A stretch of 64,000 nucleotides of DNA, taken from Lentimicrobiaceae bacterium. GTDB lineage: Bacteria; Bacteroidota; Bacteroidia; Bacteroidales; UBA4417. Under the pieces are notes generated by a model. That model was not told where the DNA came from. It did not search any database and worked only from the letters and a program-made list of their open reading frames with translations. The stretch is taken from positions 917-64,916 of the forward strand of contig JBGSUB010000019.1 of the NCBI GenBank assembly GCA_041753535.1, given 5' to 3'. Shown in pieces: positions 1 through 64,000 of the stretch; the stretch's first letter is position 1; every line of letters starts with the position of its first letter. The translations under genes were made by a program, and so were the position numbers.

Positions 1-487
1 AAACCACCTGGGATTTCTGCAAACGGATCCCTATTTTTTTTCTAAAATAACCGGTCGCGAATATCTTCAATTATTGAGCATTGCCAGGAACAGCAAATCT
101 ACCGACTTCGACAGCAGGAATATTTTTGAGCTGCCCCTGAATCAATATGCAATAACCTACTCAACGGGGATGAAAAAGAAACTGGCTCTGACGGCTGTTT
201 TAATGCAGGAAAATAAGGTATTTATTTTGGACGAGCCGTTTAACGGAGTTGACATTCACAGCAATATCATTATCACCGGAATTATTCATAAACTTAAAAC
301 CTTAGGTAAGATAATCGTGATTTCATCACATATTTTTTCAACACTTAACGACACCTGCGACGAAATACATTTGCTTAAAGATGGAGTATTTACCAAAAAA
401 GTATTAAGAGAGGAATTCCCTCAACTTGAACAGGAAATGAAAGATTTTGTGATTGGCAACAAGATTGAAAAGCTTGAGCTCAGGTAG
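1..487 (+). CDS. ABC transporter ATP-binding protein, 5' end cut by the window edge
   Basis: The frame is open from nt 2 (NHLGFLQTDPYFFSKITGREYLQLL...). It has an ABC signature-like YSTGMKKKLAL and Walker B FILDEPFNGVD. Confidence 0.85.
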   Translation, partial: NHLGFLQTDPYFFSKITGREYLQLLSIARNSKSTDFDSRNIFELPLNQYAITYSTGMKKKLALTAVLMQENKVFILDEPFNGVDIHSNIIITGIIHKLKTLGKIIVISSHIFSTLNDTCDEIHLLKDGVFTKKVLREEFPQLEQEMKDFVIGNKIEKLELR

Positions 488-558
488 CCGGTTTCTTTTC
501 TTCATTTGGTAAAGGCCCTATCCGTTTTGGTATGCAATTTGTTTGACTCATAAATGCT

Positions 559-1146
559 ATGAAATTAAAACTGATTCTTTTGTTGTTTTGCTATCTGCCG
601 TTTTTTGCAGTAGCCCAAACAGATTTTAATAAGCAACTTTCGGCAGCTGCTCTCGAACTAACCAAACAAAAGGTTACCTATGATCCCTCATACTTTACAA
701 TCGGATATCCGAACGGTGATGTGCCTGCGGATAAGGGTGTTTGCACGGATGTAATTATCCGTGCCTACCGGAAACTCGGTATTGACCTGCAGAAGGAAGT
801 GCATGAAGATATGAAAGCCAATTTCGCCGAATATCCCAAAATGTGGGGACTCACGCATACCGATAAAAATATCGATCACAGGCGCGTTCCTAATCTTATG
901 GTCTTTTTCGAACGAAAAGGACAGGTTAAACCAATTAGCAATAAACCTTCCGATTATAAACCCGGCGATATTGTATGCTGGAATCTAGGTGGCGGCGTGA
1001 CTCATATTGGGTTGGTGGTGGAAATGAAATCAGCCGATGGCTTGAGATACCAGGTTGTGCACAATATTGGTGGCGGGCAGGTGCTTGCCGATTGTTTATT
1101 TGATTTTAAAATTATCGGGCATTTTACCTATGCGAAATCGCAATGA
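559..1146 (+). CDS. DUF1287 family secreted protein
   Basis: It has a signal peptide (LPFFAVAQ). YDPSYFTIGYPNGDVPADKGVCTDVIIRAYRKLGIDLQ matches my memory of the DUF1287 family. Confidence 0.7.
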   Translation: MKLKLILLLFCYLPFFAVAQTDFNKQLSAAALELTKQKVTYDPSYFTIGYPNGDVPADKGVCTDVIIRAYRKLGIDLQKEVHEDMKANFAEYPKMWGLTHTDKNIDHRRVPNLMVFFERKGQVKPISNKPSDYKPGDIVCWNLGGGVTHIGLVVEMKSADGLRYQVVHNIGGGQVLADCLFDFKIIGHFTYAKSQ

Positions 1147-1219
1147 CACTTATAAAAGCATCCAAAGGACTCATTGATACTGTGTTGCAATACAAGAAAA
1201 TCAATAGTCTTCCTAACTG

Positions 1220-1393
1220 ATGAATAAAACTCTGCAAGTCCTTCCCAAATATAAATTGGGTGCAGTATTCGTATTGGGAATTTGTACATTTGTCAGCAAC
1301 TTAGCCCTCATTTTGTTTAATGGAGCAGTATTGTTTAAATTTCAATCAGCATCAATTTTAAAACAATCTGTATATTCTGTTTCCAGAATCTAA
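1220..1393 (+). CDS. Possible 57-aa single-pass membrane peptide, below the ORF-track cutoff
   Basis: I translated ATG..TAA by hand: MNKTLQVLPKYKLGAVFVLGICTFVSNLALILFNGAVLFKFQSASILKQSVYSVSRI. It has one hydrophobic helix and lies in an otherwise empty 278-bp gap. Confidence 0.3.
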   Translation: MNKTLQVLPKYKLGAVFVLGICTFVSNLALILFNGAVLFKFQSASILKQSVYSVSRI

Positions 1394-1424
1394 GAGAAAT
1401 TTTTAACCATTATTACTTAAAAAC

Positions 1425-3512
1425 ATGTCCCGATTTCTCCTGATTCTTATCTTATTCATTCCGTTATTCCATAGTGCTCAATCAATTGAATATCCGGCCA
1501 CCGAAAAAATCACCATTGTTGATACATTTTTTAATACAAGGGTTTTAGATGATTACCGATGGCTCGAAAATCAGAACGATACCCGGGTTAATAAGTGGGT
1601 GGAACAACAGAATTCGCTTACTGCCAAAGAATTAAGAAAGGCTGCATTTAAAATTAATTCATATACAGCAATCGATAAGTATGCTTATGTGAATTACGAT
1701 AATCCCCAGAAACAAGGCGATTACTATTTTACTTATGCATACTATAATAATGTTGGGGCTCCTGCCTTATTTTGCTCAAATTCCCTCAGGGGTAATCCGT
1801 CCGTACTGGTCGATCCAAATTTTATTTCATCGAAAGACAACATCGGGATAAAAGGATATTCAGTTTCAATGGATTCCAAATTCCTTGCATTCCAGTTTAG
1901 CCGTAACGGCAGCGACTGGGGCGAAATTATGGTTATCAACATAAAAACCGGAATTTATAAGAATGATCATCTGAAACATGTTAAATATTCGAATATTTCC
2001 TGGAAAGGAGATGGCTTTTACTATTCAAGGTTTCCCGAACAGGGAATTGAAAAAACGACGGGTCAACAGGTTTATTTTCATACGATAGGAACAGATCAGG
2101 AACAGGATGTACTGGTGTTTAAAAGAGCCAGCAATCCCGATATTTTCTTTTCCACCATGACTACTTCCGATGAAAGGTATTTTGTTTTAACCGAAACTTA
2201 CGAGGCGAAAGGCGTAAAAAGCTTTTATTTTATCGACTTTCTGGATTCAGTGCCTGCGCTAAAGCCTTTATTAACAAACCTGAAAAGCAATGATAATATT
2301 AACATTATTGATAACCAGGGTCAGTATCTGATTGCTTCTACCTTCAAGGGAGGCAACAACGGAATGCTTGTCAGGATTAACCCATCAGCGCCCAGGTCAT
2401 GGGAAATTCTTGTCCCTGAATACAGCACCGCCTTGTTGCTGGATGTTACCTTGCTCGAAGACAGGATTATAAATATTTACCAAACAAACCGGAAGCAACA
2501 GATAGTATCGTTCGACTACACTGGCAGGCAATTAAATGTAATCCCGATGCCGTTTGGCTTTTCAGTAAAGGGCCTGAATGGAGAGAAAAACGACAAGCAA
2601 TTAACCTTTTCCTACAGCGGTTATACTCAGCCACCATTAGTATATATACTTGATATAGAGACCTTTGAAATGAAGGCTTTGAGCACAACTATTGTGAATT
2701 TTGATTTTACACAATTCGAAACAAAGGAGCTTGAATATCCATCATTCGACGGAACAACGGTGCCATTATTTATAATCTATCAGAAGGGTATAAATCTGAA
2801 AAACCCAAATCCAGCATTATTGACTGCTTATGGCGGTTTTGGCTCTATCGTGAGCCCCGGATTTAATCCAGGGATTGTTCATTTTTTAAAAGAAGGCGGA
2901 ATTTATGCCGTTGCCAATATCCGCGGTGGCGGGGATAAGGGAGAGGAATGGGCGCAAAGAGGGAAGGGGAAATACAAGCAGAACTCATTCGGCGATTTTA
3001 TTTCAGCGGCTGAATTTCTTATAAGTAACGGCTATACAAGCTGCAACAAACTTGCCATTACCGGTGCATCAAACGGAGGTTTGGTTGTTGGAGCGGCAAT
3101 GACGCAACGACCTGATTTATTTAAGGTTGCAGTGCCTGTGGTTGCGCCGATGGACATGATACGCTTCGAAAAATTCACTATTGGCCACCTTCATGCCGAT
3201 GAATACGGAAGCACAACTGATTCAGCCGGTTTTTTCAACCTGCTTTCCTATAGCCCTTTGCATAACATAAAAGATGATATTAATTACCCGGCTACTTTAA
3301 TAATGACCTCCGAAAATGATGACCGTGTACCACCGTTTCATTCATATAAATTTGCATCTGAGCTTCAAAGCCGAAAAACTCAGTTAAACCCTGTTTTATT
3401 AAGGGTTGAAAAGGATGCAGGGCATTACGGCGCAGCAAAAAGTTTTAAATCGGAACTTAAGGAAAGTGCCGATATGTTTGACTTCATAATGTATTACCTT
3501 GGCATGGATTAA
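1425..3512 (+). CDS. Prolyl oligopeptidase (S9A family serine peptidase)
   Basis: It has a YRWLEN motif and a beta-propeller region. The catalytic Ser is in GASNGGLVVG, Asp in ENDDRVPP and His in DAGHYG. Confidence 0.9.
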   Translation: MSRFLLILILFIPLFHSAQSIEYPATEKITIVDTFFNTRVLDDYRWLENQNDTRVNKWVEQQNSLTAKELRKAAFKINSYTAIDKYAYVNYDNPQKQGDYYFTYAYYNNVGAPALFCSNSLRGNPSVLVDPNFISSKDNIGIKGYSVSMDSKFLAFQFSRNGSDWGEIMVINIKTGIYKNDHLKHVKYSNISWKGDGFYYSRFPEQGIEKTTGQQVYFHTIGTDQEQDVLVFKRASNPDIFFSTMTTSDERYFVLTETYEAKGVKSFYFIDFLDSVPALKPLLTNLKSNDNINIIDNQGQYLIASTFKGGNNGMLVRINPSAPRSWEILVPEYSTALLLDVTLLEDRIINIYQTNRKQQIVSFDYTGRQLNVIPMPFGFSVKGLNGEKNDKQLTFSYSGYTQPPLVYILDIETFEMKALSTTIVNFDFTQFETKELEYPSFDGTTVPLFIIYQKGINLKNPNPALLTAYGGFGSIVSPGFNPGIVHFLKEGGIYAVANIRGGGDKGEEWAQRGKGKYKQNSFGDFISAAEFLISNGYTSCNKLAITGASNGGLVVGAAMTQRPDLFKVAVPVVAPMDMIRFEKFTIGHLHADEYGSTTDSAGFFNLLSYSPLHNIKDDINYPATLIMTSENDDRVPPFHSYKFASELQSRKTQLNPVLLRVEKDAGHYGAAKSFKSELKESADMFDFIMYYLGMD

Positions 3513-3815
3513 CATTTGACTTCTGCAGTTGAATTTAAACAGGCAGAACAAAAAACAAATGGTATTTTGATGCAACACCGAAATAAAAAATACTCAAACG
3601 GATGAGTAGAAAAATTCCATATTATTGCATTAATCAACATGTTTCTGAAAATTGTATTTCTATGTCGGTTATTACATTATTAGATTAAAAATCACTTTAG
3701 TCCGGAGAAAAATTTTGCAATAAGGTCTAACTACTTGATTTATACCGTCTGCCATAGGCGGGTTGTCCCGTTAGGGACAACATGTTGGTAGAAAATAAGT
3801 TATAAAAAAGGTAAA

Positions 3816-3840
3816 GTCCCGTCAGGGACGATATTTTTTT
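3816..3840. terminator. Hairpin GTCCC-GTCA-GGGAC followed by a T7 run; probable bidirectional terminator serving ispG and/or a + strand transcript
   Basis: A 5-bp GC stem is followed by GATATTTTTTT on the + strand. On the - strand the same hairpin is followed by TTTACCTTTTTT, about 50 nt after the ispG stop. Confidence 0.5.
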
Positions 3841-3888
3841 CTATCACACAATAGTGATTAAAAAATACAGACAATTTTTAACGGGCTT

Positions 3889-5496
3889 TTATAAATCCTT
3901 CCAATCCCCTGATATCTTTATCAATTCTATCAGCATTGTGATGGCTTCTTCCTGCGGGATATTTCTGTATGTAACTTCTTTCCCCTTATAAAGTGATACT
4001 ATGCCCTGGCCTGCCCCAACATACCCGTAATCAGCATCCGCCATTTCGCCGGGACCGTTTACAATGCATCCCATAACAGCTATTTTCAGGCCTGTAAGAT
4101 GCCGGGTGGCTGACTTCACCTGTTGCAGAGTCGTTTCAATATCAAAAAGGGTCCGACCACACGAAGGGCATGAAATGTACTCGGTTCGTGTTATCCGGGC
4201 GCGGGTAGCCTGCAAAATGGCGAAAGCTGTGTTGTTAACAATTTCAGGACTGATATTGAAAGCCACCGGCCAAATCGCATTTCCGATTCCATCAATCAGT
4301 AAACTCCCGAAATCAATTGAAGTGTCAACCTGAAAACGAAGAAGATTATCAGTGCTGTAAGTATTTTTAAGTATCAGCGGTTTTTTGCCGGATTCATCTG
4401 TCGAAAGCAGCTGCTTTTTTATTCCGGCCGCATCTCCTTCAAGAATAGCTACATTATTAAAGTCAGTTTCTGGTAGTGATCCGATTGTTGCATAATGTTC
4501 ATCTACAATGCAATTGGTATCGGTTTTCTTTGCTATAACTGCAGTAGGATATTTCCCGCCAATGCCTGAAACGGCAATAGTTTCCCGTTTGGCAAAAGGC
4601 CTGGAGGAATAAGGCCCCGGTTCTTTGTTTCCGGATTGCAGCCTCGAAGCGTTGTATCGCTCCGTAATGGCAAGTGCAACCGGTATTTCGGTTTCAGGAT
4701 CCCCGGTGAGCGAAACCCGGATGGTATCGCCGATCCCATCTTCGAGCAGGGTCCCTATTCCCACAGCTGATTTTATTATACCGTCCTCCCCGTTGCCGGC
4801 TTCGGTAACCCCAAGGTGAACGGGAAAGCTCATTCCTTCGGCCATCATTTTCTGCACAAGCAATCGTGTTGATTGAACCATTATGCGCACATTGCTCGAC
4901 TTCATTGAGAAAACCACATCCCGGAACCCTTCCTGAATGCATATTCTCCCAAATTCAAGCGAGCTTTCAACCATGCCTTCAGGGGTGTCGCCGTAGCGGT
5001 TCATAATGCGGCTGCTTAGCGAGCCATGATTAGTGCCGATGCGGATGGCTGTCCCGTTCTGTTTGCATATCAGCAATAACGGGCGCAGGCGTTCGGCAAT
5101 GCTGAATAATTCCTCATCGTACTCTTTTTCGGAAAGTATAATTGCGGAAGTGCGTTTATCGGCATAATTTCCTGGATTAATCCTCACTTTTTCCACGATT
5201 TCTGCGGCAATTTCAGCAGCACGCGGGTTAAAATGAATATCGGCAATAAGCGGAACCTTGATTCCTTTCTGCTGCAATCCCTTTTTAATCAGGCTAAGGC
5301 TTTTTGCTTCTGTTATACCCTGGGCCGTAAACCTTACCATTTCGCAACCGGCATTTACAAGCCTTATGCATTGTGCAATGGAAGCTTCAATATCGTTGGT
5401 ATTGGTATTGGTCATGGATTGCACCCTGATGGGGGAATGCCCGCCCAGCGGCAGGTTGCCGATATGTATTATCTCTGAAAAATATTTTGAAAACAT
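3889..5496 (-). CDS. ispG: 4-hydroxy-3-methylbut-2-en-1-yl diphosphate synthase, long form with inserted domain
   Basis: The N-terminal TIM-barrel motifs are PIRVQSMTNT and RINPGN. The C-terminal 4Fe-4S Cys motif is ISCPSCGRT...VMGCIVNGPGE. Confidence 0.92.
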   Translation of the reverse strand: MFSKYFSEIIHIGNLPLGGHSPIRVQSMTNTNTNDIEASIAQCIRLVNAGCEMVRFTAQGITEAKSLSLIKKGLQQKGIKVPLIADIHFNPRAAEIAAEIVEKVRINPGNYADKRTSAIILSEKEYDEELFSIAERLRPLLLICKQNGTAIRIGTNHGSLSSRIMNRYGDTPEGMVESSLEFGRICIQEGFRDVVFSMKSSNVRIMVQSTRLLVQKMMAEGMSFPVHLGVTEAGNGEDGIIKSAVGIGTLLEDGIGDTIRVSLTGDPETEIPVALAITERYNASRLQSGNKEPGPYSSRPFAKRETIAVSGIGGKYPTAVIAKKTDTNCIVDEHYATIGSLPETDFNNVAILEGDAAGIKKQLLSTDESGKKPLILKNTYSTDNLLRFQVDTSIDFGSLLIDGIGNAIWPVAFNISPEIVNNTAFAILQATRARITRTEYISCPSCGRTLFDIETTLQQVKSATRHLTGLKIAVMGCIVNGPGEMADADYGYVGAGQGIVSLYKGKEVTYRNIPQEEAITMLIELIKISGDWKDL

Positions 5497-5538
5497 GGCA
5501 ATCAGCAGATATATAAAATGGAAGCAGGAACAGGTGTA

Positions 5539-6111
5539 TTAACCGATAATTTCCTTGATTTCAGGATCGTTTTCAACCATTTTTTTCAAAGCTTCCTTGC
5601 AGAGATACTTTTTGGTTTTGGCATAAAACTCCGATTTGTATCCCATATGATCAGCAATCTCCTTAGCCGACATCTTGGTAAGGAACAGCTTCAAAAGTTT
5701 CTGGCAGTCTTCGCTCAGGTTATCGAACTGACGTATAAACGACTGGTATTTCTCTTCGTATTCGAGGTGAACCTCCAGGCCAACTTCAGGCGAATCGAGC
5801 CAACGGGTTAGTTCATCCTGGTTTTTATAAGTCATGCGTCTGCGTTTCAGTTTCTGCAACCAAAGGTTTTTGCTGATGGAGTACAGATAGGTTATAAAAG
5901 AGGAACTCAGCTGGAAATCATCATCTTTTATTTTGGTTAGTATTACCAGTAAAGCTTCCTGAAAAACATCTTCAGCATCTTCTTCGAGCCCTGCATTGTT
6001 TTTAATCAGATATTTTATGGATGGGAAAAACTCCTTATATACATAGCGTATAATAAAATCACTATTAAGCCGGAGGCCTTCAACTATGGCATAATCTGAA
6101 TAGTGAATCAT
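5539..6111 (-). CDS. RNA polymerase sigma-70 family (ECF-like) factor
   Basis: Region 2 (DVFQEALLVILTKI...ITYLYSISKNLW) and a region 4 HTH (LSEDCQKLLKLFLTKMSAKEIADHMGY) are present in a 190-aa protein. Confidence 0.8.
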   Translation of the reverse strand: MIHYSDYAIVEGLRLNSDFIIRYVYKEFFPSIKYLIKNNAGLEEDAEDVFQEALLVILTKIKDDDFQLSSSFITYLYSISKNLWLQKLKRRRMTYKNQDELTRWLDSPEVGLEVHLEYEEKYQSFIRQFDNLSEDCQKLLKLFLTKMSAKEIADHMGYKSEFYAKTKKYLCKEALKKMVENDPEIKEIIG

Positions 6112-6833
6112 TTAGGTGACAAAGGTTTTGGTCAATCAGTAGTTAAATCCTGAAAAATAGCTGGTAATTTACAATCAACAGGATGTATATCAGTTATTTA
6201 ATGCAGGTTTCAGTGGCTTTTGGGATGTGAAGGTAATAAATATTTTAAAAAACCAATCCCATTGTTTTGGCATTTATTAACTAATGATTGTTAGGAAGTT
6301 AATAATCAGTAATTTATATGCTGCGACAATTTTGAAGATATATAATCGAGCCTGATTTATCTTATCAGTGGTACCATATTTTATTTGGTTCTGCCTTTAA
6401 CATGATAGGAATGGCTTTTTAAAAGGTCTGAAGATGAAAGGCAGATGATGATACTAATTGGAGATTAGACCCAATTAAGTGAAAATTTCTGGTGAAAGCA
6501 AATTGCCCTGCAAAGCCTAATATTCATGGATAAATGAGGTTATCGGAAAACTTCTGACTTCCCTGCCTGCAGCAGGCAAGCGGTTTCTGACTTCCGACAA
6601 AATATGTATTTCCAACAAATATACAGTAGTACCTTTTAGTTTAACTATCGCGTTGCCTGCAAACTACTTGTTGCAAAGACATAAAGCGGGAAAATCAAAG
6701 CCTTGAGCCGGATTTTGCATTTAATAGGGCAAAATCAATTTTATCCAGCCTGACTATTTCAATCGTGACTAAATATACCTGTCAGGATATTTGAGAAATG
6801 TTGTAATATTGTCTTTTATGAAATTTTCAATTT

Positions 6834-8921
6834 ATGGCAGTGCTTTCAATTATTATGCCGGCATATAATAAAGGTCGCACCATACATCTGATTCTCGACA
6901 GAATAAGGGAAGTTGAACTTACAGGCGGCCTTGCCAAAGAAGTTATTATAGTAAATGATTGTTCCACTGACGATACCGAGGAAGCTGTTTTCCTCTACCG
7001 GAATACTCATCCCGGTTTTGAATTGAAATATTTTAAGCACGAAGTAAATAAAGGCAAAGGAGCAGCCTTACACACTGGCATAAGAGAATCAACAGGCGAT
7101 TACATTATTATTCAGGATGCCGACCTTGAATATGATCCGGAAGAATACAATTTACTGCTGAAACCTATGCTTAAAGGCAACGCCGACGTTGTTTACGGAT
7201 CGAGATTTATTGGCGGTCGACCTCACCGTATATTATTTTTCTGGCATACTTTCGGCAATAGGTTTCTAACTTTTATGAGCAATATGTTCTCCAATCTGAA
7301 TCTTACAGATATGGAAACATGTTATAAACTTTTCAGAAGTGATATTATAAAAGGAATTCCTTTGATGGAAAACCGTTTTGGATTTGAACCCGAAGTTACC
7401 CAGAAAATTTCTCGTATAGCCGGGCTGCGTTTGTACGAAGTAGGAATCTCATATTATGGCCGGACCTACGACGAAGGCAAAAAAATAGGTTGGCGTGATG
7501 GTTTTCGGGCACTATACTGTATTCTGAAATATGGGCTTCCATCGCAGGATAAATTGTCGAATGCTGCGGCTGCAGCCAGGGAAGGCCAGCTCACAAAAAA
7601 AGCAGGAATAGGTTTGATCGCCATACTCGGTGCTGTTTTCTTTATCAGCGGAATTCATAATATTAACAAGCATTATAATCCGGAAGGATACAATAAAATA
7701 TTCGTATCGGATGGGTTAGGCTATTACCAATATCTTCCTGCACAATTTAATACAGGAAGTTTTATTACCGGTCAACGTTGGTGCTTGATACTCGAAAATG
7801 GCTTGTATCTCAACAAGTTTACCTGGGGCGTAGCTTACATGCAGGCTCCTTTTTATTTCATTGCCGAGTTATGGCTGAGAATTTCCGGGCAAAAAAGTGA
7901 CGGATATACCGAAATTAATGGGTTCCTTGTAATTGTTGGGGCTTTGCTGTATTGTTTCCTTGCTTTACTGCTAATTTTCCGCATGCTTCGGCCGGTATTC
8001 GGCAACCTATTATCACTGTTTACTGTTTTACTTCTTTTTTATGCTACAAACCTGATTTACTATACCCTTGTCGAGGCAGCGATGTCGCATGTGTATTCGT
8101 TTTTCCTGGTAACACTTTTTATTTACCGAACTCCCTATTTCTACCGAAATCCAACAATTAAAAATTTACTTTGGTTAGCATTACCCCTTGCAATTATCAC
8201 CCTTATAAGGCAATCAAATGGTATTATTGCAATGTATCTGTTATTGTATGAAATATCAAGCTGGAAATTATTCCTTGCACGGATAGAGTTCTGGCTTCGG
8301 AAATGGTACCTTGCATTGTTAGGGATAGCGGTTATATTTATAGTGTTTATCCCCCAATTTGTTTACTGGCATTTGATTACCGGCCATTGGTATATTTATG
8401 CTTATGGGTATAAGGATATGTCGGAAGCATCCTTCCTGTACTGGAAAAATCCGCAAATTGGTAAAGTACTTGCCGGACCTGTTTCAGGCTGGTTAGTCTA
8501 TTCCCCGGTTATGATTTTCAGTGTTGCTGGTATCATTTGGATGCTTACCAAGAGAGTTGCCAATTCAATAAGCCTGATCCTCGTTTTTACAGTAACCTTG
8601 TACGTTGTTTCAAGCTGGTGGTGCTATTCGTTCGATTGTGGCTTCGGTCACAGGGCTTTTATAGATTTATATGGAATGCTTGCATTTCCGCTGGCATATG
8701 CATTATCAATGATATTCGTAAAAAAGAAATTGCTCATTAATACACTGCTGATATCAGTCCTTTTATTCATGATGTATGTGAATGTGCGACTATCAATGAT
8801 GTACAAATACGATGGATGTTGGAACACTGACGCCTGGACGTGGAAACATTATGGGCATGTTATGAAGAAGGCTGCAACTGGTGGCGATTACAAGCAAAAT
8901 AATCATCAGCTTAATGAATGA
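6834..8921 (+). CDS. Fusion protein: GT2 polyprenol-phosphate glycosyltransferase (DPM1/GtrB/ArnC-like) plus a ~450-aa polytopic GT-C-like membrane domain
   Basis: The N-terminus reads SIIMPAYN...IVNDCSTDDT...IIIQDADLEYDP...GFEPE. From about aa 250 there are around 10-11 hydrophobic helices, with SDGLGYYQYLP in the first loop. Confidence 0.8.
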   Translation: MAVLSIIMPAYNKGRTIHLILDRIREVELTGGLAKEVIIVNDCSTDDTEEAVFLYRNTHPGFELKYFKHEVNKGKGAALHTGIRESTGDYIIIQDADLEYDPEEYNLLLKPMLKGNADVVYGSRFIGGRPHRILFFWHTFGNRFLTFMSNMFSNLNLTDMETCYKLFRSDIIKGIPLMENRFGFEPEVTQKISRIAGLRLYEVGISYYGRTYDEGKKIGWRDGFRALYCILKYGLPSQDKLSNAAAAAREGQLTKKAGIGLIAILGAVFFISGIHNINKHYNPEGYNKIFVSDGLGYYQYLPAQFNTGSFITGQRWCLILENGLYLNKFTWGVAYMQAPFYFIAELWLRISGQKSDGYTEINGFLVIVGALLYCFLALLLIFRMLRPVFGNLLSLFTVLLLFYATNLIYYTLVEAAMSHVYSFFLVTLFIYRTPYFYRNPTIKNLLWLALPLAIITLIRQSNGIIAMYLLLYEISSWKLFLARIEFWLRKWYLALLGIAVIFIVFIPQFVYWHLITGHWYIYAYGYKDMSEASFLYWKNPQIGKVLAGPVSGWLVYSPVMIFSVAGIIWMLTKRVANSISLILVFTVTLYVVSSWWCYSFDCGFGHRAFIDLYGMLAFPLAYALSMIFVKKKLLINTLLISVLLFMMYVNVRLSMMYKYDGCWNTDAWTWKHYGHVMKKAATGGDYKQNNHQLNE

Positions 8922-8985
8922 CCGGATATAATAAAATGATCTGAAAAGAGTTATTATTCTACATTCATTTTCACAGAAACCACCC

Positions 8986-11319
8986 ATGAAGAAAGCCGGA
9001 ATTACCTTTTTTGTATTATTTCTTATTATTACATCTCTGTACCAGGCTATTGCGCAAACAGGAAGCTATAACCAATGGCTCGATCATTTGCCTTATAACA
9101 ACTGCAAAGCCGTGGCCGAAGCTGGCGACCTGATTTATGCAGCAACACCTTACAGCTTATTCTATTTTAACAAAGCGGATAACAGCCTTAATCGTCTGAA
9201 CAAGGTTACTCCCGACGGACTTTCGGATATCGGTATCAGCAACATTGCATTCAGCAGCCAGCTAAATACCTTGGTTGTGGCTTATGCCAATACCAATATC
9301 GACCTGGTAAAAGGCGGAGTCGTAATTAATATTCCTGATATCAAACGCAAACAGATCCTGGGTAATAAAACGATAAACAGCATTCTGATCATCGATAAAC
9401 TTGCCTACCTGGCCTGTGGATTCGGGATTGTTGTACTGGATATTGAGAAAGAAGAAATCAAAGATACTTATTATATCGGGCCTTCCGGTTCGCAGATCAA
9501 TGTTCTGGCTCTCACATATCACAAAGCTGACGACAAGTTTTATGCCGCCACCGAAAAAGGAATTTATGTGGCACCGGCTACCTCAAACCTTGCTTTTTAT
9601 GTAAACTGGGTACAGGACATCACCATTTCGGGTCCAACAAGTACCTTCAACTTAATAACTTCATTTGAAGGCAAGGTTTTTGCCAACAAGAAATTATCAG
9701 GTTCAAATCCTGATACGCTGTTTGTACAGAGTGGAAGCGGCTGGGCCGACTTCATCCCTTACGATCATTCAACACGCACCTCAATGAGGGTATGTGATAA
9801 AAAACTAATAATCAGTAATGCATGGAGTGTAGGTATTTTTAATATTGCCGGTGAACGCGAATCGGTTTACAGCTCCTATAACCCGGGCGATATGAAACCC
9901 GGGGATGCTCTTATCGATAAAAATAATCAGTTGTGGATTGCTGATATTGAGCAGGGATTGTGGAGTATAGCAAGTGATAATGTAGGATCAAATTATATCT
10001 TTAACGGTCCGGCTTCTCCTACTGTGGCTGCTATGGATATAAGCGGGAAACAGCTTTGGGCTGTTGCCGGCGGACGCACAGCTTCATATACAGGGCTCTC
10101 GAGGCCGCCACAGTTTTATGCATTACAGGACAATACCTGGAACAGTTACGACAGGAACAACACCCCTGAATTAGCTCTTTTTATGGATATTCTTTGTGTA
10201 GCTGTTGATCCAAATGATGGCAATCATGCTTTTATGGGCAGCTGGGGAAGGGGTTTGATTGAATTTGATAACGGTGCGCTGAAAGAAATTTATGATGTTA
10301 CAAACAGTTCACTGCAGTATTTTAATGGTTTTGGCGAAGGCTATCTCCGGATAGGAGGTGTTGCCTTCGACAGCTACAACAACCTTTGGGTTACTAACGA
10401 CGGTGCTCCGGACGTATTATCGATGCGTAAACCTACCGGCGAATGGAGATCGTATAACCTTGGATCGCAGGGTACGGCTATTGATGTGGGCGGAATTGTC
10501 ATCGATAAAGAAAATCAGAAATGGATACAACAACGCGACCTTGCAATATTTGTTTACAACGACAATAATACGCCTGATAATCCTGCTGACGACCAAAAGA
10601 AAAAGCTTACCAGTGCCCCGGGGAATGGCGACCTTCCCGGCTCGGGAATTGCCAGCATGGCAGTAGATCGCGACGGGCAGTTGTGGCTCGGCACCGACCA
10701 GGGCGTGGCCGTAATCTATTCGCCAGGTAATGTTTTTAACGGCGGCAACTACGATGCACAGCAGATCATGGTTGAGGAAGAAGGCTATCTGCATCCGTTG
10801 CTCGAAACCGAGGCAGTAACCGCCATTGCTGTAAACGGCAACAACGAAAAATGGCTCGGAACTGATAAGGCAGGTGTATTCCTTATGTCAGCCGACGGAA
10901 CTGAGGAATTGTTGCATTTTACCGAAGCCAACAGCCCTTTATTATCCAATTCCATCCAGTCAATTAAAATCGCAAGTAACGGTGAAGTATATTTTGGCAC
11001 TTCGCTTGGGATTGTATCTTATAAAGATTACAAGGTTGAATCGCCACTAACCCTCGATTCGTTGCTTATTTATCCTAACCCGGTGCGGCCCGAGTACCTT
11101 GGACCGGTTTATATCAGCAACCTGGTTGAAGAATCAAATGTAAAAATCTCGGATGTATCAGGTGCTTTGGTTTGGGAAACCCAGGCCCAGGGCGGTCAGG
11201 TAATATGGAATGGGAATAACCTCGATGGCCGGAGAGTAAATACCGGTGTTTATCTTGTATTTGTTACCAATGCGGATGGCAGTATGAAAAAAGCCGGGAA
11301 AGTTCTTTTTGTAAGGTAA
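8986..11319 (+). CDS. Double beta-propeller (two-component-regulator propeller repeats) protein with T9SS CTD; PorZ-like
   Basis: It has a signal peptide and repeated LW(I/L)GT..G(L/V) blades. It is 777 aa, close to the ~776 aa of P. gingivalis PorZ. The C-terminus is IYPNPVRP...VLFVR. Confidence 0.6.
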   Translation: MKKAGITFFVLFLIITSLYQAIAQTGSYNQWLDHLPYNNCKAVAEAGDLIYAATPYSLFYFNKADNSLNRLNKVTPDGLSDIGISNIAFSSQLNTLVVAYANTNIDLVKGGVVINIPDIKRKQILGNKTINSILIIDKLAYLACGFGIVVLDIEKEEIKDTYYIGPSGSQINVLALTYHKADDKFYAATEKGIYVAPATSNLAFYVNWVQDITISGPTSTFNLITSFEGKVFANKKLSGSNPDTLFVQSGSGWADFIPYDHSTRTSMRVCDKKLIISNAWSVGIFNIAGERESVYSSYNPGDMKPGDALIDKNNQLWIADIEQGLWSIASDNVGSNYIFNGPASPTVAAMDISGKQLWAVAGGRTASYTGLSRPPQFYALQDNTWNSYDRNNTPELALFMDILCVAVDPNDGNHAFMGSWGRGLIEFDNGALKEIYDVTNSSLQYFNGFGEGYLRIGGVAFDSYNNLWVTNDGAPDVLSMRKPTGEWRSYNLGSQGTAIDVGGIVIDKENQKWIQQRDLAIFVYNDNNTPDNPADDQKKKLTSAPGNGDLPGSGIASMAVDRDGQLWLGTDQGVAVIYSPGNVFNGGNYDAQQIMVEEEGYLHPLLETEAVTAIAVNGNNEKWLGTDKAGVFLMSADGTEELLHFTEANSPLLSNSIQSIKIASNGEVYFGTSLGIVSYKDYKVESPLTLDSLLIYPNPVRPEYLGPVYISNLVEESNVKISDVSGALVWETQAQGGQVIWNGNNLDGRRVNTGVYLVFVTNADGSMKKAGKVLFVR

Positions 11320-11524
11320 ATACGTGAGGGAGAAACGGCGAGGGGCGAAAGGGAGAAACGGCGAGGGGAGAGGCGCTAAAATATATATAAAAGATGGACT
11401 TCAATTCAGTAGCCTGCCGTTTTCGGATTCCTATCTTCCAACTTTTACTCGACTTATTGTATATATCTTGTAAATTTTAATAGTTTCTATATCAACGACA
11501 TAGCAATCTTTAGCATCAGTGAAA

Positions 11525-12253
11525 ATGATTCTGTCAACCAAAGGCATAGTGCTTCATTGCATGGATTATTCCGAAACCAGCATCATATCAAAGGTGTATA
11601 CCGAGCAGCTGGGGTTGCAGTCGTATATTGCTAAAGGGGTTCGTAAAAAAGGTGCTAGATTTAAGAAGAATCTCTTTTCGCCTCTGTCAATTATTCAACT
11701 CACAGCCAACCATAAAGAAGGGGAAGGCCTGCGCGTATTGCGTGATGCATCCTGCGAATACCAGCTCAACGGGATAGCGACTGATATTCGAAAAACTGCA
11801 GTAAGTATTTATATCGCCGAGCTGCTTACTCGCACGGTATCGGCACAAATGACCGACCCAAACCTTTACCACTTTATAGAAAGTGCAGTCCTGAACCTCG
11901 AACAGTCAAAGGAATCCATTGCCGGGTTTCCGCTTGGATTTACCATAAGCCTTACACAATTCATGGGATTCGATCCGCATAATAATTTCAACTCCGGCAA
12001 CACCTATTTCGATATGATCGGAGGTAATTTCGGCCCTCATCCGCCCGATCATATGTATTATTTTTCATCACCACTCAGCGACAATTTCTCCGAAGTATTA
12101 TCGGCCATTAATGCCGGGATTCTCAACATTAAAGCCGACTTTAAAACAAGAAGCGAACTATTATTGAGAATGCTCGAATATTTCCGGATTCATATTTCCA
12201 CGTTTGGTGAAATGAAATCGGTACAGGTTCTCAGCGATGTGCTGAAGGATTAA
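11525..12253 (+). CDS. recO: DNA repair protein RecO
   Basis: MILSTKGIVLHCMDYSETSIISKVYTEQLGLQSYIAKGVRKKG is a typical RecO OB-fold N-terminus. The ORF could also start at the GTG at 11519. Confidence 0.88.
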   Translation: MILSTKGIVLHCMDYSETSIISKVYTEQLGLQSYIAKGVRKKGARFKKNLFSPLSIIQLTANHKEGEGLRVLRDASCEYQLNGIATDIRKTAVSIYIAELLTRTVSAQMTDPNLYHFIESAVLNLEQSKESIAGFPLGFTISLTQFMGFDPHNNFNSGNTYFDMIGGNFGPHPPDHMYYFSSPLSDNFSEVLSAINAGILNIKADFKTRSELLLRMLEYFRIHISTFGEMKSVQVLSDVLKD

Positions 12254-13757
12254 CTGGATTGATCCGGTAAAGCACAAACTCTTTATTTTCCCAGAGTTTC
12301 GTAAGGCGTGGCTGCATTACACGCGAATATCGCTTCATAGGTTCGCCGGTGAGCTTATTGTGAATCAGGAGGTAGCTTGCCTTTGCATCCGTTACCTGCC
12401 TGTGTATGAGTGTAGGATCTTTTGTAAAAGGATCAGCCATGCTCCGGCAACCTCCGTAAAGAGCCAGTGCCCTTGGCTTGGCGAAAACTACAACCGATTC
12501 AGGAGCTATGTTTTTACTGATATAAGTAAATGCCTCAATGGATGATTCCTGTTGCGGTCCTTCGAGTGTTTTGTACCCTGAACGGGCAATGCTGACCAAA
12601 CCAGGCATGAACAACAATAATATGGCAACACCTGTTACAACTGCTTTTTTACCGGCAGAAATTCCATATAAAAGCTGTACGGATTTTAATCCAGCCACTG
12701 CATAAAACAGGAAAATAAACCCCAGCGGAACCATAAGCCTGAATGCCGAATCATTGTTAGGAAAAACCAGCAGCATTAGGACATAGAATATAAAAAACCA
12801 TTCAAGTACTTCCGGACCTTTCAGCATTCTCTTCACAAAGCCAAGCAATGTCATGACAACCATAACCGAACCCAGTAATAGGGAGAACCCATTTAGTATT
12901 CCTGCCTGGGGCACATACAGGTACCTGAAAACTTCGATATGATGAGCAAGGTTTTCGGGAATGATCCGGATGAAGTCGCCGGAATAATAGAAGAGCATGT
13001 AATCGCGGACACTGCCACCTGAAGGTATTTTAAAGATAACCGAGTTTATGGCGAAATAGATCAGAACCGGTAGAAAGATAAAAATGGCAGCAGGAACAAT
13101 GTTGTTTTTTAACGTAGATTTTCGTCGGATAACATTAAAAAGCTGGTCCATCGCAATGGCGGCGACAAAAACAATTCCGGCAGGCCGCACAACCAGCATA
13201 AAACCAGTAACTGCAGCAAGTAGTATTATTTGCTTAAAGTTGCCGGATTTTAATTTCAGATACAAAATAAAATTCAGCACAAGCAATGCAGTGAATGGGA
13301 TATCCGACATAACCTCGCGTTTGAAAATGATCATTTGCGGATTATAGAGGAAAATAATTGTCATTACCAAAGCTGTTATCCAGGAAAAATGTTGCCGGTA
13401 AAAAACCACCAACAGCAGTCCTAAAGCAATATATATGAGTGAGATAAATGTTGTGAAAGCCAACATATTGTTGCCGGCAAGAGCATAAACCGGGGCCAGC
13501 AGAAGCGGAAATCCTACCGGGTAGGCCTGCGGGCCGATATAGTTTTCCTGGCTGAAGATAAAACCTGTTTCCGATTGCGGAATACCCTGAATAATATTGC
13601 CGGCCTGATGAATATATTGAGCAAAATCATCTCCCCAGTCGTGGCTGGTGCGGGTGCCAAGGAATAAGAGCGGTAGAAAAAGGATAACAGCGGCAATAAT
13701 TACATTTTGCGGTTTCGAGATGAAATATCCAAAATTGAATGCCTTCTTTCCTGCCAT
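12231..13757 (-). CDS. Polytopic GT-C / ArnT-PMT-like glycosyltransferase family membrane protein
   Basis: It is 508 aa with more than 10 TM helices and a C-terminal soluble domain. The first loop contains HDWGDDFAQY. Confidence 0.65.
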   Translation of the reverse strand: MAGKKAFNFGYFISKPQNVIIAAVILFLPLLFLGTRTSHDWGDDFAQYIHQAGNIIQGIPQSETGFIFSQENYIGPQAYPVGFPLLLAPVYALAGNNMLAFTTFISLIYIALGLLLVVFYRQHFSWITALVMTIIFLYNPQMIIFKREVMSDIPFTALLVLNFILYLKLKSGNFKQIILLAAVTGFMLVVRPAGIVFVAAIAMDQLFNVIRRKSTLKNNIVPAAIFIFLPVLIYFAINSVIFKIPSGGSVRDYMLFYYSGDFIRIIPENLAHHIEVFRYLYVPQAGILNGFSLLLGSVMVVMTLLGFVKRMLKGPEVLEWFFIFYVLMLLVFPNNDSAFRLMVPLGFIFLFYAVAGLKSVQLLYGISAGKKAVVTGVAILLLFMPGLVSIARSGYKTLEGPQQESSIEAFTYISKNIAPESVVVFAKPRALALYGGCRSMADPFTKDPTLIHRQVTDAKASYLLIHNKLTGEPMKRYSRVMQPRLTKLWENKEFVLYRINPVNPSAHR

Positions 13758-13777
13758 GCTGATTCTTTTTTGCGCCT

Positions 13778-13785
13778 CAAAGTTA
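13778..13785 (-). promoter_or_regulatory. Bacteroidota -7 box TAACTTTG (TAnnTTTG) for the GT-C gene
   Basis: The reverse complement of caaagtta matches the consensus and sits 20 nt upstream of the ATG at 13757. Confidence 0.5.
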
Positions 13786-14088
13786 AGGAGTATTTCGGAT
13801 GATAATGGTGTTAGAAATTAAAACTAAAGTCTGTTGAGTGAGATTCCCTATCATTTAAGCCTAAAATGACATAAATAATCTTTTCTCCGTGTTTCTCAGT
13901 GCCTCCGTGGTTTAAAATTCAAAATTCAAAATTCAAAGGTCAAAGTTGTGAAGATATAAATCTCATAATTCTGTATCCTGCTTTCCTTTGCGGTTTTCAC
14001 CCTATATAACCACTAAAGTCTTTATCTCAACAATACCAGGCTAATTTAATGACTTTTTACCCCCAATTCCCGTCTCATTTCATTTTCC

Positions 14089-14096
14089 TATCTTTG
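14089..14096 (+). promoter_or_regulatory. Bacteroidota -7 box TATCTTTG for lysS
   Basis: It matches TAnnTTTG and sits 14 nt upstream of the ATG at 14111. Confidence 0.55.
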
Positions 14097-14110
14097 CAAA
14101 AAATTTTAAA

Positions 14111-15841
14111 ATGAATCTTGAATTAAGCGAACAGGAACAAATACGACGCAACTCACTGTCCGAACTCAGCGCAATGGGCATCAATCCTTACCCAGCCGAA
14201 AGTTTTCCAATTAATGTTACCGCCCAGGCGATACTGGCTGACTACAGCCCCGAAAATGAACATGCTTTTCAGAATGTTAGCATAGCCGGTCGTATAATGA
14301 CCCGACGCATTATGGGAGCGGCTTCCTTTGTTGACTTGCAGGACAGCACAGGTCGCATTCAGTTATACATTAAACGCGACGATATCTGCGAGAGTGAAGA
14401 TAAATCCCTTTATAATATAGCATTCAAACGGCTGATGGATATCGGCGATATTATCGGCGTTAGCGGTTATGTTTTTATTACCCAAATGGGGGAAATTTCT
14501 ATTCATGTAAAATCGCTGAAATTGCTCAGCAAATCGTTGCGGGTACTTCCGATTGTGAAAGAGAAAGACGACCAGGTATTTGATGCTTTCAGCGATCCTG
14601 AGGTGAGGTACCGCCAGAGGTATGTCGATCTTATCGTGAATCCTGAAGTTCGCGAAGTGTTCATAAAACGCACCCGTTTGGTAAATACCATGCGTACTTT
14701 CCTGAGTAACCAGGGATACCTCGAAGTGGAAACGCCAATCCTGCAACCGCTTTATGGAGGAGCAGCCGCCCGCCCGTTTAAAACTCACCACAACAGCCTT
14801 GATATGACACTGTATATGCGTATTGCCAACGAACTGTATCTTAAAAGGCTGATAGTAGGCGGATACGACGGTGTATTTGAATTTTCGAAAGATTTCCGCA
14901 ACGAAGGCATGGATCGTTTCCATAACCCTGAGTTTACCCAGATGGAACTTTACGTGGCTTACAAAGACTACGAATGGATGATGGATACCGTCGAGGAAAT
15001 GGTTGAACGCATAGCCATTGATCTGCATGGGACCACAAAAATTCAGGTTGGTACGAATGAAATTGATTTCAAACGCCCGTGGAAACGGTTCACTATGTTC
15101 GAAGCCGTCCAGCACTTTACCGGTGTTGATATTTCGGAAATGAGCGAGGACGAACTGCGTGAAACCTGCAAAAAGCTGAATGTTCCTACCGATGAAAGTA
15201 TGGGCAAAGGCAAACTAATTGATGAGTTATTCGGTGAAACAGCTGAACCAAACCTGATTCAGCCGACGTTTATTACCGATTACCCTGTCGAAATGTCGCC
15301 GCTTGCCAAGAAACACCGCACAAAACCCGGATTGGTTGAGCGCTTCGAAGCCATCTGCAACGGGAAAGAACTCTGCAATGCGTTCAGCGAACTGAATGAT
15401 CCTATTGATCAGCGGGCACGTTTCGAAGAGCAACTCGAATTAGGTAAACGAGGTGACGACGAATCGATGGTTCTCGACGAGGATTTCCTCCGTTCGCTTG
15501 AATACGGGATGCCGCCAACAGCCGGACTGGGAATTGGCATCGATCGCCTTACCATGATCATGACCAACCAGCAATCCATACAGGATGTGCTTTTCTTCCC
15601 GCAGATGCGCCCCGAAAAAGCCGTTGTTGTGCAGGGAGTTACTGATGAAGAATTTGTAGCATTAGGAGTGCCGGCTGAATGGGTGCCAGTGTTGCGCAAA
15701 GCCGGAATCAAACTGCCTGCTGACCTTAAGGAAGCCAATCCCAATAAACTGCTTCACGAGCTGAGCGGATTGCGCAAAAAACTGAAACTCGAAATTCCAT
15801 CGTTGCGCCTGGAAGAGGTAAGTGCGTGGTGCGGGAAATAA
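14111..15841 (+). CDS. lysS: Lysine--tRNA ligase (class II), with the C-terminal extension typical of Bacteroidota
   Basis: It has an OB anticodon-binding domain. Class II motifs FRNEG...HNPEFT and GLGIGIDRL are present. Length is 576 aa. Confidence 0.93.
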
Positions 15842-15862
15842 CTATTATTTGCTGATATTCTG

Positions 15863-15895
15863 AAAAGCCTTCTCTCGAAATCGGGGAAGGCTTTT
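15863..15895. terminator. Bidirectional hairpin terminator between lysS and the convergent beta-helix gene
   Basis: AAAAGCCTTC and GAAGGCTTTT form a 10-bp stem with a 13-nt loop, and the arms carry A and T runs. Confidence 0.6.
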
Positions 15896-15914
15896 GCATT
15901 TATTAATTTCCTAA

Positions 15915-17837
15915 TTATTGCATTTTTACAATTTTATTCGTTACTACTTTGTTGCCAGCCTGTAGACGGCAGAAATAAATCCCAGCCGTAAGGTTTTCAG
16001 CATTCCATTCCACTCTCTGTTCTCCTTTTTGCTGAAAGGCTTTTATTGGCTGAGCAACCAGACGCCCATAATTGTCATATATCCGTAAGTTAACCTGCAC
16101 TGGTGCCTCAAGAAAATAGTTGAAGTTTGTCAGAGTGGTGAACGGATTCGGATAAATGTTTATTCCGCAATCCACAATCCGCAATCCGGATTCACCAGTC
16201 CCTGTAAAATCAGTAAACTCATAGGCTCCCATATCGGCATAACTTGAACCCCAGGGTCGCGGCAATCCTAAAATATCAAATGCAGGGCATGAATGTTGCA
16301 TACCACAGTGACATGCATAAGCCTTTGTTCCGGCATTAATGGCATAGCTGGAAGGTGAAAGTGTAAGGAGTACCGGATCGAGAAACATAGGGTCATCATT
16401 CAGATTGCCACCTCCGTCGAAGAAATTTCCAGATATGTGTGTGGGAAATATTGTTGAATTAGCAATTTCAACCGTGTCAGTATAAAAGACTAAACTGATC
16501 TCACGCCCGATAGCCGAACTATCACCCCAGAACACAGAATTGATAATAAGGGGTTTTGAATGTAGCGAAAGGATAGCTCCTCCAACTGCTGTCGCAGTAT
16601 TCCCTGAAAAAGAATTGTTGATGAATGTAGCCAGATGGCCAACAGGCAATACTGAATTTCTCGCTAAAAAAGCAGCGCCTCCACTCTGGTCGGCATGGTT
16701 GCCGCTAAAAACATTATTCTGCAATATAACTGGTACAGAAAAAGTTACGAAAGCGCCTCCCTTATTAGCTTCATTATTAATAAAATAGTTACTTTCAACC
16801 AGGACTTTATTGTCAACTATCACTACATTTTCCAGGCAAAGTCCTCCTGAATACGCATCACTGAAATTCTCTTTAAAAATATTGCTATTAACTACACTTC
16901 CTGGATCTGGTTGTAATAAAAACAACCCAGCTGCACCTCCCTGATCAGTGAGTCCCGAAATAACATGATTATTTTTCAGCAGGTTATTTGAAAACCTTGC
17001 TTGTTCACAACTTACTAAAACTCCGGCTGAATTGGCATAATTGTTTAGTGATTGAGTTATGTTGTTGACTATTTCATTATTCTCAATGATTACAAAAACG
17101 GGAGTAAGCCATGAAGGTTCCTGTCCGGAGGCTATTCCCCCGCCCACCGCAGCACTGTTCGCTATCCCTTTACTGGTATTGTTGGAAATCACATTGTTTA
17201 CAATCCTGGAATTGCAGCTTATTCCAATACCTGCTCCCCATGCATATTCATACTTTGAGATGCAGACATTGCTGTCGATAATATTATTTTCAATTACTAC
17301 CCAATTGTCGCTATCTACGTATAAGGTGCCAATGCCTGCCCCGTCCACACTATTACCATTGACAGCCTGAGTGTCATCCAATATATTGTGAGTGATACGG
17401 TTATAGCTGATTTTAGCACCAGACTCTGCTATCCAGATACCGCCTCCCTGCCGGTCGTCAAGGTTAGCAGGCGTATAGGTCCCCTTTCCATGCTGAATTG
17501 TGAATCCACAAAGAACGGAGGTTGTATCTTCTCCGGACACAAAATATACCACCGAAGCACTATCCAAATTGGTCAGCTGGCTACCATCAATAATGGTTTT
17601 ACTGATATGACTGGTATCGTCATCCAGCAGAAACTGGCTTGCAACCATCAGCGGCTTTTTGCCCAGAAAGCTGATTTGCTCATAATAAGTACCTTCGGCC
17701 ACCAATACTGTATCACCTGAAGTTGCAGCGTTGATCCCTTGCTGGATCGTGGGATAATCAGCAGGTACATGGATGATTTGTGCCTGCAATGCAGCTGCAA
17801 ATGAAAGGCTGCACAAGAAAAGTAACATTTTTTTCAT
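15915..17837 (-). CDS. Right-handed parallel beta-helix protein with Pmp-type (GGAI / FxxN) repeats and T9SS CTD
   Basis: The start is refined to MKKMLLFLCSL (signal peptide). It has many GGxI/GGAA/GGAF and NNxFxxN repeats. The C-terminus is IYPNPFTT...KIVKMQ. Confidence 0.8.
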   Translation of the reverse strand: MKKMLLFLCSLSFAAALQAQIIHVPADYPTIQQGINAATSGDTVLVAEGTYYEQISFLGKKPLMVASQFLLDDDTSHISKTIIDGSQLTNLDSASVVYFVSGEDTTSVLCGFTIQHGKGTYTPANLDDRQGGGIWIAESGAKISYNRITHNILDDTQAVNGNSVDGAGIGTLYVDSDNWVVIENNIIDSNVCISKYEYAWGAGIGISCNSRIVNNVISNNTSKGIANSAAVGGGIASGQEPSWLTPVFVIIENNEIVNNITQSLNNYANSAGVLVSCEQARFSNNLLKNNHVISGLTDQGGAAGLFLLQPDPGSVVNSNIFKENFSDAYSGGLCLENVVIVDNKVLVESNYFINNEANKGGAFVTFSVPVILQNNVFSGNHADQSGGAAFLARNSVLPVGHLATFINNSFSGNTATAVGGAILSLHSKPLIINSVFWGDSSAIGREISLVFYTDTVEIANSTIFPTHISGNFFDGGGNLNDDPMFLDPVLLTLSPSSYAINAGTKAYACHCGMQHSCPAFDILGLPRPWGSSYADMGAYEFTDFTGTGESGLRIVDCGINIYPNPFTTLTNFNYFLEAPVQVNLRIYDNYGRLVAQPIKAFQQKGEQRVEWNAENLTAGIYFCRLQAGNKVVTNKIVKMQ

Positions 17838-18242
17838 GATTTGAATTTTTGTAAAATGAATACTAAAATTGCCTTTAACAACAAAAGTCATTTTGTTAGT
17901 AAGTAAGTTAGGATGTTACTCGTTGACCGATACAAGAAATCTTCGTCCTCCGGGATGGAAGCACTGCGGTAAGTAGAGAAGCCAAGCGGATTAAAAGGTA
18001 AAATAATCCTATATACAAGCAGGGTAAACTGCAGGCTTCATTGAATTATAAAGATACGACATTTTTTGAAAATATGTTAAATAAATGCATGCGATACAAT
18101 AGTTTTTAAAACTGCACAAAACCTATGTCATATTTTATTGGAATGCCAATATAAAATTGAAACCCGGGATACATGCTTTATGCTAAACACAATACAACCA
18201 TTTCAACCCTTTCATCCCCTTTGTTCTGTTGAAAACTGCACC

Positions 18243-18983
18243 ATGAAGAAAACTTCTTTTACTCTTGCTCTACTTGTTACATTTTTTTTCGGGAAACTGT
18301 ATGCTCAGTCCACTGAAGATGTGGTTTACCTCAATAATGGCAGCATATTGCGGGGCAAAGTAATTGAAACGGTTTCGGGCAGGCATACCACAATCGAAAT
18401 TACAGGAAGAAATGTACTTTTTATCCCCGACTCCGCTTTAAAATTAGTTCTGATGGATCAGCCCATACCTGCCAGGGATCGGGAAAACAAAGCTTCACCG
18501 GTCGAAATGGCTGCCAGCGTTAGTTTCTTCGGCGGATCGAAAAATTCGGCAGGATGCAGCTTTATCACTTCGTACTGTTTTCCTTTCCGCTTATCAACCG
18601 GCATAGGTATCGGCGACGAATGGTTCGATCGCCAGCAGATTCCGTTTATTGCTGATGTGAAATACAGTTTCCTGAAAGGATCGTGGTCGCCTTACATATA
18701 TGGTCAAACCGGCTATGCCATTCCTTTGTCGAAGAGTTCGGATAACGATAACAGCTGGTACTACCAAAACACGGATTATTACGGCGGAGTCCTTGCCGGG
18801 GCCGGCTGCGGAATGCGGTTCGATTTTTCACATCGCAATGCTCTGATATTCAGTATCGGGTACCGGTATCAGAAAACCAAAACCGTTACTACCGATCCCT
18901 GGTCATCGTCGTACCAAACAGAAACAATAGTATACGACAAATACAACAGGATGACATTTTCTGTTGGCTTCCTCTTCAACTAG
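18243..18983 (+). CDS. Hypothetical outer-membrane beta-barrel-like protein
   Basis: The start is refined to MKKTSFTLALLV (signal peptide). The C-terminal half has alternating aromatic and Gly-rich strands and ends FSVGFLFN. Confidence 0.55.
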   Translation: MKKTSFTLALLVTFFFGKLYAQSTEDVVYLNNGSILRGKVIETVSGRHTTIEITGRNVLFIPDSALKLVLMDQPIPARDRENKASPVEMAASVSFFGGSKNSAGCSFITSYCFPFRLSTGIGIGDEWFDRQQIPFIADVKYSFLKGSWSPYIYGQTGYAIPLSKSSDNDNSWYYQNTDYYGGVLAGAGCGMRFDFSHRNALIFSIGYRYQKTKTVTTDPWSSSYQTETIVYDKYNRMTFSVGFLFN

Positions 18984-19085
18984 GAGCCGTAAAGACTTGA
19001 CGTTCCCACCTCCTCACAACGAAAAAACAAAGACACGATCAACACATCCCAACGAAAAACAAATCAATACTAATACCCTGATCCA

Positions 19086-20381
19086 ATGAAAACCAAGAAA
19101 TTATTCATCGCCGCCCCTTTAATGATCCTGATGCTGATGAGCATAGTCTCCTGCAAGGACAGTTCGGTCGAATTCCGCAAGTACACTGCCAATGTTCCGC
19201 AGTATATGTCGTACGATGAAATGCGCCAGCCGGCTAAATCAACTCCGGCCACCGCGATTGAATCAGCCGGGAAAATATACATACAGGGGAATTACCTGTT
19301 TGTAAACGAAAAATACAAAGGCATCCATGTGTTTGATAACACAAATCCTGCTTCACCGGTAAATATTACCTTTATCGATATTCCAGGCAATGTCGACCTG
19401 GCCATCAGGGGTAATTACCTGTATGCCGATAATTATGTGGACCTTGTAGTACTCGATATTTCGAATATCAGTTCTCCTATCGAGATTGCACGTATTAAGG
19501 ATATTTTCCCATACACTATTCCTGAAACCGAAGAAGCATACCCGATTTCCGAGATCAGCCAGGATAAAGGAGTAATTGTGGGGTGGCAGGTTAAAGAAGT
19601 TACTGAAGAAGTGGATATCAACGGGTCGTCACCTTATTATTACTTTGACAAGGGTAGCGATATCTTCATGATGAGAGAAACAACTTCTCTTGGCGGTGCT
19701 CCAACCAATCAGTCTGTTGGTATAGGTGGCTCCATGGCCAGGTTTATCATTAACGGCGAACAATTCTATGGTTTAAACCAGACCAACATGCAGGTTATCG
19801 ATATCAGCCAGCCATTCAGGCCGATAGTCGGCACAAAAATCGAAATGCAACGGATGGTTGAAACCGTGTTTATCGACAGCACGTATCTTTTTGTCGGCAC
19901 ACAAACCGGCATGTTAATCTATGATGTTTCATATGCTAATGCGCCGGTTTTCAAATCGGAATACAGCCACATGCAGAGTTGCGACCCAGTTGTAGTAAAG
20001 GATAAGCTGGCTTATGTTACATTGCGTCAGGGCAACCGTTGTGGAAACTGGCTAAGTGTGCTGGAAGTAATTGATCTTCACGATATCATGAATCCCACCT
20101 TGCTGAAAACCTATACCATGACCGAACCTTATGGACTGGGTATTGACAACAATACACTTTTTGTTTGCGATGGACCTGCAGGTTTGAAAATATATGATGC
20201 TACCGATCCATTGCAGATTGATACACATATTCTGAAACAATACACCGAACTGAATGCTTTTGATGTAATACCTTTCGGTGAAGTGCTGATTATGATTGCT
20301 GCCGATGGAATTTACCAGTACAGTTATTCTGACTTACAGAATATTACGCAGCTGAGCAAGATCCCGATTGCAGGAAAGTAG
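19086..20381 (+). CDS. LVIVD-repeat beta-propeller lipoprotein
   Basis: It has a lipobox (MSIVSC). Motifs of the type hhVhDhSNPxxP recur: IHVFDNTNPASP, LVVLDISNISSP, MQVIDISQPFRP, LIYDVSYANAP, VIDLHDIMNP, KIYDATDPLQ. Confidence 0.75.
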   Translation: MKTKKLFIAAPLMILMLMSIVSCKDSSVEFRKYTANVPQYMSYDEMRQPAKSTPATAIESAGKIYIQGNYLFVNEKYKGIHVFDNTNPASPVNITFIDIPGNVDLAIRGNYLYADNYVDLVVLDISNISSPIEIARIKDIFPYTIPETEEAYPISEISQDKGVIVGWQVKEVTEEVDINGSSPYYYFDKGSDIFMMRETTSLGGAPTNQSVGIGGSMARFIINGEQFYGLNQTNMQVIDISQPFRPIVGTKIEMQRMVETVFIDSTYLFVGTQTGMLIYDVSYANAPVFKSEYSHMQSCDPVVVKDKLAYVTLRQGNRCGNWLSVLEVIDLHDIMNPTLLKTYTMTEPYGLGIDNNTLFVCDGPAGLKIYDATDPLQIDTHILKQYTELNAFDVIPFGEVLIMIAADGIYQYSYSDLQNITQLSKIPIAGK

Positions 20382-20588
20382 ATAGAATTGTAGATGGGGG
20401 AAAACAGAGTAAGGAAGAATGATCAACGAATCCGTACAAGAAATCTGCGAACCAGGCATAAATTACTGTTGTGCCGGGACGAATAACTGAGGTTTATCAG
20501 AAACATCGACCACAAGGGGAGGACAATTGTCAATTAGGTTTATGACTCAACCGTAGACATTGACTGAATTGTCTTCTTTGGTCAAAGA

Positions 20589-22166
20589 TTATAGTTTTAA
20601 GAATTCCCTGCTTGTTACCGAGTTCGAATTTGTGACTTTTATAATATAAGTTCCTTTCGCCAACTTACTGATGTTGAGATTTTCGTGGACTGACCTTGCC
20701 TCACAATTCAGGATTAACCTGCCTGAACCATCAAATACCGAAATCTTTGATCCAGGCATAAGGTTTTTAATCATCAAAAAATCTTTTGCAGGAACCGGGT
20801 AAACCAGGATGGTGCTTGCTTCCGGATTCTGATTAACTCCGGTTATCTGGTGAAGTGAGTAATAATATTCAAGTTTAGAGATATAAATCCATGAACCGTT
20901 GCTATCATCCCAATCGCTTGTATTCATAGAAGTCTGATTTCCATATTGATCGTAGGAATATTCATGTTTTTGTATTCCAAACCAAATACTCCCTGACCAA
21001 TAATATGACCCTTCTTCAAGTAGGTGGCCATCTGTATCATATTGGTATTCGTCTTTCATATACCAAAACCAGGATTGTGTTCCACTTTCCCAAATACTTT
21101 GGAGTATCTGGGTGGGTTGATTATCCAAAGTATAAGAATAATCAAGTTTTGAATACAATATCCAGCCACTTATTGTTTCTTCCCATGAAAAGGTGATTTG
21201 TTCAGTAATATTACCATTTGTGTCAAATGCATAAGTGTGCCTATTATACTGCAGCCATTCATTTATTTCATTTTTCCAGAGAAAATAGATAATTTCTGTT
21301 CTGTTTGAAGCTGAATCGTAAGCAAATATCTCTTTGCGGTAGTAAATTAAACTATCTATCGATTCATCGCGCTCGCAATTTATATGCTCAGCCAAATTTC
21401 CTGAAGTGTTATAGCTATATGTATCTTTCTCTTCATTTTTCCACGAATTCAATATCGGGTCCCAGATGAAATAGGAATAATCAACAAGATGGAAAACACT
21501 ATCGTATGTGTGTAAATCTTTTATGCTATATATCCAGGCATTTAAAGTTTCATCCCAACCATAAACTACCCATTCTGTTTCCTGTCCAGTTATATTATAT
21601 GCAATAGTCAGTCTTTGGATCAATCGCCATTCATTGGTAGCTGAATTCCAGGACCAGTCAATAATTTCGGTTATTTGTGAATTGGTATTATACGCGTAAT
21701 GTCTTTTGAGAAAGGCTATATATGTCGCTGTAGTTGAATTCCAGGTATTGTATATACTTTCTTCAATATTTCCATCAGGATAATAGCTTTTAACAAAAGA
21801 TTCCTGGGGGATAAATACACTTGAATTGGGATTCCACATATCAGTTTTATTTTGAATTTCGTTTCCATCATCATTGTATACTGAAACTTCTCTCCATAAT
21901 ACTTCCCAATCAGTTCCTTGCTCATCCCAGCCAAACCAGTAAGTAGAATCTTTCAGATAGGTTCCGCCATCAGAGCTTTTAATTTTAGTCAGAGTGGTTG
22001 CATTTTCTGACCGATTGAAAATGTGCCGCGAATATGTCGGATCAAGATTCTTCCCGGGGAATTTCCCATACTTAGGTTGCGATCCATGTTCCTGATTTTG
22101 AAATGGTTGTGCCTCAATAAAGCTGAAACAACAAAAGCTGGCGATAAGCAGAAAAAGAATTTTCAT
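20589..22166 (-). CDS. T9SS-secreted protein made of ~45-50-aa Trp-rich YD-like tandem repeats
   Basis: It has a signal peptide. About 8-9 repeats fit Y.YD..GN.TE....W......W......Y.Y. The CTD is VYPVPAKD...REFLKL. Confidence 0.75.
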   Translation of the reverse strand: MKILFLLIASFCCFSFIEAQPFQNQEHGSQPKYGKFPGKNLDPTYSRHIFNRSENATTLTKIKSSDGGTYLKDSTYWFGWDEQGTDWEVLWREVSVYNDDGNEIQNKTDMWNPNSSVFIPQESFVKSYYPDGNIEESIYNTWNSTTATYIAFLKRHYAYNTNSQITEIIDWSWNSATNEWRLIQRLTIAYNITGQETEWVVYGWDETLNAWIYSIKDLHTYDSVFHLVDYSYFIWDPILNSWKNEEKDTYSYNTSGNLAEHINCERDESIDSLIYYRKEIFAYDSASNRTEIIYFLWKNEINEWLQYNRHTYAFDTNGNITEQITFSWEETISGWILYSKLDYSYTLDNQPTQILQSIWESGTQSWFWYMKDEYQYDTDGHLLEEGSYYWSGSIWFGIQKHEYSYDQYGNQTSMNTSDWDDSNGSWIYISKLEYYYSLHQITGVNQNPEASTILVYPVPAKDFLMIKNLMPGSKISVFDGSGRLILNCEARSVHENLNISKLAKGTYIIKVTNSNSVTSREFLKL

Positions 22167-22298
22167 AATAAAAATTAATGAATGTAGATTATTCTAATAT
22201 AATAGACACTTGAAAACGGTTTTACCCCTACGCCCCTGAAAAATAAATTTTGATATAGAAGTTTTATCTAATTCGATTGACAGGATTTTTACGATTGT

Positions 22299-23165
22299 TT
22301 ACGTCCTGATCCTCTCAAATCCTTTCCCATACACTCCCATCACGTTGGTAACCGACATAAATGCATCGCGGTCGACCTCTTTGATGATGCGGAAAATCTG
22401 GCTGGCTTCGGGTTTTTTTACCATTACAAGCAGGACTTTGGTTTGTTCGCCGGTGTACCAGCCTTTGCCGTCGATAATGGTAACTCCCCGCAGTACTTCC
22501 TTCCCGATGCGGTTGGCTATTTCATCGTAATTTTTCGAAAAAATAAAAATCTGAACCGATTGCTTCGACCCTGTAAATAACAAATCGATGGTGTAAGAAG
22601 TTATGCCCATGGCTACATAGCCGTAAACGATCTTTTCGATGGAACCAAAAATAAAGTAAGACGAAGCTATTATAAAAACATCGAGGTAAAGGATAATCCT
22701 GCCCGGACTGATATTCCGGTATTTATTGATGATCATGGCAATTATATCCGTTCCGCCGGTGCTGCCTCCCTGTGTAAAAACAATGCCTACACCTGCCCCG
22801 CCGAGTATTCCTCCCAGGACTGTCGACAGGAAGACATCGTTAATAATCGGTTTAGTTATCAATTGCTGCAAAAGCGAAAACAGCACCGAAAGCATCACCA
22901 CACTGAAAATGGTTTTTACTACAAACCCCTTCCCGAGAATTCTAATCGCAAACACAATTAGTATAGCGTTTATAATCAGGTAAGTTATACCAAGCGGGAA
23001 ACCTGTACCATAAAAAATCAGGGTTGATACACCGGTAATCCCGCCACCGGTAATCTGGGCAGGAATCAGGAAGGCCGTCCAGCCTAACGCATTGATTAGC
23101 AAACCTAAAGTGATGATCAGGTGTGCCCTGATCGTACCTGCATTTATATGTTTAAACATCTTCAT
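22299..23165 (-). CDS. YitT family membrane protein (DUF2179 C-terminal domain)
   Basis: It has 5-6 TM helices with GGGITG/GGSTGGTDI motifs, and a C-terminal soluble domain (VTIIDGKGWYTGE...VTNVMGVYGKGF). Confidence 0.8.
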   Translation of the reverse strand: MKMFKHINAGTIRAHLIITLGLLINALGWTAFLIPAQITGGGITGVSTLIFYGTGFPLGITYLIINAILIVFAIRILGKGFVVKTIFSVVMLSVLFSLLQQLITKPIINDVFLSTVLGGILGGAGVGIVFTQGGSTGGTDIIAMIINKYRNISPGRIILYLDVFIIASSYFIFGSIEKIVYGYVAMGITSYTIDLLFTGSKQSVQIFIFSKNYDEIANRIGKEVLRGVTIIDGKGWYTGEQTKVLLVMVKKPEASQIFRIIKEVDRDAFMSVTNVMGVYGKGFERIRT

Positions 23166-23403
23166 TTTGAAAATTGCAATTTAATTCCTTCATTTTCAAT
23201 GGATTCAGAATACAGTTTTATTGCGGTTCCGATTCCGAGATTTCCTGGAATAAAACCTTTTCCAAAGATAAACAAGTTGAAAGTATTCTTTATAAAAAAC
23301 AAAAAGTCATGCATTATCCGGATTTATATAAAAGCACCGGGGAATAATCCGGCTTGCAATTAAACAATGTCGAAAGACTAATTGTTGCGAAAATGTAAAT
23401 GCC

Positions 23404-24954
23404 TTATTCAACGAATAGTTTCTGTGAAACAGAAAAGTCATTTCCCTCAATAACAAGTATATAAGAACCAGAAAGCAAATCATACAAGGGTATTTCAAGC
23501 TGGTTGGTTCCGGCATTTAATACTCTGCGGGAATTCCGGATAGTTATTCCATTGATTGACTGTATACTTACAGAATAATTTCCGGCTCTGGGTGCAGTTA
23601 CATTAATATTAACCTTTATGCTGGCAGGGTTTGGAAATACTTCAAACGAAGATTTTATTTCCGGTTCCGGTAAATTCACGCTCGAAAATTCGGAATATCG
23701 CATTATAACCATATCTTTTCCGGTATATTCAGTAGTTCCTGTATGACCTACACATACAATTCTGCCATCTGGTTGTATGAAAGATGACTTTCCCTGATCA
23801 TCCCTGTTCCCGAAATCAAACTCTATCATTCCATTAATGCCAAAGGTGCTATCCATATTTCCATCCGGAAGATACCGTATGATCACAAAATTGTATTTTT
23901 CGTCAAAGAGGTCCTTCTGGTACCTTCCTGTTGCCAGGATTCTGTTATCAGGCATAGCAATCACAGAAGTGGCTACATCCCAGGGGCCTCCCGAAAAGTG
24001 ATTCACTACTGCTCCATTGTTGCCAAACGCATTATCGAGTGAGCCATCCGTTGGATTTATCCGGTACAGCAGCCATAGTCCGTTCGAATGGCCAGAAACA
24101 ATTATTTTATCATCCTGTTGTATGGCAAGTCCGTAAGCATGATTTTCGAACTGAAAGTTATATTTCAGTAACCTTTTTCCATTTGTGCCAAAAGCAGTGT
24201 TTGCGCTTCCGTCAGGATTAAATTTCATTATTGATATCTGGTACAAATCCGAATCTCCTATAACAATGATATTGCCGTCGGAAAGGAAATTGATATTATA
24301 AATATAAGGATATCCTTCATATTTTGAAACAATTCCATTTGCCCCGAATGAAAGGTCAAACTCACCGTTGGTTTCAAGTCGGGCCAGAATTAATAAACCG
24401 GAAGAAGTCCCGGCAATTACTATTTTCCCGTCAGGCTGAACTTTCAGACAGTTGCTCCCGGAATAACTACCATCCGGATTTACAATCAGTTTTTCACCGT
24501 TGTCACCAAACGATATATCTTTACTACCATCGGCATTAAACTTTTGAACACACATTTGATCATTGCCAGGCAGGCTTTTTGTTCCGGCAATTATTAGTTT
24601 TCCATCAGCAAGTAATTCCATATTGGCAGAAGATAAATCAACTGAGAACCGGAGATCCGAATACACAATTCCTGTCGAATTAAAACTAAGATCAATGCTT
24701 CCATCGCTGTTGTGCCTGGTAATGAAACTTGTTACTGAATCACTACCGGTTGCTGTGTTGAAGAATCGGAATAAGCCTGATGTCAATATCTTCCCATCGG
24801 GCTGCACAATCACTTCGCCGGCTTCATCGTTGTAAGGCGTTAACTCCTCAATAGTATAACCACTTCCGCTGAAAGACGGATCCAGAAATTGGGATTGAGC
24901 ATTAGCAAGGGAATTTAGAGTAAGCAAGGATATAATTAAAAATGAATTTTTCAT
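23404..24954 (-). CDS. Delta-60 repeat (beta-propeller) protein with T9SS CTD
   Basis: The repeat D.SFG.NG......QPDGKI(V/L).(A/S)G recurs about 8 times. The CTD is VFPNPASIKV...QKLFVE. Confidence 0.8.
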   Translation of the reverse strand: MKNSFLIISLLTLNSLANAQSQFLDPSFSGSGYTIEELTPYNDEAGEVIVQPDGKILTSGLFRFFNTATGSDSVTSFITRHNSDGSIDLSFNSTGIVYSDLRFSVDLSSANMELLADGKLIIAGTKSLPGNDQMCVQKFNADGSKDISFGDNGEKLIVNPDGSYSGSNCLKVQPDGKIVIAGTSSGLLILARLETNGEFDLSFGANGIVSKYEGYPYIYNINFLSDGNIIVIGDSDLYQISIMKFNPDGSANTAFGTNGKRLLKYNFQFENHAYGLAIQQDDKIIVSGHSNGLWLLYRINPTDGSLDNAFGNNGAVVNHFSGGPWDVATSVIAMPDNRILATGRYQKDLFDEKYNFVIIRYLPDGNMDSTFGINGMIEFDFGNRDDQGKSSFIQPDGRIVCVGHTGTTEYTGKDMVIMRYSEFSSVNLPEPEIKSSFEVFPNPASIKVNINVTAPRAGNYSVSIQSINGITIRNSRRVLNAGTNQLEIPLYDLLSGSYILVIEGNDFSVSQKLFVE

Positions 24955-25320
24955 AAGGCTAATTATCTATTAATAATAAATCAGGTTTTTGAATGTGAGT
25001 TAGCAAAGCAATAACATAAAAATTCAGCTCATATCTATGACGACTATTATTCTATCTTATAGCTAAACAAATACAAGTGCTTATAGGGTACAGCCCGTTT
25101 GTATTGCATTTTCACTAACAAAAGTAAAATTATTTATGGATGAGTTACGAAAAAAAAATGTTATTTCAAACATTCATATTCTGATTGTTGTTGATTACGG
25201 ATTACAGATAAGGTCTTTAGCCTGAGCCTTAGTACAGAACTTCCCTCAATCACATGTTTTATAAAACTTTTTTTTGATTGATTTTGTTCTTCTTTATTGT
25301 TTAACCTTACTAAAAAATGT

Positions 25321-25974
25321 ATGATGAAAAATACCATTAACTCAAAAAGAACCGGGAAATTTTTAGTCCGGGCTGTTATATTTTCATTTGCACTGCTCTT
25401 GCTTAACTCCTGTAGCAAAGACAAAGAGTCCAACACTGACGATAACCTCGATGCCATTTCCTGGCCGCAGAAGTGGATACTCGCAACCGACTATGATGAA
25501 TCAACATACATGTATATTTATTCTAATGGTTCAGCTATTTACAGAGGAAAAGTGGAAAAATCCTATAGCCTGAATGACCTGGTTGATGAAAAAGACTGCC
25601 AGTTTGAAGTTAATCCTGTAGGTTATGGTGGAACCGATAAAATATATACTATACGCTCCGCACAAAACACTGATTACTGGTGGGGTGTATACAAGACATA
25701 TACACCTTTCGGGGAAGAACAATGGTATCTTGGCTCAAATGAAGATGATGAAGTTCCCTCCGGCGATGAATTCAGATTTTTACTGCATAGTATGCCTAAG
25801 GTTGATGGAAAAAGCACATACGCCATTGAAAGCTATCTTAAAAGGGGTCAATACCTGGATAATATAGGGCATAATTTCAGCGGGAACGGACTTTCTTTTA
25901 TTGCGTATGACAAACCTGACAATGCGCCCCGTTTTAAAGTTCTCTTTCCTCCTGGTACCGGTATAGGGAAGTAA
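25321..25974 (+). CDS. Hypothetical lipoprotein
   Basis: The start is refined to the ATG at 25321. It has a lipobox (LLLNSC). I recognised no family. Confidence 0.6.
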   Translation: MMKNTINSKRTGKFLVRAVIFSFALLLLNSCSKDKESNTDDNLDAISWPQKWILATDYDESTYMYIYSNGSAIYRGKVEKSYSLNDLVDEKDCQFEVNPVGYGGTDKIYTIRSAQNTDYWWGVYKTYTPFGEEQWYLGSNEDDEVPSGDEFRFLLHSMPKVDGKSTYAIESYLKRGQYLDNIGHNFSGNGLSFIAYDKPDNAPRFKVLFPPGTGIGK

Positions 25975-26200
25975 TAATTTTCGGGTTCCTTCATTCTAGA
26001 TAATCACTTAACTTGCATAGTTCTGATGTATTTGTTCATTGAGCATTTTAACTGCAAATGAGTGCTGTCATGTTCAAACATTCTCTAAAAATTATGCAAT
26101 ACTAAATCCAATACATATATGTTAATTAAACATATTTCCTTGTTTCACTTAATCCTTAAATTTTTTTTAAAGATTTTGTAACATCCTATAATATATATAT

Positions 26201-26208
26201 TACTTTTG
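26201..26208 (+). promoter_or_regulatory. -7 box TACTTTTG upstream of the 26323 gene
   Basis: It matches TAnnTTTG and lies 115 nt upstream of the ATG. Confidence 0.4.
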
Positions 26209-26322
26209 TGGAGTTTAGCATCAATTAATTGATCTTCATGCAATTCGATACTGATTCCAAATCAATCCTTTGCCAAAACTCTAATTAACCTTTAACCAAT
26301 TCCAAATCAAACAAACCTGCTT

Positions 26323-27828
26323 ATGAAAAAATTTACTCTTTTAGTTGCTTCACTTGTAACGGTAACACTTTTAGCCCAGGCACAAGTGCAACGCAACATG
26401 GTTGCCGTCGAAATCGGAACCGGTACATGGTGTACTTATTGCCCCGGTGCTGCCATGGGTGCTGACGACCTTGTTGCCAACGGTCACCGTGTTGCAATAA
26501 TCGAAAACCACAACGGTGATACCTATGCGAATACTTATTCGAATGCGCGAAATACTTACTACGCAATCAGCGGTTATCCAACTGCCAGGTTCGATGGAGG
26601 AAATGCTGTAGTTGGGGGCGATCATAATAACAGTATGTATTCTTCATACTTGCCTAAGTATAACCTGTGTATTGCTGTTCCATCACCTTTAGCTATCGAT
26701 TATACAGTAACCCGCACTGGTCAGCAGTTTGTTTTCGATTTCTCCATTACCAAAGTCGCCGCATTACCAAATGACCAGGTGGTTTTTCAGTTTGCTGTTA
26801 CTCAATCGGAAATATCGCAGTCGTGGCAGGGACAATCGCACCTGAATTTTGTGAACAGGCTTATGATTCCCGATCAGAATGGTACCGCACTTGATTTTAC
26901 AAGCACCGATGTTCAGAATGTAAATATAGTTGCTAACATTGATCCTTTGTGGCCCATGGAGGATATAGAGTTTGTCGCCTTTGTACAGGATAATTCAAAC
27001 AAAGCAATTCATAATACGGTTCGTCCGGTAATGAGCGATTTTGAGGCTACTTCACCAACCAATGCCTGCCAGAACAGCTATATTTCATTTGCTGACAACA
27101 GCGTTGGCCGTCCCTCGACCGTTTCCTGGTTATTCCCCGGTGGAGTACCAAGTACGTCCACTGTTGAAACGCCATCCATTTTGTACCCAAACCCGGGAAC
27201 ATATGATGTAATTATGGTGACTAAAACAGGACTTGAAGTTGATTCGGTTATAAAAGCTGATTATGTAACAATCCGACCAGGAGCCCTTACTACTACTCCG
27301 ACCGGACTTACACTTGTTTGCACTAATAACGTTAATCAAACAACTGACTATACCACAAACAGTGCTTCCGCAACTTCCTACATCTGGGAATTATACCCTG
27401 CCGCTGCCGGTACCATCACCAACAATGGTGCTTCATGTACCATTTTATGGACTAATAACTGGAACGGCATTTCGAGCCTCAGGGTCAGGGGAAGCAACGA
27501 TTGCGGCCTAGGCCCCTGGACTGTTTATATGGATATTTCCTGTACTTCATGTGTTGGTATTGACGAAAAAGATCAGGCTCAACCGGTCAGCGTTTATCCA
27601 AATCCTTCTTCAAGCAATATGAATGTGGCTGTAAATACCGGAACTTCTGAAATACTTAATGTGAAACTTATGAATGCATTGGGTACAGTTGTATATAATG
27701 AAAAAATAAGCACAACCGGAAAGATGAATCATACTATCAATGTTGGCAAGTTAGCCGAAGGTATGTATTTCCTCAACATTGAAGGCAAAAAACTCAATTA
27801 TTCTCAGAAAATTACGGTTCAACACTAA
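26323..27828 (+). CDS. Omp28-related / thioredoxin-fold CxxC protein with PKD domain and T9SS CTD
   Basis: It has a signal peptide and GTGTWCTYCPGA (CxxC at 26431-26442). A PKD-like segment reads WLFPGGVPSTS...GTYDVIMV. The CTD is VYPNPSSSNM...KITVQH. Confidence 0.75.
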   Translation: MKKFTLLVASLVTVTLLAQAQVQRNMVAVEIGTGTWCTYCPGAAMGADDLVANGHRVAIIENHNGDTYANTYSNARNTYYAISGYPTARFDGGNAVVGGDHNNSMYSSYLPKYNLCIAVPSPLAIDYTVTRTGQQFVFDFSITKVAALPNDQVVFQFAVTQSEISQSWQGQSHLNFVNRLMIPDQNGTALDFTSTDVQNVNIVANIDPLWPMEDIEFVAFVQDNSNKAIHNTVRPVMSDFEATSPTNACQNSYISFADNSVGRPSTVSWLFPGGVPSTSTVETPSILYPNPGTYDVIMVTKTGLEVDSVIKADYVTIRPGALTTTPTGLTLVCTNNVNQTTDYTTNSASATSYIWELYPAAAGTITNNGASCTILWTNNWNGISSLRVRGSNDCGLGPWTVYMDISCTSCVGIDEKDQAQPVSVYPNPSSSNMNVAVNTGTSEILNVKLMNALGTVVYNEKISTTGKMNHTINVGKLAEGMYFLNIEGKKLNYSQKITVQH

Positions 27829-27850
27829 ATCTTTCTTAAAAAAATTTAAA

Positions 27851-27877
27851 AGCCTGTCGTACTGACAGGCTTTTTTT
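27851..27877 (+). terminator. Rho-independent terminator
   Basis: AGCCTGTC-gtact-GACAGGCT forms an 8-bp stem followed by T7, 23 nt after the stop. Confidence 0.85.
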
Positions 27878-27878
27878 G

Positions 27879-27886
27879 TATTTTTG
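27879..27886 (+). promoter_or_regulatory. -7 box TATTTTTG for the 27947 gene
   Basis: It matches TAnnTTTG, sits immediately after the terminator and lies 61 nt upstream of the ATG. Confidence 0.45.
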
Positions 27887-27946
27887 CTTTCCATAAATAT
27901 CTGTTGTTTAATACATAACCCCAAAAATCAAACAAAATTTCGTCAC

Positions 27947-30079
27947 ATGAAAAAAATCTTACTCAGCTTATTAGCACTAATAGTTTCTGCAGGTCTGAAC
28001 GCCCAGGTTTTGCTTCAGCAGGATTTCAGCTCAGGTGTCTGGCCTCCTTCAGGATGGATGGTTTTTGGCAACCAGAGTAACTGGGCCATTTCGCAAAGCA
28101 ACAACGCGGGTGGAGTAATTTCCGAAGGCCGTACAAAAAGTACTCCGGCATTCAACGGAACCATGCGTTTCATTTCCCCGGCATCCAACACAAGCGGGTT
28201 GTCGCAGGTTATTATCCAGTTCAAACATATGTTCGATCATGTGGATGGCAACAGCGTCGCCTTTACATTGAGTGTTGCTACCCGTGCAGGGTCAGCCGGA
28301 ACCTGGAATACCGTTTGGACAAAAGCCGCCACTACTGATATTCAGGCTGAAACTGTTACCGTTCTGGTAAACAACTCGGATGTGGGCTCAGGTGCATTCC
28401 AATTTTGCCTGGTCGTGACCGGAAGCAGCCAGAATTTCAAAGACTGGTTCTTTGATGATATTACATTGCTCGACCCTTTGACCAATGATGCAGGAATGGC
28501 TAGTATCGGCGTTCCAATTATGTTTGTTGGCAACCAGGCAGTTGCAGGCAAGATCGTAAACGTAGGCGAAACAGCTATCAATTCAATAAAAGTAAACTGG
28601 TCGCTGGACGAAGGTGATATACATACCACCGCTTATACCGGGCTTAATATTGCTACCGGAAGCGAATATGCATATACCTGTACCGACTCAATAATTGCAG
28701 TCCCTGGTGTTTACGACCTGAAAGTCTGGGTTACGGAACTGAACGGAAGCACTACTCCGGATGATAATCCTGCCAATGATTTTATGGTCAAGAGCATTTC
28801 AGTTCCTGACCACCTCGTATACCGCAGGCCTATGTTTGAGGAATTTACCAGTTCAACATGTGGCCCCTGTGCCAGTTTCAATAACTCAACTTTTAACCCT
28901 TTCATAGCTGCACACGGAGATGAGATTACACTTATTAAATACCAGATGAACTGGCCTGGTTCAGGTGACCCATATTATACTGCCGAAGGTGGCGTTCGTC
29001 GTAACTATTATGGTGTAAATGCAGTTCCTGATCTGTATGTTGACGGCAAAGTTTGCGGGACCAACTCCACGGCTGTTAATAATGCTTTTAATACTTCCAA
29101 AGCTACTATGTGTTACCTCGAGGTTCAGTCGCAGCACGAAATACAGGGAAACAATGTAATTATCGACTGTAATATACTTCCTTATGCCAACTATAGCGGG
29201 GTAACTGTCCAAATTGCTGTAATTGAACGTAAAACCACCCAGAATGTTGCCACCAACGGCGAAACCGAGTTCCATAATGTAATGATGAAGATGGTTCCCG
29301 ATGCCAGTGGTACATTGGTTTCGCTTACCGCAAACCAGCCTTACAACCTCAAATATACAGTGGATATGACTGGTACGAATGTTGAAGAAATGGGCGACCT
29401 GATGGTTGTGGTATTTCTACAGGCATCAAACAAGGAAATACTGAATTCGGATTATATGCCCGAAACCGGTTCCATGATTATTTCGATGACACCCGCTGAC
29501 GGCTCATCCAATGTAGCTGTAAATACTCCGATGGTTATCACTTACCACCAGCCGGTTCGTATGAAAGACGGCAGTGCAATTACCAGCAGCAACCTGGCAT
29601 CAGTTCTTACACTGAAAGAGAATAATGCTTTGGGTACAAACGCAAGTTTTACTGCAACCATTAATGCTGCTAAAACTGTTATTACTGTTACTCCAGACCA
29701 GAACCTGAAATACAGCCAGCAGTATTACTTAAAAGTTGATTCGCTCGAGAATAACCTTGGTGTAAATACATTTGCTCAATCCTCAACTTTTACTACCGAA
29801 CTCAGTACGGTTAACCTGAAGGAGCCGAAAATCAGTTCAATACTTATTTATCCTAATCCTGCAAGCGATAGGATTTACATTAAATCGAACGAAATCTCGA
29901 AGATTAACAGGATTGAAATGCTGAACACTATTGGTAAAACAGTCCGTGTAGTTGAAAATCCGGTTTCAACATCCAATGAAATTACCCTCAAAGTAGCTGA
30001 TCTGCCATCGGGTATGTATTTTGTGCGGGTACTCAGCGAAGGCAATTCGCAGACTATGCGTGTACTGGTTACAAGATAA
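27947..30079 (+). CDS. Multidomain T9SS cargo: jelly-roll (choice-of-anchor-J/MAM-like) domain, Omp28/thioredoxin-like CxxC domain, SbsA-type Ig domain, CTD
   Basis: The start is refined to MKKILLSLLAL. The N-terminus reads QQDFSSGVWPPSGW. FEEFTSSTCGPCASFN carries the CxxC at 28859-28870. The Ig-like segment is ISMTPADGSSNV...YYLKVDS. The CTD is IYPNPASDRI...RVLVTR. Confidence 0.75.
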   Translation: MKKILLSLLALIVSAGLNAQVLLQQDFSSGVWPPSGWMVFGNQSNWAISQSNNAGGVISEGRTKSTPAFNGTMRFISPASNTSGLSQVIIQFKHMFDHVDGNSVAFTLSVATRAGSAGTWNTVWTKAATTDIQAETVTVLVNNSDVGSGAFQFCLVVTGSSQNFKDWFFDDITLLDPLTNDAGMASIGVPIMFVGNQAVAGKIVNVGETAINSIKVNWSLDEGDIHTTAYTGLNIATGSEYAYTCTDSIIAVPGVYDLKVWVTELNGSTTPDDNPANDFMVKSISVPDHLVYRRPMFEEFTSSTCGPCASFNNSTFNPFIAAHGDEITLIKYQMNWPGSGDPYYTAEGGVRRNYYGVNAVPDLYVDGKVCGTNSTAVNNAFNTSKATMCYLEVQSQHEIQGNNVIIDCNILPYANYSGVTVQIAVIERKTTQNVATNGETEFHNVMMKMVPDASGTLVSLTANQPYNLKYTVDMTGTNVEEMGDLMVVVFLQASNKEILNSDYMPETGSMIISMTPADGSSNVAVNTPMVITYHQPVRMKDGSAITSSNLASVLTLKENNALGTNASFTATINAAKTVITVTPDQNLKYSQQYYLKVDSLENNLGVNTFAQSSTFTTELSTVNLKEPKISSILIYPNPASDRIYIKSNEISKINRIEMLNTIGKTVRVVENPVSTSNEITLKVADLPSGMYFVRVLSEGNSQTMRVLVTR

Positions 30080-30236
30080 ATCTATCTTTATATTTTTAAA
30101 AAAGGCTGCCTGTTTACCGGTGGCCTTTTTTATTTCCGTTCTTACAACCTCTTCACAAAACTTTCTTCGGAGTATATCACTTTTTTGCTGAAATTTGACA
30201 TCCGAAAAGACACTGCCACCAAAAGAGTAATCACCT

Positions 30237-33200
30237 ATGAAAACCATTACACTGATAAGCCTTCTGCTTTCACTTACGTTATCCGGCCTGGCTGGTAAAG
30301 TTGAGCAGGTATACCATTTTGAGAAACCTTCTGTTCGCCATGCTGATGAATACCAGATGTTTGATCTCAACAATACCATGCTTACTGCATTGCCGGGTCA
30401 GCCTGCATTGCCATACCGCCAGGTTAATCTTATGCTTCCACCTGGCGAATCAGCCACAGGCATCGAAATCATTTTTTCCGATGAAGTAGTGCTACCCGGA
30501 ATATTTAACCTATATCCTCAACAGGAAGTTCGCCCTGTGTCAGCCGGCAGCTCCGGAACTTTTATAAAAGACAATGCTGTTTATAGCCGGAATGTTTCGC
30601 TGCCAGCTGATCCGAAGGGGCAGTTGATAACCGCTTTCCTGAATGGCCGCTCATTTGCGTTGACAACCTTTACACCTGTTCGTTACAATCCCGTTACCGG
30701 AAAACTGTCCTATTACTCTGCTGCCCGCGTTGTTGTTCACACAGCTCCTTCAGAAAAGGCATCAATGGCTTTGAAAAATCTTAACCTCCATAACCCTGCT
30801 GCTGTAAAACTGGCAGATAATAAATCAATGGAGCAGGATTATAAAAGCCGGAAACAGTCCACTACCACCAATTATGACCTGTTGATCATCACTCCATCTG
30901 CTTTTGCAAATTCCTTCAACAATTTAAAGGAGAATTACATGAAAGAAGGAATCACATCACTTGTGGTTACCCGCGACAGCATAACCACAACCATGACAGG
31001 GATGGATACACCCGAAAAGATCCGTAATTTCATTATCCAGGAATACCAGACACACGGAATACAATATGTATTGCTGGGCGGTGATGATGAACTTATTCCT
31101 CACCGGGGATTTTACTGTTATGTTGTTTCCGGATCAGGATATACGGATCAGAATATACCTGCCGATCTTTATTACTCAGCACTCGATGGCAACTGGAATT
31201 CCGATGGCGATGAATTTTGGGCTGAACCCGGCGAAGACGACCTTTTGCCGGAAGTGGCAGTGGCACGCATGCCTTTCAGCAATGCCAGTGAGCTTAACAA
31301 AATGCTGAATAAAAGTTATAAATACCAGTTTACGCCCATTTTAGGCGAGTTCAGAAACATACTTATGGCAGGTGAAAACCTCTGGTCGAATCCTGACACC
31401 TGGGGCAGCGATTACCTGGAGTTGCTTAAAGGTGAACGGTCGGATAACGGGTACACAACCACCGGCATTCCGACAGATTTCAGCTTCGACCATATGTATG
31501 ACGAAACTACTTACTGGACCGGTCAGGATCTGATGAATCACCTGAACCAGGGACGCCCCATGCTGAACCATGTTGGTCATGCCAACGAAACTTATGTAAT
31601 GAAACTGAGTAACGGAGATATTACCAATTCAAACTTTTCCGGACTGAATGGGATAAACCATAATTTTACTATTGTTTACACGCATGGCTGCTTATGCGGT
31701 GCATTTGATTACAACGATTGTATTGCCGAAAAAATGGTCACCATCGATAATTTTGCAGCTGCTTTTATCGGGAATTCCCGTTTTGGCTGGTTCAACGAAG
31801 GGCAAACCGAAGGTCCCTCGGCTCACCTGCACCGCGAATACATGGATGCATTGTACACAGATAGCCTCAACCGCATAGGCTGGGCTCATATGGAATCGAA
31901 AATTGCTACCGCTTCGTGGGTAACGGCTCCGGGACAATGGGAACCTGGTGCATTACGTTGGTGTTTCTACGATTGTAATGTGTTGGGCGATCCGGCTTTG
32001 GCAGTTTTTACTGATAATCCTTTAACAATAAATACGTCTTACCCAAGCAGTATTCTTATCGGAACAAGCTCGATGAGCGTTGCCGTTACATCCGGTGGAC
32101 TACCGGTTAACGGGTTAAATTGTGTAGCCATGAAAAGCGGGGTTGTCATCGGGAAATCTACTACCGATGCAGCCGGCCAGGCCGTTATCACCTTTGATGT
32201 CTTGGTTCAGGATCCGGGCGATGCCGAACTCATTGTTTCCGGCTACAACTGCGTTCCAACCATCTACAATTTTGCTTTTTTAGCAGTCGCAGGACCATAT
32301 GTGGTGTACGCACAAAGTACGGTAAATGACCCGTCAGGAAACCTGAACAACCAGCCTGATTATGGTGAAACAATCCTGTTAACAAACGGCATGAGAAATA
32401 TTGGCGGCAGCGATGCCATAAATGTTTTGGTAACGCTCACAAGCACCGATCCTTATGTAGCAATCACTGACAGTACCGAACTTTATGCATTGGTAGCTGC
32501 CGGCGATACTGTTACTATCGTTAATGCCTTTACATTCGCTATCTCAAATACTATTCCCGACGGGCATATAATAAATTTTGTATTAAAAGCAAGTGCCGGA
32601 AGTGATTGGATATCAGAGTTTTCACTCAGTTGTTTAGCGCCTGCACTTGCTGCAGGAAGCCTTATAATTGACGATGTTTCCGGCGGCAACGGCAATGGCA
32701 GGCTCGATCCCGGCGAAACTGCCACATTTATTATTCCTTCATTTAACAACGGAAGCAGTGCCTGCAGCAACACAACAGGGACCATTGCAACAACCAATCC
32801 CTGGATCAGTATTACGTCACCGGTATTTCAAATAGGAGCTCTTGAAGCAGGAACATCAGCGAATGCCGGGTTCGAAGTGCAGGTGAGCAGCGATGCACCT
32901 GTGGCAACGATTGTTGAACTGGACTATGTGCTTTCTTCGGGTGGTTACTTTGCAAATGCTACTTATTTTCCAGCAATCCGCCTGATAGTCGAAGACTTTG
33001 AATCCGCTGATTTTGAAGAATTTCCATGGCCTGTTTTCGGGCAGAATTTCTGGAAAATCACAAACACTTCACCGCTCGAAGGATTGTATTGCAGCAGATC
33101 GGCTCCGATTGCTCACAGCCAGTCATCCACTATGGATATCAGGCTTAATGTGCTTGCCGATGACAGCATCTCTTTTTATTCCAAAGTTTCGTGCGAAGAG

Positions 33201-33686
33201 ATTTTTGATAAACTGAAATTTTACATCGACATTCAACCTATGAACGAATGGTCGGGGACAATACCATGGCAACGTTACAGCTACCCGGTTACCGCAGGAG
33301 TGCACACCTTTAAGTGGGTATATTCAAAGGATCAATATACATCCTCGGGAGAAGATTGCGCATATGTTGATTTCATAGTATTCCCGGCTTTTGTTGATTA
33401 CACGGGTAAGAATGAACTCACTCCAGACCATGCAGCGCTGGAAATATCGCCTAATCCTGCTTCGGAAAAAATAAATATAGATGCATCAATCGGGCCGGAT
33501 ACCAGGCTGATATTCCGCATTTACAACAGCGAGGGCAAAACAGTATTGACATCGAAAGAAATATATACCGATGGGAATGGCAGCGCAAAACATAGTTTCG
33601 ATGTTTCCGGTTTAAAACCAGGATATTATACCTGCGAAATTATATCGGAAAACATTAACATTTCGAGGCCTTTTATTGTTAATTAA
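30237..33686 (+). CDS. Peptidase C25 (gingipain family) with Ig/CARDB-like modules, jelly-roll module and T9SS CTD
   Basis: It has a signal peptide and a propeptide-like N-terminus. The core reads YDLLIITPSAF...YVLLGGDDELIPHRGF. The candidate catalytic His is in NHVGHANE and the Cys in YTHGCLCGAFD. The CTD is ISPNPASEKI...RPFIVN. Confidence 0.85.
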   Translation: MKTITLISLLLSLTLSGLAGKVEQVYHFEKPSVRHADEYQMFDLNNTMLTALPGQPALPYRQVNLMLPPGESATGIEIIFSDEVVLPGIFNLYPQQEVRPVSAGSSGTFIKDNAVYSRNVSLPADPKGQLITAFLNGRSFALTTFTPVRYNPVTGKLSYYSAARVVVHTAPSEKASMALKNLNLHNPAAVKLADNKSMEQDYKSRKQSTTTNYDLLIITPSAFANSFNNLKENYMKEGITSLVVTRDSITTTMTGMDTPEKIRNFIIQEYQTHGIQYVLLGGDDELIPHRGFYCYVVSGSGYTDQNIPADLYYSALDGNWNSDGDEFWAEPGEDDLLPEVAVARMPFSNASELNKMLNKSYKYQFTPILGEFRNILMAGENLWSNPDTWGSDYLELLKGERSDNGYTTTGIPTDFSFDHMYDETTYWTGQDLMNHLNQGRPMLNHVGHANETYVMKLSNGDITNSNFSGLNGINHNFTIVYTHGCLCGAFDYNDCIAEKMVTIDNFAAAFIGNSRFGWFNEGQTEGPSAHLHREYMDALYTDSLNRIGWAHMESKIATASWVTAPGQWEPGALRWCFYDCNVLGDPALAVFTDNPLTINTSYPSSILIGTSSMSVAVTSGGLPVNGLNCVAMKSGVVIGKSTTDAAGQAVITFDVLVQDPGDAELIVSGYNCVPTIYNFAFLAVAGPYVVYAQSTVNDPSGNLNNQPDYGETILLTNGMRNIGGSDAINVLVTLTSTDPYVAITDSTELYALVAAGDTVTIVNAFTFAISNTIPDGHIINFVLKASAGSDWISEFSLSCLAPALAAGSLIIDDVSGGNGNGRLDPGETATFIIPSFNNGSSACSNTTGTIATTNPWISITSPVFQIGALEAGTSANAGFEVQVSSDAPVATIVELDYVLSSGGYFANATYFPAIRLIVEDFESADFEEFPWPVFGQNFWKITNTSPLEGLYCSRSAPIAHSQSSTMDIRLNVLADDSISFYSKVSCEEIFDKLKFYIDIQPMNEWSGTIPWQRYSYPVTAGVHTFKWVYSKDQYTSSGEDCAYVDFIVFPAFVDYTGKNELTPDHAALEISPNPASEKINIDASIGPDTRLIFRIYNSEGKTVLTSKEIYTDGNGSAKHSFDVSGLKPGYYTCEIISENINISRPFIVN

Positions 33687-33806
33687 ATGAATTGAATCAG
33701 GAGTCCGGTCATGTTTTTTTGAATTAAGATCGATGCTTCTTCAAATACTTATGCAATGATTCACTCAAATTTGATTTTATATCCAAAATAAATACCCACA
33801 TCCGGC

Positions 33807-36800
33807 ATGAATACAATTGGGATAGTTCAGCAACAAATCAGTAAATGGAGAAACTTCCCGGTTCTTTTCTGTTTTTTTGTACTCCTTTCTATATCAGTTA
33901 TCCACCCTGACATAAAGGCGCAGGGGTATATGCCTGCCAGTGATGTTCCGCCAAAATACATTCCCGATACAAGAATTGATAATATGGGCTATTGGCGCCG
34001 CATGGCTGAGTTGGGACTTGTTCCCGTACAGGCTGTGAAACGGGCACCTCCCGCAATTAATCGAAGTTCGAAGCTTTCGGCTCCGGGCATAGCCACGTAT
34101 GATTCTCCTGATATACGGGTAACAGAAACCAATTCGTTGCAGTCGGAGAACTCCATTTTTGTTCATCCCGAAAATGGCCTGATCCTGCTTAACTCAAACA
34201 ATTCGCACCCGGCTCCTTATGTAGGAACGCAATTCGGGGCCGACGCATTGCAGAGTGATGATGGTGCTGCAACATGGGAAGGAACTATACAGGGAGCAGG
34301 AGGTTATAATTTCGGCGATCCAACCACGGCTATCAGCCGTTCAGGAAGAATGTTTGTAGGGTATATTTTTTCGGGAGGCGGCCAGGGCGTTTCTTATTCC
34401 GACGATTTCGGCCAAACCTGGAAGAAAAGGGCTGTGGCACCGGCTCCGGGCGGAATAGGCAGTATCCTCGATAAAAACCATTTATGGATTGATAACAGCC
34501 TCACCAGTCCTTATACCGGATATTTGTACGATGGATGGACAGTGATTGGCGGAGGTAGTGCGGGTTCGGGGCACTTGCAGGTTTCACGCTCTATGGATGG
34601 AGGACTTGCCTGGCAAAATCCGGTTACTATCAGCGCTAATGTAGCAGCCGGAAGCCATAACCAGGGTATAAATATACATACCGGCCCCGAAGGTGAGGTT
34701 TATGCAGTTTGGGCCATTTATGATAACTGGCCGGCAAACGAGAAAGCACTTGGATTCGCCCGTTCTTACACTGGAGGGCATACCTGGCAGCCGGCTTCAC
34801 GGATAATAGATAATATCAAAGGAATCCGCCTTCAGGGAGTAAATAAACTCATGAGAGTGAATTCTTTTCCCTCTATGACGATTGATATCAGCAACGGCCC
34901 CGACAGAGGCAGTATATATGTGGTTTGGGCGAATTGTGGTGAGCCAGGGATCAATGAGGGAACGGGAATTGATATTTACTTGATGAAATCGAAAGACAAG
35001 GGTGATACCTGGAGTGCACCGATAAGGATAAATCAGGATGCTACAGGTCTGGGGAAACAGCACTATTTCCCCTGGATTACCTGCGATCCTGAGAACGGTA
35101 ACCTTGCCATAGTATTTTACGACGACAGGAATGTGCCTGACGATATGTGCGAGACCTGGGTTGCAGTTTCAAAAAACGGAGGATTGTCGTGGCAGGATTT
35201 CAGGGTGAGCGATGTAGCATTTACACCACAACCCCTCACCGGAATGTCTGATAACTATTTTGGCGATTACTTAGGCAATGCGTCAAAGGGTGGTATGGTA
35301 TATCCCTGCTGGACGGATAACCGCACTGGCGAAGCAATGGGATATGTGTCGCCATTCAGGATCGGACCACCGCCGGGGCAACCTTATATTGACTATTATA
35401 CACACCTGGTAAATGATACATTATCAGGAAACGCTAATGCCAAAGCTGAAGCAGGCGAAACATTTGCACTTTCGCTCACCATGAGGAATATAGGTGATCA
35501 GCCCGATAGTTCGGTAAATGTAACACTCAGCTGCGAATCATCTTATGCACAGATTTTGAATAACAGTCAGTATTTTGGTGATTTTGGAACCGGGGAGTTG
35601 AAAAGCATTCCTCAGTCATTTCTGATCAGATTGTCCGATTCAATACCTGATGATTACGAACTTGTTTTCACGCTGAGTTCAACAGATCAGTCGGACAGCA
35701 CTTTCCTCAGCAGTATGGTTATACGTTCACATGCACCGCATTTGAGTATAGGTCCGTTATTCGTGATTGATAACGGGGGAAATGGCAATAACCAGCCCGA
35801 TCCCGGTGAATCAGTAATTCTGGGCAGCGTACTTACCAATACCGGGGATTATCATATTGATTCTGCCAAAAGCCGGCTTTCCACTACACAAGCATTCTGC
35901 CACATCATCAATCCAGAGGTTATTTCTACACAATTATCACCGGGCCAAAGCGATACTGTTTTCTGGCAGGTTAATATCGATGAATCGGTTGCCGCAGGCA
36001 CAGCAGCCGGATTTACTGATAGCCTGAGTTATTCGGGACAACTTACTAAAAGATTGTTTCTGAAAAAGATAGGAGTGCTTACCGAAGACTGGGAATCCGG
36101 CGACCTTTCGAAAATGGCCTGGAAAACCGGTGGCGCCAAATCCTGGAATATCAACAATTTCAAGGTGTATGAAGGCACCTATAGTTCGAGGTCAGGATAT
36201 ATCAACAGTCTTGATACTTCTTCTTTATACATTACCTTGAACCTTGCAGCCGACGACAGTATATCATTTTACCGAAAAGTATCGTCAGAGCTCAGTTATG
36301 ATTTTCTGAATTTTTATATCGATAAGATGAAAGTCGGGCAGTGGTCGGGAGAGAAAGATTGGGCCCGGGTTTCATTTCCGGTGCCTGCGGGCATTCACAC
36401 CGTAAAGTGGGATTATGTTAAGGACCTTGGCCTGAGTGTAGGCTTTGATGCTGCCTGGATCGATTTTATTGAGTTTCCGGTTCAGCAGCGTACCACAGCT
36501 GATGCCGGTGCCGATGCCCGTATTTGCGGAGGCAACACTTTTCAGCCAGATGCTACCGCCACCAATTACATCACATTGAAGTGGAGCACAACAGGCACAG
36601 GATTTTTTAACGATCCAGGCATAATTAACCCGAGATATTATCCCAGCCCGGCTGATCTTGAAGCCGGAACAGTACAACTTATCATTACTCTTACAGGCTT
36701 TTCGTATGGCGAAATTGTTAGTGATACATTGGTATTGACTTTTGCACCTAAACCCACTCTTGATGCCGGACCCGATTCATTTACCTGTACAGGTGAAGTT

Positions 36801-37775
36801 TTCGTCACATCAGCAAATGCAACAAATTATATTTCAGCACACTGGTCAACTTCAGGTGACGGTAGTTTCGATAATGCCGATACTTTACTAACAACTTATA
36901 CACCCGGAGCTACTGATATTCTTAACAAAAAAGTAAGACTAATCGCACATATTGAAACAGAAGCTGTATGCAGTCAATTGCTTGATACATTAATTCTGAA
37001 TATTTATCCAGGATTTACAGCAGAGTTAAGTGGTGATACTACTATCTGCAAAGGCGATACAACTTTTCTCAAACTCCAGTTGAACGGGCAGGGGCCATGG
37101 AGAGTATATGTTTCAGATGGGAGTAGTATCAACCTGGTGAAACCGCAGTTGTATATTCCTGTTGCACCGGTTATTACCACTTTATACAGTATTGATTCTA
37201 TTACCAATGCTGCCGGATGTACTTTCCGTTCGATGCTGAAAGCCCAGGTTAACGTGATGCAACCTCCTGTTATTGAGATGCTTGGTCCGGTGGAAAGCTG
37301 CCAGGGTAAGCAGGTTATTCTGGAAGCAAAAGCTGATAGCGTGTCGGTTTATAGTTGGACTCCTGTTGAAGCATCCACCCCGGTTATCAATCCTGTTGTT
37401 TCAGGCAATTTCGGTGAAATAAAAAAATACTCCGTTTATGTTACAGGTATAAACGGTTGTACCACTTCCGATTCCCTTGCGATAAAGATTGTGACAGATT
37501 GTACCGAAAAGAAGGCAGGAGATATGGATGTAAGGTTTTACCCCAACCCGACGAACGGTGATTTTACACTGGTGCTTTCTTCAACCGTAGCTGAATCAGC
37601 GAATGTAAGCATCAGTTCAATGGATAATAAACTTGTTTATCTGCTCGAGAACATACAGGTACTCGGAGTAAATTCCATAAGGATAAACCTGGAATCGGTT
37701 GCCCAGGGAACATACCTGATTCAGATCCAGTGTGGTAGCGGTGAATTGAAGGATAAGATTGTAATAAAGAAATAA
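33807..37775 (+). CDS. BNR/Asp-box (sialidase-fold) giant surface protein with Ig/CARDB-like, jelly-roll and duplicated DAGxD..C modules and T9SS CTD
   Basis: Five Asp-boxes are present: SDDFGQTW, SMDGGLAW, YTGGHTW, SKDKGDTW, SKNGGLSW. The CTD is FYPNPTNGDF...KIVIKK. Confidence 0.8.
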   Translation: MNTIGIVQQQISKWRNFPVLFCFFVLLSISVIHPDIKAQGYMPASDVPPKYIPDTRIDNMGYWRRMAELGLVPVQAVKRAPPAINRSSKLSAPGIATYDSPDIRVTETNSLQSENSIFVHPENGLILLNSNNSHPAPYVGTQFGADALQSDDGAATWEGTIQGAGGYNFGDPTTAISRSGRMFVGYIFSGGGQGVSYSDDFGQTWKKRAVAPAPGGIGSILDKNHLWIDNSLTSPYTGYLYDGWTVIGGGSAGSGHLQVSRSMDGGLAWQNPVTISANVAAGSHNQGINIHTGPEGEVYAVWAIYDNWPANEKALGFARSYTGGHTWQPASRIIDNIKGIRLQGVNKLMRVNSFPSMTIDISNGPDRGSIYVVWANCGEPGINEGTGIDIYLMKSKDKGDTWSAPIRINQDATGLGKQHYFPWITCDPENGNLAIVFYDDRNVPDDMCETWVAVSKNGGLSWQDFRVSDVAFTPQPLTGMSDNYFGDYLGNASKGGMVYPCWTDNRTGEAMGYVSPFRIGPPPGQPYIDYYTHLVNDTLSGNANAKAEAGETFALSLTMRNIGDQPDSSVNVTLSCESSYAQILNNSQYFGDFGTGELKSIPQSFLIRLSDSIPDDYELVFTLSSTDQSDSTFLSSMVIRSHAPHLSIGPLFVIDNGGNGNNQPDPGESVILGSVLTNTGDYHIDSAKSRLSTTQAFCHIINPEVISTQLSPGQSDTVFWQVNIDESVAAGTAAGFTDSLSYSGQLTKRLFLKKIGVLTEDWESGDLSKMAWKTGGAKSWNINNFKVYEGTYSSRSGYINSLDTSSLYITLNLAADDSISFYRKVSSELSYDFLNFYIDKMKVGQWSGEKDWARVSFPVPAGIHTVKWDYVKDLGLSVGFDAAWIDFIEFPVQQRTTADAGADARICGGNTFQPDATATNYITLKWSTTGTGFFNDPGIINPRYYPSPADLEAGTVQLIITLTGFSYGEIVSDTLVLTFAPKPTLDAGPDSFTCTGEVFVTSANATNYISAHWSTSGDGSFDNADTLLTTYTPGATDILNKKVRLIAHIETEAVCSQLLDTLILNIYPGFTAELSGDTTICKGDTTFLKLQLNGQGPWRVYVSDGSSINLVKPQLYIPVAPVITTLYSIDSITNAAGCTFRSMLKAQVNVMQPPVIEMLGPVESCQGKQVILEAKADSVSVYSWTPVEASTPVINPVVSGNFGEIKKYSVYVTGINGCTTSDSLAIKIVTDCTEKKAGDMDVRFYPNPTNGDFTLVLSSTVAESANVSISSMDNKLVYLLENIQVLGVNSIRINLESVAQGTYLIQIQCGSGELKDKIVIKK

Positions 37776-37863
37776 ATCTCCTTCTTTTAGAAGTAAAATT
37801 GTTGAAATGCCTGGTATGGATTAAAGCTTTTTTACCCATTTTGCAACTCCGGTATTTTGAATT

Positions 37864-38964
37864 CTAATCTTTTATCAGGTCCATGCCGCATGTATGGCAT
37901 TGGGTTTTTACAACCGATCTCACTACGGGATGCATGGGACAATAATAATCGCCGGTTTCTGCTTTCTTGTTTTTAAAAGCCATCAGTTTATAAGAAAGAC
38001 CTAAAGTGAACTGGTATTGTGTACCAACCTGGGTTTTAGTTAAATATTGATATACAGGTATATCGGCCACTCCGTAAAAGCTGAAGTTGTCTATTGAGTA
38101 GCTAACCTGTGGGCTTACAAATACTTTTTTATATCCTGTAGCCTCAGGGTCATAGCTTGGATAAGCATACAGCAGAATATTTTCATTCAGTTGCATTTTA
38201 TCGACCATTTCATAACGAAGCTGAATAGTAGTACCCAGGCTTTTAAAGAAAGTTTTTCCTGCGAAGACGCCTATACTGGCAAAATCACCAAGTTTTTCAC
38301 CCAGGGGATTCCAGCCTTTCTTAACATAAATCATGTTTGCAAAAACCCTGAATTTTTTCATTGGGTACCCGCGATATAAAAAAGTATAAAAAATAAAATC
38401 CTGGGCACCTGACGACATTTGAACAGATTGAGGGTTTGTAACATAATAGTTTTCTCCCGAAAAGGGCTCTGTTCTCATGGTTGAATCATTGTAACTTCCA
38501 ATTGGTATTTTGAATCCCAAACCTACGGTAATTTCGTTTGTAACATTGCCTGTACAATAATTCAGAACCCGGTATCGAGGAAAAAGGATCAGGTCACCGA
38601 ACCCTTTTGAGTTAAAAGTCCTTTCCGGATCCGCATCGAGTCCTACTTCTTCTTTATAAAAATAATTCCCTCCTTCGACTGACATCGTTAAATCAGGCGT
38701 AAGCCCATATGCAACCCTGAAATATTGGTAGAGGCTTCGGTATTGGTCAAAATACTTATCCTCATACTCCCGTGAACTTCCCGTATAAAAGTTTTCACTC
38801 TGAATAAACTGCAGGTTGGTATTCAATTCAATCTGATTCGGAAGAAGCACACCCTGGGAAGTTCCTCCGGCTATAGGACTTCCGGAGCCGCCTGAACAAC
38901 ATTGGGCAACCAGCTGATTTGTATAGAATATCGCAAATATTCCGACCAGTAATGATAATTTCAT
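37864..38964 (-). CDS. Outer-membrane beta-barrel ('transporter'/MetA-like) protein fused to a C-terminal heavy-metal-binding domain (HMBD)
   Basis: The signal peptide ends VAQ and is followed directly by CCSGGSGSP. About 300 aa of amphipathic strands follow. The C-terminus is GDYYCPMHPVVRSVVKTQCHTCGMDLIKD, which fits the YxCPMHP..CxxCGMxL pattern. Confidence 0.7.
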   Translation of the reverse strand: MKLSLLVGIFAIFYTNQLVAQCCSGGSGSPIAGGTSQGVLLPNQIELNTNLQFIQSENFYTGSSREYEDKYFDQYRSLYQYFRVAYGLTPDLTMSVEGGNYFYKEEVGLDADPERTFNSKGFGDLILFPRYRVLNYCTGNVTNEITVGLGFKIPIGSYNDSTMRTEPFSGENYYVTNPQSVQMSSGAQDFIFYTFLYRGYPMKKFRVFANMIYVKKGWNPLGEKLGDFASIGVFAGKTFFKSLGTTIQLRYEMVDKMQLNENILLYAYPSYDPEATGYKKVFVSPQVSYSIDNFSFYGVADIPVYQYLTKTQVGTQYQFTLGLSYKLMAFKNKKAETGDYYCPMHPVVRSVVKTQCHTCGMDLIKD

Positions 38965-39006
38965 GGCATGAAAATTTTAAATGTTTACTTAATTTGTCTG
39001 CCGGCA

Positions 39007-39780
39007 TCAATGTGATACAACAAATCTGGCTCTCTTCATTCCTGAATCTGCTTTTAAACACGCAAAATAAATGCCGTTTTTCAAACCTATACTGCTCACA
39101 CTAATCGTATTTTCGCCCTGTTTCAGGTGAAAAGAAGCTGGTTGCAAAACCTGGATGCCTGAATTATTATAAATAACAAGTTCGCACGGTTCTGATTTCT
39201 CAGAAGTGAAATTTAATGAAACCTCATTGTTCGCTGGATTTGGGTAAATTTTAATGTCATTTACCTGCACAGGATCGCTAATGCTGACGGAAAAGTCCTC
39301 AAGGGCAGTAGTAATAGCATTCGTGAGAAGATCTACATTAACTGTATTGTTTGTATTGTAATATACCTGATGGGTGTAATTGCCAACTACTACAATTTTG
39401 GGCATACCATTTGAGCCGTAATCGCTCATTTTAATGGCGGAATTGGAGAACTTAGTGGCATTGGTAAGCCCATTTTGAGTACACCAACTGTTTAATGATG
39501 AACAATTCGTATTTGCATAATCATCACAAATGTACATTTTAACCCTGTCAGGGTATGATAGGTTGAAACTTTGGACCACATTATAAGTAGTTTTAGTGGG
39601 ACCAATGCATGATGCACAGGGCATAACCCAGCAAAGTATTACTACCTTACCTGCATCAAGTTCATTAAAAAGATTATGGCTCACTCCAGTACAATCATCA
39701 CATATGAAATTTGTGGCAGTTTGACTGAATGCTCCAAAGGATGCAAGAAATATGATCAGGATAATTAGTTTGATTTTCAT
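39007..39780 (-). CDS. Cys-rich thioredoxin-fold-like protein with T9SS CTD
   Basis: It has a signal peptide. VVILCWVMPCASCIG is redoxin-like with a PCxxC motif. The ~150-aa N-terminal domain has 8 Cys. The CTD is IYPNPANNEVSL...RFVVSH. Confidence 0.65.
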   Translation of the reverse strand: MKIKLIILIIFLASFGAFSQTATNFICDDCTGVSHNLFNELDAGKVVILCWVMPCASCIGPTKTTYNVVQSFNLSYPDRVKMYICDDYANTNCSSLNSWCTQNGLTNATKFSNSAIKMSDYGSNGMPKIVVVGNYTHQVYYNTNNTVNVDLLTNAITTALEDFSVSISDPVQVNDIKIYPNPANNEVSLNFTSEKSEPCELVIYNNSGIQVLQPASFHLKQGENTISVSSIGLKNGIYFACLKADSGMKRARFVVSH

Positions 39781-39929
39781 TTGCTCGTCTTTTAATTTAA
39801 CATTTAGAGAAAGGAAATTTTTATTTCAACGTTAAAGCTTCCCGGGGAAACATACAACATTCTTTATATGAATTTGTTTGTCTTTTTCTAAAGCCAAACA
39901 GACCTTTAACGTTGTTGCAGGAGGATTCG

Positions 39930-42272
39930 CTAATTAATAACATACCTGAAACCTGCATACACAGTTGCTCCAACCAAAGGTCCCCAGACCATAGAAGTAT
40001 CAAAATGAGTATGATACGGAGCAAATGCCTCGGTAACAGGATCTTTCTGAGTAAAATTGGTTAGATTTTCACCTCCGAGGTAAACTTCGAACACCTTAAA
40101 TTTACGCGTAACCTGGGCTAACAATTGTACATATGCCGGGGAATATTCGCCTCGTTGCAGGGATACAGGCATTTTCTGTGTATCAGGAATCCTCACTTTG
40201 CCGTTAAATTGAGTAGTGAAGTCGAATTTCCATTTGTCGAATTTGGTGGCATAATTCAGCGAGACAATTCCTTTATATGCATTCACCATTGGTTTCTGTC
40301 GAAGCTCATCGTTGATGGTGGTTTTTACATCACTTACCCTGAAAGCTGCTAAAACGGAAAGCCTTTTTAACGGTTCAAATGTAATCTGCGCCATATAGCT
40401 GTTGGCATACGATTGGCCATCGAGATTGTAAAAATATACATCCGAAGGAATGCTGTCGAGGTCAGTAATTACCTGGCTGATAAAGTTAGTACGGTAGGCT
40501 TCAATATCTATTTGTGCTTCGCGGCCGAAAAGTTTAAAATCGTGTGTTACATTCAATCCAAAATTCCATGCTTCTTCCTGTTTCAGATTCTCTTCAATAT
40601 GAATCAGCCGCTGGCTGGCCATAATGGAGAAATTTTCTGCAAAAAGATTTGCCGTACGATAGCCTTTCCCTGCTGAAGCCCTGATTGAAGTAGTTGGTAA
40701 AACTTTATACCTTAAATGAAACCTTGGTGTAAAGAATAAACCATATTTGTTGTGATGATCGGCACGGATGCCTCCGATCAATGTCAGTTTTTCGATGGGA
40801 GTCCAGTTGTATTCGAGGTATGCACCGGGTACAATTTCTTTACGGTCCATTATATAAGTTGTATCAGAGAAACTTACAACCATGAACAAGGTATCGGAAG
40901 GTGCAGTAACGTCAACCATTCCGATCTCCTGGTATAAGTATTTAAAGTCGCGGCGGAAATAATCTTCGTCATAATTATCGTAAATAAAACTTAAACCTGT
41001 CGTAATCCGGTGGTTTTCGTTTCCGCCAAGGGCATCCTGGTATATCAGGTTTCCGTAAACGCTTTTTTGTGTTCCCTCGTATTTGTTTTCACCAAAAAAG
41101 CCTTCCTGCGAATGGTATATTCCTGAAACAATAACAGCAATGCTTCGGTAATCATTAAGTATAAAACCGTTTTTCCAGAAACTTTCAAGGCGCTTTGTTT
41201 TCAGGTTAAACCCATAGGTTTCGGTAAGATCGCTGATTTTGACAATATCCGGGTTATACTGGTCGGGATTGAAATCCATATAACCACCAGTGCGGGTTTC
41301 GTCCATATATTTCACCAGGAAACGGGAGTCATATTTACCTGGAATATCATAATCCCACCGATTTATAAAATTGTAGGTGGTAACTTTGGGGATATCCATA
41401 AATTCGTCGCCGTTTTTATCAAATGGCGACTGAAACGTACTGGCATGCCCAAGCACCATTGTGCTTAACCGATCGTTGATTTTGGTACCTGTATTGAAAT
41501 TGGCTTCGAGCCTGCCGTGCTGGTTTGCAAACATATTAAGGAAGAGTTTTTCGCTTTCGGCCGGCTTTTTATATTCAACATTTATCATTCCGGTCGTTGA
41601 TTCATAACCATTCATAACGGAAGATGCACCTTTCGATACGCTTATGGCTTCCATCCACGGACCGGGAATATACCCAAGACCGAATGTAGCACCCAAACCA
41701 CGCATAAGCGGAACATTTTCGGAAATAATCTGGCTGTAAACACCTGATAATCCGAGCATCTGAATCTGTTTCGCTCCTGAGATGGCATCGGCATACATTA
41801 CATCAACTGACGAACTGGTTTCGAAACTTTCGGAGAGGTTGCAGCAGGCAGCACGTTTCAATTCCTTACTGGTAATTACCTGCACTTTCCGGGGATCCAC
41901 ATGCGAAATAAATGTGCCGCCTATATCTCCGCTTATCTCCACCTCCTTAAGTTCATTGGTGCTTTCGCGCATGGTAATATCTATGTGATTGATCCCTTGT
42001 ACATCGATTGTATCAGTGTGATAACCCAGAGAACTCACAACAATTTTCTGCGCTACTATGCCCTTGCGCGACAATCGGAACTTGCCGTAAGCATCAGAAC
42101 TTGTTCCTGTTGTGGTTCCTGCCCAGTGAATGTTTACACCCGGCAGGCCCTCCATATGGCCATGCTCATCCATAGCACTTATTTCGCCGCTGATAGCCTG
42201 GGCATTGGCTCTTCCTACCCACATTGCAAATAGCAGGCTGAAAATGAGTTGAAAAACTATTTTGAATTTCAT
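39930..42272 (-). CDS. TonB-dependent receptor with N-terminal carboxypeptidase-regulatory-like domain
   Basis: It has a signal peptide and a CarbopepD_reg-like segment (GLPGVNIHWAGTTTGTSSDAYGKFRLS). Plug motifs are present (SVSKGASSVMNGYESTTGMINV), followed by a long barrel. Confidence 0.88.
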   Translation of the reverse strand: MKFKIVFQLIFSLLFAMWVGRANAQAISGEISAMDEHGHMEGLPGVNIHWAGTTTGTSSDAYGKFRLSRKGIVAQKIVVSSLGYHTDTIDVQGINHIDITMRESTNELKEVEISGDIGGTFISHVDPRKVQVITSKELKRAACCNLSESFETSSSVDVMYADAISGAKQIQMLGLSGVYSQIISENVPLMRGLGATFGLGYIPGPWMEAISVSKGASSVMNGYESTTGMINVEYKKPAESEKLFLNMFANQHGRLEANFNTGTKINDRLSTMVLGHASTFQSPFDKNGDEFMDIPKVTTYNFINRWDYDIPGKYDSRFLVKYMDETRTGGYMDFNPDQYNPDIVKISDLTETYGFNLKTKRLESFWKNGFILNDYRSIAVIVSGIYHSQEGFFGENKYEGTQKSVYGNLIYQDALGGNENHRITTGLSFIYDNYDEDYFRRDFKYLYQEIGMVDVTAPSDTLFMVVSFSDTTYIMDRKEIVPGAYLEYNWTPIEKLTLIGGIRADHHNKYGLFFTPRFHLRYKVLPTTSIRASAGKGYRTANLFAENFSIMASQRLIHIEENLKQEEAWNFGLNVTHDFKLFGREAQIDIEAYRTNFISQVITDLDSIPSDVYFYNLDGQSYANSYMAQITFEPLKRLSVLAAFRVSDVKTTINDELRQKPMVNAYKGIVSLNYATKFDKWKFDFTTQFNGKVRIPDTQKMPVSLQRGEYSPAYVQLLAQVTRKFKVFEVYLGGENLTNFTQKDPVTEAFAPYHTHFDTSMVWGPLVGATVYAGFRYVIN

Positions 42273-42392
42273 ATGATTTATTTGATCAGAAGTTTACAAA
42301 CTGTTTAATGAATTGAATCAACTTCTTTTGCATCTGCAAAGCCATATAGCCATGAGAAGTAAAAAAGCTGGTAAATAAGGGGGAATTGACCC

Positions 42393-42881
42393 TTAACAGT
42401 TGTAACTGATCAGTGGAATTCGCTGTTGCGAGAGAAACAGCACGAGCTTGCGGCCCGCAAGTGGAGAGGGAAATGCACCTGAGCCGGGTAATTCAGAATC
42501 TTCCTTTTCAGGAGTGCATGATGAAAAAACATTGCTAAGTATCGAAATTACTGCCGGCTGCAATAAGACCAGGAAAGACAGATCTTTAACCGGCGATTCA
42601 AGTGAGAGTTTACTGAAATAAGAAACATTTGAACAGCAGCTGTTTTTTGTCAGTACAGGTTTACTGTTGGCCGGTGACGAATTTTTATCAGTGAGATCGT
42701 TAGCACAACCACAGGAAGCTGATTGCTGTAAACCAAGCTCGGGGTAAAAAGCAATACCCGATAGTTTGTCATGACAATAATGAGCCTGGTATGATAACCC
42801 TGTTGCACCAGCTATAACAATCGCTGCAAGCACAACGAGTAAGGCATTTTTAAGATACAAACGGATTATTTTCAGTTTCAT
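42393..42881 (-). CDS. Small membrane-anchored Cys/His-rich protein (HYC...CC motifs; possibly the HYC_CC_PP family)
   Basis: The start is refined to MKLKIIRLYL, 18 nt downstream of a -7 box. It has one N-terminal TM helix and the motifs AHYCHDK, SCGCAND and NSCCSN. Confidence 0.6.
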   Translation of the reverse strand: MKLKIIRLYLKNALLVVLAAIVIAGATGLSYQAHYCHDKLSGIAFYPELGLQQSASCGCANDLTDKNSSPANSKPVLTKNSCCSNVSYFSKLSLESPVKDLSFLVLLQPAVISILSNVFSSCTPEKEDSELPGSGAFPSPLAGRKLVLFLSQQRIPLISYNC

Positions 42882-42898
42882 ATTCGCGTAATTGCATG

Positions 42899-42906
42899 CA
42901 AAAGTA
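42899..42906 (-). promoter_or_regulatory. -7 box TACTTTTG driving the HYC/TonB-receptor cluster
   Basis: The reverse complement of caaaagta matches TAnnTTTG, 18 nt upstream of the ATG at 42881. This argues against the longer ORF start at 42917. Confidence 0.5.
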
Positions 42907-42981
42907 ATGCATTGCATTTAGATTCCGTATTTTTTAAAGTTAATAGCTTGTTAATTAAGAAACCTTTACAGAGACTTCCTA

Positions 42982-43908
42982 TTATTTCAAACCACTGACT
43001 ACATTTAAACTCTGGGGCAGAATATTGAAAACAAATGGTGTATGACCGAGTGATTCGCCATCCGCTTCCATATACATGTGAGGTTCGGAGTGAATGATGA
43101 TTTTTGATGAGCGAAATGTACTTACTTCGGGCAAACGTGTGAAACTGCCGTCGAAAAGCTTGATGATATTCCTGATAATTTTAATTTTCCCGATGGGTTT
43201 TATAAGGGTCATGTCAAATAGTCCGTCATCAGGCAGAGCTTCCGGGGTTTGTTTCATTCCGCCTCCATTATACTGACCAATACCGACGCTCATGCTGAAA
43301 ATATCCGATACCACTTTTTCGTTATCGAGGAGGATAGTAACCTTGGTAAAGGTATAACTGAATAAACTTGAAAATATATTAACAACATAAGATAGGGGGT
43401 TGCTTTTACCCAAATCCTTTTGTTTGTTTGTCTTTTGGGCTACAAGAGCATCAAATCCCATTCCTGCCATATTGATAAAATAGCGTGTAATTTCTTTACC
43501 ATCGACGGAAATATATTTTATGGTTCCGGTATCCTGTACAAATATTTTACGCTTTATAATGAGTTTGATAGCCTGTTTGTAATCGTTGGGAATATTGTAC
43601 ATCCGGCACCAGTCGTTACCGGTACCAACCGGAATCATGGCAAGTGTTATTTCGCTGGTCGGCACATGGGCCTGGGTAAATATACCGTTAACTACCTCAT
43701 TAAGGGTGCCATCGCCACCAACAACAATAATATTCCTGTAACCATTCTCAATATATTTCCTGGCTAATAAAACTGCATGATTACGATGCTCGGTAAACAC
43801 GTTAACAAATTCAATTCCAGCGGCAGTAAGCTGTGCAGCAATTTCGAGCCAATCCTTTTCCCCCTTGCGTTTTCCGGCATTGGGATTAACAATTACGAAC
43901 CAATCCAT
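42982..43908 (-). CDS. YegS/BmrU-type diacylglycerol/lipid kinase
   Basis: The motifs are IVNPNAGKRKG, VVGGDGTLNEVVNG and PVGTGNDW. Confidence 0.85.
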   Translation of the reverse strand: MDWFVIVNPNAGKRKGEKDWLEIAAQLTAAGIEFVNVFTEHRNHAVLLARKYIENGYRNIIVVGGDGTLNEVVNGIFTQAHVPTSEITLAMIPVGTGNDWCRMYNIPNDYKQAIKLIIKRKIFVQDTGTIKYISVDGKEITRYFINMAGMGFDALVAQKTNKQKDLGKSNPLSYVVNIFSSLFSYTFTKVTILLDNEKVVSDIFSMSVGIGQYNGGGMKQTPEALPDDGLFDMTLIKPIGKIKIIRNIIKLFDGSFTRLPEVSTFRSSKIIIHSEPHMYMEADGESLGHTPFVFNILPQSLNVVSGLK

Positions 43909-44111
43909 AGTGCATTATTAGAATGAGAAACTTGCTTTTGACGCTCGAAAGATAGGAATAATCTTTTGAAAGCTGTAAAAATTGCTAAAAAACCAGTGGA
44001 CTGATAAGGTTTCAGGCTTTCAGTTTCCAGCTTGTGAAGAAGGAATCGGGAATCTCGAATCCCTGAAGGCCTCCCTCTCTCCGGATCTCCCAATCTCCGA
44101 CTCTCTCACTC

Positions 44112-45446
44112 TCAGATAACCCTTCCTTCCCATTTTCCCCTCTTCAAATATATCCACGAAAGCAGGCCCAGAACAACGGCATACATATATTCACAAAGCC
44201 ACACCACTTCAATCGGCTGACGGAGTTTAACGGCCAGAAGCCAGGCCAGAACAAGATACAGGCTGAGAGTGGAAACCTCAATAGCAAGGCCGGTGCGGGT
44301 ATTTCCGGTCCCCAGAACACCGTTGAATAAAACAATGGTTGCCGAAAAAAGGAATACAGCTCCCAGGATAATATAATAGGAAGCAACCGATTCTTCCTGT
44401 AAGCCTGTATCGCTGGTATATATCGAAATCATAAAATGCGGAACAAATGCAGCCAGTATAGCTACCACCAACATGATTCCCATACTGAAAACCAAAACTT
44501 TTTTAACAATAGGAATAACCTGCTTTGAAAAGCCTTCACCTATGGCATTGCTCACAATGCTGCTTGTGGCAGAACTCATTGCCCAGGCCGGAATCATAAG
44601 CAACATATAGATACTTCGTATAATATTTGAAACAGCCAATGAGGTTTCACCCATTTTTTCGATAAGCAGGAAAAACCCAAACCAAACAGCATGTGATAAT
44701 ACAAACTGAATCATGATGTAAAGTGATAAATCAAGAGTGTTTTTAATAATTTTAAAATCGGGTTTTACGAATGCAAAAAGTTTGAATTTCTCCAGATGAG
44801 CCCTTCGCGCTGTGATAGCAAAAAAGAAAAGAAGTGCGCAGGCTTCGGAAATTGCGGATGCAAGACCAGCGCCGGCTATGCCCATTTCAGGAAGTCCCAG
44901 CTTGCCGAAAATCAGCCCGTAATCAAGTATTACGTTGATAACAGCCATTATTCCTGCACTGATACTGATGTATTTTGTAAACGCAATACCTGTATAAAAC
45001 GAACGGAAGAGTAAGGCTGAAGATGCGAAAAATAAGCCAAAAATCCGGTATTTCAAGTAAATGGTACTTGCAGCAAAAATATTTGCCGAAGCAATAAAAG
45101 GTTTTAACAACTGCTCTCCGAAAAGGACAATCAACAAAGTAATAATAAGTGTGGAAATACCCAGGAAGTAAAAACTGTTATCGAAAATAGATCCAATGGC
45201 CGGGAAATCCTTTTCCCCGTTTCTGCGGGCGATCAATATTTGCACCCCGGTTGTAAAGCCATATGCAACCATAAAAAGTGTAACATAAAACAACCCTCCA
45301 ATAGCCGATGCGCCGAGTTCAACAGCCCCCACATGCCCCAGGAAAGCGGTATCAGTTACATTAACAATATTCTGGGCTACCAGGCTGATCATAATGGGCC
45401 AGGAGATAATCCAGATTTTCCGGATGGAAGGAGTGTTGGAGGGCAT
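44112..45446 (-). CDS. MATE family efflux transporter
   Basis: It has 12 TM helices and an N-terminus (IWIISWPIMISLVAQNIVNVTDTAFLGHVG) typical of MATE transporters. Confidence 0.85.
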   Translation of the reverse strand: MPSNTPSIRKIWIISWPIMISLVAQNIVNVTDTAFLGHVGAVELGASAIGGLFYVTLFMVAYGFTTGVQILIARRNGEKDFPAIGSIFDNSFYFLGISTLIITLLIVLFGEQLLKPFIASANIFAASTIYLKYRIFGLFFASSALLFRSFYTGIAFTKYISISAGIMAVINVILDYGLIFGKLGLPEMGIAGAGLASAISEACALLFFFAITARRAHLEKFKLFAFVKPDFKIIKNTLDLSLYIMIQFVLSHAVWFGFFLLIEKMGETSLAVSNIIRSIYMLLMIPAWAMSSATSSIVSNAIGEGFSKQVIPIVKKVLVFSMGIMLVVAILAAFVPHFMISIYTSDTGLQEESVASYYIILGAVFLFSATIVLFNGVLGTGNTRTGLAIEVSTLSLYLVLAWLLAVKLRQPIEVVWLCEYMYAVVLGLLSWIYLKRGKWEGRVI

Positions 45447-45588
45447 TGGTTATGGAAAATAGGAATAAAAAATGGTAAAAAAGTCGAATTTGCAATTCAA
45501 TGTGAATTGGAAATAACCGGGGTCAAAATTAAATGAATAATTCTTAATAAATTTGAAAAGTTCTGAACGGCAGATCAGTATTTGCAAT

Positions 45589-45632
45589 AAAAAATATGGA
45601 GAAAACTAGAAACTCATTCCGGTTTTCTCCAT
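45589..45632 (-). terminator. Rho-independent terminator of the ALDH gene
   Basis: ATGGAGAAAAC and GTTTTCTCCAT form a perfect 11-bp stem, followed on the minus strand by ATTTTTTATT. Confidence 0.75.
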
Positions 45633-45688
45633 GTTAAATTCAGGTTATAACTTTTTTAGTGTACAGACACCCTGCGGGTGTTCAGACA

Positions 45689-47224
45689 CTAAAAATCAAA
45701 CGTAATCCCCTGCGCCAGCGCCGTTTGCCCGCTGAAATTAATTGTATTGGTTTGGCGGCGCATATATGCTTTCCAGGCATCGGAACCGGATTCGCGGCCA
45801 CCTCCGGTATCTTTTTCACCACCGAATGCTCCACCGATTTCAGCACCGGAAGTACCCAGGTTTACGTTTGCAATACCACAATCGGAACCGGTTTCAGAAA
45901 GGAATGTCTCTGCTTCCACCAGGTTTTCTGTAAAAATACAGGAAGATAATCCTTGCGGTACATTGTTATTGAGAGCAATTGCTTCCTCGATGGTTTTGTA
46001 CTTTATCAGGTATACGATTGGTGCAAAAGTCTCTTCCTGAACCATTTTGTAATGGTTTTCAGCTTCAACCACCGCAGGCAAAACGTAATTGCCATTTGGA
46101 TATTTATCTCCTTTCAGGCTTGTTCCGCCGTAAGCCAGTTTCCCGCCTTCTTTCTGAACTTCTTCAACAGCATGAAGGAAATTGTTAACTGCTGTTCCAT
46201 CCACCAAAGGCCCGACAAGTGTATCTTTTTCAAGTGGATCGCCAATACGGTCGCTGATACTTTTGTAGGCAGTAACCAGCCGCTCTTTGACTGTATCATA
46301 CACGGATTCATGAATGATAAGTCGGCGCGTTGAAGTGCAACGTTGACCGCAAGTACCTACAGCACCGAATACTACAGATTGTAAGGTCATATCCAGATCG
46401 GCATATTTTGAAATCACAACAGCATTGTTACCACCAAGTTCAAGTATAGTTTTCCCGAGGCGTTTTCCTACAATAGCGGCTACTCTCCGGCCTACTTCAG
46501 TTGAACCGGTAACTGATATAAGCGAAATTCGTTTGTCGGCGGCAAAGTTATCACCAAGAACTGATGATTTTGCAACGATCATATTGAAAACTCCTTCCGG
46601 TACATTGTTCACCCGAAGTGTTTCGGCAATGATTTTGTGAACTGCCAAAGCGCAAAGCGGTGTTTTTGAACTGGGTTTCCATATAACCACATCACCGGCA
46701 ATGGCGGCAAGCATCGCATTCCAGCCCCAAACAGCAACAGGGAAATTAAAAGAAGTAATGATACCAACAATTCCAATCGGGTGATATTGGTCGTACATGC
46801 GGTGAAACGGGCGTTCGGAATGCATGGTTGCCCCGTTCAGCAGTCGCGACTGCCCCACGGCAAACTCACAGATATCAATCATTTCCTGAACCTCACCTAG
46901 ACCTTCCTCGTAAATTTTTCCCATTTCGAGGGAAACAAGATATCCCAGCTTTTCCTTATTTGCCCGCAGAGCTTCACCAATCTGGTGAACCACAAGTCCG
47001 CGTTTGGGTGCCGGTATTATCCGCCATTTCTTATATGCTTCCTGTGCTTTGGCTACTATATATTCATAGTCATCAAGAGTGGCATTTGTTATTTTAGCGA
47101 TAAGTGAACCATCGATTGGCGAATACGAAGAAGTTTCATCGCCTTGGGTAGTTAGAAATTCACTGCCTGTACTGGCTCCGGGATTGAGAGGTTCAATTCC
47201 TAAAAGGCTTAAATTTAAGGTCAT
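45689..47224 (-). CDS. Aldehyde dehydrogenase, ALDH7-like (piperideine-6-carboxylate / aminoadipate-semialdehyde dehydrogenase type)
   Basis: The start is refined to MTLNLSLLGIEPLNPGAS. The catalytic Glu is in LELGGNN and the Cys in GTCGQRCTS. Confidence 0.8.
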   Translation of the reverse strand: MTLNLSLLGIEPLNPGASTGSEFLTTQGDETSSYSPIDGSLIAKITNATLDDYEYIVAKAQEAYKKWRIIPAPKRGLVVHQIGEALRANKEKLGYLVSLEMGKIYEEGLGEVQEMIDICEFAVGQSRLLNGATMHSERPFHRMYDQYHPIGIVGIITSFNFPVAVWGWNAMLAAIAGDVVIWKPSSKTPLCALAVHKIIAETLRVNNVPEGVFNMIVAKSSVLGDNFAADKRISLISVTGSTEVGRRVAAIVGKRLGKTILELGGNNAVVISKYADLDMTLQSVVFGAVGTCGQRCTSTRRLIIHESVYDTVKERLVTAYKSISDRIGDPLEKDTLVGPLVDGTAVNNFLHAVEEVQKEGGKLAYGGTSLKGDKYPNGNYVLPAVVEAENHYKMVQEETFAPIVYLIKYKTIEEAIALNNNVPQGLSSCIFTENLVEAETFLSETGSDCGIANVNLGTSGAEIGGAFGGEKDTGGGRESGSDAWKAYMRRQTNTINFSGQTALAQGITFDF

Positions 47225-47389
47225 AAAGAGTTTAGTATGTTGTATGTCAGAGAATTGCATTATTATGCAATCCAAAAATATGAATAAGAGAAGTTTGACA
47301 ATTAAGGTATAGTAACAGAATAAACAATATTTTGTTTCTGGTCAGGATTAATTGAAACAAGTAAGCTATTAAGCTAAAATTGAAAACAA

Positions 47390-48697
47390 TTACTCTACCC
47401 TGAAGGCTGACGCTACGAAATATAGGGGTAGAAATGTAATTCTCTGTTCAGGAATTTGCCCGAAATTTGCATCGGAAAATACAAAAGCGCCTTCAACATT
47501 ACCGTATGTTTTTAATAACATGTGCAAACTTTTAAGACTTCCGCTTTTTCCACTTTTTACCTCCACAGGAACAACTTTAGCTTGTTTTTCAATAAGGTAA
47601 TCAGTTTCAGCACTACTACCGCTGGCTTCTCTGGCCCAATAATAAAGATCCGAATTTGTTGCTGCAAGAATTTCCTGCCCAACAAATTGTTCTGCCATAG
47701 CACCCCTGAAAACAGATAACAAATCACTTTTTATGTACTCCTTCGAAACATTTACACCATTAAGGTTTGCCATGAGGCCTACATCAAGCATGACTGCCTT
47801 AAATTTCTTGTCATTTGAGCTGGCTCCTAATGGAATTCCGGAAGGATTGGCAACTTTAACCTTTTTAAATAATCTTGCAGTTTCCAGTAAATCAAATGCT
47901 TTTTTAATGGTCGGATTTGAGAATCCATTGGCTAGTTCCGAGTATTTGATCTGGCTACCAACTTTTTGCGAAACATTGAATAAAACTGAATTTAAGCATG
48001 ATCTATCAGCTTTCCCGGCATATTTGGCAAAATCCTGCCGGAAGGTATTTATCAGATCCGACTGAATTTCAAATACTTCTGCCAGACTTTTTGTCTCTAA
48101 ATAAGTTTTTACACATTCAGGCATCCCTCCTATAAAAAAGTACTTGCGGATTTCGTCATTTAACATGTTATGAACGGATTCTGACAATGGCTTTGGCTCG
48201 CCATAAATAAGATCAGCAGCAATATCATTTCCGGTCGCTTTCAGAAATTCGTAAAAACTCATTGGGTACATATTCAGGAGTTGTACCCTTCCCACAGGAA
48301 AAGGTATATCCTTGAAAGCAAATTCAAGTAGAGAACCGGCTGCAATAATATGTAATTCAGGTAGTTCCTCGTAAAAATAGCGAAGCGAAACAATAGCATT
48401 AGGGCATTCCTGTATTTCATCGAAAAACAATAAGTCTTTCCCCGGGGTAATCTTTTTATTAATCAGAATTTCTATTTCGGAAATAATCCTTGTTATTTCA
48501 TAATTCTTTTCGAACACAAGATGTAAATCTGGCCGTTGTTCAAAATTAAGAATATGAGTTGCGCCTTCAAAATTATTCTTCCCAAAAGCAGAAATAGAAA
48601 ATGATTTACCAGTCTGCCTTGCTCCCCTTACTATTAAAGGCTTTCTGTTTATCTTTTCTTTCCAGGCCAACAAGCTTTTAGTGATGTTTCTTTCCAT
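47390..48697 (-). CDS. AAA+ ATPase with DUF4143 C-terminal domain
   Basis: Walker A is GARQTGKS and Walker B is LLFFDEIQ. The 435-aa length fits the AAA_14 + DUF4143 architecture. Confidence 0.75.
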   Translation of the reverse strand: MERNITKSLLAWKEKINRKPLIVRGARQTGKSFSISAFGKNNFEGATHILNFEQRPDLHLVFEKNYEITRIISEIEILINKKITPGKDLLFFDEIQECPNAIVSLRYFYEELPELHIIAAGSLLEFAFKDIPFPVGRVQLLNMYPMSFYEFLKATGNDIAADLIYGEPKPLSESVHNMLNDEIRKYFFIGGMPECVKTYLETKSLAEVFEIQSDLINTFRQDFAKYAGKADRSCLNSVLFNVSQKVGSQIKYSELANGFSNPTIKKAFDLLETARLFKKVKVANPSGIPLGASSNDKKFKAVMLDVGLMANLNGVNVSKEYIKSDLLSVFRGAMAEQFVGQEILAATNSDLYYWAREASGSSAETDYLIEKQAKVVPVEVKSGKSGSLKSLHMLLKTYGNVEGAFVFSDANFGQIPEQRITFLPLYFVASAFRVE

Positions 48698-48730
48698 GTC
48701 AAAAATTATTATCGATGCAAAGGTAATACA

Positions 48731-48829
48731 TCCTTTAAATTAATGAGGCTATTTTAATATTTATCCTTTAAATTAATGAGGTTGTTTTTATAGTTTACCT
48801 TTAATATTATGAGGTTGATTCGAAATATG
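48731..48829. repeat. Three tandem 33-bp repeats (core TCCTTTAAATTAATGAGG) directly upstream of the DUF4143 ATPase gene
   Basis: The units are 48731-48763, 48764-48796 and 48797-48829. Units 1 and 2 share an identical 18-mer. Unit 3 matches unit 2 at 21 of 33 positions. Confidence 0.85.
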
Positions 48830-48926
48830 CTTTCAGGGATATTGACAATATTAAAAGAGCAGAATTCGAGAACGCTAGTGCAGAAAGCAAAAATGACCGT
48901 TGAACTCCGGATTAAATATGTCTTAT

Positions 48927-49493
48927 TTACTTATTGTTAAAATCCGACATTGTCTGAGTAGCTCCTGCAAGCACAAAACTTTTAACAAAAGAAACCGCCA
49001 TTTCGATGCGTGGAATAAGGATTTTCTCTTCCTTTTTCGACCATTGTCCCAATACATAATCAACCTGGAAACCGCGGGCATAATCCTTACCAATTCCAAA
49101 ACGGAGCCTTGCCCAATCTGTAATGAGAAGAGTTTCAATAATATGGTTCAATCCATTGTGGCTTCCACCACTTCCTTTGGTACGCATACGCAGAACACCT
49201 AAGTCCAGATCAACATCATCGGTAATCACAAGCAGGTTTTCGAGAGGGATTTTTTCCTTATCCAGCCAGTATTTTACCGCTTTGCCGCTCAGGTTCATGT
49301 AAGTGGTTGGTTTCAGGATTATAAGGAGTTTGTTTTTTAGTTTGGCTTCTGTTTTGTAAGCATGGCGCTCAATGGTGAATTTTACACCAAGATCACTCGC
49401 TAATGCATCAGCCACAATAAAACCAATATTGTGTCGGGTATTTGCATACTCTTCGCCAATATTACCTAAACCGACAATTAAATATTTATCCAT
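48927..49493 (-). CDS. pth: Peptidyl-tRNA hydrolase
   Basis: LIVGLGNIGEEYANTRHNIGF and HNGL motifs are present in a 188-aa protein. Confidence 0.92.
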   Translation of the reverse strand: MDKYLIVGLGNIGEEYANTRHNIGFIVADALASDLGVKFTIERHAYKTEAKLKNKLLIILKPTTYMNLSGKAVKYWLDKEKIPLENLLVITDDVDLDLGVLRMRTKGSGGSHNGLNHIIETLLITDWARLRFGIGKDYARGFQVDYVLGQWSKKEEKILIPRIEMAVSFVKSFVLAGATQTMSDFNNK

Positions 49494-49680
49494 GCCAAGC
49501 TTTTAGAGGTGCAAAGATAACGTAGAAAGTGAATTTGAAAATTTGGGAATCTGAAAATTATTCATCAAATCTACATAAACAGGCACTTTCAAATCATGTA
49601 ATCATTCAAACTTTTCAAACCTGAAACCGTTCAAACCTGAAACTCTTAACCCCCAACCCCTAAATCCCAACCCCAAAAAA

Positions 49681-50478
49681 CTAATACCTTATTTCAAAAT
49701 CATCCCAGTCCATCCCTACCATAAAACCTGTGCGGAAATCAGCCAATTGCTTATAACTAATGTTCAGGTTTTCAAGGCCTTCTTCGTCAGGCGCAATTTC
49801 AACCAGATGCTTGCCTTTAAAATCAATTATCGTAGAATCGCCCTGGTGACTGGTTCCTTTGCCATCAATACCAACACGGTTAACGGCTGCTACATAGCAC
49901 TGGTTCTCGATGGCGCGGGCAATAAGGAGTTGACGGTAAGCATAGCTACGGGCTGCAGGCCAGTTAGCCATGTAAAGTAGAATATCATATTCATAAACCC
50001 CATCTTTCCAAGTGTTTTTACTCCAAATCGGGAAACGAAGGTCGTAACAAACCAGCGGACAGATTTTCCAACCAAAAAGATCAACAATCAATTTCTTATT
50101 TCCCTGCGAAAACTGCTCGTGCTCATTACCGGGATGAAATAAATGCCGTTTATCGTATATTTGATAGTTTCCATCCGGTTGCATCCAGACCAGGCGATTG
50201 AAATAGTTACCGTTTTCAACAATGACAAGGCTTCCGGTAATTACGCTTTTCAGCTTTGCAGCTTGTTTCGTCATCCATTCCAGGGTTTGCCCATTCATAT
50301 CTTCGGCCAGCGACCGCTGATCGACCACAAAACCGGTATTGAACATTTCGGGCAGCACGATAAGGTCTGTCTTTCGATCAATCTGATGAAAGAAGTCCTC
50401 AAACTTCATTAAATTGCTTTTTTTATCTTCCCAAACCAAGTCGGGTTGAATAAGTGTTATAGTAAGATCAGGAATCAT
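49681..50478 (-). CDS. Carbon-nitrogen hydrolase family amidohydrolase (YafV/omega-amidase type)
   Basis: The Glu-Lys-Cys triad context is LPEMFNTG, YDKRHLF and CPLVCYDLRFP. Confidence 0.8.
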   Translation of the reverse strand: MIPDLTITLIQPDLVWEDKKSNLMKFEDFFHQIDRKTDLIVLPEMFNTGFVVDQRSLAEDMNGQTLEWMTKQAAKLKSVITGSLVIVENGNYFNRLVWMQPDGNYQIYDKRHLFHPGNEHEQFSQGNKKLIVDLFGWKICPLVCYDLRFPIWSKNTWKDGVYEYDILLYMANWPAARSYAYRQLLIARAIENQCYVAAVNRVGIDGKGTSHQGDSTIIDFKGKHLVEIAPDEEGLENLNISYKQLADFRTGFMVGMDWDDFEIRY

Positions 50479-50485
50479 AATGTAA

Positions 50486-51640
50486 TTAAATTTTACAAAG
50501 AATCTCCGCCGCTTTAATCAATGTTTCTTCCGTCTTGGCGAAACAAAAACGCAGCACATGATTATCCTGCTTGTCATGGTAAAACGGTGATACAGGAACT
50601 GAAGCTACTCCATATTCCTTAGTTATACGCACAGCAAAATCCATTTCCTTTTCATCAGAAATCGCGCTGTAATCCAGCAACTGGAAATAAGTACCATACG
50701 AAGGAATTATTTTAAAACGCGAGTTTTTGACTAATCCTGCGAACATATCACGTTTCTGCTGGTAAAATGCCGGCAGGTGAAGGTAGTTTTCTCTGTTTCT
50801 CAGGTAATCGGTTACAGCGTATTGGATAGGTGTGTTTGAAGCAAAAACAACAAACTGGTGCACCTTGCGTACTTCAGCCATCAGGACTGCCGGCGCCAGG
50901 ATAAAACCGGTTTTCCAGCCGGTGGTGTGAAAGGTTTTGCCAAATGATCCGATCACAAAACTGCGCGAAGCCAGTTCCGGATAATAACAGGCGCTTTCGT
51001 GTCTGATGCCGTCGAAAATAAGGTGTTCGTATACCTCATCGCTCATTACAACAATATTGGTATTGCGTGTAATACGGTCGAGGTGCTTCATATCGTCAGC
51101 CGAAAGTACGCTTCCGGTTGGATTATGAGGCGTGTTTATCATGATCATTTTCGTGCGGTTGTTGATCAGGCTCTCCACCTCGGGCCAGTTAACCGTGTAA
51201 CCGGGGAATTGCAGCGATGAATACCGCACTACACCTCCGCACAATTCAACCGAGGGAGCATAGCTGTCGTAGGCAGGTTCAATAATGATAGCTTCATCGC
51301 CGGGATGAATCATGGCAGTTATCACACAAAAAATAGCTTCGGTAGCGCCTGCTGTAACAGTGATTTCGGTAACCGGATCGTACGTAATACCAAACGTATC
51401 GGAAGCTTTGGCAGCAATGGCTTCGCGTAAAGCCATTACACCGGGCATTGGAGCATATTGGTTATATCCCTGGTGCATATAATAGTTAACCAGGTCAATC
51501 AGTTCCCTCGAAACCGGGAAATCGGGAAATCCCTGCGAAAGATTAATAGCACCCACCTCGTTGGCGAGACCCGACATTACTGCAAATATAGATGTTCCGG
51601 CCTTTGGAAGCCTGGTTTTTACGTTACCGTTGTAGTTCAT
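50486..51640 (-). CDS. PLP-dependent aminotransferase class I/II (YbdL/methionine-glutamine transaminase type)
   Basis: The start is refined to MNYNGNVKTRLPK. The motifs are NLSQGFPDF, NTPHNPTG and the PLP-Lys context SFGKTFHTTGWKTG. Confidence 0.82.
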   Translation of the reverse strand: MNYNGNVKTRLPKAGTSIFAVMSGLANEVGAINLSQGFPDFPVSRELIDLVNYYMHQGYNQYAPMPGVMALREAIAAKASDTFGITYDPVTEITVTAGATEAIFCVITAMIHPGDEAIIIEPAYDSYAPSVELCGGVVRYSSLQFPGYTVNWPEVESLINNRTKMIMINTPHNPTGSVLSADDMKHLDRITRNTNIVVMSDEVYEHLIFDGIRHESACYYPELASRSFVIGSFGKTFHTTGWKTGFILAPAVLMAEVRKVHQFVVFASNTPIQYAVTDYLRNRENYLHLPAFYQQKRDMFAGLVKNSRFKIIPSYGTYFQLLDYSAISDEKEMDFAVRITKEYGVASVPVSPFYHDKQDNHVLRFCFAKTEETLIKAAEILCKI

Positions 51641-51821
51641 TTTTGATTCGTTTCTGGGCTCAAAGGTAATAGATTTTGCGGGGTCAGATGTATCCACTAA
51701 AAATTAAGAAATGTGAAATAGTGCCCGGTGAACTGAAATCAATACATAAAAAGCTGATAATTGACATACAAGTTTTAATCAATCTTTCCTCATTTTAAAT
51801 ATAAAACTTAAAATTATCGCC

Positions 51822-51829
51822 TATATTTG
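51822..51829 (+). promoter_or_regulatory. -7 box TATATTTG for the second DUF4143 ATPase gene
   Basis: It matches TAnnTTTG, 21 nt upstream of the ATG at 51850. Confidence 0.5.
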
Positions 51830-51849
51830 CGGTTTCAAATTAAAAATGT

Positions 51850-52971
51850 ATGATAAAAAGAATTCTTGAAGAAACCATAGCAGATATTAATCAGCTTCGA
51901 AAAGCGGTAATTATTATCGGTCCGCGCCAGGTTGGGAAAACTACTTTGCTTAAAGAACTTCTGAAAACAGCATTGTGGTTTGATGGAGATGAACCTGATG
52001 ATCGTGAATATCTCCGAAATGCAACATCCACGATGCTTGCAGCCAGGATTGGAACCAATAAAATAATAGTAATTGATGAAGCTCAGCGGATCGAGAATAT
52101 CGGAATAACACTAAAATTGATAACAGATAAGTTGAAGGATGTACAGGTATTTGCTTCAGGGTCATCAGCCTTTGAATTGGCAAATAAAATAAATGAGCCG
52201 ATGACGGGCCGTAAATGGGAATTTACTATGCTTCCGTTATCATTTGAAGAGATGCATCTGCATCATGGTATGCAAACTGAATTGAGACTTCTTGAGCATC
52301 GGATGGTATTCGGGTATTACCCTGAAGTGGTAACAAATCCAGGCAAGGAAGTAATAATTCTTAAGCAATTGGCAAACAATTATTTATATAAAGATATCTT
52401 GACATGGGAAAGGATACAGAAACCTGACAAACTCGAACGTTTGGTTCAGGCTTTGGCTCTTCAAACCGGTCAATTGGTTTCTTATCATGAAATCGGAAAA
52501 ATGACCGGACTTACAAATGAAACTGTGGAGCGATATATTCAATTACTGGAAAAATCTTTTGTGGTATTCAGGTTGAATGGGTTTTCGCGAAATTTAAGAA
52601 ACGAGCTTTCGAAAAGCAAAAAAGTATATTTCTATGACAATGGCTTGCGTAACGCGGTCATAAATCAGTTCAATCCTCTAGCACTTCGTAATGATACCGG
52701 AGCTTTATGGGAAAATTTTGTTGTGGCTGAGCGGGTAAAATACCTGGCTAACCATTACAATTTTCCTAATAAGTATTTCTGGCGCACCAAAGATCAGTCC
52801 GAAATTGACTATATTGAAGAGTATGACGGCGAAATAAAAGCTTTCGAATTCAAATATAATCCGGATAAGAAAATACGATTCCCGAAATCATTCATCGAAT
52901 CCTACTTGCCATCAGAAACAACTGTAATTAATAAAAGTAATTTTGGGGAATGGCTAATTCTGAAAAAATAA
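51850..52971 (+). CDS. AAA+ ATPase with DUF4143 C-terminal domain (paralog type 2)
   Basis: Walker A is GPRQVGKT and Walker B is IIVIDEAQ. Length is 373 aa. Confidence 0.75.
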
Positions 52972-53066
52972 ATGTGCATTCCATCATATTCACACTAACC
53001 GGTAAATTTCCTCATTCCCAAATAAATCCATACCTTCGCGAAACGAAAATTTCAAATTCTCATTAT

Positions 53067-54326
53067 ATGAAAAACATTGATAATTACGACTTTACAGGAA
53101 AACGTGCCCTAATCAGGGTTGATTTTAATGTTCCCCTTGACGATGCACAGAAAATTACCGATGCCACACGAATTGATGCCGCTTTGCCGACGATCCGCAA
53201 AATTCTTGCAGGTGGCGGATCAACCATTCTTTGCTCGCACCTGGGCAGGCCAAAGAAAATAGGAGAGCCAAAACTTTCGCTCCGTCACCTGGTTCCTTAC
53301 CTTGAGAAGGCATTGAATACGACAGTGAAATTTGCTGACGACTGTATGGGGAAATCCGCAGTTGATCTTTCGGCAAACCTGAAACCCGGAGAAGTCCTGC
53401 TCCTCGAAAACCTCCGCTATTACGAGGAAGAAGAAGGGAAAGCTCGCCTGTCCGAGACTGCTACTGATGAGGATAAGGCCGCTGCAAAAATCCGCGTAAA
53501 AGCCGCACAGAAAGAATTTACAAAGAAACTTGCCGGTTATGCCGATTGCTATGTGAACGATGCTTACGGCACTGCACACCGAGCTCATGCTTCAACTGCA
53601 TTGGTTGCAGCCTATTTCCCAAACGATAAGATGTTCGGCTACCTGATGAACAACGAGGTAAGTAACATTACAAAAGTATTGCACGAAGCGCAGCACCCGT
53701 TTACCGCTGTGCTGGGTGGCGCAAAAGTTTCGAGCAAAATTGAAATCATCAACAACCTGCTGAGTAAGGTTGATAACCTGATAATCGGCGGTGGAATGAT
53801 GTTCACCTTTATAAAAGCCAAAGGAGGCAAAATCGGCGGCTCACTGGTTGAAAATGAATACCTCGACCTTGCAAAAAATATAATGAAAGGCGCTGAAGAG
53901 TTAGGTGTTAAAATCCTGATTCCATCCGATGCAGTTATTGCCAATGCTTTTGCTGATGATGCCGAACGTAAGATTTGCAAATCGGACGAAATTCCTGACG
54001 GATGGCTGGGTATGGACATAGGTCCTGATACAATTAAACATTTCAGCGAAGTACTGGTAGGTTCAAAAACCATACTTTGGAATGGTCCTATGGGTGTTTT
54101 CGAAATGTGCAATTTCCAGAAAGGAACCAAAGAAATTGCTCTTGCCATTGCTGAATCAACCAAACAAGGCGGATTCTCGTTGGTTGGCGGTGGCGACTCA
54201 GTGGCCGCTGTTAACAAATTCAAGCTGGCTGATAAAGTTAGCTATGTTTCAACCGGTGGTGGTGCCATGCTCGAATCCATTGAAGGAAAAGTGCTTCCCG
54301 GTGTGAAGGCAATATTGGAAGACTAA
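53067..54326 (+). CDS. pgk: Phosphoglycerate kinase
   Basis: The start is refined to [23 protein letters not shown]. The motifs SHLGRP and GGGDS are present. The 39-aa N-terminal extension in the ORF track overlaps the upstream gene and is unlikely to be real. Confidence 0.93.
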
Positions 54327-54380
54327 CTTTATTTAATGCTCAGCGTTGATCATCATTACCAACCTGACAAATTTTAAGTT

Positions 54381-54424
54381 AACCGCAGAAAAGATGAAAT
54401 CCTTCATCATTTCTGCGGTTTTTT
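54381..54424 (+). terminator. Rho-independent terminator of pgk
   Basis: AACCGCAGAAA and TTTCTGCGGTT form an 11-bp stem. An inner GATGAA/TTCATC pairing extends it, and a T run follows. Confidence 0.85.
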
Positions 54425-54850
54425 GATTTAAAACAGCATAAAAATTGTCAACATGCCCCTGTTGATAAATGGAAAATAAATCTTTTGAATGCATAATTAT
54501 TTTGGCAATATATGCCTTACCTTTAATCCTGCTTATTATAATTATCAAACCATACATGTATGCTCATTCAATAAAACAGCTATTCCCAACAATTTTAGTT
54601 TATTATCTCAATGGTTTGATCAGATTCATCAAATAACATCTCACTTTAAAGTTAAATATTTATGCCTATTCGGGAATAAAATTTCACTACCAAAAACATA
54701 ATTTTCAGAATCAGGTTTAATATAAACTGGTCCATATGCAGGCTGACCACCTACTATGAAAAACAGAACAGTGGAGTCCGGCAACCACTCAAAAAACGGG
54801 GCCGATCCGAAAAGCCATACGAGTAGGAAAACTAACCAAACCAACTTATT

Positions 54851-55522
54851 ATGAAAAAAATCAAAAACCTGTTGTTTATCCTTTTACTTATTTCCCTGGC
54901 TTCATCATCTTTTGCACAATCTTTTGGCGTCAAAGCCGGTTTGAACTTATCAAATATGACAAGCAAGGATGATGATGATACATACAGCGACGATTATAAA
55001 ATGCTTCCCGGATTTCATGTGGGAATAGTTGCTGATATCCCGTTTTCGGACATGTTTTCGTTTGAACCAGGCTTGCTTCTTTCGACCAAAGGCTTTAAGT
55101 TCGAAGAATCAGAAGAATATATGGGTGAAACCATGGAGTCGAAAATGAAAGCATCTTTATATTACATAGATATTCCACTAAATCTGAAAGCAAGTTTTGG
55201 TTCCGAAGATACTAAATTTTATGGAACATTCGGACCATACATTGGAATGGGCTTGAGTGGTAAATCCAAATCGGAAATCACCTTTATGGGTGAAACCGAA
55301 TCAGATGAAGAGGATATAAAATGGGGATCGGATAAAGAAGAAGATGATATGAAAAGATTCGATTTTGGCGTTTCTGTAGGTGCCGGAGTTCAATTCGGAT
55401 CAATAACTGTTGGTGCCGGTTACGCAATAGGCCTTGCAAATCTTTCTCCATACACTGAGAATGGATATACTTTAAAAAATAAAGTTATAAGCGTTTCGGT
55501 AGGTTATATGTTCGGCAAATAA
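54851..55522 (+). CDS. Porin-family outer-membrane beta-barrel protein
   Basis: It has a signal peptide, FGVKAGLNLSNM, alternating strands and a C-terminal VSVGYMFGK. Confidence 0.75.
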   Translation: MKKIKNLLFILLLISLASSSFAQSFGVKAGLNLSNMTSKDDDDTYSDDYKMLPGFHVGIVADIPFSDMFSFEPGLLLSTKGFKFEESEEYMGETMESKMKASLYYIDIPLNLKASFGSEDTKFYGTFGPYIGMGLSGKSKSEITFMGETESDEEDIKWGSDKEEDDMKRFDFGVSVGAGVQFGSITVGAGYAIGLANLSPYTENGYTLKNKVISVSVGYMFGK

Positions 55523-55596
55523 GTAACTATCCAGGTAAACTTAATGATTTTATGTAATGCCTGATATGTAACTTCCGATTTTAACCAAACCGCTTA

Positions 55597-55650
55597 AAAA
55601 TCGCGGGAATAATGATTTATCATTTTTCTCCGCGATTTTTGCTTTTTTCA
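55597..55650 (+). terminator. Probable rho-independent terminator
   Basis: AATCGCGG and CCGCGATT form a stem followed by TTTTGCTTTTTT. Confidence 0.6.
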
Positions 55651-55761
55651 AACGAACTTCAAAATCCCTTTTCTACTGACAATCTTTCGAAATAACCAGA
55701 TACCTTTTGTTTTATTTCATTAAAATGGAGTAATTTTCGAAACTTAAAATAAGCAGGGTTA

Positions 55762-57225
55762 ATGAAAACCGTTTTGTATTATTCCGGCATTGCAAGTATC
55801 ATAATTTTATCTTTTTTCTGCTATTCCTCCAATTTCTATCCGCTTTTAAGTTCCGACGATGCCATACAGGTTTTAATGATTCATTATTTTCAGTTACCTG
55901 ATGACTTTTATTTCTGGGGCCAGGACCGGTATGGATCTTTGATTCCATTACTTGGGCAGATATTTTACCATGGACTTGGATTATCACCGCTTACTTCCGA
56001 ATCCATTGTACATTACTCATTAATTATAGCCGGTTATTTTGCTTTCGCTTCATTTTTTAAATCGAAATTCAGCAGGCTGATACTGGTAGTAACCTGGTTT
56101 TTTCCTCCTTTTCATCTGATTGACTTTTTACGCGGAAATATAGGGCTGGAATACAGTTTGCTGGCAATCGGTATTTTTCTGATAAACAAGCTTAATGAAA
56201 ATACCTTTCGGGAAAACAGGTTAAAACTGCATATGCTTTTTCTATTCATAACCATTCTTTTTATGCTTGCAACCTGGGTTTCGGATCTTGCGGTTATATC
56301 CGTTTCCCTCATACTTTTGCTTCAGATATATTTTGGGAAATTTGCTAAAGGAATCCATTATAATGCTTTATTCAACTGGAAACCAGCAACATACTATCTG
56401 TTTACCGGAATTTTAATAGGAATAGCCTTAATTTTCTATGGGAAAACTCATGCTGATAGATCACCTTTATACAACAGCTTCAACGATTTCGGTACAACTA
56501 TTGAGTCACTCAGGATGTTTTTCGGTTCAATCTCCGATCTGCTGGTATTTAAAGCAAACGAACCTTTTACAAGTGCATATCTTTACCTGGTTCTGACACT
56601 TGTCGTCATATTATTCTTATTCCATACTAAAATTCAACTTCCCGAAACCCAGAAAAAATGGTTCCTGTTTTTTGTTCTGGACTGCATTTTAATCTTCGTA
56701 GTGATAATAATTTCGAAATGGTCGTACACCAATGGAATGCCAAGGCGTTATTTTGCAAGCAATTATATCACTTTCTGGATGGCTTTTCTGCTTGCCTTCG
56801 AATACCTGGCTGAATCAAAAATAAAACAAACGATGCGAATCATATTGTTGATCGCTGTTATAATTGCCGGAGCCGGATGTGTTTATAACATGAAATATAT
56901 CTGGCCAAAAACACTGAAACCCCGGGCCGAATATGCACGCGAATTCGAAAGCCTTGGCAGAATCGGAATTATTGGTAACTACTGGAATTCATATATTAAT
57001 TCGGTAACAAACCCGGAACAGATTATTGCCACACCCGATGATCGATCGTGTGTGCGTAACCGTCAAATGGCTTTTGAAGTGATGAAAAGGGACACTTTTT
57101 ATATAATCCGCGACGGATGGCTGGAGGTATTTCCGGATTCGCTAAATCAGTTCGGAACGCCCTTATATAAAAACGGTGAAGAGTTCCGGATGGGCGACTG
57201 TTTTGTATGCAGGTACAGGAAATAG
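55762..57225 (+). CDS. Polytopic membrane protein, GT-C-like (putative glycosyltransferase)
   Basis: It has about 11 TM helices and a C-terminal soluble domain. The first loop reads SSDDAIQVLMIHYF...WGQDRYGSL. Confidence 0.55.
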   Translation: MKTVLYYSGIASIIILSFFCYSSNFYPLLSSDDAIQVLMIHYFQLPDDFYFWGQDRYGSLIPLLGQIFYHGLGLSPLTSESIVHYSLIIAGYFAFASFFKSKFSRLILVVTWFFPPFHLIDFLRGNIGLEYSLLAIGIFLINKLNENTFRENRLKLHMLFLFITILFMLATWVSDLAVISVSLILLLQIYFGKFAKGIHYNALFNWKPATYYLFTGILIGIALIFYGKTHADRSPLYNSFNDFGTTIESLRMFFGSISDLLVFKANEPFTSAYLYLVLTLVVILFLFHTKIQLPETQKKWFLFFVLDCILIFVVIIISKWSYTNGMPRRYFASNYITFWMAFLLAFEYLAESKIKQTMRIILLIAVIIAGAGCVYNMKYIWPKTLKPRAEYAREFESLGRIGIIGNYWNSYINSVTNPEQIIATPDDRSCVRNRQMAFEVMKRDTFYIIRDGWLEVFPDSLNQFGTPLYKNGEEFRMGDCFVCRYRK

Positions 57226-57230
57226 GAACG

Positions 57231-57779
57231 TTATTCATCCTGTTTTTCTGGTTTGCCGATTGGATTATTTTCTTCAATAAAATCCTGAACCACAATAGTA
57301 TATTTTCGCAAAAGCGGAATAACTGCAGGTGCTACAGCCGAAACCGGTTTGTACAAAATTGAATTCTTTTTTGATGAAGCTGTCAGGAGGCTTTCCTTCG
57401 GATCGATGCGTGAAAACATCAGGAAAAGGAAACTGGCAATCAATACTCCTTTACCGATGCCAAACAAAGCTCCGGCAATCCGGTTCACTAACCCAAGCCC
57501 GGCCGTTTTAACTACACCGGTCATAAACCGCCCAAGCAGAAAAATTAAAACTATTACTATGACAAAGGTAACCACATATGCTATCAGCCTGATATTAGCA
57601 CTTTTCAAACCCATATCTTTCTGAAGCCAGTCGGCTGTAAACTCCGAAAAATGGGAAGCCGCATAAAATCCGAGTACCAGTCCTGCCAATGTAGCCAGAC
57701 TGATAATCAAACCATTCGAAAAACCTTTATGCGCAAAGTATAAAAGAAAAATGGCCAGTATTATATCGATGGTTGACAT
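57231..57779 (-). CDS. cvpA: CvpA family membrane protein
   Basis: It is 182 aa with four TM helices. IDIILAIFLLYFAHKGFSNGLI is a typical CvpA N-terminus. Confidence 0.75.
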   Translation of the reverse strand: MSTIDIILAIFLLYFAHKGFSNGLIISLATLAGLVLGFYAASHFSEFTADWLQKDMGLKSANIRLIAYVVTFVIVIVLIFLLGRFMTGVVKTAGLGLVNRIAGALFGIGKGVLIASFLFLMFSRIDPKESLLTASSKKNSILYKPVSAVAPAVIPLLRKYTIVVQDFIEENNPIGKPEKQDE

Positions 57780-57871
57780 GTCAATATTTCAGATTATGCC
57801 TGTAATCGGCAGACTTCATTAAAAAGAATCGGAATTTTGATTTTCCTTCCCAAACCCCTAACTCCAAGCCC

Positions 57872-58630
57872 CTAACCCCTATGTACCGGTCTGAGTTTCT
57901 TTGTGAGTTCTGACGTAAACACAAAATCCTGAAGTTCAGGATTATCGGTGAGTAAAATATTACTTTTATCACCTTCCCACCAGATTTTCCCCTTGTAAAT
58001 GAAGTACACTTTCTCCCCTATTTCCAGAACTGAGTTCATATCGTGGGTAACAACCACGGTAGTCATATTATACTCATCGGTTATTTCTTTAATCAGTTCA
58101 TCAATGAGGTGAGCGGTTGGCGGATCGAGGCCGGAATTGGGCTCATCGCAAAAAAGGTAACGCGGGTTCATGGAAATAGCCCGGGCAATAGCCACACGTT
58201 TTTTCATTCCTCCACTCAATTCGGAAGGGTATAATTTGTTAGCGTTTTCAAGGTTTACCCTCGAAAGACAAAAATTGGCGCGATCAAGTTTTTCCGGCAG
58301 AGTCTGCTTCGTAAACATCGTGAGTGGAAACATTACATTTTCTTCCACAGTGAGCGAATCGAACAAAGCGCCACCCTGGAATAACATCCCGATCTCCTGC
58401 CTGATTTCTTTCATTTCGTTGAACGACATCTTCGAAAACTCCCTGTCATCGTAAAACACCTGTCCCTGATCAGCTTGCAATAACCCAACCAGGCATTTAA
58501 GGAGAACCGTTTTCCCCATTCCGCTCTGACCGATAATGAGGTTGGTTAATCCTTTTTCCAGGGTAACTGATATATCGTCAATCACCAAACGATCGCCAAA
58601 ACTCTTACTGATATTCTTGCCTTCTATCAT
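57872..58630 (-). CDS. mlaF: ABC transporter ATP-binding protein (MlaF-like)
   Basis: Walker A is GQSGMGKT, the signature is LSGGMKKR and Walker B is LFCDEP. Its start overlaps the stop of the upstream permease gene by 4 nt (ATGA). Confidence 0.8.
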   Translation of the reverse strand: MIEGKNISKSFGDRLVIDDISVTLEKGLTNLIIGQSGMGKTVLLKCLVGLLQADQGQVFYDDREFSKMSFNEMKEIRQEIGMLFQGGALFDSLTVEENVMFPLTMFTKQTLPEKLDRANFCLSRVNLENANKLYPSELSGGMKKRVAIARAISMNPRYLFCDEPNSGLDPPTAHLIDELIKEITDEYNMTTVVVTHDMNSVLEIGEKVYFIYKGKIWWEGDKSNILLTDNPELQDFVFTSELTKKLRPVHRG

Positions 58631-59376
58631 GCCAGCAGGATTTGAGTCAGAATCAGGTTCATAAAGATGATCGCTATACTGCTGTATACCACACCATTAG
58701 TACTTGCTTCACCAACTTCAAGGGCACCGCCTTTGGTATAATATCCGTTATATGCTGAAACTGAGGCAATTATAAATGCAAAAACAATTGTTTTTACAAA
58801 TGCGTAAAAAATATCATACATATGAAAAAACGACTGTATCCCATAAATATATTCTGCCGATGGGAACAGACCGGTAAAAATGCCTGCAATCCAACCGCCG
58901 CCTACCGCCAGCAACATGCTCATTGCGATCAGGAAAGGGTTGATGAGCATTGAAGCAACAATTTTGGGGAGTATAAGAAAGGTGGCCGGATTTATACCCA
59001 TAATCTCAAGGGCATCAATTTGTTCGGTAACCCGCATGGTGCCCAGTTCCGAAGCAATTCGCGAACCGACTTTGCCGGCTAGTATCAAACTTATGATGGT
59101 AGGCGAAAATTCAAGTTGTACACTTTGCCGGGTAACAAACCCGATGGTGTAGGATGGAATGAGCGGAGTATCAATATTGAACGCCATTTGAATAGCCAGA
59201 ACAGCACCCATAAATACTGATATGATGGCAACAATACCAACAGACGCTAATCCCAGTTTTTCCATTTCTACCAGGATCTGCCTGAAATAAATGGACTGCT
59301 TTTCGGGACGTTGAAACGCCTGCCCTAGCATATTCAGATAGCGCCCAAAGTGGAATAAAAATTTCATCGTACACAA
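58627..59376 (-). CDS. mlaE: MlaE family ABC permease
   Basis: It is a 249-aa polytopic protein. MRVTEQIDALEIMGINP is the conserved MlaE motif. The start could instead be the ATG at 59367. Confidence 0.8.
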   Translation of the reverse strand: MCTMKFLFHFGRYLNMLGQAFQRPEKQSIYFRQILVEMEKLGLASVGIVAIISVFMGAVLAIQMAFNIDTPLIPSYTIGFVTRQSVQLEFSPTIISLILAGKVGSRIASELGTMRVTEQIDALEIMGINPATFLILPKIVASMLINPFLIAMSMLLAVGGGWIAGIFTGLFPSAEYIYGIQSFFHMYDIFYAFVKTIVFAFIIASVSAYNGYYTKGGALEVGEASTNGVVYSSIAIIFMNLILTQILLA

Positions 59377-59505
59377 TAATTAGTGCTAAATTAGCGTAAA
59401 TTTTAAGATCAGCATTCAGTGTGCTTTTTTTTCTGAACAAGCTGAAGGTTCAATTGTTAGAATTTCAGTTAATAAAATGTACACAATAACCTCATAAACA
59501 GGGAA

Positions 59506-59745
59506 ATGAAACGTGTAAAATCGATAAATGTATATTCACAAAGTTCCATAAGGCGGATAGTCCTTGGTGCTTCAATTGTTTTGTTGCTGATGACTACAGC
59601 TTGTACCAGTTCTTACAACAGTTCGAAAAACTGGAATCGCACACCAGCTTCAACCGGTCGTAACAGGTGCGGTTGCCTGCTAAATCCGATTCAACACCAT
59701 GCTATAAAGTTGTATCAGCAACCTACCTATGCCCTACAAGCCTGA
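59506..59745 (+). CDS. Possible small lipoprotein (79 aa)
   Basis: It has a lipobox (LLLMTTAC) followed by a Ser/Asn-rich region. It overlaps the next gene by 17 nt. No family was recognised. Confidence 0.35.
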   Translation: MKRVKSINVYSQSSIRRIVLGASIVLLLMTTACTSSYNSSKNWNRTPASTGRNRCGCLLNPIQHHAIKLYQQPTYALQA

Positions 59746-60367
59746 AACACTGCAGGGTGTACTTTCCCGTTTCCCCGAACAGGCACGCAGACGAGTAGAA
59801 GCCCTTTTCAACGAGTATCATTTTCTTTTCCGTATTACGACTCCCCGCCGGACACGTCTTGGTAGTTTTAAAGGAGTACGTCATGGAGCCAGGCCTGTAA
59901 TCCAGATTAATGCTGACCTTGGGCAATACTCATTCCTGCTGGTATTTCTGCATGAGCTTGCGCACCTGGCGGTGATGAAGCAATTTGGCCGCAAGGCAAA
60001 TCCACATGGCGATGAATGGAAGCACGCATATCGGAAGTTGGTTCAGCCGTTTTTCGATGAACAGGTATTCGCACCATCCCTTACCGCTGAATTACAAAGA
60101 TATTTTATCAAAACACCCGCGACTTTTCATCGAGATACAAAACTGTTGAACACCCTGGCTTCGGTTGAAGGCGGGATTGATATATTAACAGTTAATGATA
60201 TTCCTATAAATGATACGTTTACATTAATGAATGGCCGGCAGTTTGTTAAACTCGAAAAGCTCCGTACCCGATACAGGTGTTTCTGTCCAAAAACAAAAAA
60301 ATACTACCTGGTTCCAAAATCAGCGCAGGTAATACATGAAATGAAACTGCACAATGCAGTAATCTGA
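59729..60367 (+). CDS. SprT-like zinc metalloprotease domain protein
   Basis: It has an HELAH motif followed by HGDEW, as in SprT-like proteins, plus a C-terminal Cys pair. Confidence 0.7.
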   Translation: MPYKPETLQGVLSRFPEQARRRVEALFNEYHFLFRITTPRRTRLGSFKGVRHGARPVIQINADLGQYSFLLVFLHELAHLAVMKQFGRKANPHGDEWKHAYRKLVQPFFDEQVFAPSLTAELQRYFIKTPATFHRDTKLLNTLASVEGGIDILTVNDIPINDTFTLMNGRQFVKLEKLRTRYRCFCPKTKKYYLVPKSAQVIHEMKLHNAVI

Positions 60368-60449
60368 TTACCGGAAACCGGATAAGTAGGTCATCTCAGA
60401 TATGTTTTTTTAAATCATATTTTACAGTCAATTCTGAAACCGGATTTAT

Positions 60450-60457
60450 TACCTTTG
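60450..60457 (+). promoter_or_regulatory. -7 box TACCTTTG
   Basis: It matches TAnnTTTG, 60 nt upstream of the ATG at 60517. Confidence 0.45.
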
Positions 60458-60516
60458 CAAAAAATAATTCCCGTCAAATAGTTGTAATTTAATTTGTTAT
60501 AATAAAACCTAACCTG

Positions 60517-61608
60517 ATGAACAAAGACTATTACTGTGTGATCATGGCCGGCGGTGTCGGAGCCCGTTTCTGGCCGCTTAGCCGCAACCAGCGACCAAAG
60601 CAGTTTATTGATATACTAGGAACCGGTGAAACACTGATTCAGCAAACTTTCAGGAGACTTACAACCATCTGCCCGCCCGAAAATATTTTTGTAGTCACGC
60701 ATAATAATTACTTCGAACAGGTGATTGAACAATTACCTGCCATAGTTCCCGAACATGTGCTTTGCGAACCCATGCGCCGCAATACCGCGCCCTGTATCGC
60801 ATATGCAACTCACAAGATTTATAAGCTGAATCCGAATGCATGTATAGTTGTTGCTCCTTCGGATCATATTATTCTCAAAGAAGAAGAATTTACTCAAACA
60901 CTGCTCTGTGCTTTAAAAGCTGCTTCCCATAATGACTGGCTGCTTACGCTGGGTATTACTCCAAGCCGGCCCGATACCGGATACGGATATATTCAGTTTG
61001 ATGAATCTCATACCTATTCATCCGACTGCAAAGTACGTAAGGTGAAAACCTTTACTGAAAAACCGCATTACGATATGGCAGTTTCATTTTTGCAAAGCGG
61101 TGATTTTCTGTGGAATGCAGGGATTTTTATCTGGTCGATAAAAAGCATAATGAGTGCTTTTGAAAAATACCTTCCTGAAATAGACAGCCTTTTTAAAGAA
61201 GGTGCCGAAATGTACTATACCGAAAGCGAAAACGCTTATATCGAAAGTGCTTATACGGTTTGTAGAAGCATATCTATCGATTATGGAGTAATGGAAAAAG
61301 CGGATAATGTATTTGTGTTGGCTGCTGACATTGGCTGGAGCGACCTGGGCACCTGGGGATCATTATATGATAACTCGGTTAAAGATGCCAATGGCAACGC
61401 TATCATCGGAACTAAACCTCTGACTTACGATACTAAAAACTGTATCATTAATATACCGTCAGATAGGATAGCCGTTATACAGGGCATTGAAGACTGTATT
61501 GTGGTTGAAGATAACGGCGTACTGCTTATCTGCAAACGAAGTGATGAGCAGAATATCAGAAGCTTTGTGGATGCAGTCAGGAACGAAAAAGGGGAACAAT
61601 TCGTTTAA
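60517..61608 (+). CDS. Mannose-1-phosphate guanylyltransferase
   Basis: VIMAGGVGARFWPLSR and PSDH motifs are present in a 363-aa protein. Confidence 0.85.
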   Translation: MNKDYYCVIMAGGVGARFWPLSRNQRPKQFIDILGTGETLIQQTFRRLTTICPPENIFVVTHNNYFEQVIEQLPAIVPEHVLCEPMRRNTAPCIAYATHKIYKLNPNACIVVAPSDHIILKEEEFTQTLLCALKAASHNDWLLTLGITPSRPDTGYGYIQFDESHTYSSDCKVRKVKTFTEKPHYDMAVSFLQSGDFLWNAGIFIWSIKSIMSAFEKYLPEIDSLFKEGAEMYYTESENAYIESAYTVCRSISIDYGVMEKADNVFVLAADIGWSDLGTWGSLYDNSVKDANGNAIIGTKPLTYDTKNCIINIPSDRIAVIQGIEDCIVVEDNGVLLICKRSDEQNIRSFVDAVRNEKGEQFV

Positions 61609-61679
61609 GAATAATTTGCTTTCAGCACCTTCACCCTTTAATGAAAATATTTACCAATTAATTGAATTCAAGACAGCTA

Positions 61680-63833
61680 ATGAAAAAAATCACTCTCTCA
61701 CTTTTTGTACTTTTATCTGTACTCACATTTCAGAGCCGCGCCGACGAAGGCATGTGGCTTCCGTTGTTTATCCAGCGCCTTAACTATGTGGATATGCAAA
61801 AAGAAGGACTGCATCTCACTGCGGAAGAAATCTACAGCATCAATCATTCAAGTCTAAAAGACGCAATTATCATGTTTGGAGGTGGATGCACCGGCGAAAT
61901 TGTGTCGCCAAATGGTCTTATTTTCACCAACCATCATTGCGGATATGGATCAATTCAATCGCATAGTACTGTTGATCACGATTACCTTACCGATGGTTTC
62001 TGGGCAACGCGTTACAGCGAAGAATTGCCAACACCCGGGCTCACTGCGCGATTCCTGGTGAGCATACAGGATGTTACGGGAGCTGTTCTTTCGGGGGTTA
62101 AAGATGACATGACCGAAGCGCAACGCCTCGAAAAGGTGAAAGAAAACGCTAAAAAGATTGAATTTACCAATACAAAAGGAACGCAGTACGAAGCCCGTAC
62201 GGTTTCATTTTTCAACGGGAATGAATATTACCTGTTCCTTTACGAAGTATATAAGGACGTGAGGCTTGTGGGTGCTCCCCCATCGGCAATCGGAAAATTT
62301 GGTGCCGATACGGATAACTGGATGTGGCCCAGGCATACCGGCGATTTCTCGGTTTTTCGCGTTTATGCCAACCGCGACAACAAACCTGCCGAATATTCGG
62401 CTGATAACGTGCCCATGAAACCCAAACAGTTTCTGCCGATTTCCATCAGGGAAAAGAAGTTAGGCGATTATGCCATGGTGATGGGCTACCCCGGCAGTAC
62501 CGACCGTTATGCAACATCATACACCATCAATTGGGCTCTGGAGAAAAACAACCCCATGGTGATTAAAATACGTACGAAGAAACTGGATATCCTTCGCGAA
62601 GATATGGCTGCCGATGCTGCCGTAAGGATTAAATATGCCTCCAAATATGCAGGTTCTGCCAATTACTGGAAATTTTTTATCGGGCAGAATAAGGGGTTAA
62701 AACGATTGGATGTTTTTGAGCGGAAACGCCAGCTTGAGGAAGAGTTTGTAAAATGGTTCACTGCTGACAAGGAGCGCAGTATGAAATACCGCGATGCTTT
62801 GCTCAATATTTCGAACGCTTATGAAACCATAAACAAATACGAAGCGGCAGTAAGGTATAATGCCGAAGCCATAAACCGTGGCTGCGAAATAATTGCTTTT
62901 TCGAGAAATTTCGACAAACTGGCGGAGGAACTGGCCAAACCTACACCCGAAAAGCAATTAATAAAAAAATATACTGATCAGGCAAGTATTGCATCCGAGC
63001 AGTATTTTAAAAACTACAATATGGCTACGGATGTCAAAATGCTGGCTGCCATGCTTCAACTGTATTATACCGATGTTCCAAAACAACTCCAACCCGCCTA
63101 CCTCGAAAAAATTCATAAAAAATACAAAGGAAATTTTGAGGCTTATGCCAATGACGTCTTCAGCAAGACCTTTTTTAGTAGTAAATCTAAAGTGGACCTT
63201 TTTCTGGTTAATCCCCAGATGAAATCCCTTCAAAAAGATCCGGTATGGCCATTGCAGAAGGCTTTTGCTGATAATGCGGCACTTATCGACAGCCTGGTAA
63301 AGCCTTCTTCGGAAATGCTTGCCAAAGGTCGCAGGATTTTTGTGAAAGGCCTGCGCGAAATGCAAAGCGACAAGAATCTTTATCCTGATGCCAACAGTAC
63401 CATGCGTGTTACCTATGGCAAAGTGCTGGATTACAGCCCGGCTGATGCGGTTGATTTCAATTATGTTACAACCCTCGATGGACTTATGGCCAAAGAAGAC
63501 CCCACAAACTGGGAATTCGTTGTTCTCGAAAAACTCAAACAGCTATATAAAGCCAAAGATTATGGCCGCTATGGCGAAAACGGGAAAATGATTGTTGCTT
63601 TCCTGACAAACAATGATATTACCGGCGGTAACTCGGGTAGCCCGGTGCTGAATGGTGATGGTGAACTTACAGGCCTGGCATTTGACGGCAATTGGGAGGC
63701 TATGAGTGGCAATTATGCGTTCGAACCGGATTTGCAGCGCACCATCTGTGTTGATATCAGGTATGTACTGTTTATCATTGAGAAATATGCCGGTGCCGAC
63801 AACCTGATTAAAGAACTCGACATACGCAACTAA
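61680..63833 (+). CDS. S46 family dipeptidyl-peptidase (DPP7/DPP11 type)
   Basis: The start is refined to MKKITLSLF. ADEGMWLP follows the signal peptide. The catalytic His is in TNHHCG and the Ser in GGNSGSPV. Confidence 0.88.
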   Translation: MKKITLSLFVLLSVLTFQSRADEGMWLPLFIQRLNYVDMQKEGLHLTAEEIYSINHSSLKDAIIMFGGGCTGEIVSPNGLIFTNHHCGYGSIQSHSTVDHDYLTDGFWATRYSEELPTPGLTARFLVSIQDVTGAVLSGVKDDMTEAQRLEKVKENAKKIEFTNTKGTQYEARTVSFFNGNEYYLFLYEVYKDVRLVGAPPSAIGKFGADTDNWMWPRHTGDFSVFRVYANRDNKPAEYSADNVPMKPKQFLPISIREKKLGDYAMVMGYPGSTDRYATSYTINWALEKNNPMVIKIRTKKLDILREDMAADAAVRIKYASKYAGSANYWKFFIGQNKGLKRLDVFERKRQLEEEFVKWFTADKERSMKYRDALLNISNAYETINKYEAAVRYNAEAINRGCEIIAFSRNFDKLAEELAKPTPEKQLIKKYTDQASIASEQYFKNYNMATDVKMLAAMLQLYYTDVPKQLQPAYLEKIHKKYKGNFEAYANDVFSKTFFSSKSKVDLFLVNPQMKSLQKDPVWPLQKAFADNAALIDSLVKPSSEMLAKGRRIFVKGLREMQSDKNLYPDANSTMRVTYGKVLDYSPADAVDFNYVTTLDGLMAKEDPTNWEFVVLEKLKQLYKAKDYGRYGENGKMIVAFLTNNDITGGNSGSPVLNGDGELTGLAFDGNWEAMSGNYAFEPDLQRTICVDIRYVLFIIEKYAGADNLIKELDIRN

Positions 63834-63870
63834 CTGATTTGTAGTTTATAATAACATTTTTCCCTTTCTG

Positions 63871-64000
63871 ATGAATCTCAAACATTTTAAAACCGCATTC
63901 CTGATTATCTCGGTCATTACTCTTCTGGCATCCTGTAAAGAAGAAGATCCTCCCCAGCAATATATGCGTGGAGGGAACACCCTTGTACTGGCTGCTGATG
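63871..64000 (+). CDS. Lipoprotein, 3' end cut by the window edge
   Basis: I translated it by hand: MNLKHFKTAFLIISVITLLASCKEEDPP... It has a lipobox. Confidence 0.5.
   Translation, partial: MNLKHFKTAFLIISVITLLASCKEEDPPQQYMRGGNTLVLAAD

Follow-up and report, generated by a model that had tools for sequence, protein, structure and literature searches.

A candidate soft-metal envelope operon in Lentimicrobiaceae in which a small exported Cys-containing protein may act as a sensing leader for a TonB-dependent receptor

A run of four co-directional minus-strand genes in a 64,000-nucleotide stretch of Lentimicrobiaceae DNA (hereafter the window) poses the question of whether their products constitute one envelope system and of what such a system would do. 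The four ORFs proposed in a preliminary description of this DNA were all found, i.e. g1 (42393-42881), encoding a HYC_CC_PP/DUF8199 protein of 162 aa counted from the second ATG (174 aa from an alternative upstream ATG); g2 (39930-42272), a TonB-dependent receptor of 780 aa; g3 (39007-39780), a T9SS-sorted protein of 257 aa; and g4 (37864-38964), an outer-membrane barrel of 366 aa. The motifs that had drawn attention to the cluster, HYCH, SCGC and SCCS in g1, PCASC in g3, and QCCSGG after the signal peptide and YYCPMHP...CHTCGMDL at the C terminus of g4, were all present in the translations. Direct reading also confirmed the reported TAnnTTTG box, TACTTTTG (42899..42906, minus strand), a Bacteroidota-type -7 box located 17 nt 5' of the g1 ATG that is a candidate operon promoter. 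TAnnTTTG was not enriched over the whole 64-kb window (63 sites versus 71 expected by chance), many of its other copies likewise lie just 5' of ORF starts, and no additional copy was found in the g1-g2, g2-g3 and g3-g4 spacers, and it is the location of TACTTTTG, rather than its presence alone, that is suggestive. The g3 and g4 genes are presumably co-transcribed with g1 and g2; the 149-nt g2-g3 spacer may hold its own promoter, and hence g3-g4 need not be g1-controlled. Convergent on g4 is a plus-strand gene (33807..37775) for a 1322-aa BNR_2 propeller protein (Pfam) with a T9SS C-terminal domain; in 8 metagenome loci, homologs 47-57% identical to it across the N-terminal ~550 residues were found divergent from, and directly 5' of, distantly related g1 genes. 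An association of this gene with the operon is possible but not established.

Comparison with other genomes revealed that the locus is made of two separately conserved gene pairs, g1+g2 and g3+g4, rather than one fixed four-gene system. A g2-type receptor adjoined g1 in all of the ~40 loci with readable sequence, even where g1 identity fell to 24-33%. This was the case in 17/17 genome loci having enough sequence, in all metagenome loci that extend downstream (retrieved by means of an independent pattern that targets a g1 subfamily of just 24-33% identity) and in 2 further contigs; g1 was always directly 5' of the receptor and always the first gene. Receptor identity to g2 was 65-94% in close loci and still 47-54% beside distant g1 relatives. 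The g3 and g4 partners were also always together, mostly in the absence of g1 and g2, and thus the expected co-occurrence of the four genes held within each pair but not for the cluster as a unit. Sister lineages carry, in place of g3, a different T9SS protein and a small lipoprotein, the substitute showing a weak match to a putative carbohydrate metabolism domain.

The g1 product belongs, as had been proposed, to NCBIfam NF047658 (HYC_CC_PP; 35.1 bits, cutoff 28), and its homologs are annotated as Pfam PF26622 (DUF8199). Residues 13-31 (ALLVVLAAIVIAGATGLSY; 42789..42845, minus strand) form a hydrophobic segment that would serve as an export signal or signal-anchor. Within this segment G25, G28 and S30 are invariant or nearly so, which speaks against a simple cleaved signal peptide, and the protein is predicted to be inner-membrane-anchored or exported. 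Residues 34-83 (42633..42782, minus strand) contain the candidate metal-ligand motifs H34-x-C36, C57-x-C59 and C82-C83, of which H34, C36, C82 and C83 are invariant and C57 and C59 almost invariant among members at 20-34% identity. The conserved Gly/Ser residues in the membrane segment, together with several strongly conserved Cys motifs, would also fit a stable membrane-anchored metallochaperone. At the C terminus, residues 138-156 (PSPLAGRKLVLFLSQQRIP; 42414..42470, minus strand) constitute a conserved arrest-peptide-like motif with the family consensus PPPLSGKxLVxFLHQ[IL][KR]IP (in looser form PPPxxG[KR]xLVxFLxQx[KR]IP), which ends 4-6 residues before the stop. The amino-acid divergence of this motif is 2.6% despite 0.39 synonymous codon changes per codon pair, indicating selection on the peptide. 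Its [KR]IP ending is not among the established arrest motifs RAPP, RAGP and PPP. The linker between the CC pair and the final Pro is unconserved in sequence (9% pairwise identity, versus 52% for the last 20 residues) and fixed in length at 74±1 residues, a distance of 73-75 residues being found in 175/189 sequences and also in 75/88 distant 50%-cluster representatives.

The last codons of g1 take part, in addition, in an RNA structure. The six tail codons (LISYNC) plus the stop (42393..42413, minus strand; paired bases 42396-42412) provide the 5' strand of a long-range mRNA helix whose 3' strand (42283..42304, minus strand) ends 10 nt 5' of the g2 AUG (42272), leaving the start codon itself uncovered. 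The intervening 120-nt spacer (42273..42392, minus strand) is structured and contains two internal hairpins, the g1 stop codon lying in the first one. The RNAduplex energy between the g1 tail and the pre-AUG segment was -16.3 kcal/mol, a value matched by 0/300 shuffles and 0/300 other local windows, and the minimum free energy (MFE) of the spacer was -36.9 kcal/mol (z -3.75, matched by 0/200 shuffles), with the long-range helix included in the MFE fold. In the 5 loci folded, this helix always shut the spacer (z -2.3 to -3.8). Among 37 distinct loci, 73% showed a tail/pre-AUG duplex with p<=0.05 versus shuffles; taken singly, between about a quarter and a half of them fell short of significance, depending on the control used. 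Different clades pair the equivalent segments through different complementary sequences, i.e. the helix shows covariation. Support for it comes from alignment-free duplex statistics, and it did not emerge when RNAalifold was applied to a MAFFT alignment. In the 19 close loci measured the spacer is 104-121 nt long, and most of the distant loci fall within 62-131 nt; g1 and the receptor gene overlapped in no locus measured, and the rut-like C>G bias at the locus is weak.

The identification of g2 as a TonB-dependent receptor agreed with its Pfam domains, CarbopepD_reg_2 as an N-terminal extension, Plug and TonB_dep_Rec_b-barrel. A vicinal pair in the plug, C143-C144 (AACCNLSESFE; 41841..41846, minus strand), was conserved in 16/16 aligned receptors and is the sole conserved Cys feature of this lineage, all other Cys columns being below 80%. 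The protein did not match the NCBIfam OprC/NosA-type model TIGR01778, and a search against PDB chain sequences gave CirA as the single match (E 2.6e-7, ~60 residues). Judged from its sequence, g2 is unlike the OprC-type copper receptors, which carry a CxxxM-HxM site.

Regarding the second pair, the redoxin-like nature attributed to g3 was supported by its fold but not by HMM searches, in which Redoxin and AhpC-TSA were unmatched and only the T9SS C-terminal domain, also anticipated, was found (Por_Secre_tail, 43 bits). The AF2 model (pLDDT 86.5) comprises a TlpA/ResA-like thioredoxin-fold domain (residues 22-164) and a type A C-terminal sorting domain (178-254), and the best Foldseek matches were ResA and other thiol-disulfide oxidoreductases (TM 0.78-0.80, normalised to target), with ResA 1su9_B at a target-normalised TM of 0.80 and E 8e-8. 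PCASC and 8 Cys lie in the first ~100 mature residues. Among 53 homologs C30, C55xxC58, C93 and M126-P127 are invariant and H35 and H137 at least 90% conserved; M126-P127 may correspond to the cis-Pro loop.

The g4 product consists of a COG4313-type barrel (residues ~44-328) flanked by a QCC segment at the N terminus and an HMBD at the C terminus. In its AF2 model (pLDDT 77.8; low for the QCC segment) the best structural match was Pput2725 (4rl8_C; target-normalised TM 0.74, E 6.6e-9), and Pfam PF13557, annotated on some homologs, was not matched by the g4 of the window. Q21-C22-C23 (38896..38904, minus strand), the predicted mature N terminus, is invariant in 48 homologs and is retained (AQCCSTGSP) in the barrel variant of the sister loci, which is only 24-27% identical. 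The preliminary description had proposed a barrel fused to an HMBD; the barrel was confirmed by Foldseek and the HMBD ligands are kept, but the HMBD of the window (residues 339-365, DYYCPMHPVVRSVVKTQCHTCGMDL; 37870..37950, minus strand) scored 21.7 bits against PF19335, slightly under the Pfam cutoff of 23.6, whereas most g4 homologs have a precomputed PF19335 match. In the alignment to LpCopA (8OVL), C342, M344, H345, C356, C359 and M361 of g4 correspond to C42, M44, H45, C56, C59 and M61. The fold of the HMBD resembles a zinc ribbon, and the site within it is compatible with both Zn2+ and Hg2+; for the LpCopA N-terminal domain, NMR maps Ag+ to M44/C59/M61, and Cu+ is inferred (8OVL). Because it sits at the C terminus of an outer-membrane barrel, the g4 HMBD is presumably periplasmic. 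In the Pput2725 crystal structure an N-terminal segment occludes the barrel lumen, and COG4313 channels have been linked to hydrophobic molecules, whose uptake relatives perform (PMC4493636).

The neighbours of both pairs in other genomes point to a soft metal. The g3+g4 pair adjoins, in different places, a CopA-type ATPase, DUF3347, a multicopper oxidase and an AraC regulator; HMA proteins; a CusB/CzcB-like adaptor, an HMBD protein and an ATPase; and an HMBD-multicopper oxidase fusion. On the g1-receptor side, a signal-peptide HMA protein is located 3' of the receptor in 5/6 distant g1 loci with sequence there, an RND pump and a two-component system are 5' of the pair in two loci (L042/L045), and a ccoI-type P1B ATPase and cbb3 oxidase adjoin it in three others (L014, L015 and L017). 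HMA and HMBD domains occur in Zn, Cd and Hg systems too, and the HMA partner had MerTP, MerP and also CopZ among its best NCBIfam matches, at similar scores; no merA/merR, znuABC, Zur-type or metallophore biosynthesis genes were present in the loci examined. The neighbourhoods and the HMBD ligands thus favour the soft-metal function proposed earlier, a link that we regard as likely, with copper as the most probable metal on the basis of gene neighbours and conserved ligands.

These observations would be accommodated if g1 were a leader ORF rather than a working partner protein. The N-terminal signal of nascent g1 would enter the Sec translocon and its His/Cys motifs would surface in the periplasm while the ribosome is at the C-terminal motif ...LVLFLSQQRIP, 74 residues past the CC pair, and such a long distance fits sensing outside the membrane. 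Pausing would be set by the exported Cys motifs, either metal-bound or forming disulfides and folding. Since the six codons and stop after the final Pro make up one strand of the helix and its partner lies just 5' of the g2 start, a ribosome stalled at that Pro codon would mask the first strand and free the g2 initiation region, and a ribosome that completes g1 and departs would let the helix close. The regulated cargo would be g2, as a TonB-energised outer-membrane importer with the plug CC as its only conserved cysteines; we put the chances of import as the transport direction at about even, export and sequestration being the other routes that the sequence would allow. The g3+g4 pair would represent a separate copper-island module that combines a thioredoxin-fold CxxC protein on the cell surface with a COG4313-like channel, whose CC-bearing N-terminal segment is expected inside the lumen and whose HMBD is expected to face the periplasm, in a position to sense Cu(I) or pass it on. 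On balance we favour a regulatory leader role for g1, and the reading as a whole, a soft-metal, most likely copper, envelope operon with a leader-controlled receptor, may equally well turn out right or wrong. The preliminary description had seen no regulator in the cluster and had taken g1 for an anchor protein. Given that g1 is predicted to be inner-membrane-anchored or exported and is built like a metal-sensing leader ORF of the CruR/CutF type, both views are probably wrong, and a structural anchor is disfavoured. If true, metal-sensing leader control of an outer-membrane transporter, so far shown only in Proteobacteria, would extend to Bacteroidales.

A different role for g1, rather unlikely in our view and not fully exclusive of the leader role, is that of a stable inner-membrane-anchored periplasmic metallochaperone that accepts a thiophilic metal from the receptor's plug CC and transfers it onward, its C-terminal strand docking on the periplasmic N-terminal extension of the receptor or on another partner. 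The six invariant or near-invariant Cys/His ligands, the conserved membrane-segment residues, the strict co-occurrence with one receptor lineage having its own conserved CC, and the periplasmic HMA protein of the same operons, which suggests a thiol relay, would all suit such a protein. It would leave unexplained, however, a linker of random-level identity with its length fixed to ±1 residue, the covarying pairing of the last g1 codons with the receptor initiation region, and the invariable first position of g1 ahead of a ~100-nt structured spacer; moreover, CruR, of like layout, is short-lived and poorly structured (PMC9426467).

The substrate, too, could be other than ionic copper, i.e. zinc, cadmium, mercury, an organic metal-thiolate, a metallophore or a disulfide compound that the surface thioredoxin-fold protein reduces ahead of TonB-dependent import. 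TonB-dependent receptors mostly transport chelates rather than free ions, and the Zn2+/Hg2+ compatibility of the HMBD site, the equivocal scores of the HMA partner, the hydrophobic molecules tied to COG4313 channels and the CxxC oxidoreductase fold of g3 agree with this. We nevertheless consider it unlikely, as the loci examined lack the mercury, zinc and metallophore genes mentioned above, the recurrent enzymes (multicopper oxidases, CopA-type ATPase, ccoI-cbb3) are copper-specific, and the HMBD M-C-M set is the Cu(I)/Ag(I) site of LpCopA. Still further from copper, the cysteines might be structural disulfides and the genes might have general envelope functions, a surface BNR enzyme and a COG4313 channel serving to take up a nutrient that is hydrophobic or derived from glycans. 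The import of hydrophobic compounds by COG4313 relatives, the sialidase-like BNR/T9SS protein recurrent beside g1-g2, the carbohydrate-related match of the g3 substitute and the sub-threshold HMBD of the window could be read in that way. Against it, both pairs lie repeatedly and independently near HMA, HMBD, P1B-ATPase, multicopper oxidase or RND genes in unrelated lineages, vicinal CC and an N-terminal QCC are poorly suited to structural disulfides, and the HMBD ligands are all conserved, which makes a locus with no metal role very improbable.

When compared with known systems, g3 shares with TlpA/ResA/DsbE and Sco proteins (PDB 1SU9, 8T4C, 1XZO) the fold, a CxxC starting helix 1 and the Met-Pro, but it differs from them in the extra invariant C30 and C93, the near-invariant H35 and H137, the missing Redoxin or AhpC-TSA match, and T9SS export to the cell surface, a place for which no reductant supply is known. 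The g4 protein resembles the COG4313 channel Pput2725 (PDB 4RL8; PMC4493636) in having a 12-stranded barrel after an N-terminal segment, but only g4 has the invariant QCC at the mature N terminus and a C-terminal HMBD, and it is found in copper islands whereas the COG4313 context is that of aromatic or lipid catabolic operons. Its HMBD reproduces YxCPMHP-x9-C-x2-CGM of LpCopA at identical spacing and keeps the Ag+-binding M/C/M (Cu+ inferred); the LpCopA domain, which acts as a copper sensor, is cytoplasmic and N-terminal on a pump, in contrast with the C-terminal, presumably periplasmic one of g4. As in the OprC/NosA-type (TIGR01778) copper-linked operons, g2 is a TonB-dependent transporter behind a Cys-containing putative leader ORF and has Cys as candidate ligand, although its N-terminal extension is CarbopepD_reg_2 and its plug carries CC instead of the CxxxM-HxM site.

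The closest parallels concern g1. CruR (Bp2923, DUF2946) heads the bp2923-bfrG-bp2921 operon of Bordetella pertussis (PMC9426467) and, like g1, is a small exported Cys-containing first-gene product with a Pro-containing C-terminal motif shortly before the stop, a conserved Cys-to-motif spacing, a poorly conserved middle, and a long structured spacer followed by a TonB-dependent transporter. There is no sequence homology between the two (0/36 g1 family members match DUF2946 at E<=1); CruR has CXXC and RAPP separated by 45 residues, g1 has HxC/CxC/CC and [KR]IP separated by 74, and CruR homologs are unreported in Bacteroidota, the phylum of g1 (PMC9426467). CruR controls bfrG via Rho-dependent termination, whereas the conserved feature between g1 and g2 is a helix beside the start codon. 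In CutF, of the cutFOG operon of Rhodobacter capsulatus, copper in the periplasm is sensed by Cys residues of the nascent chain during export (10.1101/2025.02.05.636593; PMC9973294). CutF shares with CruR the set of features listed above, with a multicopper oxidase rather than a transporter downstream. This DUF2946 member stalls at PPP in an EF-P-dependent manner and controls the multicopper oxidase, whereas g1 is followed by a receptor gene and has its PPP 16-18 residues ahead of the final Pro, and, unlike in CutF, the mRNA helix begins right past that Pro. SecM of E. coli is also an exported leader with a C-terminal motif of ~17-19 residues ending in Pro, and its stall opens a downstream stem-loop masking the initiation site of the next gene, to which the g1-g2 arrangement can be likened; SecM monitors secretion rather than metal and is unrelated in sequence. 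Experiments have established this leader/helix logic for the CutF-cutO and SecM-secA pairs, and a Rho-dependent version of it for CruR-bfrG, and g1 appears to match the CruR/CutF logic without detectable homology.

The four co-directional minus-strand genes announced in the preliminary description are present as open reading frames, and all of the Cys/His motifs that it quoted were found in their translations. The first gene, g1 (42393-42881; 162 aa), encodes a HYC_CC_PP/DUF8199 protein and is followed by g2 (39930-42272; 780 aa), encoding a TonB-dependent receptor, g3 (39007-39780; 257 aa), encoding a T9SS thioredoxin-fold protein, and g4 (37864-38964; 366 aa), encoding a barrel with an HMBD domain, all of them on the minus strand and separated by spacers of 120, 149, and 42 nt, respectively. 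A TAnnTTTG box, TACTTTTG, lies at 42906-42899 on the minus strand, 17 nt 5' of the g1 ATG. The number of such boxes in the window is not above chance (63 vs 71 expected), and numerous copies stand directly 5' of ORF starts. None of the three spacers holds a copy, and no terminator was detected in the 149-nt g2-g3 spacer either. A scan of the window for sigma-70 promoters revealed no excess (15 vs 15.4 expected), and terminator-like sites were uninformative. The nearest public relative, a Bacteroidales MAG, carries the four genes in complete synteny with 83-94% protein identity, and the remaining close relatives are all Bacteroidales or Lentimicrobiaceae MAGs. Genes for a DAGK/YegS-like lipid kinase and a MATE transporter are located 5' of g1 (42982-45446, minus strand), and this arrangement is kept in many related MAGs (81-96% identity), which looks like lineage synteny rather than a functional link.

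When the gene neighborhoods were compared across genomes, what had been taken for one four-gene unit resolved into two separately conserved pairs. The g1 and g2 genes are adjacent in all 17 genome loci with enough sequence, of the 19 that are close to the window, and on two further contigs. A degenerate DNA pattern, written for a g1 subfamily only 24-33% identical to g1, was scanned against the metagenome collection and yielded 26 loci, and in every one of them with downstream DNA the next gene encodes a g2-type receptor (47-54% identical). The g3-g4 pair follows the receptor in 8 close loci. In 6 others, another T9SS protein and a 120-aa lipoprotein take the place of g3, and the barrel encoded after them shows 24-27% identity, is devoid of HMBD, and keeps an AQCCSTGSP start; L014 and L019 contain neither g3-g4 nor the replacement module. 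Moreover, g3 (41-50% identity) and g4 (48-62% identity) are adjacent without g1-g2 on contigs labeled Bacteroidia, Saprospiraceae, Sphingobacteriales, and Ignavibacteria, and about a thousand homologs of each of the two proteins are present in the protein collection. The gene contexts in other genomes indicate that g3-g4 clearly work independently of g1-g2.

Several features of the surroundings of these pairs are also worth recording. The replacement module, seen at L008 (13049-15304) and also at L004, L011, L013, L015, L017, and L060, consists of a T9SS protein of about 300 aa with a weak PCMD match, the 120-aa lipoprotein, in which the motif ICHGG...C is conserved, and the HMBD-less barrel of 320-333 aa. 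Two unrelated lineages (L023, 4191-5270; L020, 2841-3896) encode, a few genes 5' of g3-g4, a protein of 350-360 aa with a weakly matching CarboxypepD_reg domain. T9SS substrates are abundant around the plus-strand region 27884-37775 of the window, where three successive large T9SS cargo genes encode a Big_5 protein, a 1149-aa C25 (gingipain-family) peptidase, and a BNR protein. The last of these (33807-37775, plus strand), a T9SS protein of 1322 aa, carries a sialidase-like BNR_2 propeller, and its gene is convergent on g4. Divergent genes for BNR homologs (47-57% identity over about 550 residues) adjoin the distant g1 in 8 metagenome loci (L029, L033-L036, L043, L048, and L054), and the BNR protein may be a fifth partner of the g1-g2 pair whose role is unexplained.

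The g1 protein scores above the cutoff of the NCBIfam model HYC_CC_PP (NF047658; 35.1 vs 28 bits), which is matched by 21 of 36 diverse g1 relatives at E<=0.01, and PF26622 (DUF8199) is precomputed on most of its homologs. A Pfam search of g1 and the 36 relatives gave zero matches, DUF2946 included (E<=1), with a Pfam copy that may be without PF26622. A profile search of 1.84 billion representatives retrieved 606 DUF8199 clusters, and the literature searched makes no mention of HYC_CC_PP or PF26622/DUF8199. The motifs that give the family its name are present in g1, where H34, C36, C82, and C83 are invariant across the family; P139 and P140 are nearly invariant (PSP at 138-140 in the window protein). 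All aligned members start with a basic N-terminus and a hydrophobic segment of about 19 residues, a candidate export signal or membrane segment, immediately followed by H-x-C, then by C-x-C (or CC..C), and then by CC. The middle of the alignment shows no sequence conservation, and the strongly conserved C-terminal block (consensus PPPLSGKxLVxFLHQ[IL][KR]IP) contains a 19-residue motif that ends in [KR]IP 4-6 residues before the stop codon.

The distance between the CC pair and the final Pro of this motif, 74 residues in the window g1, stays at 73-75 for 175 of 189 family sequences (93%); among distant 50%-cluster representatives the share is 75 of 88 (85%). The H-to-CC distance is looser (42-54 residues). 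The length of the CC-Pro linker is thus kept with a pairwise sequence identity of only 9%, compared with 52% in the last 20 residues. Along the 14 codons GRKLVLFLSQQRIP of the 19 close loci, amino acid divergence is 2.6% with 0.39 synonymous changes per codon pair, and since amino acid divergence is low while synonymous changes are frequent, the constraint acts on the C-terminal peptide. The six codons after the Pro show 34% amino acid divergence and fewer synonymous changes than those 14.

These six post-Pro codons, together with the g1 stop codon, are complementary to the segment directly 5' of the g2 AUG. The window duplex (42396-42412 with 42283-42304, minus strand) has an energy of -16.3 kcal/mol, which was not reached in 300 shuffles or in 300 other local windows, and among 37 distinct loci the tail/pre-AUG duplex reaches p<=0.05 in 73% against shuffles and in 54% against local windows. 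The complementary pairs are clade-specific, i.e. CUGAUCAGUUACAACUG with CAGUUUGUAAACUUCUGAUCA, AGUAUUUACAGU with ACUGUAAAUA, GUUUCCUGA with UCAGGAAAC, and UGCUUCAUUGUCAUA with UAUGACAAUCAAGCA, and this pairing through different sequences amounts to covariation. The MFE folds of all five loci analyzed showed the spacer closed by the tail/pre-AUG helix around internal hairpins (z -2.3 to -3.8). RNAalifold, applied to a MAFFT alignment that spans the 3' end of g1 and the spacer, returned a trivial 6-pair coding-region hairpin alone, without the long-range helix; alignment-free duplex statistics and single-sequence folds were used because register shifts between clades break the MAFFT alignment. 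Close loci have a g1-g2 spacer of 104-121 nt, and in most distant loci its length is 62-131 nt; its Rho-utilization-like C>G bias is weak (mean C 0.196, G 0.164). Within g1 itself, a terminator-like hairpin with a T-rich tail (42441-42459, minus strand) covers the AGRKLV codons of the C-terminal motif, and it could be either a chance match or a piece of the regulatory RNA.

The receptor encoded by g2 contains a plug (PF07715, 34.7 bits), a barrel (PF00593, 78.7 bits), and a CarbopepD_reg_2 N-terminal extension (50.5 bits), and it matches no curated receptor subfamily. Its only conserved cysteines, C143-C144, are located in the plug and are present in all 16 aligned receptors. A short match to CirA was the sole one obtained against PDB chain sequences. 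Its identification as an OprC/NosA-type copper receptor (TIGR01778) was discarded, as this model is absent from its 11 NCBIfam matches at E<=0.1.

Regarding the second pair, the g3 protein had been described as redoxin-like, a proposal that is borne out by its fold, although no Redoxin, AhpC-TSA, or Thioredoxin HMM matched it in Pfam or NCBIfam at E<=0.1. An AF2 model built with 53 homologs (pLDDT 86.5) and compared by Foldseek showed that residues 22-164 adopt a TlpA/ResA/DsbE-type thioredoxin fold, with DipZ, ResA, and related oxidoreductases as top matches (TM 0.78-0.80 normalized to target and E ~1e-7 for ResA) and FetE and BsSco also among the matches. The invariant positions of g3 are C30, C55-x-x-C58, C93, and M126-P127, to which H35 and H137 can be added with a conservation of at least 90%. 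The sole HMM matches of g3 identify it as T9SS type A cargo (residues 178-255; PF18962, 43.4 bits; TIGR04183, 43.1 bits), and searches of PDB sequences with the single sequence and with a profile returned only T9SS C-terminal sorting domains.

The AF2 model of g4 (pLDDT 77.8) has as its best Foldseek match the 12-stranded COG4313 channel Pput2725 (4rl8_C; E 6.6e-9, TM 0.74 normalized to target), followed by FapF; PF13557, listed for a few homologs only, does not match the window g4. The barrel lumen of Pput2725 is occluded by the segment that precedes strand 1 (PMC4493636), and the corresponding g4 segment opens with an invariant Q21-C22-C23 right after the predicted signal-peptide cleavage site. 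The HMBD of g4 (PF19335) falls below the gathering threshold (21.7 vs 23.6 bits), and PF19335.6 is precomputed on most close g4 homologs. Residues 339-363 align to the solved LpCopA domain 8OVL and reproduce the CPMH...CxxCGM ligand set with its spacing, the six key residues (C, M, H, C, C, and M) being identical. NMR of the LpCopA HMBD put Ag+ at a Met-Cys-Met trio, and its authors inferred the same binding for Cu+. The predicted mature N-termini of g2, g3, and g4 are all Gln-first (ANA-QA, AFS-QT, and LVA-QCC, respectively). Bacteroidota habitually turn an N-terminal Gln into pyroglutamate, so mature g4 would begin with pGlu-Cys-Cys.

Genes related to metals recur in the vicinity of both pairs. 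A 122-aa HMA protein is encoded immediately upstream of one g3-g4 pair; on one contig the neighbors of g3-g4 encode a CusB/CzcB-like adaptor, a 95-aa HMBD protein, a P-type ATPase, and a second TonB receptor, on another DUF3347, a multicopper oxidase, and an AraC regulator, and on a further one an AraC regulator, an HMA-bearing P1B ATPase, DUF3347, and a multicopper oxidase. A lone g3 adjoins an HMA protein gene at one locus and is convergent on an HMBD-multicopper oxidase fusion in Adhaeribacter. As to g1-g2, a CopZ/MerP-like HMA protein with signal peptide (PF00403, 38.5 bits) follows the receptor in five of the six distant loci with sequence there; this 120-aa HMA gene (L029, 12-371; L031, 4825-5184; L041, 183-527; L042, 5899-6261; L043, 3576-3938) encodes MCxxC and a conserved C-terminal CCKKDAPKH tail, and no equivalent is present in the window. 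An RND pump and a two-component system are encoded upstream of g1-g2 in L042 and L045, and a ccoI-type P1B ATPase plus a fused cbb3 oxidase subunit are encoded after g1-g2 in three MAGs, L014 (13084-18025), L015 (15347-20310), and L017 (15604-20483), with the T9SS/lipoprotein/barrel module in between in L015 and L017. A published genome survey of a flavobacterium lists, as a candidate for copper import, a TonB-dependent receptor encoded close to cco/nos genes, and no description of this system was found in the literature searched.

The soft-metal reading advanced in the preliminary description is therefore backed by repeated metal-gene neighborhoods and by the HMBD ligands and can be sharpened toward copper, but it is only partly supported, guilt by association suggesting a soft-metal function that is most likely related to copper. 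Copper is favored over Zn, Cd, and Hg because of the multicopper oxidases, the CopA-type pumps, and the Cu(I)-type HMBD. Another metal or a metal-thiolate is a possible substrate nonetheless, and a non-metal role is unlikely because metal contexts recur independently. A mercury-resistance reading was rejected, merA, merR, and merT being absent from every locus examined.

The earlier statement that the cluster lacks a regulator is probably wrong, since g1 combines the tail/pre-AUG helix with a leader anatomy resembling that of the DUF2946 copper-responsive leader proteins CruR of Bordetella pertussis and CutF of Rhodobacter capsulatus. Judging from the sequences, the locus is probably a leader-controlled receptor plus a portable copper module in place of a four-gene system without regulator. 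With more doubt than confidence, we propose a joint reading in which DUF8199 would be an unrecognized family of transmembrane metal-sensing arrest leaders, convergent with CruR/CutF: the exported CC and His-Cys motifs would report periplasmic copper along a 74-residue ruler, and a ribosome pause at Q-x-[KR]-I-P would open the helix gating a TonB-dependent copper importer, while g3-g4 would be a new outer-membrane copper module made of a surface thioredoxin-fold protein and an HMBD-gated COG4313-type channel. With such a ruler, the CC pair would have cleared both tunnel and translocon by the time the ribosome arrives at the Pro codon, and a ribosome paused at this codon would mask the first helix strand. 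Metal may either induce or relieve the pause, so that the operon would be turned on by an excess or by a shortage of copper. In this way g1 would set the level of g2, and possibly that of g3-g4 if they are co-transcribed. The alternative that g1 acts as a stable chaperone seems unlikely to us; such a function could coexist with a leader role, but it leaves unexplained the fixed-length unconserved linker, the helix, and the gene order.

According to the leader reading, g2 would carry out TonB-energized import of copper or a copper complex, g4 would provide a second outer-membrane conduit whose lumen segment bears the CC pair and whose HMBD, on the periplasmic side, would act as a Cu(I) sensor or donor, and g3 would contribute metal binding or redox conditioning at the cell surface. 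An inner-membrane importer would be unnecessary if the metal is destined for a periplasmic or membrane cuproenzyme, or if the module serves detoxification. The copper-island contexts of g3-g4 appear to favor tolerance, and the receptor together with the CruR precedent appears to favor acquisition.

The whole account of the locus is computational. It bears on a recent discovery, the post-transcriptional sensing of copper by nascent exported peptides, for which there are two proteobacterial examples from one protein family. If the proposal is true, a second, sequence-unrelated family of like architecture in Bacteroidota would make the principle general and evolved more than once, it would include the first arrest-peptide switch described in Bacteroidota, DUF8199/HYC_CC_PP would gain a testable function, and the 74-residue linker would offer a natural molecular ruler for how an event outside the membrane reaches the ribosome. 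The passage of copper across the outer membrane of Bacteroidota is essentially uncharacterized, and the locus offers candidates for it, namely a receptor lineage with a CC pair in the plug and, in copper islands, a widespread gene pair that encodes an HMBD channel together with a thioredoxin-fold protein of the cell surface. These are relevant to the supply of cuproenzymes (N2O reductase, cbb3 oxidase) and to copper tolerance in environmental and host-associated Bacteroidota.

CruR is encoded at the head of a copper-repressed operon that includes the gene for the TonB-dependent transporter BfrG, and the CruR protein is poorly structured; its CXXC-RAPP spacing is kept within 1-2 residues, regulation tolerates changes of +/-2 residues but not of +5, and a 162-nt spacer follows the gene (PMC9426467). 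CruR homologs precede OprC-type receptors and belong mostly to Proteobacteria, with none reported in Bacteroidota (PMC9426467). In the case of CutF, periplasmic copper is sensed by the nascent chain while it is exported co-translationally (10.1101/2025.02.05.636593; PMC9973294). Homology of g1 to these proteins was rejected, as none of the 36 family members matches the DUF2946 HMM at E<=1, and only the analogy was kept. Like CruR and CutF, g1 has a candidate N-terminal export signal or membrane segment, a fixed spacing between Cys and C-terminal motif (73-75 residues from CC to Pro), and a first position in the gene order, followed by a long spacer and a TonB-dependent transporter gene. The helix of the g1-g2 locus is located just 5' of the g2 start. 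Conserved Cys residues, candidate metal ligands, are present in g1 but are arranged as HxC, CxC or CC..C, and CC instead of the CXXC/CXXXC of CruR/CutF, and its C-terminal motif, at which arrest is putative, is a peptide-selected [KR]IP that ends neither in the RAPP of CruR nor in PPP. This comparison suggests that g1, without detectable homology to CruR and CutF, most likely shares their logic through other motifs.
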